A DNA stretch of 64,000 bases from the NCBI GenBank assembly GCA_965644295.1, contig CBFFRP010000363.1, positions 124,001 to 188,000 of the forward strand, written 5' to 3'. Both the position numbers and the translations under genes were made by a program. This DNA comes from Paraphysomonas bandaiensis. Lineage: Eukaryota > Protista > Chrysophyceae. Below are positions 1 to 64,000 of the stretch, piece by piece. The notes below the pieces were generated by a model. The model had not been told where the DNA came from and did no database searches. It saw nothing but the letters and a program-made list of their open reading frames with translations. How positions within the stretch are numbered: the first letter of the stretch is position 1; the number at the start of each line of letters is the position of its first letter.

Positions 1-560
1 GAGGGGGAGTTTTTTGGACTTCGCCCAGCAGATGCCCGCTCGTCAGTGTACGTCATCCGTACCTTGCATCAAGATGTCAACGTAGTTCTGGGTGATGCTC
101 CCGCATCCATACAGGCTGCACTAGGTTAGTGATTGTTCTTTACTGATTCATCCCCACAAATATAATGTTATGTGACTCTCGATGTGTTGTGATATTGCGT
201 TTGGGTGCATATAGGGTCATTGAATATGGGCACGAGCAGCGAGGAAGATAATCAACCGAAGTTCAATAAGCATTTGAGGCGCCGCATGGAAATGGAGAAA
301 ACTGCATCCAAACGTGCACACGAGACTACTGGGAAGATAACTATGAAGGTAAACACACTTCAATGTATTTCACTTGCCGACTGAGTAAATGTAGGGTGCC
401 ACTCCGAAACTTGAGGCTAAGGAAAAATTGCGTAGCTGGTAAGTGGTACTGCTGTACACCTACACTTACCATAACACTGATGTGTCCCAGCGCCGGCCGC
501 AAGACGAGTTACTTCATGCTGGCACCCTCTGCTGAAAAACAATTGTTGGAGTCAAGGTGA
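1..560 (+). CDS. 3' end of a spliced gene, unknown product (truncated by window edge)
   Basis: Open frame from base 1 (EGEFFGLRPADARSSVYVIRTLHQD...) joins in phase across three GT..AG introns (about 125-213, 349-394, 439-490) and ends ...EKQLLESR-TGA at 560. No recognisable domain. Confidence 0.6.
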
Positions 561-1725
561 GACAAGTATGATAGTCAAATTATACAGAATTAGCAGAGCA
601 AAAGTTAAACATATCACTGTCTTTGCACCTAAGCCGACCTATATAACGATACAAGTCTTTCCATTGTCATGCGATATTATCTACTAATACGTATGTACAG
701 GAAGGCATTGACAACACAGAAGAAAGTTGTCAAAGCAACACGAGCACGGGTCAACCGTGACAGAAAGAATGTGTGGCATTAAGAAAGGTCGCGCTTTGGT
801 TTCACAGCATGTATTGTGTAGGAGCTGCCGATTTATATATAGTTTTGATGTTATGGTGGTAATTTTTAAACCGGTATACCTCCAAGGGGTATACCAACTC
901 ATACGCTGAAAAATGCAATGACTTGTAAAATCAAGTAGAATATAGTGCCAGTTTTACCAGTTGTGGAAAACAACTGTGTAGTAGACCGTAAACCTGTGAC
1001 TCAAGACTGGAAGATTGCTGAATGGTATCAAGATTTGACATTATTAGGTGATAAAAGCTTAAATAGCCGAACGTAATGTACATAATGCTTGAATTATGAA
1101 TTATAAATATTGTATACGCACAAGCAGCTTTCGTAGCGTTAAATAGTAGGTTATCAGAGTTGAGCAATAGTTTGTTAATTATTTTGCTACATTAGTTCTG
1201 ACTCTTACACGCCTATTGCTAATAATCAGACATTCACTACCATATATTATATATGAAGAACTACCCTTCAGTAACGCTACTTTTCTACTGTCACAACACA
1301 ACTTCTTAACGTACCACCATCAGATTTTTTATAACTTCGTAGTACTGCTCTTGCACCTCGTGTAGTATTGTACTTAGTAGAATTTATAGCAGCGCTGATA
1401 ATTGAGTTATATCATTATACTAATTTGAAGAAATGTTAAGGCTCAGAGTATGCTTCGCATGTGTGGCAACCCCATTGCGAGATGCAGTTTCTACTTCGTA
1501 CTACGACATGATTACATATTCTGAATCACTTATTTTTTAAATACTCGTGTCGTAAATACCGTGTAAATATAGTCGGCTGAAACACCTAATCAGTGAATTT
1601 CAAAACATACCAACTGTTCGAAGCATCAATATAATATACTCCAAAAATGACATGCTAGTAACACCTACGCAAACTAACAAAGCGACTGATTAATGGTGCC
1701 CATTGTCTCCAGTTGAGTACACTCC

Positions 1726-4700
1726 TTAGAGTTTCAGCTTTTCCGTATCAGCTGCTGAAACATCTGCAAAGTTGACTATGTCCTGAATGAGATCCCGCGA
1801 CACGTACTGTACCAATTTGTAGGTTTTCCTATACGTATATATGCAGTTATTACAACATTTATTACCGATATATTGACTAACCTGGTGAGCATTTCAAATT
1901 TACCATATCTGGCAGTGTCTCGCATAAGGTTATTGTGCATCAAAATCAGCTTCTTGGATATACTCAAGAAATTCTCTTTCAAAAATTGCTTTACCATTGG
2001 TGGCAGGGTAGCAACATGACCGGGGTTAACAAGACAATGAAAAACGGTTGAGTCCAGTGGCTGCCCAGGGGGTACTTTTAGTTTCATCCACTCTTTGTTG
2101 CATGCCCCGGTTTCATCAATAGTCCGTTGTACCTCAGCTAGCCGATCATTCCATTCCCTCAGACGCTCCTGCAGGCCTCTTCTCACCACAAAAGGGTGAT
2201 CCATCAGTGAGTACTCACAATATCCTTCTCCAAGGTCTCCTCTGTAAGGCACGCGATCCACGGTATTCAATAGGAAAAGCAGGAAAGCGTTCTGCACTGC
2301 TATGTCATCTCCAGCTGTGTCCGCCTTACGATGAATGAACTCGTCATACAAATCTGGTAACATGCAACCAAGGGCAATGCTGTCCGCCAGATTTTCTCTC
2401 AACTCCCACATCAACCATAGCGAGGCACAGTTGGAACGTGGTGTGGACGGGCGGTAACCAGAAGGAGTGGCATTTGCCATAAAATCAATCCTGTCCTCGT
2501 CCCTGGCCTGGTTTAATTCCTCCTCCGAGAGACGATCGCACTCTTCCACCAGACGCAGAGCCATCAATGTGTCGATAGATACTTCACGGAAGTTGGGCAT
2601 ATCCGTCCTTCCAGTGATGTAGTCATTGAGGGTCATTCCACCCAGTTGGTTCATTTGATCCTCGAAAAATCTCTTGGGGTTACTGTACTTCGAAAGCATC
2701 TCCTGCAAGAATTGAGTATGGTAGCGAGGTTCCCGACCTGTGATAGCAGGAATGCGTGCAAGCATCAGCTCTCTGATGAAGGAAGCACGTGATCCAGCAT
2801 ACACAAGGTGGCCCTGAGTATCAAGTCCACGACGACCTGAACGCCCAGCCATCTGCTGCGCCATGAGAGTGTCCAACTTTCCACCCATCTCGCCACAGAA
2901 TACACATGTACGGAAAGGCATATTAACTCCGTAGGCAAGGGAGGAGTCAGAGAGTACAACACCGAGTTTACCCTGCATGGCCAGACGCATGATGGCCACA
3001 CGATACGCAGTGAAGTGATGATCGTTGATATAGAGGCCAATGCCGCGGCGGAGAGCTCGCATCAAAGCATGTTTCGAAAAGTCGCCAGTGAATTTGTCAC
3101 GTTGCTGAACCTCTTTGCAAATATCCTCAAACTCCTTTGAAGAGATTGGGCCAGACGGATTCATCACAAAGTCGGGATGTGGTGCAGTGTAGTCAACGAC
3201 CTCTATGGTGTCCTGAATAGTACCATCCCGCTCTGCTTCCTCCCTGTCCTGCTTGTTTTTAGACTCACCCTGAATACGTTCCTGCTCAGCGCGCTTTGCG
3301 GCCGCCTTTCGCTCGAGGGATAAATAGTAGTTCGGGTGAGTCGCCTTTTGCCTTTCCTCAATACCACCCAGAAGAGAAGTAAACAGTCCAATTAATTCGA
3401 AAACATTCAAGTGAAAAATGAGGCAAGGAAGCATGCTCTGGCCCTTTAGATGCATAACGATATCTGTCACATTGAACTCAGGGGGCATATCCTCAAGAGT
3501 GTATGCATCTAGCAATTTTTGTGTCTCAGTCTCATGCGAGACTGCGAGCTTCTCCAAGCGCCGCTTGAGCTCGTCCTCGTACTCCTTCGACTGGCTTAAA
3601 GTGATGCGGGTAGACTCGTCGTTGGAGAAGAAGGCATGCGGATCCAGGTCAGCAATGGCCTCGGAAGGATAGTGCTACAAGTAAAGAGGTCAGTACTACC
3701 ATTCACATTTATTATAGTCTTCACAACAGTCCATGCACTCACATTTTGCATATCCGTCCACATCTTATAACTGTCCAGGGGGGTCATCGGCAGACTAGAC
3801 GATTTGAACCCATCACTCTTTAGGAAATCTATAGTAATTGCAGACAATGGATGCAGCAACTTCAGATGAAACTCATCACTGTCGTCCTTTCGAGTCCATA
3901 TGTGTCTCTGGATATTAAGGAATCTTCCTTCATGACCTTGATATTTCACCAGTCTATTAGCATCTTCAAGCTCCGCCCGCATTACAGCTTCTTTGGGGGT
4001 TTCCGGCCTATTATTACCGTTGTTCATATTTACTACAACGTCACTTGTAGAGCGAGGGGCGTTCACTACTTCTACTTTCAGCTGCTCGCCGCGCACTCGC
4101 TCCATCCACGATCTCAGTTCTTCTCCATTACCCACAGTGGCAGAGAGAGCAAGGAAGTTACAATTCATCAAGCGAATCAACCGTTGTAGCGCCTCTCCGT
4201 CATCGCCATCGAGCACGTGAATCTCGTCGTACACAACCCACCCATAATGGTGGAACCCACCAACCATCTGCGACCTGTCTACCTTATAGTCGAGTTCAAA
4301 GTAACTGCTACGGCCCCTTATCTTGGTCATTGCGGACTCCAGCGCTTTTGGGGTGCCGACCACGACGGCAGGGGGCTCATCAACCTTTCTGTGGGGACTG
4401 TATATCATCTGATCAGTGACTAGCGCCACATTGCCAGAGAGAATATGTCTAGCAAAATGCGCTGCCACCTGCCATACCAAAGGCTCCGTGGGTACAACAA
4501 AGAGAACTCTGTCCTTGAGCTCAACAGTATCGGCCTCCTCATCTCCTTCAATCTCTTCGTCTCCGTCAGCGGTCGTAACAGGCGGGGGCTTGCGTTCAGA
4601 AGGAGCAGTTGGGGCACGATCAAGCATACGTCCCAGAGTCGCAACGTAGGTGGATATAATGGTCTTACCGGAAGAGGTCGGTGCACTGATCACTACACTC

Positions 4701-5689
4701 TTGCCGGCATCTATGAGGCGGAGAACGCGTTTCTGCCATTCGTCTAGGCGGAAGTCCGACGTAAACGGTGACAACGGAGGTAGTCGGTCCGACATGACAG
4801 TAAGCTGGGTGACGATCATATCCTCCTCAGAACGCCATTCTTGCACCTACGCACGTAGTTATTTCCACGTTCAAAACTATGTATATATTATACTGGAAAG
4901 TACCGTCTTGAGTGCGGTCTTATGCTTGGATAGCAATTCCGCTTCCGGGCTCTTTTCCGGTAGTTTCTCCTTTTCTTTGTCCTTGCCCTTTGACTTTTTG
5001 TCTTTCTCCTTCTCCTTTTCTTTCTTAGACAACTTGCGAGCTGCAATTTCCTGCTTCGCCTGCAAGACGATTATCTCACAGAAATTGGAAAAAGTGCTAA
5101 CTAACATCACGGTAGAGTGCATTGGCTTCAATAGCCCAGAAAACATCGAAGGACAAGGTTTTCTCTTTCTTTTTAACAGCCGCGCTGAGGATTTCCAGTA
5201 AGAGTTCCAGCTTAGCAATGGGGGACTTGATCTTCTTTCTGATATCTACTAGAGCGCTGCAATGGAAAATTTAAGGGATAAAATCAACACCGCAATACTT
5301 ACGCTGCACCGCCAGATTTCTTCATTGTGGATATACGCTCCATGTCGTACTGTAGAACTTCCTGTAGCAAAATTTAAGCGATACTTCATGCGGATATAAA
5401 CCGTACTCACCGCGTCTTTTGTCTTCTTCTGATTTGCAATGATAACATCTTTCTTAGATACCTTATTTTTCTTTGATTTCTTCGAGGATTTTTCATTATC
5501 ATCTGCATTGGATCTAGTCATACGTTCCTCTTCCTCCTCTAACTCCTGCTCACGCTTCCACACTTCTTGAGGATCGAAACCAGAACTGGGTGCAAGATCA
5601 CGCAGAATAACTGGGATCGTGGTTACCCATTCCCGTGTGCGTAGTCTTCGATTCCACACAGTTTTTCCGGGAAGTTTTGCCAGAGACAT
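1726..5689 (-). CDS. DDX60: Ski2-like DExH-box RNA helicase, DDX60-like (multi-exon)
   Basis: Motif I APTSSGKT, Ia VVPTEPLVWQVAA, II DEIH, III FLALSATVGN, V LAYGVNMP, VI QQMAGRSGRRGLD. The motif contexts resemble DDX60 more than Ski2/Mtr4. ATG at 5689. The last exon after a short intron reads ...KTYKLVQYVSRDLIQDIVNFADVSAADTEKLKL-TAA (1726). Confidence 0.85.
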
Positions 5690-6345
5690 ATCCACTACAA
5701 CGAAATCACTTACTTACCAATGCAGTATACAGACTTACCGCTCTCCTCTTTCTCTTGCTTCTCTGTTTTGCCTCTACTCCTCATTTTAATGGTCTTAGGC
5801 AATCTTCTTGTTTAACTAAATAATCTAAGTAAGTCTATGCAGTGGACTGCCGATCTATTGTTTGTTCTTGATAGAATTATTACTATGGTATGATTAGAAA
5901 TGACTGGTGAGTGCATGTATATGCAACATCCAACATGCACAACACACACACACGTCCAGATAAAAGAAGATGTCTGAAATATGCCAAGAAAACTAAAGAA
6001 TTAAAAAAACTGAATATCTTCAATCGTCACCATCACTTTCATATCTTCCCTGCTGTATTCTACAGTGGCTGGCCCCAACACGGTGGCGCCCATTTCAGGT
6101 CCTTGTAGGGGCAGCCACTCTGTATACCAGACACAGATTGTATTGCTGTATTCCATTATCAAACTCATCTACTGTATTCCTTGTATTCTCTGTATATTTT
6201 GGAAGTGATTTACAGGTCGTTTCGTGTAAATTTCCCCTGTAAGATAATGCAGAGATCATCGTCCAGGCCATGACGCTCACTCTCACACATACCTTACATG
6301 TTCACATACTATCTCACACAATTACGTTGTAATTTATTAAAAACA

Positions 6346-8547
6346 ATGATTTCAACTTCATGTACATCTTTTCGAAGTAGACAATATTTAACTAAAGCTG
6401 ATCTTCGCGATCAGTTGGTTGGATATTGTACAGATATAGAGGGGAATTTGGATTATTGGAAACGTTATGTTAATATGTCTCGTGTACTTGCTCGCACTAG
6501 TAACGGAATTATATTAAAAGAAAATTGTCATTTCGTGTATGGCGGAGATGTATGTGATCGTGGACCGGGTGACATACGTGTTCTCGAAGATATCGTTAAA
6601 CTCAAGCGGGATAACCCAGATAATGTTCATATAATACTGGGCAATCGTGATATCAATAAAATGAGACTTCTTACGGAGTTGCTACCGGAGTTTACATGTA
6701 AACCATCTCGCACCTACTGGACTGGAGACATTGACGATAAAGGAGAACACAATGCGGTTAATAGACTAAAAGCTGTACGTCATTATATAACATCTCTATG
6801 GTTAGTATGTCCTTACATAGTTGCAGATTTTGATAGATACCATGGGGGCACCTGATACCTTCGAACATAGGCGGCAGGAATTGAAAGACTTAGGACGCGA
6901 TAGCTCAGACGAGGCTGTTGTGCAGTCTTTTTGGGGTGTGTTTTTGAAAGCGTTATTGAATGCTGCTTACGCTATATGCAGATCTACTGAAGCCGGAAGG
7001 GTTATTGACAGAGTATCTGAAACAGGGAACACTTGCTGTACTTCTAGGTATGCTTATTGTCCGTCAACCGTGTTGTTAATTTATAACGGATTGTATCTCA
7101 GGGGACACACTGTTCCTTCATGGCGGTCTGCACAGCAACTCTTTGGGGTGGATTCCCCCATCACGAGACCTCCCTCCAGGAGATAGTGGGCATCATGTGG
7201 ATAATGTGGCTACCTGGTGTGAACAGCTTGAGGCTTTCCGTGCGGCAGAGGTACACATTCATGGATGTTAAATGTCTTTTATGAACAAATTGGGAGGAAC
7301 TATTTACGTGGAAATTGTAGTATGGATAGGGCAATCTCAACTTTTTAATGTTGTAGATGAAGGACTTTGTGGAGTTTAGCCAGTGGTTGCAGCTTTCCTC
7401 AGGACAAGCTTCAGAAAGGCGTTTGCCCTTTACCAGCCACTGGTCAGCAGAGGGGGGGTATAACCACCCCACACCAGGCAGCAGACTTCTACAATATGGT
7501 GAGTACGCGGTCATACATACTGCTGAGGCAATTCACGCAGGAAGCGTGCAGTCTACATTCCTTTTCGTGTGTATTTGCGTATTGCTTATTTTCATTTCCG
7601 CCAGGTATGGGCTGGATGCCGGATAAGAGTGTGAATCCTACCCTGGTATATGACAACTTCCTTTCGGATGGCGCGGTAGGTGTTCATTATTTTGTATACG
7701 ATCCGCGCTGATTTATGCGATAATTTTGCAGCCTATGCCTCCATCATCTGAGATTGCCAGTAAGTTAAGAAGAAATGGTAGGTCTTGATCATGTCTAAGT
7801 GTTGTGCTTACGGCATTGGTCAGGTGTTCGAAGAGTAATAGCTGGTCATCAACCTCACGGCGATGCCCCTGTTGTTATCGACTCATTCGGGCTACAGGTG
7901 AGGATAATACTTGTTATTTTGCGTATGTGTGTATCATGTATTCTAATCTGTTGCAGGTTATCACCGGCGACACCTCTTATGCTAATAACGTCAAGTGGTT
8001 TGGACCGGATGCTTCCGATGAGTATCGGGAAAGAGTCACAGAGTTGCTCCAGCAACTCACCAATAATGGTGATCGCAAAGTGGGCGCCAACTCGAATACA
8101 TGTGGTACTCGGGGGAATGCTGTTTCCGAGGTGAGAACTCTAATTTCATCCTTTTTCCATATTTTAAGTTGCTTGAAGATATACTTACGGTTTGGCATCC
8201 CTACTTCTCAATCAACTTGCATCCACGGTGAGTTGAACAACGGCTTGCGGTATGACTTTGAGCTCTCTTCTTCTGATGAGAACCCTTACGTCGGTAGAGC
8301 GACTGAGGATGGCTGGTGGGTGAAGGGGAAAGTGGCCACAGGAAGTCAAAAGAAAGCCACGACGATATCTGAAGAATATAACGATGGATTACTGGCCTAT
8401 ATGTTGAGAATGTTTTCCTCTTTCTGTTTACCTGAGTCTGAAGACTCCATAGTAGACGACGATGTATATTTGATATGTTTGAGTAAAGGGCGCGACGTGT
8501 ATAATTCTCTGGAACTTGGGAGTGAGCTTAAAAAAAGAGTGAAGTGA
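6346..8547 (+). CDS. Calcineurin-like metallophosphoesterase with atypical motifs (multi-exon)
   Basis: TDIEGN, GGDVCDRGPGD, LGNRD, LFLHGG and IAGHQPHG motifs appear in the canonical order of the five metallophosphoesterase motifs, spread over about 8 short introns. Confidence 0.8.
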
Positions 8548-8800
8548 TGTGGAGAATAGTGATGTGACGTCTGTCATGATTATCTTAAATAGATGCACAT
8601 AACTAGGAATGCATGGTGAAATATTTGCAGTGCATAGCGTAGTTGTAGAAGATATGTAGTAACGTTTATTTGTTGTGAGAACTATTCTTAGACAATAATC
8701 TGTTAAGCTAAATGAGCATATTGGCATATTATCGTTAGTCATTAGTCGTTAGCCCACTGTTACATAGAATAGCTCACTACTTGCTACCGCCTGCTAATTT

Positions 8801-10747
8801 TCACAGCCATAGTGCGTCATTTCTAATTCTATCTATACTATCATTAACAACTTCTTCAAGACTACTAGTACTGTCGATTTGGCATTTGCATTCACTGCGT
8901 AGACGACTAATTAACTCGAACATATCGGTAGGAATAGGGGCACATGAACGCACTGTACAGCCATTCACATCCACAAACTCTAAGCGGTAAGAGTGGAGCA
9001 TCAATCTATGCATTATGGCGGAATCATTACATCTAAGCTTCCCATTTCTCCCATACTTCACATCGCCAACAAGTGGAAAGCCTGCATGCGCCATATGAGC
9101 TCTAATCTGGTGAGTACGACCAGTCAGAGGCTTGCAAAGAACCAGACTGTAGTTGCTTCTACTATCCGCCTGCAGCTTTTCATCTACACGAAAACTATCA
9201 ATGCAGAAATACTTCGTTACGCTGGGCTTCCCGGCGTGATGGGGAAAAGACTTCAGAGTATCGCCCCCCACATGCTTAAGCTTTACGTCTACTGTACGAA
9301 TGGAACATCTTTCGACATGGCCGTGTACAACACATAAGTAATACTTGGTGGCTCCTCGGTTCTTGAATAGCGAAGTCAAATATGTTTCATAGGAGGGAGA
9401 TAATGGGAGAACAACGGCACCACTGGTGGGCTGGTCTAACCGACTCACACTGCGAATTAAGTATTGCTCAGAGAGCGAGACTTCAGGGAATAGCTGTAGA
9501 TTTCGTTGAGCGAAAGAAACGAGATTTTCCATTCGTAATCCCGACGGCTTATTAACCACTGCATAACTGCCTGGCTCAACTGTGAGAAACTCAAGTTCCG
9601 TGGTATCACACAAAACATGTCCATTGGGGTTACCAACGGCTACCTCGCAATCAATTGGATGTATGTCATATTTTCTTTTGTCTATGAATACCACATCCTC
9701 GCTACCACACTGACAGTCATCCAAATGTCGAGAGTACGTGGGATATGCACGTAGAACATCAGATACACCAATACAATAACCATGCCGTGCAGCGCACGAC
9801 CTAATAGAAACGTCGTTCCGTATGCGACTAAGTGACACTCTTCCACGTCTACAGAGAAAAGGTATACGAAGTTTCAGACAGTCCAAAAGCTCATCAGGTG
9901 GTGCAAAGCTGGAAGTTGGAGTATTTGAGATGGGTGAAGGGACAATTGGTACAACGACCTTTACGTCTCTCAGTGAATGTGCTGTGTACACGCCTTTCGC
10001 GGGGGCAGGGTGGACTAGGCTTATTGTACTTGGCCTGTGATGGAGAAGCACAAGCAGTTCCCGCGAAGCAGATGCCCACCACTGTGGAGTCCCGTATTCG
10101 TATCGCTGCTTATACGGGAGATAAAGTGTTGGCATTTCCCTTAAATAACATCGCAATGCTTTCGCTACACGTTTACGAGATGTAATTCGTGATAAGGGAA
10201 TAGCATCGACAGAATAATTACAAACTTTCTTTCTAAGGTTGTTTAGTTCCCATACAATAGACGATATAACATCGCATGCCAACTTACAGGACCACTGTGA
10301 CGACAATTTATCATCAGTACTCCTGTTATTTTCATTCTCATGCATTCGTATATGTGAAAATAGTTTGTTACGACTGCAGAATGAATCTGAACAATAGTTG
10401 CAAATATACTTGTTAATGGTCGTATGCGACACGGATGCTGGAAATTTTATTGTCCAATTCGAAGCTAAGCTGACTTTCGTGGCGCCGCAATCATTCCCAT
10501 CCCATTGCAGACTGAACGACTCGGGAAAATCTACACACGAGGAATCATATAACATTCATTCATGACATATCTACACACCCATAAGAAAACCCAAGAGTTT
10601 ACGGTCTCCTAAGAGTCTTCGAATCAGTGGGTTCAAAGGAATCAGTGACTCTATTCGACATGTACCGCCTTCTTTGAGCAGATCCACTGCAATAACCTCA
10701 ACCAGCCGGCTATCGTCATCGTACTGTGAGGCATCCTGACCTGACAT
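8801..10747 (-). CDS. RluA-family RNA pseudouridine synthase with N-terminal C2H2 zinc finger
   Basis: VVNKPSGL, SRLDQPTSG (catalytic Asp), TGRTHQIRAH, GDVKYG and RLMLHS motifs; C2H2 finger YICNYCSDSFCSRNKLFSHIRMH. An upstream exon (MSGQDASQYDDDSRLVEVIAVDLL..., ATG 10747) splices in phase into the long ORF. Confidence 0.88.
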
Positions 10748-11231
10748 GCTTATGCGCGTTTATTGAGATCAAATACTGTGGATATCAATTAACAGACGGT
10801 ACATGTTTGCGTAATATCCATCACTATGCAACAGTGTATGCCATATACACACGGTCGCAATGTAACAGTGAAGAATCCTGTCCGTGGACAAACACCATAC
10901 ACCACACCAGCACTCAATGTACGTGCCGTATTCCCCATCTGCAGAGGAGTTCCAAGAGTTGGCACCATGATCTGCAGGGGTAGGATTGGAATTCCTACGA
11001 CTACTGGACTATATATTCAACCTAAAAAACTGAATCTTTTTGTCGTTTAAAGATTCGTCAGTACCGAAATCTAGATCAATGTGAAGTGAAAAAGTATCGT
11101 ATGATCGTATGCCAAATAGATATTCTTGTAGATATGTGCGTGGTAGAGGAGGCGATGTCAGTATAATGTATGGCGATTAGCTGCATGCATTCGACCTTGA
11201 TATACATTGATATTGACTACTCCTTTGAATA

Positions 11232-14200
11232 ATGGAGTCTTATTTACGTAATGGTGATATTATCTTACTTGAATCGGAGCGGAATTGCTTCTTGTCTGTT
11301 GATCCGATATCTAAGTTGGCTATATGGGAGCTGTCTCCAGATAGGGAGAATCCTCCGGCCAACACTGAAAACTGCCTCTGGCGTATCGTTCCACGACTGT
11401 CATATGTTGATCAAGAAATGTATTATGCTACTCTAGGGTCGGCGAAGTCTCCGGCGGATGTAGCAAGTGACATTGAGCATCAGGCTATACAGGAGAAGAG
11501 GAGGAACGAACAAGACATCAAATCCATAAAAAGCGACATTCTTTATGGAAATGTAGTACAGCTGCAACATGTTTTGTCTGGGATGTTCCTATCATGCATG
11601 CGAACTCCCTCAGTGCATGATCCTGATTGTTTTCGGATATGCGTTGCCGAAGGTTCAGCCGCAGCTTACCTCAAAGTTTCTCCTATGTACAAAATTCGTA
11701 CCGGTAGGTTATCGGTATGGTTGCATATATTAATATTCACGCTCAATGCACAGACGGTGGACATGTGATCCTTGAAGATGACGTGATATTCTCCTCGCTT
11801 TCGATACTACAGCACTTCTTGTCCAGGTCTCGACGCTGCCGCCCTCTCATGTCGTCACATGGCCTCTTGTACGATGAATGTAACCTCTCGCGAGACCGGA
11901 ACTTTACGAAAATTTCTGTTCGACTTTACTCCCGTGTTGAACCTTACAGTTGTCAATATCTGACTGCTACACAGGGTGTCCGTTTGTTTCATTCGGAAAC
12001 GAATTCTTTTCTGCAGGCTTCCTGTGACCTCAGGGATGACGTTTTGACCTACGACGAAACCTGTGGAGCCTATCTGGAGACTATTGACCCGGACGTACCT
12101 TTTGCTCACCACCCAAATGCCTTGAAGGCGGCTTCATTGTGGGCTTTTGAAACTGCTGACAGACTATCTCGTGATTATATAGAATGGAGAAAACAGTATC
12201 GTATAAAACATATTCCAACCAACCGGTTTCTTACTGTCCTATCGTCTACTGCAGCAGATGGTAGGAATAGCTATACACTTTCGCTTAGAAAGGAGGAAGA
12301 GCAGATTACAAGCAGCAGCCAAATGTTCACCATTCTTCCTGTGGAGCTGTCGGACGGTTATGTAGAGAGCAGCGACGTAATGATACAGCTTGAGAACACT
12401 GCTCCCGACGGAACGAAACTCTATGTCCGCAAGCCCGATTCAAACTCAACGCGATCCATTTTGTTTCTAGGTGATTATGTTTTGTAGTGGCCGAATGTAT
12501 TTGGCTTTCTAGTTCATGCGCACTAATATTCATACAGATGAAACGAGGGATAGCTATGACTCATTCATGCTTATGGAAGTAAAGCGGGACGTTGTCAACC
12601 TTGTGCAGCGGAACCACACGTACTGGAATGTTGCCCAAATATATTGCCAACACTTTGTTACGGATCGCCCTAAGAATGCGATTGAAATCGCTCAGGAGGC
12701 TTACGCTGAGGAGAGGAAAGGACTGCATAGAGGTAAAATTGTTGATTTAACCTTACCCGAACCGTAAATTATGAATCCAACCTTTGGAAATGTGGTTTAT
12801 AGGAAGCTCAATGCGAATGCGGTCATCCAGCATCGGTACTGTGCGCTCCATGCCGAGTAAGTCCATGTCTATTGGTGACCTCTCCGTTGCGGAAGGCGAT
12901 GGTGACATGGATTCCGACGGCGATTTTGCTGTGGATTTATCCGATGAGGAGAAGGAAGAAATGCTGCTTGAGACAACGTTTATGATGTTAAAAGAAATTC
13001 TGTTCGATGTCATTGTTGGTACGTGTTACTATTTCTATACCAGAGTTGTTCCGATTGGAGCGTAGATCTGATAACATGAATGAGTAAGAATTGTTATTCG
13101 TATGTATTTCATTACTCTTTTCAGGCGATCAAGACGACAGTACGGATCCGTTTAGTCTGGAGGGCAACTGTGATGAGGTTCTGCAAAACTGTGCTCGTGA
13201 ACAGTTCATGATGGAGGCGCTGCTTACTGTTGTTGTCAGTCCAGTTGTGTCTGAACGTATATTACAGGAAGATAGCAATGGCCAAGGTATCCTGTGACTG
13301 TTCCTATATAACCTTAATGAGCTATATACAGTGGGAAGTCTTGGAACGAAGGAGCCTATTACAGTGAAAAGTGTGCACATGCTGGCATGGAACACTCTTA
13401 AACATCTTTATAAGAACAACTTCAAATCGGAGATGTATTTTGTTCATGATATCACGAAAGAATCGTTGATAGTCAAGGAAGTCATTACAGTTCTTGACTC
13501 ATACGTGAAAAGGAAGAGTGATGAAAAGAAAGCTCTTAAGAAGCAGTTACTCGGACAAGTGGACACGTCTGATGAGGAAGATAGCAGCGCTGCGATGAGT
13601 TTTGCAATGGCTCGTATCACGAACCAAATCCCTTTGCGTTTAGGGGCGGCTTACGCATTTACCACCTTGATTAGCAATAATCGAGAACTGCTCATGAGTT
13701 TTGTAAACCCGCAGCGTATGCGTTTTTTTAAGGAGTTGATTTCTGAGTGGGGTCCAGATAAACGCTTCCTCGAAGTTTTTCGTGCTATCTGCAGTTGCAA
13801 AGGGCAAGCACTGCAAGTCAATCAAGAGCAGTGTTTAGACCTTATTCTCAGCAGCAAAGATGACCCATTTGTTATCGATGTTGTGCGGACTGAGGATGTT
13901 TTCGACCCCAGTAGTAACCCACTTTTGGTGAGCAAGCTTGCGGATAGCACCAAGGACGTCGACGAAAAGAGTACTTTGAATGTCATGCAGGCTTTTGCAG
14001 GTGCAGCTTCTGAAGAGGTGACTGTAGACTTGTCGGAGGAGCTATATCTAGGAATGGACGCTGTAAAAACAGGCTTCCCGAGGCTGTATGTCAAGTGGAC
14101 ATGGTCAGATGATTGGAAAAGTGGCATGCCTGTGCTGTACTACAGCCCTAAAGCTCTGAAACTTCAAGACACGAAGTCACTCTCGGATGGGAGTATACTT

Positions 14201-17200
14201 GTGCCTATTGAGGCCTTGTCATTCCCATTGACACTGAAAGAACGAAACATGAAATCTCTTGAAAACGATGAAGAAAACACCGAGTTCAAGTTGAGTGTCG
14301 CCAACTTTTATCATCTCGATTACGAACTCCACATAAAAGAAGCATTGGCTACGTTTAGTATGCACAAAGTGATAAGCGAATACTTTAGGGAGCAGATTCG
14401 TGTGTATGCGGAGATGTGCTTAGATCGTTGCCACAGAACAACTGTCAAATTGTCCGAGATATTTTCATTCAATATGATGTTTAGCGGGATGGCCAACACT
14501 GCACTTTGCTATGGATATCGAGGGGCATTTACGTCTTTGTTGCGAACCTTAATTGTAGACCAGTTTCCCCATCTGGAGAACTGTGGCAGCTATAGACTAC
14601 CTCATAGCGTGAACATATATCACCGCATTCTTGAAAAGATTGATATAGATGACTGCGATGAGTCACTCCCCAAGTTTTCTATTCCTACTGCTCATGGGGG
14701 TGCTGAGGAGATGTATCGATATGCCACACCCAAGAAGCTCGAGCTAATATTGGTCTACTGCAATGCATACTTGTCTAATATTCATGGGGAGCAATGCTGT
14801 GCCCCCAGTTTCAAGGATAAGAACTACTGCACTCTCACTGTACTTGATATGATTGATAGCCTTCTGTCGTTCGGGTTTTATGACTCGAGAAAGGTTTGGC
14901 GTAGAATCAGTGGCCGACTATGTTTGATGTGCTTGCACAGGAAATTAAAGCTGTGGTTGGTCCTATGATGTTACTATTAGATGGAAGATTGATGACAGAA
15001 ACACCTGATGAAAAGCCAGGTTAAAGAAAGCAAATGTATGTCGATCGTGCTTTATTTTTGTATTAGGTGTGGGTTCGCTGGATTATGCGAGGAAGTCCGT
15101 CAGTATCAGAGCTGAGAAGCGATATACAATTCAAGAGAATGCGGCCGAGATTATCAGTGCCAAGTTTTCTATTTTAAGAATACTTCGCTACATCAAGAAC
15201 ATTCGTGGTCAATATAGACTCGATAAATTTTTGAAGATATTTGCCAAAGTGAATTCTGATAGGCGAAAGACATTTAATTCTGCTATTGGTCCGATTTTAG
15301 CAACATTGGCGGATGACAGTTTGAGCATTTCTACGGTATACCTATATATTTTAGTGTAGCGGCTTGTTTAACTTTATTCCTGCAGTTGGCCAATATGGAC
15401 TACACTGACACGATATTTGTTGACCTCATGATGTATGAAGATGAAGATTTATTCGAAAAAGTTCTTACATGCTTGATTGAAGAACACGAAATCACGAAAT
15501 CCCTAATTCAAAACTGCAAGCACGTTTACATGCTGTACGACGAGAAGTTAGATGAGCCGATGAACAGTTACGACGAACTAGTTGGTGATCTATGGTATTT
15601 GCGACAACTATTCGAGAAACCTAATGTTTGGGCTGGGGGCAATGTGTATGATTTTGACGCACAGAAGTTCAAGGAAGCTACTAATATTCTCGTGCGTCTT
15701 CGAAAATATTTGTACAAAGGCGATGACACTTATGCAGATCAGGACCCTACAACAAGGCTTCCTCATGGGTCAGAAGGATTACAGGAGTTTTTGTTCTCAA
15801 TGAATGTGCACAATATTTTGGTTGAATGCCTGGATTGGATAGCTGATGACAGTCATAGTGACCCCGACTACGTGCCCGTATTCTCATGGACAATGATGGA
15901 AAGCGCTCTTGCGGCGGATGAGGTCTCCCCGGAGCAAATAGTTTGCGGGTCTCTGATGCTACTTTGCGATTTAGTATGTGACAAAAGTCGTCCGTACTTT
16001 TCGAAAATATTCACAATACCATTTATTGAGAGGCTGTCTGAAAAAATGTATTTGCGCAAGTATATCTATGAAATTGTAGTGGAAATATACCGTGGCTCTG
16101 TGGTAAATGTTCTTTCAGTGCCATCAGATGTGATGGAGCTATTTGCATCTCTGCTAGACATTAGAGAGTACCGGAATGTTGCCATGAGATTTTTTGAAGA
16201 GATGTTATGTCCAGACGAGTACGATGAGACCCCTGTACCGAAAAATCAAGCTGCAGTGTGCGAGATACTTCTTGCTAGCAAAGATACATTTGTTATTGAC
16301 CAAAGTCACGTAGCTAAACCAATCAGCGTGAAACTAGGCCTATATATATCCTACATCAACTTATTGAGTGCTTGCTGTAAAGACAACAGCCACAACCGAG
16401 ACATGACTCGATTCTTGTTTCCGTGGTACACTGTTCTTGACCGAATTGAGGACGTTGTACATGCAATATGTAATGCCACATGTCCTACTGAGAATTTGTT
16501 TTTACACGTTGCATTGCTAGATGCTTATGTGGATATATTTTGTGTTATTTCATTGAACCCCTTGTCAAATAACGAAGAAGTAGTCAATAGCAAGCGGTTA
16601 CTGCACTTGATTCAGTACTTATTGGCCCTTATCCACGACGAAATGGTCCCTGGTGGAAAGTTTACACTTTTTGTGGAACCTATTATTCGCTTGGCGAGAG
16701 GTTACCTCGCGGTGACTAAAATTGTCGACAAGTTCGTGGATATTGCAGTGAAGAACATATGCTACCGCATTGTCGAATCCTGTGATGACGCTATTTGGAG
16801 TACGACTAAAGTTTTATGTATGTCTATATGCGATGAAAAGGGATTAGGTGTGAACAAAGATAATTTCAAGACAGGGTGTCTGAACCCTCCAGTGGCGCCA
16901 ACTCGCGTGTCCGCCTGTTCTCACTACAAGTCAGCTCGCAAACGTCTGGTCTGTGTATACGATATGGATCGAATAGCGGAGCACGGGTTTGAATGTGCCA
17001 AGCCTCCTCCAACTCGGAAGGTTTCAATGTTTGTTGACGGCATGGATAAACGTGACATCATGCTTCCTGCTTTACTGGACCAACCTTCTATAGAAATCAA
17101 TAAAGACGAAAAGATCCAGCAATTTCAAGATTTCATTGACCAGAGCGATATTACTGATGTGGCAGTACATGATGCTGGTAGCAGTGAAAATATTGACGAT

Positions 17201-20200
17201 GCAGGAAGACGCGGCATTTCTGGTAATTGTGTACCCACCATAACCCTAGATCACATGCTTTAAACACTAAATAGTTTTAGAACTAATGTGGTAAATGTGA
17301 TAACGTTTATTTAGGAGGGCTGCGCAGGGTCGATGGCCTTCTCACAAGTGCTGTTTCTGGTGGCATTGGGGCTGTAAGCGGTGGGCTTGCTGGAGCAATG
17401 AGTGGTGGTTAGTACCAGAATACCTTATTTTATCTTGTTTATCTCATTGTTGTCATGTTTACAGTGTCTGCCGTTGCGGGGGCTGCAGGGGGGGTACTCT
17501 CTCATGTCGAAATGGAGATGGGAGGTATGTTGGGGGCAAGAACTTCTCGCAGATGTAGCGAGGCGATGAAAGATCAGCAACTACAACGAAATTTAAAAGA
17601 TTTCACGAAGCATATGACAAACAATGAACAGATTAAAGCGGAATTGGTCAAAGAGAAATTGAGCGTGATCGAAATATTGATGAATGCTCACAAGCTGACA
17701 GACCCGAGAGATGTCGAGTATCAGCAAACTTTTGCAGATAGAGTGAACAGAGACGAGGAATCTACCATAACTGATGAACCTCACCGAAGGAAAACCAAGC
17801 GCAAGTCTTTTACAAACGCAATTGTGTCTGGTTTCGATGGCCTGGCGGGTGCATTAAATCTTTCTTCTCAATCTCGAAGAGGTTACTATTTCAGTTATGT
17901 CATCGAAGGATAACCTATGTAATGTTTTGTAGTAATTGAAGTACGACGCAATGTGATACATTGGAACGATATTGTGCGTCGAATGATTCGACATATTGAT
18001 TACAAAAACGATCGTGGTGAAGCTGATAGTGAAAGTAGTGTGTGCAACAATATTATTCACCTCCTGAATCTATTTTTGGAAGAAGGGGAGAATGACGGTG
18101 AAGTGTGATGTTTTGGTAAATGCTTGTCATGATTGTGCTGTAGAGAATGAGGCTTTTTCAACATTAGAGAATCGACAAAATAATCTCAACAGCCTGGATA
18201 TTATGGCGTTGGGATACCGATTAGTTAAATCAACTATTAAGGGGTGCGTTGGATTTCTAACTTCTCAATTATTGCCTCATCGTATGTCTATAGACCCATA
18301 TATGCAAACGCATTGAAGTTGATGACTACAATGTTTTTGGACGGTTGAACTTGTTAATCATATTGGAGATGTTCTAACAATTTGTATTAAGGTAATACCC
18401 ACAGCCAGCAAGCGGTTCTCGACTACATGCACAGTACAGATTCGAATGACAGCGATGGACAATTTTTCAAGAATATTTATGACTCCATTGACCAGGCCTC
18501 TGTTTGGTAGACAGTTTGAGCGTTAGGCATTCTTATACTGATGATACATAATACTATAGGGTGCGCAAGCGACAATTTTTCCAGTCGACCCTGTCTCTTG
18601 AATCCGGGTACTTAGTAACTAAAGTAATTGCGAATGTGTAATCATTTTTTTCTAGTGAACAACGGTTAAGCGCGTCTGACAAGGAGGAAATAAAAGAAAT
18701 ATGTGCTGTGTTGTCATTTTTGCAAGGCTTTTGTGAGGGTCACAACCTTGCTGCCCAAAACTGTCTAAGAGAGCAGGTATTTTTGCACAGGCAATGTATT
18801 TTTGTATGAGACTAATGTACTGCATGTAGCCGTTCAACCGACGCAACTATAATATTATTGCTGCTGCAAATGATCTTCTTGAAGCTTTAGTGCCTCGTCG
18901 CGATATATACGAGTCGATCGGAATTCTGCAGTTCACAGTGCTAGGTTTACTTCTTGACTTCCTCATTGAGTCCATTCAAGGTAGTTGTGTAGTCTTATTA
19001 TTGATTACAGCTTGACTCCTGCTCTTTCAGGACCATGCTCCGCTAACCAGCTGCTGTGTGCACAAAAAAAGACTCTAGAAGTGTGCAAGCAGATTTTGTC
19101 TGCCAAAGATCTACCTTACATCCCGAAGCAACTAAAACTGAGTTGTAAATTCAAGGCTATTACTCTTCTCGCTGCTCTCTTGGAGTGTCGTTACGACGAT
19201 GCAATCGAGAAAATGATGATAGTCAAGGTCGAGCTTTACATTTTAGATGCATTTGGGGTAGAGCTTCGCGAAGAATTTTCCCGCCTCACAACATTACAAG
19301 ACAAGAAGCGTCACATCGATGCTTCCAATTCATTCCCGCTGCTAAAAATGATAGGACACTATCGTGAATTGGATGAAGAGATGGCAGAGCTGGAAAATGC
19401 ATCTAATGCTGACCAGGCCATGTGTCCAGCAATCGAAGATGAGGATGAGAACGAAGACGATGATTTGGCAGATTACAAGTCTGTTGCCACTGCTGTGACT
19501 CACTATAATCCTATGGAACACGTGGATACAGAAATAGCTGATATTAAATTTGCTATTATGAATTTATTTAAGGTAAATAAGTGTTAATGGTGGAATTCGT
19601 GCTTCGATAATGAGAAATAGGTTACTAAAAAGCTGGAGATGGTGGCATCGCAACAATCTGAGTCATTGACCACATTTAAAACTTCTGAAAAATTTAAAGA
19701 CGATATTGAGGAGAGCAAAAAGACTTTTGAATCTATGATGTGCGAGGTAGATATCTTTTGGAATGGAAAGGTAAGCAGCGTGACCTGAAGTCCTGTGTGT
19801 CAGCTCTGTGGCACAGGTCGAACGTGTCATATTTCCGCTACCTCGAGAAGCAACTGATCTGTCGGAAACAACCAAGATTGAGTTCATGAATAACTGTGAC
19901 TTGACTAATCGAGAAGGTCGTTTGAAGGAGCTCATGGATATGGCTCCAGAATTTTATGATGAGATGCGAGTGTATAACTATCTCTCTCGTGGTCCGTTAT
20001 ATGGGTGGCTACTTGACAATTACTTTTACTTCAAAATGTTTACCTTGGTATTGGTGTCTCTCTTGGTTTTGAGTATTTTATTTGGACACACGAGTCAGTC
20101 TCCCAGACTAAGTGAATATCGAAATAAGGGTTCTGAAGACTTCACAATTATATTTGTGCTGTCGTCGTGCATATGCTATTTCATTTTGTTTCTGTACTGG

Positions 20201-21562
20201 TTTGTGCCACGCATCGCTATGAGTGCCTATAGACTGCGCGTGGAAGGACCCATGGAGTATGATAAAAACAGCAACCCCAAGGATCGCATGCGCAGAATTC
20301 TTGCAAATTATGATTGGGGAACACTCGTGCTGCCCTTTGTCACATTTCCGTTTTTGTTGGTAGTCTACGCTACTCACTATACTGGCTATTTAGGTAACGG
20401 AGAAATGGATTCGTCTTATCTGATTGAGAAATATGTCGTAATTACCTGCGCTATATATGGATTTTGGCTGCCGTTTGCTGTTCGCAAGGCTATATTAGTT
20501 CCAAACAATTTCATCGAGGAAATGTTTTGTATTGTTCTGGATACTCTTGTCGACTGGTCTATAATTGAACACCTCGGTTGCTTACTCCTGTTGATACTGG
20601 GTTACAAGTATGTGTATTTTTACTGTTTGGTTCTTCTTGATTGGATATCACTCTCCGAGCACATGAAAAACGTTGTACGCAGTGTAATTCGTCCGCTGAA
20701 GTCGCTGTGTAGCGTATTTGCCCTTTTCATATTTGTGATTTTGATATTCTCGATGATTGGCTTCTTTGTTTTTGACGAGTCATACAAGATAACGGAGGAA
20801 GAATTGGAAGCGACAGGAACTGGAGGTGTTGAAAATGATCCTGCTCAGTATTGTTCTTCGCCAATGTCTTGTGTTTGGACTGTCGCCTATGGGGCAGTGA
20901 GGGCGGGAGATGTTGCAGAAATTATGGACGATATTTCTCCCGATCAAGGGTCTCATTATTATGCTCGACTTCTTTTCGACATGGCTTTCTTTGTTATTCT
21001 CGGTGTTCTTCTATTTGACATGGTTACTGGAATTATCGTGGATACTTTTGTTTCACTGAGAGAAGAAACGTGTGAGAAAGAGAACGTAATCCACAATGAA
21101 GTATTTATATCAGGTACGACTCAAAGTTGTTTTGACTTTGTAACTTCACAGCTGCAAGTTTGCTATATGTTCACATGTTATCATCTTACTATAGGCATCA
21201 CCAGAGATATGTGTGCTGATAAAGGTGTCAGTTTCAAAGATCACCAAGATATTCATCAACACACTTGGAACTACATTTACTTTTATGGTCAGTAAAATCT
21301 ATCTCAAATATTGTATCTGAGGTACATTTTTTGTGCAGCCTACCTTCGCGAGGCAGATAAAACGCTTCTAGATGGCGCTGAGCAATATGCTTGGGACCGA
21401 ATGCAAAATGGAGATGCATCATGGTTCCCCCGACTGACTAGTTCTGTGTTCCAAGGACTTGCAGATGAAAAGGAGGAAGAAGATAAGCTCTCAGAACTAT
21501 CGCAGCGCCTCTCTAGCATCGAGTCTACAATGGCCGAAATAGTTGCCAAATTGAACAAGTAA
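11232..21562 (+). CDS. ITPR: Inositol-1,4,5-trisphosphate receptor / ryanodine receptor family Ca2+ release channel (many short introns)
   Basis: N-terminal beta-trefoil/MIR signature LYGNVVQLQHVLSGMFLS; RIH-type segments (NQEQC, MCLDR); RIH-associated LCEGHNLAAQNCLREQ and ESIQGPC..NQ; six-TM region ending RLLFDMAFFVILGVLLFDMVTGIIVDTFVSLREE; C-terminal HTWNYIYF..YL...GAEQY...SWFP and coiled coil. Confidence 0.92.
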
Positions 21563-22074
21563 ATTTTGTGACATTGCAGTAGTGAACTAAGATATGCCTT
21601 TACAACACTGATATGCAACACACAGTTGATTCGGTTGAAATAAGTATAAATTCATCTTGTGTTTATCATTGACCACCCTACCTCCTTCCTCCATAAGTTT
21701 GAACTGTATCTTTAAGGTAAATCATTTACAATTCACCGTACTTCCTATTCCAGACCTGAAGTAAGGGGTAAGGGGTGTCAATAGATAGTATGACATACAC
21801 AACGACGAAAAAAATTAAATTTTACACACGTTTACATGATATTATCAACTGCGAGCACGCGGTCGTAGTAGTAGATTTAAAATATTATTATCCCCATTTG
21901 CCTCTAAAGAGTGCTTTTTGAGCCGACCTGAATTGGGTTCAACTTAACGCTCAATTCAGCACCGGGAGAATATCAAATATAGACATTCAACTGAAATATT
22001 CGGTTCGAACAGAAGCTCTCCTCTATCTTTATTAAGAGTCATTTTTGTATGAGGTTTCTTTCTCTTATATTATA

Positions 22075-22460
22075 TAATTGTAGGACAACCACAATGACGA
22101 GTCAACTTTCAAGTGAGATCATTAAACACTCCAAGTTATATTCCGTCCTTCGTCTGATGTAGATCATTATTCTGATAGTGCAAGTGATCTGCCTCCTATC
22201 TTCAGAGCCTGGATTTTGCAACAATACTTCTATAATATTTCTGGAGTATTCTTACATCATATATGATGCCGAAAGTGATTTTTGGAGCATTGGCACCGAG
22301 CCACTTCATAGTCTGGGTCAGGTCGTGCTTATCAGGATTGTGATAGCGGTTGAGCCAGTTGAACTAGAAGAGGTTAAGCCCGACCCACACTTAAACGTGC
22401 TGATGATACTAGTAACGAGAAGAAGCCTGGTGCGACTGCTATTCTTCATGTTCATCATCA
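22075..22460. repeat. Dispersed degenerate repeat, copy A (other copies 49593-49957 inverted, 50329-50445 direct)
   Basis: Shared blocks such as gagtcaactttcaa, ttatattccgtc(c/a)ttcgtctgatgta and gcaacaatacttct with 50329-50445. Reverse-complement blocks such as cagatcacttgcact and ggaatataacttg match 49593-49957. Confidence 0.7.
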
Positions 22461-23145
22461 CCCTCAACAAAGTCGGACTCGCACCTTTTCGTGGAGTTCT
22501 GGGGGATAAGTACCGGAGAGATTCTCTCTGGAAACTAACGTGAGCCGAAACATAGTCAGCAGATATCCTTCTGCCCACTCATAGCCGAATAATTGTGTAG
22601 ACATCTTTGGGCCCTGATCCGGGAATGGGCCCACTTGAAGGGTAAGTAACCGGGGTATTGGGCTGCCTGCATGATAAAACGAACAATTTAATTCAGAATA
22701 ATTATCACGATTATGAAAAGAAGTGAGTAGTACCTGTTACGATCTATATAATATATATAAGTGACATCTATTTAATAAGCGGATCAATGAAAAACAGGAT
22801 GATTGTAAGATGTAGTCTACTAGTAAAGTAGTTTTCAAATTAATATCATTTTTCCAGAACTGCTCTGCACACGTCTTTGTATATATATATATATATATAT
22901 ATATATTAGTGATCTTTTCTTCATTAATTCTGACACGTAACACAGGACTAATGAATCGATTACTAATAATATTCTCGAATCACTATTCTCCTGTGTCATA
23001 TTTGCAGTGTGTATATATTGAAAGTCTTATTATTTAGCAATAGGCGTTGAAAACCTGTACCAATGTAGTGGCTAGTTGAATGCTAGTCGTACTATTTAGA
23101 CAGCTACCCATAACTACTCAGCACAAATTTTATTATCCTACTTTT

Positions 23146-24990
23146 TGGCTGCTTGTGCGTCGCCGCAAGCACCAAGGTGCGACCACTTCCGCTCTTAGTG
23201 TGGATTGCGAGTTTCGCCATTATCGTGTGTCCTAGGACTCACTGGCGCGTCTTGTCAGGGGGTCTCCCCTTGGGGTGAGATTCCACCAGACTCTGAGGAA
23301 CAGGGTTCTGTATTAAGGTACTGAGTGTACCTATTGTTAGGCGTGTGGTCTGAGAGGTGGGTGGTAGGTGGAATGCGGCGTTGTCTCAGTGCACCGTTTG
23401 GGCGTCAGGCATAGGTGAAGTTGCGTCGTTGTCTAGGGCCTGAAGGTTTCATGCGGACTGATAATGTGCTCCTGTATGTGTGAGTGGTAGGGTTTGTGTG
23501 TGCGGTGGGCGTTGGTCCAGTCTCGGGTCGTCTGCAGACTCCTAGTAATCGTAGCACTCTTGAGCATTTCCGTTGCTGTCGACGTGGTGGACGCGATCGC
23601 AAGAGTAGCCTAGGGGGTACTTTTTGTAGGGTAATGTATCGTCGACCTCGATCTTGGATCATGAGTTTTGCTGCAGCAAAAAGCGGGGAAGCAGGCTGAT
23701 GACCGCTAATTCAAGATTACGCAGTCCTTGAGATGTCAGGGACTCATGGATATGATCTCCAAAAACTGTCTCAAGTTGTGCAACGGTGATGGTGCCCGTC
23801 CAGAATCTCTCCACCTGTGGGAGTGAAAGGTTCCAGGCTCTTCCGGAGAGCCGCTGTTGCGCATTATTGGTGGTCCAGACAGCCGCCGCTCCTCCTCGAT
23901 GTGCGCGTGGGTGTACATGCGTGATGTGTCGTGGTGAAAGAGCTACGGGCGTGTATGATCCGTCTGTGAAGATTGAAGTATCAGAATCGGCATCATCAGG
24001 TCCTAGGGTGCGTATAATGTTGGTCAGGGTGTGTGCATCGTGAGGGTCAGCAGGGAGTTCAGGCCGTTGGAGTGTGAGGCCGACCTCAGTACCCCATTCC
24101 CTTAAGCTTAAGGCAAAGTGGTGGTAGTTAGGGTGCGGATCAATTGTCTGTGTAGAAGGAGGAAGTGCGCTGCGTCACCTGCATCCCCACCTAGGGTTAT
24201 GGCGCGCTGTAGGGAGCCCCATTTTTGTTCTTGAGCGGAATCAGAGAAGCGTTTCAATCCTAGTCCATTATGATTGAGGGAGAGGTAGATCAATTCCGTG
24301 GGGTAACCAGGAGACCCAGGCCTAGTGCTTTCCTGTAGAGAGATGCACATGTGGAATCGATGTCCTCTTGTACCATTGTAGGAGACATGATGCTTTGGTG
24401 GCTTTGTAAAGTAGGGTGGGAATGATTTGGGTCTCAATAACCATGACTTTGCAACCAGCTGAGGCCTGCTTGATTCCAAGGTGTGTGCCTGCAGCCTTTA
24501 GGTATTTTGTGCACAAGTGGTATGAGTCTGTGTCAGTAAGCGTCAGTGGTAGGTTTGCTCCTAGATAGTGTATCGATTCGTGAGATGTTTGAAGCGGTAC
24601 AGAGTGAGGTCTCCATTTCCAGTCATATAAGATGATGTGTCCAGTTGGGTTGGCCGGAGGGAGAGGTTCCTGTAAGCGTGGGAATATGGTGCAGATAACT
24701 TTAGGTATCGAGAGCTCCATACCAGAAAAAACGCAGAACACTGACATTCGTACAGCCGTGTCCTGGGCCTGAGAGATAGACGCATCGATTGTGGTGATGT
24801 CGTCCGCAAAGGAGACTTTTTTCTCTGACGTTGGGATAAGAAGGAGTAGTGGTGATGGTGTGAAACTGATCTATGTCTAGCCATGTAAGGATGTCGTGGA
24901 GCGCTACCTAGCCAGGCACATGTGGATTAGGTACCCCCTTGAGTGATACCTCTTGTGGCCTCAAATCCGAGAACGAACCGCAGTGTGTAG
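23146..24990 (-). mobile_element. 5'-truncated, degenerate non-LTR retrotransposon (LINE) with RT and RNase H relics
   Basis: Minus-strand translation gives RGITQGGT*S (RT motif B'), VSFADDIT (catalytic FADD, 24799-24810), GMELSIPKV and IHYLGA, then SIFTDGSY (RNase H first motif, ~23950). It has stops and frameshifts, and ends in a GC stem-loop followed by a short A run. Confidence 0.85.
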
Positions 24991-25558
24991 TGCGGCGGAA
25001 AACTTGGCAGTACTGTTATAAAGTTTTTATTTTATTCATTTGCCAAAACCGAGAGCTGAGAATGACTACAAAGACATTGTTCTTTATCAACTGTGGAATA
25101 GATAACCACGAAAACTAAATCAATCAACTAAAATTTTATAAATTCCTTGCTTCTTCAGTGTACGTAGTACGTTGCTGTTGTTCTAATTGAACTGAGAAGC
25201 ATACTTCTAATGTTTAAGTATTTTTGAATTAGGAAGTTCTTCTGCCTTTGTAACCCATTCGTGCTATTGTGTGCATATAGTATGTCGTAACAACACTTTA
25301 AAAAGACTTCAGTTAAATCAAAATGCAATCCTATATTCAACAGTAGGGACTTGTTTCCACAGAAATACAGAATACTATTTTAAAAGTACACTTGTATTGT
25401 AAATATTTTACGTATTCAAAATTTCTATAAATGAAATTGCTCCTGCAAAGGTAATACAAGACACAGTAGAGAAAACGCTCTGTAAATTTTTCACACTATG
25501 CCCGTAGTAGTCCAATCAGAAGAAATGCATGTTGGTAACTTGTAGTTAACCTAACCTA

Positions 25559-28500
25559 ATAATAATAGATGTGATAAATATAATGCGTGATTTGTAGAAC
25601 GTGTCATACTTCGTCGACGACTCTATCAGTATATCAATAAACTTGACGTGCAGACTGCATAAATCTGATTAAGCAGAAATATCGACTTTAGTAGCGTCTG
25701 TACCCATTCTGCACCTCAAAAGTAGCTAACGGTAACGCTATTGGGGGACTGTGTCGATATCCCAGAAACCACATTCCTCCTCAAAAGTGGTTGTGGTACC
25801 TGAGTGATATCACTGTATGCTATACAACCCTTCTTTCCCACGTCTAGCTCGTCAAAACGATCTAATATCAATGCAATTAACTGAGGCTGTAAAGCTCCTA
25901 TACGAACCAGCATAAGAATGACGAACTCGGTTGAGTCTATATCGCCATCCCCATTTTCCATATTCAAAAGTTTCATTGTATTTATCTCCTCTGCAGTGAT
26001 TCGGGCGGCAAGACGATCATACACAGCCTGTGACCTTGTAAATGAAACAACATAATGCGCTGACATCCCACACGCCAGTGCCATCAACGGCGCCCCGACA
26101 AGTAAATAGATCCCTGCATACAGGTAGTATCGGTCTGGAGAGTCTTGAGGAATTGTCCAGAAGCCACCAGTGGTCATCGCAGACCAGGAAAAGTACAATG
26201 CTTGAATAAACGACCACTTTATGGTGGCACAGCTCACGATCACTCCAACAGCAGTCCACAGCAGAAAAGCTATATGGGTTCTACATTTGGGCAGATAGTA
26301 CGCAATTCCGGCATAGATATCGTCGAATATGCCCTCTGTTGCCGCTGCCTCAATCACCTTTTGTCGCAACATTGCATCCACATACCTATTATGTACATAC
26401 ATACGGGAGGCTATTGTTAGTCAAGTAGAGATGAATTGAGTTGAATACTGATAATATGAATAATATACGCAAAACTAAATCAATGCACAATGAATGCAAC
26501 ACATACGGGCCATATAAAAGCATTTAATGTACAATATGCATACAAAACCCTACTCACCATTCATTCTTCGAATTAGCCAAACTATTGGCCATTAACGCCA
26601 TAATACTAGCTAAACCGACCGTGCCGAACATGTAGTGGAAAATAGTATACACTTTAGTCGTAGTGTCCTGGGATAACTCTGTCCAGAATACGCAGTAGCC
26701 AACACTTATGGAAGTGTACAATCCCTTGGCCAATGATAAGTCCTGGTGAACCGAGTAGAATATAGTACCACTCACTATCCAAAGAATCCTGTACAAATAC
26801 CTCACATTAACGACACCATGTATATGATGTAGCTACAGTTGTAGTGATACGCACAATATGCAATCCATACAATAGAAAACAATCACACAATGGTGACAGA
26901 AGCACAAAGATTATAACACACATGGCAACATTGTGACAGGCAACCGCATTGGCTACTTGTACGAGTATTGTATCCTACTCACCACACCAGTGCAGAACGC
27001 ATGAACGAGCTTCGAAAAACATATAACACTCCTTGAATAATCGTATTTCGATTATACTGCATCGAATCCATAGAACTTGCGACAGCTTTGGTACTATATT
27101 TCAATTGTTTTGCTTCTTTCAGAGAGCCTGGCATGGGCGCCGACACTGCCTCTTTCATACTTGGCCGAGGCTCGTCATTTTCGGCAAAACACTTCTTAGC
27201 AGTCACTGGGTGATATTTTCCGCTGTCACACTCTTCGACCGCGGTACTATGGTTATACATATGTGTATCACATTGGCTGGAGGTATCTTCTTCGCCGCTC
27301 TCAGCTTCCAAAAGATGGAGACAAGCGCTGTCTGTTGTTTGGCTACTATTTGCTATATTCTCAACTTCATCACACACATTATCGCGGTCATCAATATCTT
27401 CATCAGCAACTGGCAGTGGTTCCACTGGGTTTAATCTTGACGTAGGTGATACACCATGGATAGAAATATTACCGCCTGATAAGTAATCGCTTGACATACT
27501 TTTCTCTGTTTCTTCTTCAGAATTGTGTACTTTGGATCGAGTAAATGTGCTCATTTTCCGGCTTAAACTGCTGAAAATATATTGAGACGAAAGTCGTCGT
27601 TTCCGCCTCTCGTGAATAATATCATCACATTTTATTTGCCCGTGGCTTCGTCTGTCCAACATTCGAAATCGTTCGTTGATTTCTCGAATCAATTCCGGAG
27701 ATGCAGCACCAATGCGCACCACTGTAAGCACAATGAACTCTCTTTTATCTATAGTACCGTCTCCATCTTCCAGCCCAAAAGTTGTCATGAACTCAATTTC
27801 CTCAGTTGTAATCGGCGCAGAGAGCTTATCCAACAAAGACAAGTCTTCAGGAGCTAATATTATCATACTTAATATCAACCCTAAAACAAAGTTAGTGGGT
27901 CCCATACATATCACATAGGTGCTCATTGTATACTAGTAATCACATTGTGTGGTATATAGCAGAGTGCTCAGCAAACAAATATCATACCTAAGGATAGTGC
28001 CATCAACGGAACACCCGTGGCTGCGTAGAATGCGGTTATTACATACTTCCAACTAGGCAATCCATTAGGAATGGCTTTGTATCCTCCACTTGATAGAGTC
28101 GACAATGTAAAATCTAAGGCATCACCAATATCCCATTCCGGAACTATCAATAAGCTCCAAATAACTCCAAATACAAGAGAACATATGAACCATAAAAGAA
28201 TTTTTAATTTCGGATAATAGAGTGCATAATACGCCTCGATATCATCATAGATGCCATCACTTTGAATAGCCACCTCCAGCTTCTGCCTCTTCAGTACTTG
28301 CATGGACCAGGAATCTTTGTTGTCCGTTAGCTCTCGAGCAATAAATATAACCATGACGCCAAAAAATATGACTCCGATAGACGAGTGGAATATGGAAAAT
28401 AACATACTACTGGGGGAATTATACTGTGCTGGCGATATTGGTACAGCCCAGCCCATTGACCACCCTATATTTACACTGCAACACATGCATCAGAACAGGC

Positions 28501-29037
28501 ACATACAAATACACCTAATATAAGCATACGCAAAGCACGGTGTTCGTGATATGATATCATTTACTTTATACGCGAAACAATACTATACGTCGACCAACTA
28601 ACCTCATATACAGTCCCAACGCCCATCCGAAATCATCGTGAACAGCATAGAACACCATCCCAACAAACATCCACATTAGCCTACAATAACGCCATTCATA
28701 AATGTAGTCAAGTAGTAGGATAGACGCAGCACCAACCATGCCACCACAGGAACATAACTGCGCAACACATCAAACTGAGAGTGTTGTGAGCTTAATGCCT
28801 CGTTCTCCATGTCGATTATATCTGCTGGAGATATGCTCACAAGCGACACCAGTTTACGGCGTGCTTTCTGTGTATGATCGTCCGGTTGCGTTGGAGGCAT
28901 TCGGCTCACAAGCCTTCAGATAGAAACACACTCCTGTCAAATCAAACCAAATAAGAGGCCGTCTATAGGCGCATACAGTGAACTCAGATCCACAGAGAGT
29001 TCCTGTGATCCCATGTGCGTCTTTCAACTCGTGTATG
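25559..29037 (-). repeat. Left arm of a ~3.5 kb inverted duplication
   Basis: Reverse complement of 33693-37168. It is nearly identical across the 5' UTR, exons and introns, and clearly more diverged in the last ~180 bp (3' flank). Confidence 0.95.
25716..28900 (-). CDS. Tandem TPK/K2P-like channel, 8 TM / 4 pore domains / 2 EF-hand pairs (copy 1)
   Basis: Six exons splice in phase into about 840 aa: two TPK-like units (TM-P-TM-TM-P-TM plus EF-hands DGDGTIDKREF..LDRRSHGQI and NGDGDIDSTEF..LDVGKKGCI) joined by an acidic, low-complexity linker. Confidence 0.82.
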
Positions 29038-29486
29038 GGTCAGTGGAGAGGGTTAGGTATGTATGTATATATTGTGGTGATCTAGATGTGTGCGGTGGCA
29101 TATACACACTGCTGTATATGGAGGGTTCCAGTCCACCAACAGCCGTCTTTTCATGTTACTTTATGAAAACCCACTTTTTTACAAAAATCTGAGATTTTAT
29201 ATTTTTAGCAACCATTTTTTGATAAAAATTTCAAATTTTTAAGCAAATTGTCGTTCTAAACTCTCGCTCATTTTTATCTCGTTTCAGTGACATTGAAATC
29301 CAATGCATCAAGACAACACTTGAGCTGACCCGACACTTGAGACTTATCATTCTATGGCAATCATGGACCACTGGACACGAATATGCAACCAGAGTTTCAT
29401 TTCATTCACTTCTTCTTTAGATATCGCAAGGTTTCTTATATCACATCCGGCACCATTGCTCGAAATCCCTACATTGAAGTTTCATC

Positions 29487-31935
29487 ATGAAGCCCCTGAA
29501 AGGTTTGTATACAGATGGGCTCTCACATATATGAGTGATGTGCAATTCCTTCGATTTGTTTTTGAATAATGCCTGATTTATGTTCTCTCAGTGACTCGTC
29601 TATGCGATTACAAGGAACTTCGCAAAAAGAACCGACAAGACGCCATAGACAAGCTCCAGGCAGCTAAATTTGCAAAAGCACAGTCGAAAGACAGTTATGG
29701 ATCTGATGTTGACCTCAATGCTATTCTCGATGAATATGAAAAGGATTATCCTAGTAATATTAGTGAATTTTGTCGCAATCACAATATTAGTCGAGGAGTG
29801 TTCTTCAGGTAAAACTTATTGTCATAACATACGTATTTCTGATGGAATATCTGCTTTGTAGGGCCAAAGATAAGCGAGAAAGAGGGCAAGATCCCAATCG
29901 TAGCAATTTTGGACGCACGACCTGGACGGACGAAGACGGTGTGGCAATGTTGTCCGACATGAGCCATGAGGCCACTGCAACTAGGAACTCATTCACTTCT
30001 GCATCCGATCGGGATTTCTGCAAAGCACTGACCAGTGTAGGGACCGTCAACAAGCAAGGGGGAAACTTCCTTAAGAATCTCAAGGCACCCTCTAAGACCA
30101 CCATATGCAAGTATTTGAATATGGTGTCCCCTGAAAGTGAGCCAGTTCCGTCCACAATCAATGCGCGAAGGCAGGAGGCCATCAATGATGTATTCAATCC
30201 CTTATCCAGCATAGCCATAGTAGGTGCCATCTTAGGGGTGTCGCCAGAAAATCCTCAAGGCAACCGATTTCATCCATGGAACAAGACCAATTCAGATACT
30301 CACAACATCACTCTAGGATATAGTAAGAAGAAGAGGGCACGTTGTCCAAAGGTATGTATACTTGGCGATTCATGGCTCCTTTATTTACACAATTTTGTCA
30401 TAGGATATGAAAAAAATGATGAGACGTAGGCACCTTTCTGCCGCGATTACCAACAAGAAGAAGAAAATCCGATCCGTTAAGTGCACGGCTACTATGAGTG
30501 CAGAGCCTGCTCTACTCAGCCATATTGTTGTCATCCGGGAACGAAAATGCAAGGAGTTGAAGTGTTTCAAGTTCAACATGAATGGATGGGTACAGAGCAT
30601 TATTTTTCGTCCTGCACACAGGAACAAACAGTACACTGAGAGCAAAACTATGGATGCCGCTGATACAGTCTGGGAGGACGTGGATATGGAGGAGAGTGAT
30701 GAAGCTATGCGGGGTTTGAAGGAAGCTGAGGGTAGTGATGAGAAGGAAGAAATTGTTCAAGATGATAAAGGTTCAACATGTAAAAGTGACGATGATGAAG
30801 GACTAATCCCAAGCGGAAATGAGGATAATTATTGCTCCGGTCCTAACTTGTACAAACGGGATCAAATGCGAGCCCTTCGGGAGCAGCAAGACGACCGTGA
30901 TTGTGATAAGTTGGAGGAGGCACATGCTACACAAGAGAAACCACTCAGTGCAGAGGCAACTTTTGGAATGTTTATCATTGATGAACACATTCTCCCTGTA
31001 CTTGTTAAAAACAGAGATCGAAAAGAGAGGACATTGAAGAAACTCGACGTGAATTACTCGAGTACAGAGAAGCAGGTCCCTATTCTTTGGTCACTTGATG
31101 GCGAATATGGATTCATAAGTGCTCTTATCGACGTACTAATGGGAAAATGGGGTGATTTCTCCATCGAGTTTGTCAAGTTAGCAGCCGCATACACCATGTG
31201 TGCACAGCGATGTTTTGCTTTGTGCAATGAGTATTGTAAAAAGGCGGAATTTTACGACCCCAAGACGAAGGGCACAACTCCCATCTTCCTTCCATACGTC
31301 GTCCAGTATATGAAGGACACCAAGATGGATAGTGACTCAATAGCAACGTATACAAACTTCTTTCATCGCCTGCCTACAATGATCACCAAGTGTTATACTG
31401 GTGACAACATTGTATCTGGATTCGCCTCGGCCGCTTTCGAGCCGTTCGATCCTGAAGTCCTGCTTTGGAACCCCCCCCATATTTGTCAACTTTCTACAGA
31501 ACAAGCGCCCCGCCTTCTTAATCATGTTATACCAGAACTTATACAGCTTGCCAGCCTTCGCGGTCTAACACGTGATGATGAAATCTCCGCAATCCTTACT
31601 AAGCATAACGTTAAGTTAGCTACACCTATGTTGAATTTGAATGAGCTTAATATTATCCGCCAGAGAGCTGTATGGCTCAATCACAGCGTTGAGGCAGAAA
31701 GACGCAATGATATGCTACGTGCTTCTACCCACGCCAAAGCTGAGAATGCTGCTGAGAAGGAACGCAAGAAGGCCGAGGCTGAACACAAAATGGTGGAAGC
31801 TGTCAAGGCGAGAGAGCGCAGAAACGCAGAGGCTGTCGTGTAGAGGGAACGAGAAAAGGCAGAAAATGCTGCTGAAAGGGAGAGGAAGAAAGCAGAGGCC
31901 ACCGAGAAGAGAGAACTAAAGAAAAGACAAACATA
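29487..31935 (+). pseudogene. Inactivated pogo/CENP-B (DDE_1)-like transposase with introns
   Basis: HTH-like NISEFCRNHNISRGVFFR, KTNSD, LWSLDGEYG, KLAAAYTMCAQ (resembles LPAHTTHLLQP but the following D...F segment is missing), IVSGFASAAFEPFDP (resembles I..GF...GI.P.NP), and a K/E/R-rich tail interrupted by an in-frame TAG at 31841-31843. TIRs were not found. Confidence 0.55.
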
Positions 31936-33692
31936 AGATAGCTGCGCCACACTTGCCCCTCGCAGACGTAAGATCTTGTTGGGCCCTGTTCCGTGAAGTG
32001 TGTCGCAGGTAAAAAGTATAGTTAGCTGAATTAAGTTGTTTTAATACCGCTGATTTATGATTATTTTCTTCTTGTAGTATAAACACAAATAGCTATACGT
32101 CACTAACTATATTAGCTATAGTTATTGCATACTACTATAATAAAACTAATTTTGTGCTGCTGCATGATATGTATCGCATAGCTGGTAGAACAATCAAGCA
32201 ATTTTATGTAACCACTGCCTGCTATCACCTATCATCTACAACCTAGCTAGCTACATCTACAAATTCAAGAGAGTGGAGCATGAAGAAATAAAACTTACGA
32301 ATTAATTGGTTTACCACTTCAGTTATTAATAAGAATTCAGCAACAAATATGTAGGTAGTACTATCTAGTTCTTGTTTGTGTGTTGTCTAATTTGGTCTTG
32401 AGGTAGAGTGGCATGATCCATGAGCGTGAGGTTATCATGTATTGCTTAAGAAGTTGGATCTCTTGAATGTTGACACTCTTTACGCTCCTTGGTGCCTCTC
32501 TGTAATCCCCGTCGGGCCCAGAAGTGGACAAGATCACAGTAACAGCTACCTCAAACGCCTGGCCAGCTCGAACGAACACACGCGCTTCATACTCTTAATT
32601 CTAGACCCGAATAGCTGCAATGTAAGGTTCGTAACTATGCAATGCAGTATAATGAATTGAAGCAGAGTTCATACACTAAGGACATAACTTACAATTCAAT
32701 TCATGTATTTCATTTTCATGTTAATGACGCGTTTATTAAAGTACTGATGTAGAGATTGTGTTCAACATTCCGAAATACACCTCTTGATTCTGTAGAGTAT
32801 ATACCGAAGGGAGTCGTTTGTCACTGCAGTGATTCGTATCACACTTCATCATGTGAGTCATATACTGATACTCATGTTATCTTTGTATGGCCTATTACCG
32901 ACTTCACACTCTTCAGGTGGAATGATTCCAATGGCTTGAGGTATCACACAAAAGTCACGTAGCTTTGTCAGCACCCATGTTATTCCATACAATCCGTAGT
33001 TTTGGTCAGTTTATGACCAATAAGAACCGTGTAGGACTTGAAGTACGGATCGTATGACTCACACTTACAATTACTTACACTCGCAGTTCTGACTTCATAC
33101 AACACCTGCCCTTTTCATGCGCTTTTTCCACTTCCAGTCATTCATACTATCGTCTAATGACCCTGAATATAATTCAACTTGCTTCTTGAAGCATGAGGAG
33201 GTTTAGTGGATCCTGAAACAAGACGTGCCTCAAACATTGAAACTACTCAATAAATTCGATTATTTCGAGCAGGAGTGACTGTGTAATTCACCGCTCTTTA
33301 TAAACACATAAATGACACTGAGTGGGCTACTTCTCTAATACGCAGAGTTCAAGTGATAGATGCTTCTGTCTACTCCACATGACATCGACCGCTACCATAC
33401 CACGATATCGTACATCCAGATATGCATCTAGATATGGATACCATCCCGCATCGCTGCTGATATACAAGGACGGTATACGGTCAACGGTAAACGGTATACG
33501 GCATATGGATGTACACACCAGGATACGTGTACACTCTCCCCCAACTACACGTCAACCGTATACCGGTATACACTGAACTACAGTACGAAAGTAAAGTTTG
33601 TAACAGAATCCTCATACTGGAATAACACACCATACATACACACACACACACATTCACACACTCACAGCCTATTCGAATATCCATAACAGACA

Positions 33693-36600
33693 CATACACG
33701 AGTTGAAAGACGCACATGGGATCACAGGAACTCTCTGTGGATCTGAGTTCACTGTATGCGCCTATAGACGGTCTCTTATTTGGTTTGATTTGACAGGAGT
33801 GTGTTTCTATCTGAAGGCTTGTGAGCCGAATGCCTCCAACGCAACCGGACGATCATACACAGAAAGCACGCCGTAAACTGGTGTCGCTTGTGAGCATATC
33901 TCCAGCAGATATAATCGACATGGAGAACGAGGCATTAAGCTCACAACACTCTCAGTTTGATGTGTTGCGCAGTTATGTTCCTGTGGTGGCATGGTTGGTG
34001 CTGCGTCTATCTTGACTACATTTATGAATGGCGTTATTGTAGGCTAATGTGGATGTTTGTTGGGATGGTGTTCTATGCTGTTCACGATGATTTCGGGTGG
34101 GCGTTGGGACTGTATATGAGGTTAGTTGGTCGACGTATAGTATTGTTTCGCGTACAAAGTAAATGATATCATATCACGAACACCGTGCTGTGCGTATGCT
34201 TATATTAGGTGTATTTGTATGTGCCTGTTCTGATGCATGTGTTGCAGTGTAAATATAGGGTGGTCAATGGGCTGGGCTGTACCAATATCGCCAGCACAGT
34301 ATAATTCCCCCAGTAGTATGTTATTTTCCATATTCCACTCGTCTATCGGAGTCATATTTTTTGGCGTCATGGTTATATTTATTGCTCGAGAGCTAACAGA
34401 CAACAAAGATTCCTGGTCCATGCAAGTACTGAAGAGGCAGAAGCTGGAGGTGGCTATTCAAAGTGATGGCATCTATGATGATATCGAGGCGTATTATGCA
34501 CTCTATTATCCGAAATTAAAAATTCTTTTATGGTTCATATGTTCTCTTGTATTTGGAGTTATTTGGAGCTTATTGATAGTTCCGGAATGGGATATTGGTG
34601 ATGCCTTAGATTTTACATTGTCGACTCTATCAAGTGGAGGATACAAAGCCATTCCTAATGGATTGCCTAGTTGGAAGTATGTAATAACCGCATTCTACGC
34701 AGCCACGGGTGTTCCGTTGATGGCACTATCCTTAGGTATGATATTTGTTTACTGAGCACTCTGCTATATACCACACAATGTGATTACTAGTATACAATGA
34801 GCACCTATGTGATATGTATGGGACCCACTAACTTTGTTTTAGGGTTGATATTAAGTATGCTAATATTAGCTCCTGAAGACTTGTCTTTGTTGGATAAGCT
34901 CTCTGCGCCGATTACTACTGAGGAAATTGAGTTCATGACAACTTTTGGGCTGGAAGATGGAGACGGTACTATAGATAAAAGAGAGTTCACTGTGCTTACA
35001 GTGGTGCGCATTGGTGCTGCATCTCCGGAATTGATTCGAGAAATCAACGAACGATTTCGAATGTTGGACAGACGAAACCACGGGCAAATAAAATGTGATG
35101 ATATTATTCACGAGAGGCGGAAACGACGACTTTCTTCTCAATATATTTTCAGCAGTTTAAGCCGGAAAATGAGCACATTTACTCGATCCAAAGTACACAA
35201 TTCTGAAGAAGAAACAGAGAAAAGTATGTCAAGCGATTACTTATCGGGCGGTAGTATTTCTATCCATGGTGTATCACCTACGTCAAGATTAAACCCAGTG
35301 GAACCACTGCCAGTTGCTGATGAAGATATTGATGACCGCGATAATGTGTGTGATGAAGTTGAAAATATAGCAAATAGTAGCCAAACAACAGACAGCGCTT
35401 GTCTCCATCTTTTGGAAGCTGAGAGCGGCGAAGAAGATACCTCCAGCCAATGTGATACACATATGTATAACCATAGTACCGCGGTCGAAGAGTGTGACAG
35501 CGGAAAATATCACCCAGTTACTGCTAAGAAGTGTTTTGCCGAAAATGACGAGCCTCGGCCAAGTATGAAAGAGGCAGTGTTGGCGCCCATGCCGGGCTCT
35601 CTGAAAGAAGCAAAGCAATTGAAATATAGTACCAAAGCTGTCGCAAGTTCTATGGATTCGATGCAGTATAATCGAAATGCGATTATTCAAGGAGTGTTAT
35701 ATGTTTTTCGAAGCTCGTTCATGCGCTCTGCACTGGTGTGGTGAGTATGATACAATACTCGTACAAGTAGCCAATGCGGTTGCCTGTCACAATGTTGCCA
35801 TGTGTGTTATAATCTTTGTGCTTCTGTCACCATTGTGTGATTGTTTTCTGTTGCATGGATTGCATATTGTGCGTATCACTACAACTGTAGCTACATCATA
35901 TACATTGTGTCGTTAATGTGAGGTATTTGTACAGGATTCTCTGGATAGTGAGTGGTACTATATTCTACTCGGTTCACCAGAACTTATCATTGGCCAAGGG
36001 ATTGTACACTTCCATAAGTGTTGGCTACTGCGTATTCTGGACAGAGTTATCCCAGGACACTACGACTAAAGTGTATACTATTTTCCACTACATGTTCGGC
36101 ACGGTCGGTTTAGCTAGTATTATGGCGTTAATGGCCAATAGTTTGGCTAATTCGAAGAATGAATGGTGAGTAGGGTTTTGTATGCATATTGTACATTAAA
36201 TGCTTTTATATGGCCCGTATGTGTGGCATTCATTGTGCATTGATTTAGTTTTGCGTATATTATTCATATTATCAGTATTCAACTAAATTCATCTCTACTT
36301 GACTAACAATAGCCTCCCGTATGTATGTACATAATAGGTATGTGGATGCAATGTTGCGACAAAAGGTGATTGAGGCAGCGGCAACAGAGGGCATATTCGA
36401 CGATATCTATGCCGGAATTGCGTACTATCTGCCCAAATGTAGAGCCCATATAGCTTTTCTGCTGTGGACTGCTGTTGGAGTGATCGTGAGCTGTGCCACC
36501 ATAAAGTGGTCGTTTATTCAAGCATTGTACTTTTCCTGGTCTGCGATGACCACTGGTGGCTTCTGGACAATTCCTCAAGACTCTCCAGACCGATACTACC

Positions 36601-37168
36601 TGTATGCAGGGATCTATTTACTTGTCGGGGCGCCGTTGATGGCACTGGCGTGTGGGATGTCAGCGCATTATGTTGTTTCATTTACAAGGTCACAGGCTGT
36701 GTATGATCGTCTTGCCGCCCGAATCACTGCAGAGGAGATAAATACAATGAAACTTTTGAATATGGAAAATGGGGATGGCGATATAGACCCAACCGAGTTC
36801 GTCATTCTTATGCTGGTTCGTATAGGAGCTTTACAGCCTCAGTTAATTGCATTGATATTAGATCGTTTTGACGAGCTAGACGTGGGAAAGAAGGGTTGTA
36901 TAGCATACAGTGATATCACTCAGGTACCACAACCACTTTTGAGGAGGAATGTGGTTTCTGGGATATCGACACAGTCTCCCAATAGCGTTAGCGTCAGTTT
37001 CTTCTGAGGTACGAAATGGGTACAGACGCTACTAAAGTCGATAGTTCTGTTGGATCAGATTTATGCAGTCTTCATATCATTATCATATTTATTTGTTTGT
37101 GATAGCGTCGTCGACGAAGTATGACACGTTCTACATAACACACATTATATTCGTCACATCTATTATTA
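33693..37168 (+). repeat. Right arm of the ~3.5 kb inverted duplication
   Basis: Reverse complement of 25559-29037. Inner identity stops at catacac (33693). Confidence 0.95.
33830..37007 (+). CDS. Tandem TPK/K2P-like channel, 8 TM / 4 pore domains / 2 EF-hand pairs (copy 2)
   Basis: Same exon structure as copy 1 (exons about 33830-33992, 34042-34120, 34247-34735, 34843-35740, 35935-36165, 36338-37007). About 11 amino-acid differences from copy 1 are visible. Confidence 0.82.
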
Positions 37169-38586
37169 TATGATAATTATTATTGAGTGATTGGCAGTAG
37201 TTTACAACTGTATAAATCGACTAGATGATGGTTTCATGCACACTATAACGTGCGCAGAATGCGTGCGAGTGCTTGCTTGATATATTCATTGATATCGTCA
37301 GTGGTGATTTAGTGTTACTGCCACCTAATATATGTGCATTATGAAAATTGCTAAAATACAACTTCAAGTAATCACAACCTCGGTTAAAGCACGTCACTGT
37401 TAGTTTGACGACTAGTCGGTTTACAGTAATTCTTGAATAAGTCAAACTAAAGTGATAGGGTATTGTGACATTTCAGTTTTGAGTTTTTTCAACTGTTATA
37501 TTGGATATAACTAAGATATAACTGTAGAATACGTTAAATACAATGTGAAAACTGTAATACGTAGTCAAAATGTAAAAATTACTATTTAGCTACAATTATT
37601 CAAGATACGGAAGTTGATCAGAGGTTGATATAAATTTATGTTGTTGATATATTTTTCCATGATGACAACGTATAATTACCTCTGCAATAATAATCATCTA
37701 TCTAGTATCTAGTCTAACGACATTAGTTTCCTTCACCGATCTAAGTAAGTAAAATGTTCAAAAGCCAATATGTTAAGCACCTATTGCTCTTTGCATTAGA
37801 TATTAGTTATATCCTAACGGTTTTTAACCGTCAAGTATGTACAACTCGAACTGCAAGCATTGCATATAGGAGCAGAAACGAAATTATACTGCGATATTTT
37901 GGTGTGTTTAATGTTTAATATCGGCATGACTCTAGGGAATAGTTCGCTATTTCTCCTCACAATCATGACCATCTCGTGCATAGATCTATCAGAGTACTCG
38001 ACCTTGGTGACCCTTGTTCTGTCGCAGTCGCACATTCCACAATCATAAAATGCCACCATACTTCCTCTCCACTCCCTGTTGCTGGGGATACACCGGAGAA
38101 CCCGCGTATCTCACAGGTGTCCAACTACACACTCTCTTCCGCGTGTTCTCTGCTACTGGGTAACACAGCAAAACAGTCAATTCCGACGCTTCTTCACAGT
38201 AGATCACTGCCTTTTTTGCAAGACCTTCATCCACATACCTCCGAGCCATCATATCGCCAAACTCAGAAGGGTATATTGCTGCTTCCCCTGGTTGCCGTGA
38301 GGTACCTAAGGCAAATTGCACAAACTGTATGTGTAGCCTTCCACGTTCCATCGTGGTAGTAGTTGACTAAGATTACAACTTTTACTTGTCATATGCTGTA
38401 CGTCGTACAAGGTCTCTACTACACAACATCTATCATATAGAAAGAATGGCCGCACCTTGGGGCTTGCGGCGACGCACAAGTAGTTCTCGTAGCGTTAAAT
38501 ACTAGGATATAAGAGTTTACACTAGTTAGTAAATATAGTAGATACTTATCTAGCTTGACTAGTTTGTCCATCTAGATAATAGTAAG

Positions 38587-39113
38587 CTGGTGTAAATTTT
38601 TAACGCCTATTGCTAATTATAAGCCTTTCAGCATAGACTTTCAATATGAATACTATATTACGGTCTATATATGAAATGCATGGTAAGCTTATTAACAACG
38701 TCAAGAATGTTAGCACGGAAATAGCTTTCCCTACTAAATTCGCAGACTAAGTTAATTTTTTTATCGATTCTACTCAACTGTCGTTTTTACTTTTTAGTGT
38801 AGTAACATCTGCAAAATTTAGTAGGAATAAATGGTAAATTTAATAGATTAAAAATGACACCGAATGTTAGCATACCTGAGCTTGACGTTCGAAGACAAAG
38901 GTTTCACACAATTAGTTTTTTGCATACACAATGCATTTCATCACCAACTTAACTTCATCGATAGTAACCACTGATAAACTTCCATATCTTGAATCGTCAT
39001 TATACATCAGTTTTACAGACAGTTATATAGCAATACAGTATTTGACTACGTATTACCGTTTTTCTTATTGAATTAACATAGTGAATGTCTTTATATTAGC
39101 AATAGGCGTGTAA
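38587..39113. mobile_element. Non-coding AT-rich element with (sub)terminal inverted repeat ACGCCTATTGCTAAT (MITE-like)
   Basis: acgcctattgctaat at 38603-38617 and its reverse complement ending at 39109. The same ends recur at 1206-1240, 23018-23062 and 39128-39166. No clear TSD. Confidence 0.6.
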
Positions 39114-39523
39114 TAGTTGAATTTAACGTAGTGAATGTCTTCATATTAGCAATAGAGGCGTGTAATAAATGAATTTAACGTATAATACAGTTCTATCTTA
39201 GAGAAACATAATATTATTCCTACAAGTTGGCCTATCATATGATGCTGTATGATATAATAATATATTATATATCATATATATTATCTTCTCTGTTTAAGTG
39301 ATAGATTTAATTTCACACCAACTAATATGATGTCGTAAAACAACGAACCGTGAGCAGGGACGATAAATGGTAATGGTGCTGAGAATATAGTTTAAGTGAA
39401 TCTGATTCGACAGATGAGTGTACTTTATGATGTAGGCGCCAATATATTGGAGCGGCATTGTTGGCAATATCCCAACAGATATATGGGCACAAGCTACCAT
39501 CACTATATTATACTGGTTTGTAA

Positions 39524-40271
39524 CAGGGCTGCGTAACAATTTAATGTTTTTTTGCTATTAAATTGCAATTATTGGCTATAGCTCGCGCAATTATAATTAC
39601 AATTTAATTGTGCCAATTATTGTGTAATTAACTTAGTTACTCATTACAAGCATATTCAACCGTACTTGCATTCCACAGAAATCTATTAAAGCGCAAGAAC
39701 GTAAGGGCCTCTAATCGATGAGGTGTCATAGATTTGCGCAGATCACTCATGTTAATTTTTGCTCTACTGAAAGGCCTTTCTACACAATTAGTAGTGAAGT
39801 AAATATGCTTCAAGCAGCGGTACTTAGTACTTAGTTGGTTTGGTAGTTCGTAGTCGCTTTTGTTCGTGTTCTACTTAGTTATAGATATATATCTTAAACT
39901 AGAAGGGTAATACGTTATGGATCGAGCTGAACTTAGTCTTGTTGCTCAAGGTCAAGAGAAAAGACACATAATCGACCATACAAAGAACACAGTACTTCTC
40001 TTAATGTAAAGATATTTATAATGAGATGACAACCTCTTCCCACCACTTGAATAGCCGTTATAATAGCCATTAAGGGTGATGACCATTACAATGGCAATAA
40101 ATGGCTATTGACCTTAATGTTTACTAAGTTCTAATTCTAATATTATGCCCTAATACATCTAGTATTTAATTGCCAATTAATTGCAACCTTCCAGCGAGCA
40201 ATTATAATTTCAATTATTATATATGTTCCATGCAATTTAATTGCAATTCAATTAACTGTTACGCAGCCCTG
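39524..40271. mobile_element. Non-autonomous hAT DNA transposon (MITE), 748 bp
   Basis: Perfect 15-bp TIR CAGGGCTGCGTAACA / TGTTACGCAGCCCTG, flanked by an 8-bp TSD GTTTGTAA (39516-39523 and 40272-40279). Subterminal regions are rich in CAATT/AATTG repeats. No ORF. Confidence 0.93.
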
Positions 40272-40516
40272 GTTTGTAAGTTTGTAAAACCATAGAAGCA
40301 AAGCGACGCTAACCTAGTGCGCAAGTCGTAGTAGGATGATCATAAAGTCACCTTAATGTGCGAAGCCAATATATATTCTTATTATGCTGAAGTAATCAGA
40401 GTTGTAGTATAGATACAGCAAAATACACAAAGCACTACCACACACCACCACACAACGTTAGCAAACTACAATGTGACAAACACGACATTTTATATATAAT
40501 CTTGGTACACACCAAA

Positions 40517-41031
40517 CTATACAGCTCCATATTCAACTCTAGGCGTTGTCAACTCTATGCTTCGTCTATACTTTATTACTATAGGTATAACATCCATGTC
40601 GTGCGAGCGGGATGTCTTAGGAAATGACAGAAAGAGCTTGCCCGAATCTATGTAGACAGACGGGCGCAAGTAATCTGCATTTCGAGGCAAATGGATTGCT
40701 CGTTGTAACTTCCTAGGAAAACACCTTGTCGACAATTGAGGTGATGATATGGTGATTTCAATTGTGTTGTTGAGGGTTTGTGCAAATACAGATGACTGCT
40801 CGTCCGCCGATACATCTGAGACAGAGTCACTACAAACAACACACTTATACATAGATAGTAATTACCTGCACAGAATACATACTCTGAAGCAGTCTCAACA
40901 AGGTCAATGTTGACATACTGCTGATACCGTTTGATACACTCCAGCACCCATTTATCTCCGTTAATAGCCGCTTGGAAGGGCTCATCTCGTATATGAGGCG
41001 GAAGGACCCTCATTGTAGACAACTTCGCCAT
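40517..41031 (-). CDS. Divergent small heat-shock protein (HSP20 / alpha-crystallin domain)
   Basis: Two exons (50-nt intron 40816-40865) give ...NIDLVETASEYVFCADV...LQRAIHLPRNAD..SVYIDSGKLFLSFPK, matching the ACD pattern D..ET..Y...D.P / F.R...LP..D......NG.L...PK. Confidence 0.65.
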
Positions 41032-41253
41032 GAACCACTAGATACTTATAAGGTATCACACAATCTGTCTGAGGCTCTATATGGACTGAGTAGAATGAAG
41101 AGGGTGGAAGAAAATGTTTCCTGAAGGCTTCTGCCTTCTGCGCATATACTACTGTGTATGATGCGTATATCGAAACCGAAAATTTGAGTGTGGTGAGAGC
41201 CGAAAATTTGGCCAGAAAAAAAAATTCTAGGCAACATAATACGTACGTGATAG

Positions 41254-41845
41254 TACATACATACATACATACATACATACATACAACATACATACATACA
41301 TACATACATACATACATACATACATACATACATACATACATACATACATACATACATACATACATACATACATACATACATACATACATACATACATACA
41401 TACATACATACATACATACATACATACATACATACATACATACATACATACATACATACATACATACATACATACATACATACATACATACATACATACA
41501 TACATACATGCATACATACATACATACATACATACATACATACATACATACATACATACATACATACATACATACATACATACATACATACATACATACA
41601 TACATACATACATACATACATACATACATACATACATACATACATACATACATACATACATACATACATACATACATACATACATACATACATACATACA
41701 TGCATACATACATACATACATACATACATACATACATACATACATACATACATACATACATACATACATACATACATACATACATACATACATACATACA
41801 TACATACATACATACATACATACATACATACATACATACATACAT
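41254..41845. repeat. (TACA)n/(GTAT)n tetranucleotide microsatellite, about 148 units
   Basis: Directly visible. Only three interruptions: a 1-nt deletion near 41285, and A>G at 41510 and 41702. Confidence 0.99.
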
Positions 41846-42080
41846 GTTCAAATGGTCTGTAAAGGGAGTGTATCGGGTACACGTTTCAAGATTCGATTCA
41901 TCTATCTCTGATGGGTTCTTTCTATTGATTAGTTTGATGGTGAGTTTATAATTATCATCTGCTACCTTCTATTCTATGGTCGGAGTAATCGAAAGCGATG
42001 ACTAGTTCTGGTTTGAGGGCAGTTGTGTATCGCCACTTCTTGATTGCTAGCGATATCAAATTCTTGATAGGATCACATTT

Positions 42081-42674
42081 ATGGTCCAAACCGGGCATGT
42101 AGTTGTTGCTGTACCACTATGTGCTAGTATTTTTTTACTTCTTAGCGTTTTGGGTGCTCTGAAATCACGGTCAGTAATCCACGACATTCCCTGGGCTACA
42201 ACTGAAGTGGATGATTTCGGTAATACTGTGGAGGTGTACTCTGGTCTTTCTATTATGGTCATTGATTCCGTTATTGTAAAGTATAGTGATTGCATAAACT
42301 TTTATGACTTTTGTGCAACGTGTCATGAGGTTGGCTACGATATTCGTATTTTGCTATCCCTATCGATTTGTTTCTGTCTGTTGTGTACAGCATTTACGTA
42401 CAAGCGTTTAACACAAAATGTCGCCTTTATGCAAGTTGGCTCATGTGTTTGCTCTGGTGCTGTAGGTGTGTGTGTGGGTATTGCTCTTGTTAGACACAGT
42501 CAATGCTACGACGAAGCCAGTAGAGAAATGGACTCTTTGAAACATGGGGTTGGTTATATATTTGCAGTTATTGGTGCCGTTTGTATGGGCTTCATGTTAC
42601 TTACATGCATGGTTATTCCTGTTGATGCATCGCCAAGATACACTTCTGCCAGACAGGTGTATCCTTTACGTTGA
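42081..42674 (+). CDS. Claudin/PMP22/amastin-like four-TM membrane protein
   Basis: Intronless 197 aa with four hydrophobic helices and a first loop carrying W...GL...C...C (IPWA..VYSGL..DC...FCATC), plus GVGY before TM4. Confidence 0.7.
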   Translation: MVQTGHVVVAVPLCASIFLLLSVLGALKSRSVIHDIPWATTEVDDFGNTVEVYSGLSIMVIDSVIVKYSDCINFYDFCATCHEVGYDIRILLSLSICFCLLCTAFTYKRLTQNVAFMQVGSCVCSGAVGVCVGIALVRHSQCYDEASREMDSLKHGVGYIFAVIGAVCMGFMLLTCMVIPVDASPRYTSARQVYPLR

Positions 42675-42983
42675 TGCTTTGGCCTCATAAACAGCAATTA
42701 AAATCGGTGTGATAGTAGAACACTTGCTCAAATTTAACTACTGTAACTGAATATAGCTTAAATTTCTATTTATAACTTAATTATTTTCTGCAACTGGTCA
42801 AGAGAATTATATTTTGCAGTACTATTGTGATAACCAGATTTCATCACCCCATTATATATGCTTAGGCTTAAAAATTAAAAATCATGCTATAGTAGATAGT
42901 AGATAAAAAGAGTTGGTGAATGACAATGAATGAATGATATCTCGTATAAATTTATAATTTCTGCTTAAAGTGATTATCTAAGC

Positions 42984-44763
42984 TGTTGAGTTTTGCTGTT
43001 TAAGCAATTAAAAGCTATAATTCTAAGATATTGGAATTATGACGGTCACTGGAGAATACAGTAGTGGTTAACTGTATTATGAGAAGTAATGAGAACTGAA
43101 TATATATTGACCATACAAGAAGATAGTGACGATATAAGATCCTACTAGAAATGAGTGGTAGTAGAGATACCATGATATATTGTTTATTATATTTATTATA
43201 ATCTTTTCTTATCTTAACTTGATTAATGAGTAAATACACGTCCAGTTAACTTAGTAAATCATCCAATTGTGTCATAACTTGACATGGTAGCGGATGGTAG
43301 TTAGAAACTACTGCTGAAGTGTGACCATTGGAATGTAACTGGACAGAGAAGCAGGAGTTTATACGACTTGCAGCGCTATGTCTAGTAGAGAGTCAAGCGT
43401 GTGTGTCCCTAGCAGGAGTAACGCTACTAACCCCGTCTGCCTCAGGCAAAAGGGTACGCACCCGAAGAGTTGTGACTGATGTGTCCACTCTGGGTGAGAT
43501 CAACTTCCTATGTGGGGAAGATGCCGTTCACCTGTAGAGACCAGTGAGAAGAGTGTAGGAGGCACATGTGTATGTACTGCATCGACGGCGTCTGGGGAGA
43601 CCAGTAAGAGTTGTGTTGGTACTCTGTGTATTATATCTAGTGAGATTAGTGTGAATCGTGTCTGTGAGACTGTACCTGCTGAGTCTAGGGAGACATGTGT
43701 GGTAACCGTACGGGTGTTGACTAGTGTGTCCACCCTGGGTGAGGTAAACCTTCTTTATGATGAGGAGATTGTCAACCAGTGTGATGACAGTGACTGTATC
43801 TAATAACTAACATAATATGTCTAATTGTAGAGAGATCAAGGCATAATATATGCGAAGTTCGTTAATTGCGTTGATTCGTTTCAGTGTGTAAGTATCAGGC
43901 TATGTCTGCTGGCATGCAGGAACTGGTGTGGCTTCGGGGGGTGGTGTTGGTCGAACTGGGACTTCGATTGTACGAACCCACTCCATTCTTCCTGACAGCC
44001 AGGGTGCTCGCGACTTAGCGTTGAAGTTGAATGATGTGGTGTGATTGATCTCAGTGACGAGGATAAGAAATCATACGTGCTGTTATCAGAGACAGAAGAT
44101 CTTTCAGATGTGTTGTCTATGGTGAGACTTGCTGAAACGTCGGAGTCATACGTCCACCGGTTTGTCCTATGAGGATTTTGGTGGTTGCGTATCCGTCAGT
44201 TATGTCTCGTGATATGAAGAATCTATCTACAGCTTTGAATAGAGAGGGAGTGCTGAGTTTTTGCCGTTGGATCAAATAAAAGCTGTAATTCTACCCGTCA
44301 GATATGTTTCGTGATGTAAAGATTCAATCTACAGCGTATCCGTCAGTTATGTCTTGCGATGTGAAGATTCAATGTACAGCTCATGAGGTCTTGGTGCTTG
44401 CGTATCCGTCAGTTGTGTCTCGTGCTTTAAAATTCAATGTACAGCTTTGAATTGAGAGGGAGTGTTGAGTTTTGCTGTTTAAGCAATTAAAAGCTATAAT
44501 TCTAAAATATTGGAATTATGACGGTCACTGGAGAATACAGTAGTGGTTAACTGTATTATGAGAAGTAATGAGAACTGAATATATATTGACCATACAAGAA
44601 GATAGTGACGATATAAGATCCTACTAGAAATGAGTGGTAGTAGAGATACCATGATATATTGTTTATTATATTTATTATAATCTTCTCTTATCTTAACTTG
44701 ATTAATGAGTAAATACACGTCCAGTTAACTTAGTAAATCATCCAATTGTGTCATAACTTGACA
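42984..44763 (+). mobile_element. Young non-autonomous LTR retrotransposon (TRIM/LARD-like), 1780 bp
   Basis: 301-bp LTRs TG...CA (42984-43284 and 44463-44763) with only two substitutions seen; 5-bp TSD TAAGC; PBS TGGTAGCGGATGG directly after the 5' LTR; PPT GAGAGGGAG before the 3' LTR; no intact gag/pol. Confidence 0.95.
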
Positions 44764-46069
44764 TAAGCTTTCTTACTAAGTTCAACTACAAATTATGTTG
44801 TTATCTAACCTTACCAGGAAAGTACAAAGTAATAACAGACCTATAATAAAGAATAATGATAAAATATTTATGATATGCAAGTCTGGAAATTGTACTGGAT
44901 AATTCCGGGGTTTATATCCATTTTATAAAGCGTGTTGCTGAATTATCTAGTGATTTTATATTCAGTTTGACTTCATTCTGTATATACATATGTGTTTGTG
45001 CATAAGTTGCATAAATTGCAATGCATTACTGAATGTATCTACCCATATACATTGATGATGAATTATCCTCATCAACTATAATTTGACTAGTGTGTTGATA
45101 TGGAAAATGAGTTAAGTCCGTCCATGTAGTCAAAATACTATTTATTAGCAAGTAGTAGTACATACGTTTATTCATATTAACTGTTACTATAGTGGAGGAA
45201 TCTAAGCAGATTCGTATGATAGAGCTCAGGCCTATCTCATTGGTAGGCTCGAGACAATCATGCTAGAGGAATACAGTGGCTAAAGAACAAGAGTCAGAGT
45301 GATAGCAAAGATTACAACCTATTATCACGTTGTTAGGTAGCCCACCATATATAATAATGCGAGACTTAAATTTTGCAATATATGTATATTTTAGAATTCT
45401 ACATTTTATGCTTGGGTTTTGAAATCTTGCATATAAACCTTATCAGTTAGCAATACCATATGATTTTAATTTGTACAACTTCAAGCTTGGTTTTTGTCAG
45501 GTTTACTGTTGATTGCGGTAAAAAGAATTTTATAGTATGAAAACCGAATGTCATGATATTTTAGTGACAATTGGGTGTTGGTTCTGCTTGTATGATAATA
45601 CTGTATTGATACCGACTGGGGTTGCCATGATTAAATATTAATTTGAGCATATTACAGTGGTTGATTCACCTCAGTAAACCTAGTGTCCCATATCGGATAT
45701 CTTACCCAGTAACTGTTTGCATATTTTATTGGGACAACCGGGACATCAAAATCTAAAACTGAAAAATCGCACCCTTTGGATCTTGGGCCATTAATTCACC
45801 GTTTCAGTCCGTCACTTCCTCTGCTGCCCTCTGTGTGGGTTTCGTTACATGTACAGAGTGTGTGTGTATGTATGTATGTATCATACTGCTGTGTACAATA
45901 ACTGTATATGGTAACTGTACGTGTATGTTACATGAGGAGAATAACTTCCACAGATCTCATATCTGTATTTGGAATTATTTGACCGACAGCTGCTATCTTA
46001 ACTTCCAGTGAAGCTGGGTAGAGTATACAGATCTTCAGTGTGTTCATGATATGGTGATAGAAGAATCGA

Positions 46070-48832
46070 ATGCCTAATGCAGTAGTTCCAGTGAGCAACG
46101 AATCCGTAAGTATACGATGATTAGTAGGGAGCTGTTTGAATGATATATTTGTGTCATATCTCACAGATGCAGGCATTACAAGTCGAACACCCCAATCAGT
46201 ATGAGCGGCCGAAGCGCCACCGCAAATCTCTTAAGAAGAGAGTGTTTGAAGTCATGGATTCTGTGCCGATGCAGTTATTTCTTGGGTTGCTTTTGATATT
46301 GTCACTGTTCCTTCCCGATATATGGATATTATGTAATGCGTCGTCAGAATCAGACGAAGCTCTGTACTCCATATTACTTGTCGTATTCATAATTTTCATA
46401 TTCGAAACTGTAATCCTGACTGCTGTTCAAGATGATTACTTCTTGAGCTTCTTCTTCTGGATGGATTTTATCGGGACGCTATCAATTATTCTTGACATTG
46501 GATGGATAGCAGACTCCTTCATGCCTGACAACACTGATGCTACTCAGAAAGGGTCACTTCTCAGGGCCGCAAGGGCAGCAAAGCTTGGGGCTCGTTACGG
46601 TCGTTTGATGAGGCTATTGAAGCTGATGCGTTTTTTCAAGTTTCTTCCATGCTTTAAGCAAGAAGAAGATGTAGAACCAGAACCTACTATGTCTGCTGTG
46701 CGAAAAGTTTCCTCTGAATTGTCATCAGTCCTCTCCCGTCGTGTGGCAGCCCTTGTGATGCTTATCGTCATAGTAGTTCCTTTCCTAGACTATAATATTG
46801 TTGACAAAAGTGTGGATGCTTGGCTGACTAACTTTAGGAGAGTGGCCTATTCCAACACGACAACCACTGATGACTTAGACAGTATGGCGAGGAAGTTTCG
46901 TCGTTTTTACCATACCGAAGCTCTCACTCCATTGCAGCTTACTGTAGAAACTGCACACTTGCCTCTATTCAACGAGCATTATTCTCAGGGGTACAAGCTT
47001 CGAAATGACAATAAGATTCTGTACGAAATGAGTTTCCTCGACAACGACGAAAAGTACTGGGTACGCGTTAAGATGAATAACACCGTCATCCGCCAGTGGG
47101 ATGCCTTTTTTGGGATAATGCTTATTATTCTAGTTATTGTAGTGCTTGTTGGGTTCTCTGCCTCGTTTCAGAATTCCGTGGATGTGCTAGTAGTGGTACC
47201 GCTGGAGAAAATGATGAATACCTTGCGACGTAGCGCAACTGCTATGTTAAAAAGCATGCAGGCTATGGACAAGGAGGATGAAGAAAACATGATGGGTGAA
47301 AATAGTGATTTGGACCAGGAGCTAGAGACTGCTGTACTCGAAAAGATGGTAGAGAAATGTAAGACAATTTGATGTCATTTTATGATTTCTAATGTTTGTG
47401 CAGTGGCCAGAATTGTGAAACACGTCACCAATGACAATGACCTGGTGGTGGATGAGAATGTAGATAGTGCCGTGGCTAGCTGGCTTACTCAGAACTACGC
47501 TGGTAATGCAACGAAAAAGCGTGACGTGATTGTAAAGGACCATCCGGACTTGTCAGACGAAGAACAACAGAACAAACTCAGGGATCTTCATAAAAGTGTA
47601 GACCCCAAAGTTGTCAATAGCTGGAACTTTGATGTACTGAAGTACGACTACGAACAACTTTTTGAATATAACCGATACTTGTTCGATGTTTTCAACGTGT
47701 TCGCTCAGTTTGACATTCCGGTTGCTGTGATGGACGCTTTCATGCACGAGTTGTCGGTCCGGTACATTAAGGACAACACGTACCACAACTTTCATCATGC
47801 ATGTGATGTGACACAAACCACCTACCGCCTGATCATGGTTTCCAAGGTGCATATCGCGCTTAGCGATTTGGAAGCATTTTCTATGCTTGTAGCAGCAATG
47901 GGCCATGATGTGGGGCACCCTGGTGTCAATAACGCCTTCTTGGTGAAGACCCGCCACGACCTGGCTATGATACATAATGACAAGTCCCCGCTCGAGAATA
48001 TGCACTGCTCCTTGTTGTATGAGCTCTTCCGTAAGCCGGAATTTAACATAATGGCGGGGCTACCAGATTGTCAATGGCGGGAGTCTAGAAAGATCATCTT
48101 ATCGCTAATCCTCGGGACGGATATGGCGCATCATTTTGATCAAGTGTCAAAAACCCAGGTAAATTTTGAGTGAATTCTTAATCTTATGTTTGTTTAATTG
48201 TCTGGTCATGCAGCTGTTTCTTGAAGTCAACGGTGAGGATGTGAAAAAGTTCTGCTACGGGCATACTGATACAATTGAGTGTTTCGGCGAAGAAAAGAAT
48301 AGAATTTTTATTATGGAGCTGTTTTTACACTGCGCTGACATTTCAAACCCGTACAAGCCATTTGACATATGCGCACAGTGGGCAGACTTGGTATCACAGG
48401 AGTTTTTTTCTCAGGGAGATAAGGAAAGAGCCGGTGGGATGGATGTTTCGCCAATGATGGACAGGGATACATCTAACCTGTTTAATATGCAAATGGGTTT
48501 TATTGAGTTTGTAGTGTCGCCCCTGATTAACAGTAAGTGCCACTTCTCTTGCTGCTTGCTGACGGTCCTGATAATTATTCGTAGCTGTGGTGACACTTTT
48601 CCCACCGTTGAAGGAGACAGGAGAGATGATGCTCTCGAACTACATTCTGTGGGGTGAGAAGCGCAAGGACGAAATTCGCGGAACTGCCGACATGGCTGCT
48701 GAAAAGAAGGACGAAGAAATCAAGAAGGTGGACGACCGTATCAGTAAATTTAAGGACAAAATGGCTTTTCTTAGCAACATTGTTGAGGCAAGAAGAAAGC
48801 ACTCCTCCGGAAGTCTGGCCTCTAACAAGTAG
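46070..48832 (+). CDS. Class I 3',5'-cyclic nucleotide phosphodiesterase fused to an N-terminal voltage-sensor-like 6TM module
   Basis: S1-S4 with FIIFIFE (S2), FFWMDFI (S3) and RAARAAKLGARYGRLMRLLKLMR (S4); two further TMs; a HAMP-like helical linker; PDE motifs YHNFHHACDV, HDVGHPGVNNAFL, NDKSPLENMH, ILGTDMAHH, HCADISNP, EFFSQGD and QMGFIEFVV. All four introns keep the frame. Confidence 0.92.
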
Positions 48833-49592
48833 ATAGTAGATATAGGGGAGATACTAAGGATTCACAGAATCTTTGTAGCAACAGCTATCGTCTTTCTGTC
48901 ATTGGATGTTTGGTTATCGCATATGTAAAGACTGACTTGATTTGTCAGCGGTCTAACCCATGCTTGTGACAGTGTTTTTATTTATCATGCCAAAATTCAG
49001 TAAAACCTATCATGAGAAAAAGAGTAATTTAATGACTGGTGTTGTGTGTATTTTTCAAATTATCTCGTGAGGTTGATGCACAGTAATTACCACTGTAATA
49101 TCTAATGCCTTCAATGAGTGCGTGGTGCTCCTTAGAAAACATTACCCGTAATACAACTCATGGCTACCATTATCCGAAACTGACATTTGGACGATAGAAA
49201 TTGGGAAATATAATTCAACCTAGTCAATTCGGTGTGACTAGAGGTAATTCAAGCAATTTGACTAAGTTGAATAATAGATCCCATAGAAAGTAATCAACAG
49301 ACCATCATTACTCATTACACTATACTATAATCATTTACCAGATAATATTCTTAAATTTTATGTTTCTAGTTATATTTAACCACGGGCAATAAGGAGGCTA
49401 TATCGTCCCGCGCTATACTCCTTATCCCTAGGTTAAATTGTAGCTTATCCTCATGACGTTGAAAAGTTAATATTACATTGTATAGCTATTTGTAGCATGC
49501 TTGCTGTATAAAGAAATAGATGTTCCCTGATTAACATTAAGAACACAAAATGAAACTCATATAGTTTCAAATCAATGATATGTATACTGTAA

Positions 49593-49957
49593 GTGTGATG
49601 ATGAGTGTGAACAGTTGAAGGTGAAAGAGAGGCTTCTTATTCCCTTAATTAGCATCATCATCACATTTATATACAGCAGGCTTTACCTTTTCAAGTGCAT
49701 CTGATCGAATGATGCGTGTATGATATGAGGCACACAATATCATGAGAAGCACGATATGGCTCAAACCCTGAAAGAACTGGGTGCCACTGCTCCTAACCAC
49801 CTATATAGCATCAGATATGGTCTCCTGTAATGTTCTTGAAGTTGTTTCGAAGTCCTGGATATGAAGACAGATCACTTGCACTGACAGCAGTCAAAGGATG
49901 GAATATAACTTGAAGTGTCTAATCGTTTAACTCATGATTGTGGTTTCTCTATAATTG
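49593..49957. repeat. Dispersed degenerate repeat, copy B
   Basis: Reverse-complement similarity to 22075-22460. Confidence 0.65.
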
Positions 49958-50328
49958 TGTGTACTATAATGAAATCACATATATACGACTGTCATTATCA
50001 TACTTAGGATAGAAGTGAGCTTCTGTTGAACCCAATATTGAAGTTGAATGTCTATATTTGCCCGGTGCTGATATGAGCGCCCTGTTGAGACAAAATCAGG
50101 TCAAAAAAAAGCTTTTTTTGAGACAAAATGGGGATAATACAATATGCTGTCCATGACTACTGTATCATTAATCATTAAAGTAATAGCTACAATACAAAAA
50201 TCATTAGCAGTGAAGAGTCGGATCTAATGTAGCAAAACAAATTCACTAACTAGTGCATTACTCTGATAGCCTACTATTTAGCGCTACGAAAGCCATTGGT
50301 AAGTGACTATACGATTATAGGGAATACG

Positions 50329-50445
50329 CAATGAGGAGTCAACTTTCAAAAACAGATTATATTCCGTCATTCGTCTGATGTATGTCCGAATTATGTCAGT
50401 TCCAGTAATCTATTTTAAAAGCCACGATTGCGCAACAATACTTCT
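50329..50445. repeat. Dispersed degenerate repeat, copy C
   Basis: Direct similarity to 22090-22230, and therefore inverted relative to nearby copy B. Confidence 0.65.
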
Positions 50446-50870
50446 GCGCCCTTCTGTGGTAGGGACAAATAAGGGAATATATTGTCATTTTGATTTTTCA
50501 TTCATTTTCTTAACGCTTTTCAGGGAACTCTTTTTTTACATCAAGCAAGCTATCAACAGCCACATATTAAGCTTGCAACAACATCCTGCTGCGCAAAGTA
50601 ACATTGAGCTTCAACATATTAATTTCTCATTACTAATAATTCAATATGTTCTAAAAAATACAAAAGCATAAATTTCGAAAACAAATGAAAAAAATTCCTT
50701 ATGTACAACAGTTGGATATAGTATGGGTAATAATACTGACACTACCTGTTGTCTCGACAACAACTGTTAGTGTCATAAACATAACCCATACTGCTATGAT
50801 CTAAGTTGACTATAATACACAGCTTTTCAGCGACAGGATCGACGTGCATTGTTGCAGCTTTCACCACAAA

Positions 50871-51899
50871 TTACAGCTTCATACATCCGGGAACCAGTGA
50901 TTTGAGTGAGAATTTACTTGGTGAAATGTGTGATGCATCAGAGCGCGGGAAGTGTGGCGATACTACACCTGTACTAGGGTCAGCGTATTGAGAAGAAGAT
51001 GAGGAGGATGTCCGATCTGCCGATCTGCTCCTACTACCACTCCCATTGCCATTGCCGCTAGAAGAAGAATTGTACATCACAGCAGTACTACAAGGGGGTG
51101 ACGACTCGTCTGAGAGCGACTCCCTAACGATATTATTAACCCCTGTTGCTCCGCCATCCACATGTAGCTCATCGAGTCCGTTGAAGACATCCCCAGAGTT
51201 AATATCTATAACAGTGACACCACTGTTCACGCTCTTACCACACTCAGCGGCCGCAGCACAGGACCGAGCTGCGACCGAAGTCTGCGACGGACGAGAATTT
51301 GGCGGGTGGGGCGACACAGGTATCGATTCTCGTATAATATTGTCAAGGTCCTTTCCATCCATATCTAAATCATCTAGTCCCATAAATGCTGGTTCAGCAT
51401 CAAGGGAGATGAGCGTGGTACCACTGGCAACTGATTTCGATTCATCACCAGCAAATCTTTGACATGTGTGAGGAACATCTTTGGAAAGAGACTCTCTGAC
51501 GATTGTATTAACACCATCCACTCCTCCGTCCACATTCAGGTCATCGAGACCATTAAATGGTTGCTTCGCGTTGATATCAATGACAGACACAGGAGTCTCA
51601 CATGACGCTGCAGATATCCTGCTCTTTTTAGAGACATGGGAGTGATCGGTGCTCTTCATTGACGAGGAACCGTCTGCTCCTTCCTCTTGACTGAGAGACT
51701 GTTTGAGGATATCATGCAGTCCCGCCTCGCCCTTCAGATCCAGCTCATCGATATCTGTGAATGCCGGATGTGGAGCTGCATGAATAACTGATTTCTCTCC
51801 ATCTGTAGTGAGGGAGGATGTCTCCGATATGGTATTAGGGGACAGGTTATGTTTTCTTCGATGGATAGCCACTGCTAAGGGCACCTTAGAGCGAGACAT
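50871..51899 (-). CDS. Hypothetical Ser-rich protein with four copies of a ~35-aa repeat
   Basis: 342-aa single coding exon from ATG 51899, preceded by a splice acceptor. Repeats read like VIDINAKQPFNGLDDLNVDGGVDGVNTIVRESLS. Confidence 0.75.
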   Translation of the reverse strand: MSRSKVPLAVAIHRRKHNLSPNTISETSSLTTDGEKSVIHAAPHPAFTDIDELDLKGEAGLHDILKQSLSQEEGADGSSSMKSTDHSHVSKKSRISAASCETPVSVIDINAKQPFNGLDDLNVDGGVDGVNTIVRESLSKDVPHTCQRFAGDESKSVASGTTLISLDAEPAFMGLDDLDMDGKDLDNIIRESIPVSPHPPNSRPSQTSVAARSCAAAAECGKSVNSGVTVIDINSGDVFNGLDELHVDGGATGVNNIVRESLSDESSPPCSTAVMYNSSSSGNGNGSGSRSRSADRTSSSSSSQYADPSTGVVSPHFPRSDASHISPSKFSLKSLVPGCMKL

Positions 51900-52552
51900 A
51901 CCTGTGATGTAAGCGATAGATACGATGATACGTATTCTATAAACCAGATTAAATTTATTTATGTTTGCATTCCAGTATGAGCTCTGAATATGAGTGTTAT
52001 GTGCTGCTATGGTAAGTGATGCTCTTATAACGCATATGTTCAAACCCTGTCCATGTAGTTCTTGACGTGTATGTATGTCCAGGACTTTCATATGAGACTG
52101 ACGTTAAACAAAAGATTCGACTGTTGACTTCATTCTGTTTGATGACGTCACGACTAGAGAAAAAGAAAGTGAATATCTCGACAATACCAGCAGCAGTTAG
52201 CGGGACTACAACAGTATACTGCACAAGGACTACACTCTGTATACCTACATCTGTAACGAATGGGATCTACTATGTACTTTATGTATTCTGCTGTAGTCAC
52301 AAATGTGTGTGTATATGTATGTACTTCGATGCATATGATATTTTAGTTGGAATTCCAAGTCGGTAGATACAAATACACGCAAAGGCCTGTCAGCTGTCAG
52401 TGAATTATAAGAATAGCAGAGCAGAGCAGAGCACTTCGACTTCACTGTCTACATGTCTGTGTATGAAGTGGTAGTGTACATATAGAGGGTTACATACACA
52501 CTGAATCATCTTACATACACAGATATGAACACATGGACGTATTAATCTCATC

Positions 52553-55500
52553 ATGAAACAAAGTGATATGGATGAAAGTGCTGTCCACGTAATCCAGACA
52601 AGAGATAAGCGTCTGGTTATTTCACATACAGGCGATATTTGTGCTTTCGATGTGGATAGTTTTGAATCAAAATTCAGGATACAGCACAGGTTCTCGAGCT
52701 GCTATTCGCCTGCAGAGAGTATCCCCGTCGAGACCGACTCATCCCATATATCTTCCAGCTTGATGGAAAGTGAATCCACTCATTTCTTTCCTCCGTCCCC
52801 TCTATCGGCCTCTAGCAATGAGGGAGAAACACCTCAGCGGTTTGTCCGGTGCTTATGCAGGTAAATTGTTGTTTTTCGATATGTATGACCATCATGATTA
52901 CACAGGGATATGTATACTTGTCTACCCTTGTCTTCTGCGGACGATGATTCTGTTGCTACGCTGGAGGAAATAATACCAGATTTCAAAAGTAGTTCAGAAG
53001 CAGATAGCCAATGGTTGGTTGTTGCTGAACAAGGCTGGACCACGTCCGTGAAGCCTTCAGTGGTGTGTGAGGCGGACCTAATGGAATTTTTCGCTCCCCT
53101 CTCAAATTTCTGCTCCCCTCAGCTCAGTGGGGCTGCAGGAGCGAAACGATGTATAGAGCGAAAACTCTACCGCGCTTGCGAGAGAGCTGGTGGGTTTTGG
53201 GATGTAGATGGCTGTGACGTACCGTCATCATTGGCGCGTGGTGAAGTGGTTAAGGGAATGTGGCGTGTTAGGGCTTGCGACTTTTATCAACATTTTGAGG
53301 TAGTTTGTTCACCTTACACTACCCAATTTCCTGGAGATGATAAAGACCTAGCAGCTCAATTTGCAGCTCTTCAAAGCGCTTCTCTAGTAGGCTTGGTGGA
53401 TCCCCTGTGTTTTACTGATTGCTCCTCGAATGACGATATGGACGTATTAACTCTTGCATCCCATCGTCTTTCTCTTTCCCAAGAGGGTAGACACAGCAGT
53501 ATTTCTGACAATGACAGGCTACGACACCGTAAACCCACTCCGCGTTTGTCTACCGTGACTCCTTCGAAGGCCCGACCATCATACAAGGCAAAAGAAAGAG
53601 TTGTGGCCGCTACACAGACAGCTGCCGGGCGATGGCTCCCGGACGATAGTAATGCTGATTCTGAAGCGGAGATATTCACAGGCAGGTCTCAAAGTAATAT
53701 TAGTATTTCTGATAGTACGGTCAACAATAAGGGTTACAATATCGGATACGACCAGGTGTACCGCGATAACAGTGAACAAGACGGCCACGATGTGGTTGCT
53801 CATTCTCAGTCTCCGATCGGATCTCCTTCGATGCGGCATCATCACACACGTACTAAGAGCGATCTCATTCTCGGCTTGAAATATTGTGGCACCGATAAGC
53901 CCACTGTTAAGGGAGAGAGTATATTATGGTCCGGGTACCTGGAGAAAAAGGGAGGGCGGGGCCTGCGAAGCACGTGGAAAAGGCGTTGGTTTGAGCTGGA
54001 TGGGCAGAATCTCACCTCTGGCTTCGTATACTACGACTCAATGCCGTCACCAAGCGAAAAGCACGATAGAGTAGTACTGGGCCGTATCCCACTTCTATGT
54101 TGTGTGGTAAAAACTCTGATCACGAGCAGTGGGGAACCGGTGATGGCCCTGTATCAGCACATTTTTCCTCAGGGAAAGAAAGTTTCAGGTTGGGGTTCGC
54201 CTAACTACCGCGGCAGGATGTCCGGGCTCTCATCGTCTGGAAATTCTCCAGGCGATTACGAAAGCCCAAAGCGTGGTAGACGAAAGCGACCTGGCAGGCT
54301 GAGTATAACTCGCAGCAGCAGCTCATTGAGCCCGCCTCCCTCTCCCCGGGGCACCATCAACGGAAATTCGGAATTAGGAGGGGAACGAGGTAGCTCACTG
54401 AGCCCTCTCAGAACTCGGGTAGGCGCTGGGAATTTACATGTAGACGTTGAGTACGATAACTACTTGGGTGTTGATGCTGCCACAAGCAGTCCCGAAACGG
54501 ATAGAGTCTTTTATTTACGAATGGATGGTAAGTTTGGCGTCCGCGACGGTCTTGAACAGTTGCTCCGCGAATCGAGTGTGTATGTAACCACAGTGGTATT
54601 TCATAACGCATGCTCTTACTCTTCTCTGCGAGCGCGACTGTCTGGGGATGCCGCTATTGAGGCAAAGAGCAAGACTGCTCTACTGGCAAAGAATTGCTTT
54701 TATTTTCTAGCTCATGCTGCTGGAGGGAGTCTGCAATTTCTCGTGGATGATCCTCCCGGAGTTCAAAGTCGACTCACTATGGGTCAATCCGTGCAGTCTG
54801 GTGACTGTGGATACATGGAAAATGAAAGCTTTCTCAACGCCATGACTCAGGGATCAAAAACGCCAGAAAAGAAGCGTAGGAAGGCTATCTTTGCAGCAGC
54901 CAAAGCGATCAATAATTCAATACTACAGGTATGCCCTTTTCTTAGATTTATTTTCGTGACGTACGAAGCAGCTGCTGTTGGGGAAACAGGAGACAGCGGA
55001 CTGTGAAATCAATGCACCTCTGTCAGGACCAGGCCTAGCGTTTTTTTCTCGTGTGTTTGGTAGGAGCACTAGGGGAGGTGTTCCAAGTGAACTGCTGAGC
55101 ACCCAACCTCGAAATATTGACTGGAGCTGTGTGGATGTTAACATGCAAGATGATCACGGCAATACCGCGCTCCACATTTTGCTGCAGGTCAGTGTCTATT
55201 CTTATGAATGGGGCTGGGATATATATAATAGTTGTACGACAGACTGCCAACTCTCTACGTATCGAACGTTCCAAGGAGCAGGTAGAGGAGACCGAAGCTC
55301 TACGGTGCGTTATGACTCTCCTAGAAGCCGGCGCGAGGGTGGATATTACCAATTGTGACGATAGAACACCTCTGCACTTTACGTCAGATCTCCCACCATG
55401 TTTTGTTGCAGAGCTTATTTCTAGAGGAGGTTGACTTTTTATTTCAAAGCAGCTTTTTGATGTAACGTGGTATTTATTTTTATGCAGCGTTACCTAGTAC

Positions 55501-58385
55501 CGAAGATGCCCAAGGTGTAACTCCCTTTTCAGAGTGGGTGCGTAGCGGTAATGTCGATGTGCTATCCGCCGTGTTCCACTTTACGCGAGAGAATTTTGAT
55601 CCCATTGTTGCTGGAACTGCAGGCCGCTCGTATTCTTTAGTAGAATTGGTAAATTCCCGACATTGGATGGACGGATCCACTGCTCTGTGGCAAGCGATAT
55701 CAGGAGGTCATATACGGACGCTGTCCCTACTACTAAATGAGGGTGGAGCAGATGTAAATGTGCGCGATTTTAATTGGAACACACCGTTAGTACATTGTGC
55801 CAGCGTTTTCGTGGAGTGCACACGAGATAACCCTTCTGGGGTCATTGAGACGAGTGCTCTCTATCACCACTGTGTTGTGGTCCTCCTAAATGCTGGCGCG
55901 GATGTTAATGCCAGGAACATCAAGGGAAAGAGTTGTCTACATATCCTGGCTAATATTGATCCCATTTCTGTGAACTCGACACTTTTATCTGAACCAACTT
56001 TCAATGTGCTATTTGAGGCGGGAGCAGATCTACAAGCCACTTCATACGCAGGATATACCCCTTTGCACTATGCAGCTATGAAAGGTAACTGGCGACTCTT
56101 AAAGCTTTTGTTGGATCCAAGTGTCAGAAAAGTATCAGAAAATATAAAAGACTCCACAAGAATGAAAGGCTCGGATTTCCAACGAGTAGATCCGAATTAT
56201 CGCGGTCCTGATGGGAAAACCGCGCTTGATTTCGTACAGGATGCGCTGATGATGGAAGACTCAGATAAAGACGCACTGGGTAAGTGTGTTGACGTACTTT
56301 TAGGCAGTGGTGCCTACAAGCGCATTCATATGTCGCTACCAGTCGAGCGAGACAGTGTTGATATGAAGTTCATGAGCAGTGGGAAAACAGGGAACTACAT
56401 GATGAAGGCTGGTACGGTGGAGCGGGTGGTGGAGAGACTGACGGCATACCCAAGGGTAATGACCGCTGGTGCTGAAGACGATCGTCTGTGCTTCTTATTG
56501 CAGTTTGATAAGAGCACTACTCGTCTTGATCTGATATCGACATTTCTATCTCGATTACGGTCCATCATAAATTCCGCTTACCAAAGCCCTTCAGAGGAGG
56601 ATGCAGCTTTCCTAAATAAATTTATCGAGGTGGTGAGTTTCTATGCGCAGTGGTTCTCAATACGACCAGATGTTCTGGAACTTTCGCCCAATATTGCTCC
56701 TGACCCTACAACCAGCAGCACCCTACTAGAAAATAGGAACTTCTTTGGACAGTTCCTTGATATTGGGAACATTTTGTTGTCTGTTGTGAGATCAGACTTG
56801 ATTTCTATTGACTTTAGCGTAAGTGACATCGTTGTGAAGCCCCGATCGTCAGATATTGATCAATTATCTCAGTATCTAGCGGATCTATCTGCTCTCCTTG
56901 AAAGTGGACTCGTGAATGTCGATAGGTGCCGATTCCAGGAAAACTTACAATCCATTTTGCATGTGATAAAATATTTGTTCAGCATAGATAATAGACATAG
57001 AGATGGAGAGGACGTGACGAGTGTTGTTTACTGTCATAGTGTTGGCGAGAAATTTGCCGTAGATTCTGTAGTCAGCTCACAGGCACCCAGTGTAGATTCA
57101 ATGCTCTCCCGTCCGTCCCTTTCTTACGCCCCGGACCTCATGAAGTCAATTGGAGAACTCGATGATGACCTTGTGTCTAGCGCGATGGCTGGGATCACAT
57201 ACTACAGCTTACGCAACATGGTTGAAGCCTATTTTTCTCGACAGCCGGGCACCGGCTACGCCACAACCGCATCCAGAGTAACGACACAGGAGGACAGTGG
57301 TGTTGGCACCAATTTAATGTGGGGACTGGCGCCCACCCAAATGGCGCAGCAACTGACTCTAGTCATGCATGCACTTCTTTGTTTCATCCCACCGTCGGAA
57401 TTTTTAAATGGTCAATTTCGAAATCCGTCTTTAAGTCCTAATTTTACAGTTCTAAAACAAGCTTCCAACAGAATTATATTTACTCTCGCATCGGAAATTC
57501 TTAGTCATAATAGTGAATCTGCAAGAGCCCATGTTATCTTGTATCTGATTCATACTGCAGAATGTTGTTATCACGTTCGAAACCTTGAGAGTGTCGTCAC
57601 CATTGTCACTTGTCTAGAGATGACTGCGATATATCGCTTGAAACGCACTTGGAGAAGAGTGGAAGAAGCGTCCCCCGGGAAATGGCTGCACTTGAAATCT
57701 TTAGTAGGGACGGGGGGTAGGGCGCTGGATGGTGTCCTACGGAAATTAGAAAGTCCATCTGTCCCAACTATAGGAAATATACTACGACATCTAGTCAACC
57801 TCTTCGAAGAGCCATCTTATATATTTCCGGATACCTCTCACGTTTATCGACAAAAGAGTTTTCGGGCAAACCTGAAAACCAGCGAATCATTAACAAATGT
57901 TACTGCACCAACTGAACGTTCGATATTATCCGTGGATGATGTAGAAAAACCCTCTGACCAACAGACACTCGTGGCTGTGACGTCGCCCGCGCAGGCTGTT
58001 GTGGAAGACGCACATAATGAAGCCCTTATAAACTTTCACAAGTTTAGGAAGATAGGGAAGGTTTGTCATTTTAGTTGCTGTCTACCGTCCATAATACCTG
58101 ATATTGTAGCTTGTGAAGACGGTTTACTTATCCACAGTCACACTCTACCCCTTTGAGTGCGACTTCAATGTTATCAACAGGTTTTTCCCTCCAGCTGGTA
58201 CCTCTGGTGAGATTGGATCGCGAAAGACGTACGACTCTGAAGAAGAGTGTTATAACAGATCGCTGATTCTGGAAGAAAAGGAGTCGAAAGAAGGCTCATG
58301 TAAAGGAACAGGCTTACAAAAACCGAAAGCAGGAACCTCACGTTTATCTCATAAACTGCAACGGTATCAGTCTAGTCGTTTTTGA
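52553..58385 (+). CDS. PH domain - ankyrin repeat - RasGEF (REM + CDC25) protein
   Basis: PH: SGYLEKKGG..WKRRWFEL. Ankyrins: GNTALH, GSTALWQA, GKSCLH, GYTPLHYAA. REM: KAGTVERVVERL. CDC25: MAQQLTL, IYRLKRTW, PSVP..G..L, LINFHKFR, YNRSL.LE. Multi-exon. Confidence 0.88.
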
Positions 58386-59211
58386 CTGGATAAAACAACC
58401 GGTATACTTCACGAATCATGTAGTGTTATTGTGTGAATTGTTGTTCTCTTTCTTAGCTAAACGTCGTGGGCAACTAACATGTTTTGTTTTCTGTGGAATT
58501 TCTTTTTGTTAAATGCGTACGAAGTTACAACTATGCTTCTAAAATTAAACTTATTGATGTTAATAAGACTTCTCTCGAAAATTATCATGTAATTAATTGC
58601 AATTACGGTATGATTAAAACAAACGCAGTATACATTCGACAAAAATGAAAATATGTTTTTCTGATCGTACGAATAACTTGTGTGACGTATAGAAAATAGA
58701 AAGCGTTGAGTTCTGCTGTATTGATAGGATATCAGAGTTAAGGGCTGACTCTTAAACGCCAAATGTAAGAAGTGCTGCTGCTACTGCTGCATTTGGAAGC
58801 CATAAAGCTAGCAAGAAGTTACGACGACAACTTGGCCCCCAGTATCGATCGACCAAGCACATGTTCAGTATAACCAACGTTGTGGAGCGTTTGTTCAGCT
58901 ACGTACTAGTAGGGTGACACATACCATTGAAACAGGGCACAAAGGAGTAAAGTGAACATGTAGTATGTCTATAATCCGTAGTCTTCATAATTCATAAACA
59001 TAATATAGTGTATAAGTTTCAGAAACACTATGGTGCAGTTATGCAGTCACATCAAATAAGCAAAGTAGCTACCAATCAGTGGGACGAAGCAACTGGTTCA
59101 AATTACGCGCTAGAGAAGAGGAAACATGAAACACGCATGGTATATATCTACCAGCAGCTAAATGCGACTTATCCTTCATATTTCTTACCTACGAAGTCCG
59201 ACTTTCACCTT

Positions 59212-60223
59212 TTAAGACTTAGACCTGGAGCGAGAAGGAGAACGGCGAGAGTCATTCTTATCATCTCCATTAACCTCTGCACCAGAGTTACTGCGATCCC
59301 TGATGTCTCTCTCCGGCACGGGCGAGTGGGATGGAGAGCGTCTTCTTCGAGTGTCCGGAGACGGAGAACGGCGCCGTGTATCAGGAGAAGGAGACCTCCT
59401 TCGACGAGAGTCTCTGTCACGGCTGCGGGATCGGTCTCTGTGATCCCTTCCTCGGGAACGCGAACGAGAACGGTCCCTTCCTCTGCGTGGGGGACGGGAG
59501 ACCTTCTGCCAGCTGTCAGATCGCTCATTACCATCAGTCTCATCGCGCTCAATGCGAATGTAACTTCCCATAATTTTGGTATCATCGTAGAGCTCAATAG
59601 CCCGGCCTACATCACCAGCCTCAGCGAACTCAGCAACAGCAGTGCCGCGTCCTCTGAGGTCGACATATACAGGCTCTGTGTCTCGTCTGAGCATATCTTT
59701 GAGCTCCTTCCATGAAGCATTATCAGGTAAACCAGTGATCTTAATACGATGAGGAGTACGCTGAGGAGGTCCTCTAGGGTTCCTGTCTCTCCCCCCTCGG
59801 TCTCTATCGCCCCCTCTGTCTCTGTCTCTGTCACGAGCTCCTCCTCGACGGCTGATCTCAGCTCGTATCCTCTTGTTCAGAATATAACGACCGTCCATGT
59901 CACGCACTGCATCCTCTGCATCTCTTCTGTCTTCAAACTCCACAAATGCAAACCCTGCTTGACAATCACAAGAGTGTCTCTCCACACACACATATATATA
60001 CATATATATATATATACATACATCAGCCACACTATCACTGTAACACTACATTGTATTCTCTAGTGTATTTTAATACATACACATATACATGAATAGTTTT
60101 TTTTTTACCTGGCGGTTTACGTGCAATCCACACGTCGCGTAGTCTGCCGTAGCGGTCAAATTCACGCCGAAGATCACCGGAGTTTGCATCAAAATCAAGA
60201 TTACCGACGTAGACAGTGGACAT
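59212..60223 (-). CDS. Serine/arginine-rich splicing factor (RRM + pseudo-RRM + RS domain)
   Basis: VYVGNL...[26 protein letters not shown] (SRSF3/7-like RRM, split by one intron), SWKELKD (the SWQDLKD motif of SRSF1-type RRMH) and an RS/RD-rich tail. Confidence 0.92.
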
Positions 60224-61625
60224 CTTGATGGATATGTTTGAGGCCTAGAGTGGAGGTATGAGATGTGGTGTTAGTCTGTATGAACACCTATGCCTCGATG
60301 CAGTGCTATGCTGCACTGTATTGATACCGAGATGTGTGTGTGTATGCCGTATGATGCAGCACTCTGCTGTGTGTACAGCTGCAGCATGTGTATCATACAC
60401 TATACACGTATATCGCATACATACCGTACGACTGCAGCATGCATGTATCACAATGTACGTCCATCCATCCACTGGCTATATTAGATACTACACACTACAT
60501 CGTTATACCATGCATGGTATACGGTACCATATCTACAGCTATATACAGAGCTGTATATGACGTATTCTAATGTGTGTATTTTACAAGCAGCAGCAGCAGC
60601 AGTGACTCGATGCACCATATATACAGCAGTATACCGTATACTATATCTAGATATGGAGCTACAGCAGGATGTGGTGAGATAGATATGAGATACTCGGCCT
60701 ATCAGACGACACGTGCATTGAGATCGACGAGTATGTGAGTATATGAACAGATTTGCGCTTATTGTACCCACCTATTTACCATCTTGGTTGACTGGACCAT
60801 ATAGACAGAGCCACCCTATTCGCCTCACCCGTGTTCATCTTCACAATGATTGCGCGGGGATTCTCATATGTGTACTATATAGGCCTTGAAAGGGATTGGC
60901 TTAACCCCAGAATGTGTGGGGTCTCTCGTAGTCATGTATGGACCTTGCAAGGATAGTGTTGATCTAGTTGGACCTTGCTTGGCGCCACACATAAAGAATA
61001 CCCCGGGATTCTAATAAAGACCTATGCATTGCTTAGTTTAATCAACACTGCAGTGGACGCCCTCTGAATAAGGCAACGTTTGGACTGTACATATTCTGTT
61101 GTTAAGAATTAATTTGCACCCAGTTGTAAGTCCTATGAGTGTGCTATGATATATGATAGAGAATGAATCAAATTGATTTCAATTCGTATATGTATAATCA
61201 TGCTTTAGTAATCATAACGTTAATTGTAATAACTAAAGTCCACCCAAAAAATTTTGGCTTAACATGTCTCCTGCTTAACAAAACAATCTTCAGCAAGTTC
61301 CTTCGATGTGATATATAATATATATTAAATACATACATATATGCACACATACATATATACATATATACACACATATACCGCAGTATTTCAATATCGAACG
61401 GAACCACAACAATAGCTACGTTATTCCTGTTCTTATTATTCCCCTTTGATTAGTAACGATTTCTAAGTGGTAAACTAATACATATTACTGCAGTGTCAAT
61501 CAAAGAGCTTATGAGATCGCATTTTACATTATATCCACGATTAAAAAACTTGCGATGAACGAATATTGGTATTATTTTTTATATAATTTTTTTGAACAAA
61601 GCAGCCCATTTACCAAACAATTTAA

Positions 61626-63770
61626 TTAGTCAAGAAGCCGCTTTTCCAAATCCTTATTTTCATCTTCTGCACGAACCCCAGAATACTCTTCAGTACGAGG
61701 GCGCATGAAATACAGAGTGACCACAATTAGCAGCGCCGCAAACAATGCCGCAGCAAGCGACAAGATAGATATCTGCGCCTTGTTCGACATGAGAGAAGAA
61801 GAGCAAGATGATTTCGAACTCTCTGCTGACGCCAGTCGATCCAAAGTAGATTCGATGACCCGATCATATAAACTTGAAACCATTGCAGTGGTCACTTCTG
61901 CATCAATGGAAGTATGAGGGAAACCCCAAAATGCTTCTCTATAGTCTGGATCCTGGACAGTAAACTGTACTGGCCGAGAAGGAAGTTTTTGACTATACCA
62001 CGTAGCCCAGCCAAATTGCCATCTTTGATTAGTGGCGAATTTGGGGAAGGTAGTGTTAGACCACTCTGCGATGTTCGCTAAGTAGTCTGGGTTGCAAACG
62101 AAGCCCCCAGCGAATGAAGATACGTCCATTCCCTCATCCCATATGCCTCCTGCACCCACAAAAGTAGCAGTACCGTCTTCCTGTGGAATTTTCGTAAACG
62201 ATGCGCATGTGCTACCACAGGTCCCATCTGTGAGGATGATAAGCTTCTCTGGTGGCACAAATTTCGCAGGACGGAAGCCATTTGATGGCATTGCCTCTGC
62301 TTCTCTGCAGTCAAGTGAAAATATATTTGTACGCCAATTTGTTACTCCTCCCTGGGTTACATTTCTTCCTGGGTAATAATATGCCCTACCGTCAGGGAAT
62401 GACTCCTGAGTATCTCTGTCCAAAATTTGTTCGACATCTCCGGCGTAGGGATACGGGTCAGGGGCATTAACCACGTCGATATACCTGTCCATTAGAGGAG
62501 AGTGTGGAAGATCATATCGCATCTGGACTTTAGTGTGGTCATTTTCATACTCCTCAACAAGCAGTTCAATGAGCCTCAGACCAAGGCATACATACCCTCC
62601 TCCATTTTGCATTACATCTACTACAATCATGTCGAAGTCCACCGACAAGCAAGTCTCAACATCATCCAAGAAGCCTTCCCAAGCATCTAAATAGTCTTCT
62701 CCTGGAGGAGAGAAACTAGCCACTTTCATGACTAATACTTTAGAGACGTCAGCGTCCTTCGCAGAACTCCCGGTGACACTTTGCACGAAGCAACTGACAT
62801 AATACGGTGAGTCAGGGGGGAGGATTTCCTCTCTATCAGGTCGTGATTCATGCAAACGGGTAGTTAGAGTAGGAGCAGGTTCGTGCACGGAGCGATGCAT
62901 CGGGTCAGTCACAGAGGAAGACTGCTTCAGTTGTGGAGCGGCAACCTCTTCGACATCCACTGCCGCACACAACGTTGTGTTGGCAAGCCCTGTAGTGTAG
63001 GAAGCCAGCCATGGTATAGTGTGAACTGATCCATCCGATAGAGTCAACTGTAAATCCTCTACGGGAAGTACTCCCACTGATATAGCACTACGATATAAGT
63101 AGGATCTGATTGCAGCGTTGAATCGAATTCCCCTGTTGTTACTTCTAGTCTCATGGGTGTCTCCCCACCCGGATACTTCCGTAGTAAATTCCAAACCGTT
63201 GAGTAAAGTTACTTGCTGGTCAATAAGAACATCAATATCAATCTCTGGATAGACTGCAGCATATGTGTCTGTATACAAATTCCGCATAAGATAGACCACT
63301 GGTTCATTGTCTAAAGTTTCCTCTGAGTTGTCGTCTTCGACGCGCATGTCGAATGCAAAAGGCTGAATAAATATCGCATTGTAGCAGGCAGGCTTCTGAT
63401 AACGAGTGTGAGCATCAATTGTCCTCTGAAAGATACTCTGTAGATGCTCCTGAAAGTCGATATCTGTAGCAAAGCCCCCAGCATTGACGATATCTTGAGT
63501 AGCAGACAGCTCGCCCTGGATGTCCATAGATATGGAGTAGGGGGGACCTGTAGCATGATACAACGCATCAAATCCAAAGTTCTCGAGAGACTGAGACAAG
63601 ACATCTAGAGTAGTATTCGCCCACTCCTCATTGAAAGGAATGGAATAGAGACAGTCGAGAGCATCCTCTGCAGTGGCGTAACAAGTCTCACCTACTGCAC
63701 AGGAGAGACTGCACTCCTGTCCATACACTGCAGATAAAAACCAAGCCAATATGATGTACAGGAAACGCAT
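61626..63770 (-). CDS. Secreted, C-terminally anchored peptidase S41 family protein
   Basis: Signal peptide MRFLYIILAWFLSAVYG, DAH, DVMQNGGGY, ILTDGTCGSTC (S41 nucleophile context) and a C-terminal TM helix. Intronless, 714 aa. Confidence 0.8.
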   Translation of the reverse strand: MRFLYIILAWFLSAVYGQECSLSCAVGETCYATAEDALDCLYSIPFNEEWANTTLDVLSQSLENFGFDALYHATGPPYSISMDIQGELSATQDIVNAGGFATDIDFQEHLQSIFQRTIDAHTRYQKPACYNAIFIQPFAFDMRVEDDNSEETLDNEPVVYLMRNLYTDTYAAVYPEIDIDVLIDQQVTLLNGLEFTTEVSGWGDTHETRSNNRGIRFNAAIRSYLYRSAISVGVLPVEDLQLTLSDGSVHTIPWLASYTTGLANTTLCAAVDVEEVAAPQLKQSSSVTDPMHRSVHEPAPTLTTRLHESRPDREEILPPDSPYYVSCFVQSVTGSSAKDADVSKVLVMKVASFSPPGEDYLDAWEGFLDDVETCLSVDFDMIVVDVMQNGGGYVCLGLRLIELLVEEYENDHTKVQMRYDLPHSPLMDRYIDVVNAPDPYPYAGDVEQILDRDTQESFPDGRAYYYPGRNVTQGGVTNWRTNIFSLDCREAEAMPSNGFRPAKFVPPEKLIILTDGTCGSTCASFTKIPQEDGTATFVGAGGIWDEGMDVSSFAGGFVCNPDYLANIAEWSNTTFPKFATNQRWQFGWATWYSQKLPSRPVQFTVQDPDYREAFWGFPHTSIDAEVTTAMVSSLYDRVIESTLDRLASAESSKSSCSSSLMSNKAQISILSLAAALFAALLIVVTLYFMRPRTEEYSGVRAEDENKDLEKRLLD

Positions 63771-64000
63771 CTTATTGGATTTTAATGGACACCATAGATT
63801 AGAGTAGGAGGTGATACATACATATATACGTGATCTATCAGCGCCGCGATACCATACCACTGTGTATACATGTGTGTCCATCCATACAAACATCATGTAT
63901 CGTAGATATATATACTATATCCTATATATTGTATTCCACGGTATACCACGTATATGATGCCCTTGTGAGATCTGCTGCTGGTGATGCCAGTCGGTCATTC

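Follow-up and report, generated by a model that had tools for sequence, protein, structure and literature searches.

In this study, we examined a pair of Paraphysomonas bandaiensis genes, one in each arm of an inverted repeat, and conclude that each arm probably encodes an expressed, 842-residue cation channel of the TPK/K2P type, a pseudo-tetramer made from a single chain and altered in its selectivity. K2P and TPK pores need four P-loops and are built by dimerizing subunits that carry two each. The Paraphysomonas protein holds four pore modules in one polypeptide, together with eight transmembrane (TM) helices and two EF-hand pairs; about 140 disordered, cytoplasmic residues link its two units. 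That each gene copy joins two TPK-like units in one chain of about 840 residues had been proposed in an earlier note, and is borne out by the 842-residue spliced ORF present in both copies. Positions are those of the window, that is, the whole 64,000-nt stretch of DNA that was analyzed.

Gene copies and transcripts

A repeat search identified a 3.4-kb inverted repeat of 99% identity, composed of the segment pairs 25644-28712/34011-37079 (3069 nt, 99%) and 28719-29044/33686-34011, with one six-exon channel gene per arm. The exon model of the plus-strand copy was taken from spliced transcript contigs, after which the junctions were refined.

25644..29044, minus strand: left repeat arm, carrying the minus copy with its 842-residue ORF unbroken
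28900-28737, 28680-28603, 28475-27988, 27880-26983, 26788-26558, 26385-25716, minus strand: exons of the minus copy
29045..33685, no strand: 4.6-kb spacer between the arms, outside the channel gene
33686..37079, plus strand: right repeat arm, carrying the plus copy
33830..33993, plus strand: exon 1 (spliced contigs); start codon, cytoplasmic N-terminus, beginning of M1
33994..34042, plus strand: intron 1 (spliced contigs), 49 nt, GT..AG
34043..34120, plus strand: exon 2 (spliced contigs, AlphaFold helices); M1 and most of pore helix 1
34248..34735, plus strand: exon 3; end of pore helix 1, P1, M2, M2-M3 linker, M3, P2, most of M4
34843..35740, plus strand: exon 4; end of M4, EF-hand pair 1, disordered linker, beginning of M5
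35169-35582, plus strand: disordered linker, residues 353-490 (AlphaFold pLDDT 31-45)
35741..35934, plus strand: intron 4, 194 nt, GTGAGT..ACAG, joining the halves in frame
35935..36165, plus strand: exon 5; M5, pore helix 3, P3, M6
36338..37007, plus strand: exon 6; M6-M7 linker, M7, P4, M8, EF-hand pair 2, stop codon

All five introns (49, 127, 107, 194 and 172 nt) are GT..AG introns that are spliced out in transcript contigs, and one 2790-nt contig (X1) spans all six exons. The earlier note had placed the intron between the halves at 35741-35934; these coordinates proved exact, since the intron is bridged in contigs from three runs (X1, X2 and X5, the last a polyA marine metatranscriptome) and its removal keeps the frame. 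Upstream of it, exon 4 forms a single unbroken ORF in the genome, which reaches from M4 across the first EF-hand pair and the linker into the beginning of M5. The 842-residue product is identical to a database protein (P0151), which is a Paraphysomonas transcript ORF from MMETSP1103. One spliced mRNA thus encodes both halves of the protein, with the caveat that contigs are assemblies and not single molecules; as such, they leave room for linker cleavage, or for an internal start that gives a shorter isoform. The contig junctions superseded splice sites guessed from sequence alone, among them a 44-nt intron 2.

Both gene copies are expressed, as judged by spliced transcript contigs. They differ at 26 nucleotides and 11 amino acids, neither ORF contains a stop, and both are under purifying selection, since pN/pS between them is 0.21. 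The first TM helix can be read only once intron 1 is removed, and a list of raw ORFs hides this intron. Read from raw ORFs, the copies appear to be frameshifted at 34010. This reading was rejected because the difference, a 7-nt CCTACTA indel, lies within the 49-nt intron and is harmless. A DNA contig (X16) is a mosaic of plus- and minus-copy variants. For the spacer ORFs at 29842-30429 and 30407-31843, no family match was found.

Protein architecture and homology

Each of the two tandem units has the layout M-P-M-M-P-M, with a cytoplasmic EF-hand pair behind it. The two halves repeat each other at 35% identity along 273 residues (z = 40 relative to shuffled sequences), and eight hydrophobic segments are present. 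The protein lacks an extracellular cap, its M1-P1 loop spanning only about four residues, and the M2-M3 linker carries a family-specific motif, (E/D)G(Y/I)xDDI...YYxPK. Scores against Pfam Ion_trans_2 are 20.6-21.9 bits (21.9 for P0151/P0001), just below the cut-off of 22.5, and the relatives P0006 (27.7 bits) and P0012 (26.1 bits) lie above it. Compared with proteins of known structure, the family profile matched NaK (E 4e-8) and calmodulin (E 2e-9). The pore modules are thereby shown to be homologous to the P-loop cation-channel superfamily, and the tails to EF-hand pairs.

The EF-hand pairs lie about 20 residues past the inner helices M4 and M8, where weak Pfam EF-hand hits coincide with helix-loop-helix pairs in the AlphaFold model.

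34950-34985, plus strand: loop of EF-hand pair 1, LEDGDGTIDKRE, exon 4, after M4
36762-36797, plus strand: loop of EF-hand pair 2, MENGDGDIDPTE, exon 6, after M8

Ligand position 1 of the better loop, usually Asp in EF hands, is Leu, Met or Ile throughout the family. The second loop of each pair is degenerate, and Ca2+ binding may therefore be weak or absent. Regulation by Ca2+ is inferred solely from the presence of the pairs, without any data on Ca2+ binding or gating.

Selectivity-filter loops

The four filters, all verified in the sequence, are as follows.

34264-34278, plus strand: P1 filter, SMGWA
34633-34647, plus strand: P2 filter, SGGYK
36029-36043, plus strand: P3 filter, CVFWT
36552-36566, plus strand: P4 filter, TGGFW

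The earlier reading of these loops as mutually different and non-canonical is upheld by the sequence and by the register, which matches the ends of the four pore helices predicted by AlphaFold. Filter columns from HMM and MAFFT alignments were one residue off for the odd modules, and this offset was corrected by hand. An upstream 'VGY(G/S/C)' in the odd P-loops (S-V-G-Y-G in some paralogues) was considered as the true filter and rejected, because these residues form the last part of the predicted pore helix, whose Leu-Tyr anchor brings all four modules into the register given above.

T-x-G-Y/F/L-G is absent from every loop, each of which lacks the second glycine of G-Y-G. The central glycine is retained in P1, P2 and P4, and three of the four loops have an aromatic residue at the Tyr position. 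P3 instead places Phe at the first-glycine position, an aromatic substitution that is conserved across the fused clade. Position-specific patterns hold across the family: x-[IML]-G/N-W-x in P1, x-[GAC]-G-Y-x in P2, x-[IVML]-F/Y-W/L-x in P3 and T-G-G-[LMIF]-x in P4. Given such patterns in at least 11 fused proteins, the filters are not unconserved drift, an outcome that would have refuted the earlier proposal. In two-pore relatives, P1 reads S-I-G-W-G-D, close to T-I-G-Y-G-D.

In Shaker and K2P channels, loss of either glycine abolishes K+ selectivity. From its residues, we infer that the Paraphysomonas filter could not form a canonical four-site K+ filter. Since the second glycine is absent from all loops and the first is replaced by an aromatic in P3, weak or altered selectivity would be expected (non-selective for monovalent cations, possibly permeant to Na+ or Ca2+) and not strict selectivity for K+, although no current or flux data bear on this. 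The inference could be wrong: Trk, Ktr and HKT proteins can be selective for K+ or Na+ with a single glycine in each P-loop, and their reduced filters would be the precedent.

Family and origin of the fusion

An exhaustive HMMER search returned 1176 representative relatives. A word-index protein search was weaker, finding nothing with exon 6 and only the protein itself and one paralogue with the full sequence. The nearest named clusters by features and shape are Ion_trans_2 plus EF-hand proteins of diatoms, streptophytes and giant viruses. A profile search for fused proteins with four pores and EF hands, as suggested in the earlier note, places the Paraphysomonas protein in a multigene family: at least 11 full four-pore members were found, at least five of them paralogues from the same organism, and the protein is not unique.

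In a tree of the individual units, the four-pore proteins originate inside the EF-hand two-pore family, with support of 99% for the fused clade, 100% for the unit-1 clade and 94% for the unit-2 clade. Because unit 1 and unit 2 form separate clades, the tree indicates a single old fusion, of a gene for a two-pore EF-hand channel; the family is expanded in Paraphysomonas. One protein, P0023, represents a separate, independent fusion. The spacing between the second and third pore domains (PD2-PD3) ranges from about 240 to 600 residues among family members. The idea that one half is decaying is not supported by these data, as both halves are conserved as separate clades and pN/pS is low between the copies.

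Predicted structure

A single AlphaFold run, in which only about 15 sequences cover the first half, gave a monomer with a pTM of 0.74 and pLDDT above 90 in the TM parts, despite 158 disordered residues. In the best structural matches, model residues 46-739 superpose on the four pore modules of NaV1.7 (Z 17.7, rmsd 4.4, 356 aligned residues), NALCN (Z 16.0) and CaV (Z 13.2-11.2), with 330-356 residues aligned across the four-domain matches. The analogy with NaV and CaV pseudo-tetramers drawn in the earlier note thus gains support from the model, and it is the top structural match because the monomer places its pore modules like the repeats of NaV, NALCN and CaV. K2P chains cover half of the model (TWIK-2, Z 12.6, rmsd 3.6 over PD3-PD4); they fill the Foldseek top 50 throughout and are also matched by VIA-align. 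KtrB (Z 10.7), OsHKT2;1 (Z 10.7) and KdpA (Z 7.9) match the model over one half only. The superposition on the four-domain channels supports, as a prediction, a single pore made by one chain; this rests on one run without inspection of coordinates, pore radius or PAE.

Discussion

The closest architectural relatives of each unit are plant and algal TPK channels such as AtTPK1, which are likewise capless and combine an M-P-M-M-P-M unit with a C-terminal EF-hand pair; the distance of about 20 residues from inner helix to EF-hand pair is also that of plant TPK1. In contrast to TPK, the Paraphysomonas protein fuses two units and needs no dimerization, lacks TxGYG and the position-1 Asp of the EF hands, falls below the Ion_trans_2 cut-off, and has its own M2-M3 linker motif. 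Animal K2P channels (TREK, TASK, TWIK, THIK), the best Foldseek matches, also form a pore from four non-identical P-loops, yet they assemble as dimers of two-pore chains, carry a helical cap and have G-Y/F/L-G filters, whereas the Paraphysomonas protein is a predicted monomer with EF hands and four different loops.

With NaV, CaV and NALCN it shares a single-chain pseudo-tetramer and four non-equivalent filter loops. However, it has only eight TM helices, two per pore module, without S1-S4 voltage sensors and without a DEKA or EEEE ring; its modules come from the 2TM K2P/TPK lineage and the match is confined to S5-S6. The resemblance is architectural convergence, not membership. Nor is the 8TM/4P arrangement unprecedented, as Trk, Ktr, HKT and KdpA proteins have it in one polypeptide, with reduced filters. 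These SKT proteins lack EF hands and arose separately in prokaryotes, and their sequence kinship extends only to the P-loop fold; a search of Pfam for TrkH and of PDB sequences for SKT proteins gave no hit. Yeast TOK1 (8TM/2P) and TPC (2 x 6TM) are other internally duplicated, pore-bearing chains, but TOK1 has only two P-loops and TPC two 6TM repeats, and both still dimerize. No description of a natural four-pore protein of K2P/TPK type was found in the literature searched, and the single-chain architecture appears undescribed for this lineage in those papers.

According to the model that we favor, the chain would fold with its four pore modules around one central axis in the order P1-P2-P3-P4, as AlphaFold predicts. 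Because the predicted modules of one chain surround a single axis, fusion would replace the dimerization that K2P and TPK channels need, and the four P-loops would become permanently non-equivalent. The most likely role of the EF-hand pairs would be to link the inner gate to cytosolic Ca2+ or to a constitutive structural interaction. Both selectivity and Ca2+ gating are inferences drawn from residues alone, in the absence of current, flux or localization data.

The main competitor, which we regard as unlikely though by no means negligible, accepts the single-chain pseudo-tetramer and makes it a K+-selective leak or Ca2+-activated K+ channel, the backbone carbonyls of the glycines left in P1, P2 and P4, along with the conserved aromatics, being sufficient, as with the reduced filters of Trk, Ktr and HKT. 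The closest named relatives are indeed K+ channels, the two-pore relatives have a near-canonical P1, and three of the four loops keep the central glycine and three an aromatic at the Tyr position. Yet no loop contains G-Y/F-G, Phe occupies the first-glycine position of P3 across the clade, and the established mutagenesis of Shaker and K2P channels mentioned above speaks against K+ selectivity after such losses. We give a lower weight, about half as much, to the possibility that cleavage in the linker or an internal start yields a heterodimer of two 2P subunits, like heteromeric K2P channels. The linker is predicted to be disordered (residues 353-490, pLDDT 31-45), its length varies widely in the family, and half-length fragments occur in the database. 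These fragments, however, stem from the same genes, as partial contigs or ORFs, and the spliced contigs run unbroken across linker and junction. Moreover, the fusion is kept in every member of the old clade and has arisen anew, independently, in P0023, which argues that the covalent link is selected.

Less probable again is a non-conducting regulator or Ca2+ sensor derived from a channel, comparable to Arabidopsis KCO3, with unit 2 inactivated through its P3 loop. The filters are far from any characterized conducting filter and the Pfam scores are under the gathering cut-off, but conservation across species and paralogues extends to the filter residues and to the pore and inner helices of each half, pN/pS is 0.21, and the TM core is predicted as a regular pore with pLDDT above 90. 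An artefact, whether two adjacent genes misjoined or a palindrome collapsed or misassembled, is already largely refuted and would be very surprising. Contigs do not prove a single molecule, and the X16 mosaic leaves some room for misassembly; against this, exon 4 is one continuous genomic ORF from M4 to the start of M5, three independent runs or studies show intron 4 spliced out with the frame kept, an MMETSP ORF obtained independently has the identical sequence, and paralogues share the architecture.

Beyond the altered-selectivity pseudo-tetramer itself, a broader and distinctly tentative idea is that this protein is the founding example of a eukaryotic 4P family, in which the 2TM K-channel lineage independently completed the path from one to two to four pore domains taken by 6TM NaV and CaV channels, and in which the conserved asymmetry, with an aromatic in place of the filter glycine in P3 alone, would set a non-K+, Ca2+-modulated selectivity, permeant to Na+ or Ca2+, for use in the excitability or motility of heterotrophic flagellates. 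Altogether, a conserved and expressed 4P fusion would be a second independent route to pseudo-tetramers with asymmetric filters, after NaV/CaV. As a natural concatemer, in which each P-loop can be mutated separately, it makes selectivity with four diverged loops testable, and its family has filters, such as S-I-G-W-G and T-G-G-L-W, that current models of K+ selectivity do not cover. In marine protists, the finding also draws attention to a large family of two-pore and four-pore channels with EF hands that lacks annotation.

Results

Two intact copies of one TPK-like channel gene

A repeat search of the window returned a spaced palindrome with arms 99% complementary (25644-28712/34011-37079 and 28719-29044/33686-34011) and a 4.6 kb spacer. 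We regard the window as eukaryotic because its open reading frames (ORFs) are short and interrupted; ORF pieces in both arms gave weak matches to EF-hand and to Ion_trans_2, the latter at 20.6-21.8 bits against a cut-off of 22.5. Contigs of four public sequencing runs were aligned to 33700-37100. A single 2790-nt contig of run X1 covers 33716-37100 and skips five segments, the same junctions recur in X2 and in X5 (a polyA marine metatranscriptome), and X16, presumably genomic, is colinear with the DNA. Once cut offsets were corrected, the junctions gave the intron bounds of the right-arm (+) copy.

Introns of the + copy, all GT..AG, from contig junctions
33994-34042, +, intron 1
34121-34247, +, intron 2
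34736-34842, +, intron 3
35741-35934, +, intron 4
36166-36337, +, intron 5

The spliced ORF of the + copy encodes 842 aa. The earlier note had proposed that two TPK-like units are joined in one chain across an intron at 35741-35934. That intron proved exact, being bridged by contigs in three runs with 177-231 nt on either side, and exon 4 is an unbroken genomic ORF that extends from the end of transmembrane helix M4 into M5, with EF pair 1 and the linker between them. Within the limits of assembled contigs, the two halves therefore share a single reading frame and a single mRNA. One X2 contig (depth 9.9 versus 475) has a rare extra GT..AG joint within 36814-36861 that skips 46 nt and would shift the frame within EF pair 2; it probably reflects either noise in splicing or an isoform of low abundance.

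The left-arm (-) copy, mapped through the repeat, has an intact ORF of 842 aa that differs from the + copy at 26 nt and 11 aa, with no difference in the filters. Comparison of the copies gave pS 0.027 and pN 0.0056 (ratio 0.21), with introns 1.4% diverged, from which we infer purifying selection on both. A frameshift apparent from the raw ORFs was rejected, since the responsible 7-nt CCTACTA indel sits within intron 1. Spliced contigs carry variants typical of the - copy in X2 and of the + copy in X1 and X5, which suggests expression of both copies, or of both allelic forms. The last 31 nt of the CDS, which lie close to the outer arm ends, contain a cluster of six of the 26 coding differences, and public contigs are mosaics of + and - variants; both observations would fit gene conversion that is still going on between the arms. 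The spacer (29045-33685) holds two ORFs that overlap in different frames, and elsewhere lie pieces of an IP3-receptor/ryanodine-receptor-like gene (13331-21295) and further ORFs that, with the channel pair, give the window many signalling and channel genes.

Other features of the window
13331-14968, RIH domain, E 1e-10
19808-21295, Ion_trans pore, E 1.4e-16
29842-30429, spacer ORF, 195 aa, no Pfam match
30407-31843, spacer ORF, 478 aa, C-terminus Lys/Glu-rich, no Pfam match
46140-47372, ORF with partial Ion_trans (S1-S4-like) match, 22.5 bits
52910-55006, PH-domain ORF
55538-58156, ankyrin-repeat and RasGEF ORF, RasGEF E 4e-27

Four pore loops are predicted around one axis

The protein has eight hydrophobic segments. 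Its first half (residues 52-331) shares 35% identity with the second (540-813), at z = 40 versus shuffles. An AlphaFold2 model built on the 87-sequence alignment A1 reached a mean pLDDT of 79.4 and a pTM of 0.74, with membrane parts above 90 and disorder confined to residues 353-490 and the termini. The M1-P1 loop has about four residues, hence no K2P-type cap.

Elements of the AlphaFold2 model (residues)
50-69, M1
74-85, pore helix 1
102-131, M2
156-191, M3
197-208, pore helix 2
222-250, M4
about 269-331, EF pair 1
353-490, linker, disordered
535-557, M5
562-573, pore helix 3
585-616, M6
639-675, M7
679-690, pore helix 4
704-746, M8
about 751-814, EF pair 2

In an exhaustive structural comparison with 48,161 PDB representatives, the best matches were four-domain channels.

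Structural matches of the model
7xm9_A, NaV1.7, Z 17.7, rmsd 4.4 A, 356 aligned (model 46-739, chain 243-1769)
7sx3_A, NALCN, Z 16.0, 356 aligned
6kzp_A, calcium channel, Z 13.2
7mix_A, CaV2.2, Z 12.7
3jbr_A, CaV1.1, Z 11.7

About 4 x 89 residues align in sequence order through the four repeats, so the model sets P1-P4 round one axis, like DI-DIV, and the single pore that the earlier note anticipated is thus predicted. K2P chains match one half of the model, as TWIK-2 does over residues 559-734 (Z 12.6, rmsd 3.6), and the Foldseek top 50 are all K2P channels. That pTM reached 0.74 despite 158 disordered residues implies that the halves are confidently packed in the model. The single-pore prediction rests on one AlphaFold2 run whose alignment was shallow in the first half, and the arrangement was read from alignments, not coordinates.

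Filters and EF hands

The four pore helices are equal in length and share a Leu-Tyr anchor, which places S87-A91, S210-K214, C575-T579 and T692-W696 at the T-V-G-Y-G positions; these read SMGWA, SGGYK, CVFWT and TGGFW, exactly as first proposed. Read in structural register, the loops of the fused (four-pore) clade follow position-specific patterns.

Filter patterns of the fused clade
P1, x-[IML]-[G/N]-W-x
P2, x-[GAC]-G-Y-x
P3, x-[IVML]-[F/Y]-[W/L]-x
P4, T-G-G-[LMIF]-x

Throughout the clade, P3 has an aromatic residue where the first glycine would stand. Unconserved drift in the filters would have refuted the proposal; judged from the sequences, they are conserved and not drifting. The two-pore relatives are numerous, 350-550 aa long and bear EF hands; their P1 reads S-I-G-W-G-(D/Y) and their P2 S-T-G-G-L-W-x-I-P, so the ancestral unit was already non-canonical, and P1 and P3 of the fused proteins diverged further. 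In the 842-aa protein, the chemistry of the four filters speaks against a K+ filter of the canonical type.

Across the family, the first loop of each EF pair reads (L/M/I)-(E/D)-(D/N)-G-D-G-x-(I/L/V)-D-x-x-E and aligns with calmodulin loop 2 in a profile match; ligand positions 3, 5, 9 and 12 are canonical, but a hydrophobic residue takes position 1. Both second loops, DRRNHGQIKCDD and DVGKKGCIAYSD, are degenerate.

Relatives and origin of the fusion

An exhaustive HMMER search with exon 6 yielded 1176 representative relatives at E <= 1e-3, of which 280 reached E <= 1e-10. P0001, the best match, is the + copy from Met31, and the MMETSP transcript ORF P0151 agrees with the 842-aa model at every residue over its full length; its labels (MMETSP1103, TAXON_ID 36769) denote Paraphysomonas, a chrysophyte (Stramenopiles). 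Four pore modules occur in 11 of the best 150 of the 1176 representatives, several more being N-terminally truncated. With cluster members added, complete fused-clade members number at least 11, including five from one Paraphysomonas transcriptome (P0151, P0157, P0162, P0189, P0192) and one from P. imperforata. These proteins are present in public sets, but unnamed or 'hypothetical'. In a maximum-likelihood tree of units, the fused clade has 99% SH-aLRT support and splits into unit-1 (100%) and unit-2 (94%) clades, which indicates that duplication and fusion happened once, long ago, and that the gene family expanded afterwards. The units of P0023 (931 aa, a Logan contig) are each other's sisters (100%) and both keep S-I-G-W-G / x-G-G-(L/M)-W filters; on this evidence from the sequence, P0023 is a separate, recent fusion. 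P0026 is another independent fusion of two-pore units, and fusion from 2P to 4P thus occurred more than once.

The two-pore relatives P0029-P0149 belong to a large, mostly unnamed EF-hand family of marine eukaryotes whose selectivity appears uncharacterised so far. They conserve non-canonical filters (P1 N-V-G-Y-S-I-G-W-G-D/Y, P2 S-S-L-S-T-G-G-L-W-x-I-P-x-D-S-P) and, between M2 and M3, the linker motif (E/D)G(Y/I)xDDI...YYxPK. A single-sequence PDB search gave marginal NaK and calmodulin/troponin C matches (E around 1e-3 to 1e-2), and profile A2 (35 units) matched calmodulin (E 2e-9) and NaK (E 4e-8). The closest large Atlas clusters are Ion_trans_2 and EF-hand proteins of diatoms, haptophytes, streptophytes (TPK) and giant viruses, and none of these nearest clusters has the four-pore architecture.

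Discussion

We propose a single-chain pseudo-tetrameric cation channel derived from TPK, in which four fixed, mutually different P-loops would line the pore and two cytoplasmic EF modules would be attached to two of the four inner helices. Ca2+ regulation via EF hands is established for the TPK1 family; by that analogy it is plausible, though unproven, for the fused channel. We consider the single-chain pseudo-tetrameric architecture highly probable, and the full statement, joining it to altered selectivity and Ca2+ coupling, somewhat favoured.

Trk/Ktr/HKT proteins likewise carry 8TM/4P in a single chain, so the plan already exists, and the pseudo-tetramer principle is present in NaV/CaV. The literature searched contained no description of a single-chain four-pore TPK-type channel, a provisional result given that most subscription journals lay outside its coverage. 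The unit tree shows that this four-pore fusion arose independently within the eukaryotic EF-hand two-pore family.

Follow-up and report, generated by a model that had tools for sequence, protein, structure and literature searches.

Can a membrane voltage sensor be wired to an enzyme that breaks down a second messenger? An expressed gene in a 64,000-nt window of the genome of Paraphysomonas bandaiensis, a marine chrysophyte flagellate (contig CBFFRP010000363.1), raises this question. The initial annotation of the window read it as an S1-S4 sensor with two further transmembrane (TM) helices, fused to an intact class I phosphodiesterase (PDE) that would degrade cAMP or cGMP under control of membrane potential. 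In published accounts, direct drive by an S4 voltage sensor has been shown for a single enzyme, the phosphoinositide phosphatase VSP; the Na+/H+ exchanger of sperm is a transporter, and the case of the protist cyclases that carry a voltage-sensor domain (VSD) is still unproven.

One spliced mRNA encodes the membrane module and the PDE

The gene, at 46070-48832 on the plus strand, has five exons and a product of 849 aa (Table 1). Its four introns (61, 45, 55 and 52 nt) are all of the GT..AG type. In the genomic sequence the TM and PDE parts lie in separate open reading frames with a stop-containing gap of 45 nt between them, and several database relatives are TM-only fragments, as would fit an annotation artefact in which a neighbouring membrane-protein gene and a PDE gene had been wrongly joined. 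However, RNA-derived contigs from three studies (X1, X2 and X5, the last recorded as poly(A) RNA-Seq of a marine metatranscriptome) bridge the junction. The X1 contig (2694 nt) spans 46007-48913 in five pieces from which the four introns are absent, and the X2 and X5 contigs have splice joints identical to those of X1, with a 1598-nt X5 contig bridging 46811-48508. X5 reaches upstream to 45990 and X2 downstream to 49036. The intron that the initial annotation had placed at about 47358-47403 lies exactly at 47359-47403, and its joint (47358>47404) is flanked by at least 255 nt on each side in X1, X2 and X5. The unspliced form of the gene is present in a DNA run, X18. Since all four introns are removed in RNA-derived contigs from three studies, we conclude that the membrane module and the PDE are carried on one mRNA. 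A full-length counterpart is the MMETSP transcript ORF P0166, which is classed as 'complete', has the same length of 849 aa and is 98.8% identical from end to end. Together with at least 90 fused relatives (see below), these contigs lead us to reject the two-gene artefact, which we regard as exceedingly improbable.

The 5′ UTR contains two short upstream ORFs, one of 3 codons starting at the ATG at 46046 and one of 8 codons starting at the ATG at 46051, the latter overlapping the main ATG out of frame.

A second genomic copy (C357) shares about 81% nucleotide and 92-95% amino acid identity with the gene; dN is 0.04 and dS is saturated, so that no numeric omega can be given for the pair. Judged from these two sequences, the gene is under strong purifying selection.

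Table 1 Features of the gene and its predicted product (positions in the window)
Feature	Position	Strand	Residues	Remarks
mRNA region	46007..48913	+		One spliced RNA-derived contig (run X1)
Two short 5′ UTR upstream ORFs	46046..46077	+		Inside the transcript; read from sequence
Exon 1 CDS	46070..46105	+	1-12	In-frame stops precede the start ATG; joint 46105>46167 in X1, X2 and X5
Exon 2 CDS	46167..47358	+	13-409 plus 1 nt	Entire membrane module and first linker helix
Voltage-sensor domain S1-S4	46263..46637	+	45-169	Predicted fold, structure match, conservation
S4	46539..46637	+	137-169	9 K/R, no acidic residues
TM5 with preceding amphipathic turn	46689..46787	+	187-219	Model
Ecto-domain	46788..47081	+	220-317	Two helices and a four-stranded sheet
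TM6 continuing as long cytoplasmic helix	47082..47291	+	318-387	Invariant P357 in 'VVPLEKMM'
Second conserved linker helix	47316..47426	+	396-417	ELETAVLEKMVEKLARIV; interrupted by intron 2
Exon 3 CDS	47404..48158	+	410-661	Linker and first half of PDE domain
Class I PDE catalytic domain	47736..48682	+	about 521-800	Pfam match 47781-48528; introns 3 and 4 inside
Exon 4 CDS	48214..48532	+	662-767	Second half of PDE domain
Exon 5 CDS	48585..48832	+	768-849 plus stop	End of PDE fold and charged C-terminal helix

The N-terminal part is predicted to adopt a voltage-sensor fold

The initial annotation had noted an F..E motif in S2, W.D in S3 and a basic residue at about every third position of S4, and this pattern is borne out by motifs, fold match and conservation. 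S2 carries F89 and E92 (F89-x-x-E92), and S3 carries D112 and D122 (W110-x-D112). The basic residues of S4 (K140, R145, R148, K151, R155, R158, R161, K164 and R167) are spaced at every third position, save for one step of four residues from K151 to R155. Eight of them fall at positions where 91-100% of 105 non-redundant PDE-linked relatives also have a basic residue, and the charge-transfer centre (F89, E92 and D112) is kept in 99-100% of PDE-linked and cyclase-linked modules alike. Mean column identity among relatives is only 22-25%, as against 91-100% for the sensor residues.

Structural comparison is consistent with this assignment. The analyses used the gene's in-frame exon pieces together with P0166, and full-length fold models were computed on P0166 as a proxy for the protein of the window. 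S1-S3 were modelled by AF2 with a pLDDT of about 90, and the best PDB match in VIA-align was the VSD of Ci-VSP (4g7v_S; 131 of 136 residues, rmsd 3.5 Å) at Z 12.5, in a range (below about 13) where helical bundles can match through common packing. Nearly all of the next 30 or so matches were also VSDs, among them those of Nav, Kv, KvAP, TPC and SLC9C1. A family profile run against the PDB matched only Cav and Nav VSDs (E 1e-4 to 3e-3). Foldseek with the multi-domain model gave no PDB match at E<=0.001, its top-ranked entries being VSDs. The Pfam Ion_trans family (PF00520), which had been predicted for this region, reached 24.7 bits on S1-S4 (E 1.6e-5), just short of the cut-off of 25, and some relatives carry a precomputed PF00520 match. 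These models and conservation patterns support a voltage-sensor fold for the N-terminal part, one in which the charge-transfer centre is intact and S4 is conserved.

An ecto-domain and long helices connect the sensor to the enzyme

The segment between TM5 and TM6 had been described as a loop of about 105 aa without a GYG filter. The absence of a filter stands; the 'loop', however, is a folded alpha/beta ecto-domain of about 98 aa, modelled with high confidence. ACalpha cyclases have a GxG loop after S6. Neither G[YFLIM]G nor TxGxG occurs anywhere in the 849 aa, in agreement with the earlier remark that the GFG motif is missing after TM6. The ecto-domain contains two conserved N-x-T sequons, and D225, F259 and R291 are near-invariant. 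A Pfam scan of aa 215-325 found no family match, and the similarity of the ecto-domain to the Cache/PDC sensors 3li8_A and 5wbf_A (Z 7.9) is at noise level and serves as a lead only. Taken with its flanking helices, the ecto-domain is similar in shape to bacterial histidine-kinase sensor/HAMP modules. TM5, ecto-domain, TM6 and the following helix together look like the two-TM sensors of bacteria, which makes a second input, from outside the cell, possible.

The model places a single continuous helix over aa 318-386, followed by a second helix in which E399, L403, E404 and K409 are near-invariant. The ET..LE..(V/I)EK motif of this second helix recurs in a cyclase paralogue. The segment after TM6 had also been labelled HAMP-like, a label that we could not confirm: Pfam HAMP (PF00672) was not detected over aa 325-440 at E<=10, and given this result and the continuous helix we reject HAMP membership. 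What likeness there is to HAMP is limited to the conserved proline after TM6 and to the bacterial HAMP-kinase look-alikes found by shape. A different Pfam family, PF26726 ('Helical_RasGEFs', Pfam 38.1), has a precomputed match in P0166 and in nearly all relatives, covering roughly the ecto-domain, TM6 and the following helix according to the Atlas entries.

The output is a PDE4-like domain with its catalytic residues in place

The C-terminal domain is a clear match to PDEase_I (PF00233), scoring 155.9 and 101.1 bits (E 1.9e-45 and 1.1e-28) where the cut-off is 24.8, and the class III cyclase domain PF00211 is absent from the protein in Pfam searches. The closest solved structure is human PDE4A/D (E 7e-55), and the domain is modelled with pLDDT >90. 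The HNFHH motif and two HD motifs are present. Eleven residues (H537, H541, D544, H577, D578, H581, D649, H653, H700, D703 and Q754) are invariant in 85 relatives and align to the metal-binding and catalytic His/Asp residues and the purine-clamp Gln of PDE4, confirming the claim that all metal-binding residues had been retained. These data support a PDE4-like domain that keeps all of its catalytic residues and is predicted to be a working enzyme. The likeness to PDE4 is no more than a hint of cAMP as substrate.

The PDE domain is probably dimeric. A homodimer model, also computed on P0166, scored 0.64 against 0.00 for the best control, a mark reached by 21 of 30 proteins solved as one-chain pairs and by none of 23 solved as single chains, although this score may reflect memory of solved PDE dimers. 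Across runs, contact agreement was at least 43% and partner pLDDT at least 76. The confident contacts map to aa 593-646, within the PDE domain, and none fall in the linker helices.

The fusion belongs to a large protist family that is sister to the voltage-sensor cyclases

Database searches returned 2169 matches, and among the 150 best cluster representatives at least 90 combine the membrane module with a PDE. Judging by these matches, the fusion is not unique to this genome and is widespread in protists; databases already contain the architecture as a large family (PF26726 plus PF00233 in Pfam 38.1). In the same genome the module is also fused to class III cyclases (E 4e-16, 28-30% identity), and the Atlas cluster of a ciliate cyclase aligns with a TM-score of 0.73 over residues 15-391. 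Precomputed PF26726 matches occur in PDE-linked and cyclase-linked modules. The resemblance of the membrane module to that of the ACalpha cyclases, pointed out in the initial annotation, is seen in cyclase paralogues of the same genome and in the ciliate cluster.

In trees of the module, a single branch splits PDE-linked from cyclase-linked forms, which fits one ancient exchange of the output domain. The proposal of a catalytic-domain swap is supported as far as the shared module and the fit of these trees go. By the same comparisons, the VSD-PDE is a sister family of the voltage-sensor cyclases and not a member of them.

A proposed voltage-regulated PDE and the alternatives to it

We propose that the protein is a voltage-regulated cyclic-nucleotide PDE in which movement of S4 would be passed through the TM5 and TM6 helices to the catalytic domains, an interpretation of the models and conservation that we hold at even chances. 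The predicted order is a cytoplasmic N-terminus, S1-S4, TM5, an ecto-domain of about 100 aa, TM6 with its long helix, a second helix, the PDE4-like domain and a C-terminal helix. In the proposed mechanism the protein would act as a dimer; the charged S4 would move with membrane potential, acting on TM5/TM6 and, through the helices continuous with TM6, on the catalytic domains, so that hydrolysis of cAMP or cGMP would run at a rate determined by membrane voltage. A second, extracellular input may come from the ecto-domain. Alongside the voltage-sensor cyclases of the same cell, such an enzyme would let cyclic nucleotide rise and fall in response to electrical signals, probably in flagellar control. 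The coupling path from sensor to PDE is our conjecture from the model: TM5, the ecto-domain, TM6 and a linker of about 170 residues lie between sensor and enzyme, and model confidence is low over aa 386-452.

The conserved ecto-domain means that the main input could be a ligand. In a receptor-type PDE of this kind, the unit of TM5, ecto-domain, TM6 and helix would control the PDE by binding a ligand or ion outside the cell, with the VSD doing no more than modulating or stabilising it. The confident fold of the ecto-domain, with its near-invariant residues and conserved sequons, its alignment (flanking helices included) with sensor/HAMP modules of bacterial histidine kinases and, weakly, with Cache/PDC domains, and a TM6 helix that runs directly into the enzyme all argue in this direction. 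However, the reading leaves unexplained why eight S4 charges and a charge-transfer centre are kept at 91-100% across deep divergence, and the ecto-domain, a segment to which Pfam assigns no family, has structural matches that do not rise above noise. We consider it unlikely, though the most serious competitor. A further reading sees a channel-enzyme, in which the six-TM module would conduct ions, either by way of an oligomeric TM5/TM6 pore, as has been suggested for the Paramecium cyclase, or via the sensor in the manner of Hv1, with the PDE regulated by the ion flux or regulating it. The ciliate cyclase related to the VSD-PDE has been credited in proposals with a K+ conductance (Weber 2004 and Schultz 1992, cited in PMC10651576), and the Ion_trans part of TgPDE4 was read as 'channel-like' by the Toxoplasma authors (PMC7720076). 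Against this, a P-loop is absent and filter motifs (GxG/TxGxG) occur nowhere, the S5-S6 segment being the alpha/beta ecto-domain, and the PDE (in our model) and class III cyclase outputs are dimeric rather than tetrameric. We reject the ion channel reading on the absence of filter and P-loop. For an Hv1-like proton channel, the presence of F89 at the hydrophobic plug position, the lack of a conserved Hv1-type acidic residue in mid-S1 and the eight-charge S4 all argue against. Overall, conduction by the module seems improbable. The same low probability attaches to the module being no more than an anchor, one that brings a constitutively active PDE to the plasma membrane or the membrane of the flagellum. 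N-terminal TM helices of no assigned regulatory role do occur in many protist PDEs and in human PDE3 (PMC10865986); an anchor, however, would have no need of arginines conserved in S4, of a charge-transfer centre in S2/S3, or of a folded ecto-domain and conserved linker helices, and dN is low (0.04) with dS saturated.

Significance of the voltage-regulated reading

If voltage regulation is accepted, this may be the first enzyme to place the breakdown of a second messenger under the direct control of membrane potential. It would be paired in one cell with a homologous voltage-sensor cyclase, so that cAMP or cGMP could be raised and lowered by electrical signals without Ca2+ or G proteins, perhaps with an extracellular ligand acting too by way of the ecto-domain, and would represent a second class of voltage-sensor enzyme after VSP, widespread in stramenopiles, alveolates and green algae. 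We put this broader claim at slightly below an even chance. If true, the voltage sensor would be a portable input for second-messenger enzymes, and protists would gain a direct electrical off-switch for cAMP/cGMP, probably serving flagellar steering and feeding in abundant marine grazers. It could also account for TM regions that have so far had no explanation in some parasite PDEs of interest as drug targets, and would provide a genetically encoded tool for voltage-driven lowering of cyclic nucleotides. The family offers hundreds of natural variants in which voltage control can be tested.

Relation to known systems

In the literature outside subscription journals, no phosphodiesterase was found described as voltage-sensing, voltage-gated or voltage-dependent, and PF26726 was not the subject of any paper found. 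Within that literature the earlier statement that no characterised example exists holds; what was found was limited to domain-level remarks on TgPDE4 and TgPDE16 and to papers on VSD-cyclases.

The closest relatives are the voltage-sensor adenylyl/guanylyl cyclases found in ciliates (Paramecium and Tetrahymena AC), apicomplexans (Plasmodium ACalpha) and stramenopiles (Phytophthora PPTG_13136), which, as compared through the paralogues of this genome and the ciliate cluster, have a homologous module of S1-S4, TM5, ecto-domain, TM6 and helices with 'P..(K/R)MM' and 'ET..LE..(V/I)EK' motifs. They end in a class III cyclase with a TPR-like tail and synthesise the messenger, whereas the VSD-PDE ends in a class I PDE and would hydrolyse it. 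The Paramecium enzyme is credited with hyperpolarisation-linked cAMP formation (PMC10651576) and a Phytophthora enzyme of this kind localises to a flagellum (PMC12223298); a recombinant cyclase of this type has never been shown to be voltage-regulated (PMC10651576).

Ci-VSP/TPTE, whose sensor (that of Ci-VSP) is the best structural match, likewise couples a VSD to a cytoplasmic enzyme and not to a pore. In Ci-VSP, however, a PTEN-like phosphoinositide phosphatase is joined directly to S4, whereas the VSD-PDE has two extra TM helices, an ecto-domain and long helices in between and ends in a PDE that is probably dimeric. Choanoflagellate RhoPDE offers a parallel in that a membrane sensor, a helical linker and a dimeric class I PDE allow a physical stimulus to lower cAMP/cGMP (PMC8774190, PMC7590022). 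Its stimulus is light, its sensor is an 8-TM retinal-binding rhodopsin, and the membrane parts of the two proteins are not homologous. Bacterial two-TM sensor kinases and chemoreceptors (TM, periplasmic domain, TM, HAMP) resemble TM5/ecto-domain/TM6/helix in topology and predicted shape; in contrast to them, the VSD-PDE is eukaryotic, lacks a Pfam HAMP match, has a VSD in front and a PDE as output, and sequence homology between the two was undetected.

In Toxoplasma gondii, TgPDE4 and TgPDE16 have a partial Pfam Ion_trans match among their TM helices (PMC7720076, PMC8809380), and we set them beside the VSD-PDE by these descriptions. The match was noted there as a domain and not as a voltage sensor, and many substitutions are reported in the catalytic region of TgPDE4. 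Both may belong to the same family as the VSD-PDE.

Gene structure and transcript evidence

VSD-PDE, a eukaryotic gene, is interrupted by four short introns of the GT..AG type, and in-frame stops lie immediately 5′ of its ATG. Among runs with RNA-derived contigs, X1 contains one 2694-nt contig that spans 46007–48913 and lacks exactly the four predicted introns. Contigs in X2 have splice joints identical to those in X1, as do contigs in X5 (a marine metatranscriptome recorded as poly(A) RNA-Seq), one of which, of 1598 nt, crosses introns 2 and 3 (46811–48508). The DNA run X18 yielded a single unspliced contig of the locus. This transcript evidence consists of assembled contigs, not raw reads. 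An MMETSP transcript ORF recorded as complete (P0166) has 849 residues and is 98.8% identical to the window protein, with 10 substitutions, every one beyond residue 591; its 90% cluster includes an entry labelled MMETSP1103 (taxon 36769), given by the database as Paraphysomonas, a colourless chrysophyte flagellate. The spliced contigs and the P0166 ORF remove the concern that the transmembrane (TM) and PDE parts are transcribed separately, confirming the fused transcript proposed in the initial annotation. Since spliced contigs in all three runs join the two parts, we consider it vanishingly improbable that the fusion is an artefact.

The 5′ UTR has two short upstream ORFs (46046–46077), the second of which overlaps the main ATG in another reading frame, and these may exert translational control. 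About 180 nt 5′ of the transcript start is a (TG)n/(TATG)n microsatellite (45851–45887). Just 3′ of the gene, at 49252–49500, X18 depth climbs from ~98x to 11,663–57,400x and RNA-derived contigs accumulate, many with loose ends; this segment is a very high-copy repeat or the end of a mobile element.

Features of VSD-PDE (exons in window coordinates, the remainder in full-protein numbering; structural limits from the exon-2 fold model, conservation across 105 PDE-linked modules)
Feature	Position	Location or strand	Remark
Exons	46070-46105, 46167-47358, 47404-48158, 48214-48532, 48585-48832	+	splice to one 2550-nt frame, 849 codons
Amphipathic S0		before S1	
S1	45-67		
S2	72-99		
S3	107-130		
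S4	137-169		
Short acidic, proline-rich link		between S4 and TM5	
TM5	187-219		
Alpha/beta ecto-domain	220-317		two helices, four strands
TM6	318-345		continues as single long helix to ~387
F89	89	S2	kept in 99%
E92	92	S2	acidic in 100%
D112	112	S3	kept in 99%
D122	122	S3	kept in 99%
R145	145	S4	basic in 98%
R148	148	S4	basic in 97%
K151	151	S4	basic in 100%
R155	155	S4	basic in 100%
R158	158	S4	basic in 100%
R161	161	S4	basic in 99%
K164	164	S4	basic in 98%
R167	167	S4	basic in 91%

The membrane module has a conserved voltage-sensor fold

We folded the exon-2 product (397 aa) with an alignment of 98 homologous modules (pLDDT 82, pTM 0.73), and compared the model exhaustively with 48,161 PDB representatives. 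The top match was the voltage-sensor domain of Ci-VSP (4g7v_S; Z 12.5, rmsd 3.5 Å, 131/136 residues), followed by the sensor domains of Nav1.7, Kv4.2, NavEh, Kv1.2, Kv2.1, KCNQ4, TPC3, KvAP and SLC9C1, all aligning to model residues ~18–158. The top Foldseek rows were also voltage-sensor proteins, with weak E-values, and a profile of the same alignment matched only Cav/Nav voltage sensors among all PDB sequences (E 1e-4 to 3e-3). S4 carries nine K/R and no acidic residues. The voltage-sensor fold claimed from the sequence is thus upheld. Of the two Pfam families anticipated, PDEase_I was clear (155.9 bits in exon 3, 101.1 bits in exon 4), but Ion_trans, on S1–S4, scored 24.7 bits, under the cut-off of 25. 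The sensor signature hardly varies among 105 non-redundant PDE-linked modules, despite a mean column identity of just 22–25%.

The predicted topology is N-in with six TM helices, placing an N-terminal basic cluster inside and the sequons N69, N242 and N316 outside. The initial annotation described a ~105-aa loop lacking a GYG filter between the last two helices. The filter is indeed missing, a motif scan finding no GxG-type or TxGxG motif throughout the protein, but the loop is a confidently folded ecto-domain, with D225, F259 and R291 near-invariant and no Pfam family match. With its flanking helices it has a shape similar to that of TM/periplasmic-domain/TM/HAMP units in bacterial sensor kinases; alone, it is weakly similar to Cache/PDC domains, at noise level (Z 7.9). 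The suggested HAMP-like segment was not borne out, Pfam HAMP giving no match in the linker at E ≤ 10. Two linker helices are nonetheless conserved, one beginning at the invariant P357 (VVPLEKMM) and one, ELETAVLEKMVEK, straddling intron 2, and the cyclase paralogue has both motifs as well.

The catalytic domain and its predicted dimer

Among solved structures, human PDE4A/D comes closest to the PDE domain (E 7e-55). As first read, all metal-binding residues are present: the HNxxH and HD motifs and later His/Asp ligands are retained, together with the clamp glutamine, each of them invariant across 85 full-length relatives. Full-length and dimer models were built on P0166 rather than the exact window protein. 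The former has pLDDT >90 over the PDE domain and low confidence at 386–452. The homodimer model (aa 330–825; interface aa 593–646) scored 0.64 against 0.00 for the best control, a mark reached by 21 of 30 one-chain-pair solved proteins and 0 of 23 single-chain ones; runs share at least 43% of contacts, with partner pLDDT of at least 76. In this result the modelling may be reproducing memorised structures of PDE dimers. The same genome has at least six more PDE loci where the membrane module was not detected (contigs C164, C284, C285, C147, C78 and C15), one of them within a 2293-aa open frame.

VSD-PDE belongs to a family and is under purifying selection

An exhaustive HMMER search with the membrane module against 1.84 billion cluster representatives matched 2169 proteins at E ≤ 1e-3 (907 at E ≤ 1e-10). 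Among the best 150, 90 combine the module with a PDE, typically in 800–1300 aa, five combine it with a class III cyclase, and the remainder are short fragments. About 100 full-length relatives of another member, P0003, carry a precomputed PF00233 and PF26726 pair (the latter named 'Helical_RasGEFs' in Pfam 38.1), and a few also PF00520. Ochromonadaceae sp. CCMP2298 and Ochromonas danica are among the organisms named as sources, and the commonest labelled phyla in Atlas clusters are Perkinsozoa, Chlorophyta and Bacillariophyta, a range based on few labelled members. The fusion is therefore a family, not an oddity of one genome.

In the 62.5-Mb genome (669 contigs), a second copy (C357:115102–119289) has an identical exon layout. 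Its ~81% DNA identity and 92–95% protein identity to the window gene, with dN 0.04 and saturated dS, indicate strong purifying selection on both halves. We conclude that VSD-PDE is expressed as one protein, that its sensor and catalytic signatures are intact, and that both of its halves are under selection.

VSD-PDE and the VSD-cyclase are each present as a pair of diverged copies on separate contigs, a pattern that points to ancient whole-genome duplication, to a hybrid genome or to strongly diverged haplotypes. A 751-aa member (P0228; NCBI RYH32743.1, 42.6-kb contig) is labelled as an '[archaeon]' MAG, most likely a eukaryotic contig in the wrong bin. Three members of 2245–2345 aa (P0085, P0087, P0123) have the module and PDE C-terminal to ~1400 additional residues with weak cyclase-like matches, and may be bifunctional cyclase-sensor-PDE proteins.

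Relation to voltage-sensor cyclases

Two other contigs of the genome (C342, C295) encode a homologous S3–S4/TM5/ecto/TM6/helix module, after which come a class III cyclase and then a TPR-like tail. A complete VSD-cyclase transcript (P0252; 839 aa, PF00211 and PF26726) has hundreds of relatives labelled 'class 3 adenylate cyclase', for example in Symbiodinium, Ectocarpus and Thalassiosira. One Atlas cluster, made up mainly of ciliate proteins with guanylate-cyclase domains, matched the whole module (TM-score 0.73), and this shape-level match supports the proposed kinship to Paramecium, Tetrahymena and Plasmodium cyclases.

In module trees, which are unrooted and use sequences collected with one query per group, one branch divides PDE-linked from cyclase-linked forms (FastTree, 146 sequences, SH-like support 99; IQ-TREE LG+C20, 66 sequences, SH-aLRT 99), a split matched by 0 of 500 label shuffles in each tree. 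This pattern fits one ancient output-domain exchange, after which module and output would have been co-inherited in each lineage. The catalytic-domain swap proposed earlier agrees with this as an exchange, which in unrooted trees could have run either way.

Proposed mechanism and alternatives

We propose that the enzyme would act as a dimer, in which TM5/TM6 and the helices continuing TM6 would transmit S4 movement to the catalytic domains, and membrane voltage would thereby set the hydrolysis rate; the conserved ecto-domain could add a ligand input. We give voltage regulation of the predicted PDE activity about an even chance. A ligand-gated receptor PDE, for which the ecto-domain would be the input, is unlikely and would not explain the near-invariant S4 charges. 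Less likely still is a conducting channel-enzyme, the protein having no filter motif, and we place at the same low level a membrane module serving as a mere anchor, the sensor signature having been kept at low overall identity. For voltage-regulated VSD-PDE, the likely setting, by analogy, is flagellar control: the Paramecium VSD-cyclase is credited with hyperpolarisation-linked cAMP formation (PMC10651576) and a Phytophthora VSD-cyclase is found at a flagellum (PMC12223298).

A 2023 review of voltage-sensor proteins covers channels, Hv1, VSP, sNHE and the protist cyclase and nowhere mentions a PDE; a 2025 Phytophthora paper terms VSD-cyclases a novel family, with PDEs unmentioned. No 'voltage-... 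phosphodiesterase' phrase was found in the literature searched. Consistent with the initial statement that no characterised example is known, this literature gives only domain-level remarks: a partial Ion_trans domain in Toxoplasma TgPDE4 (one paper) or TgPDE4 and TgPDE16 (another), with ion transport speculated without characterisation (PMC7720076, PMC8809380). The architecture is already in databases, partly annotated, and its function is unexplored in the literature searched; it extends the voltage-sensor-enzyme theme and is not a separate category. The PDEase_I and Ion_trans genes of Euplotes have been described as 'always adjacent' in all subgroups (PMC8670190), and these may be split models of the VSD-PDE fusion family.
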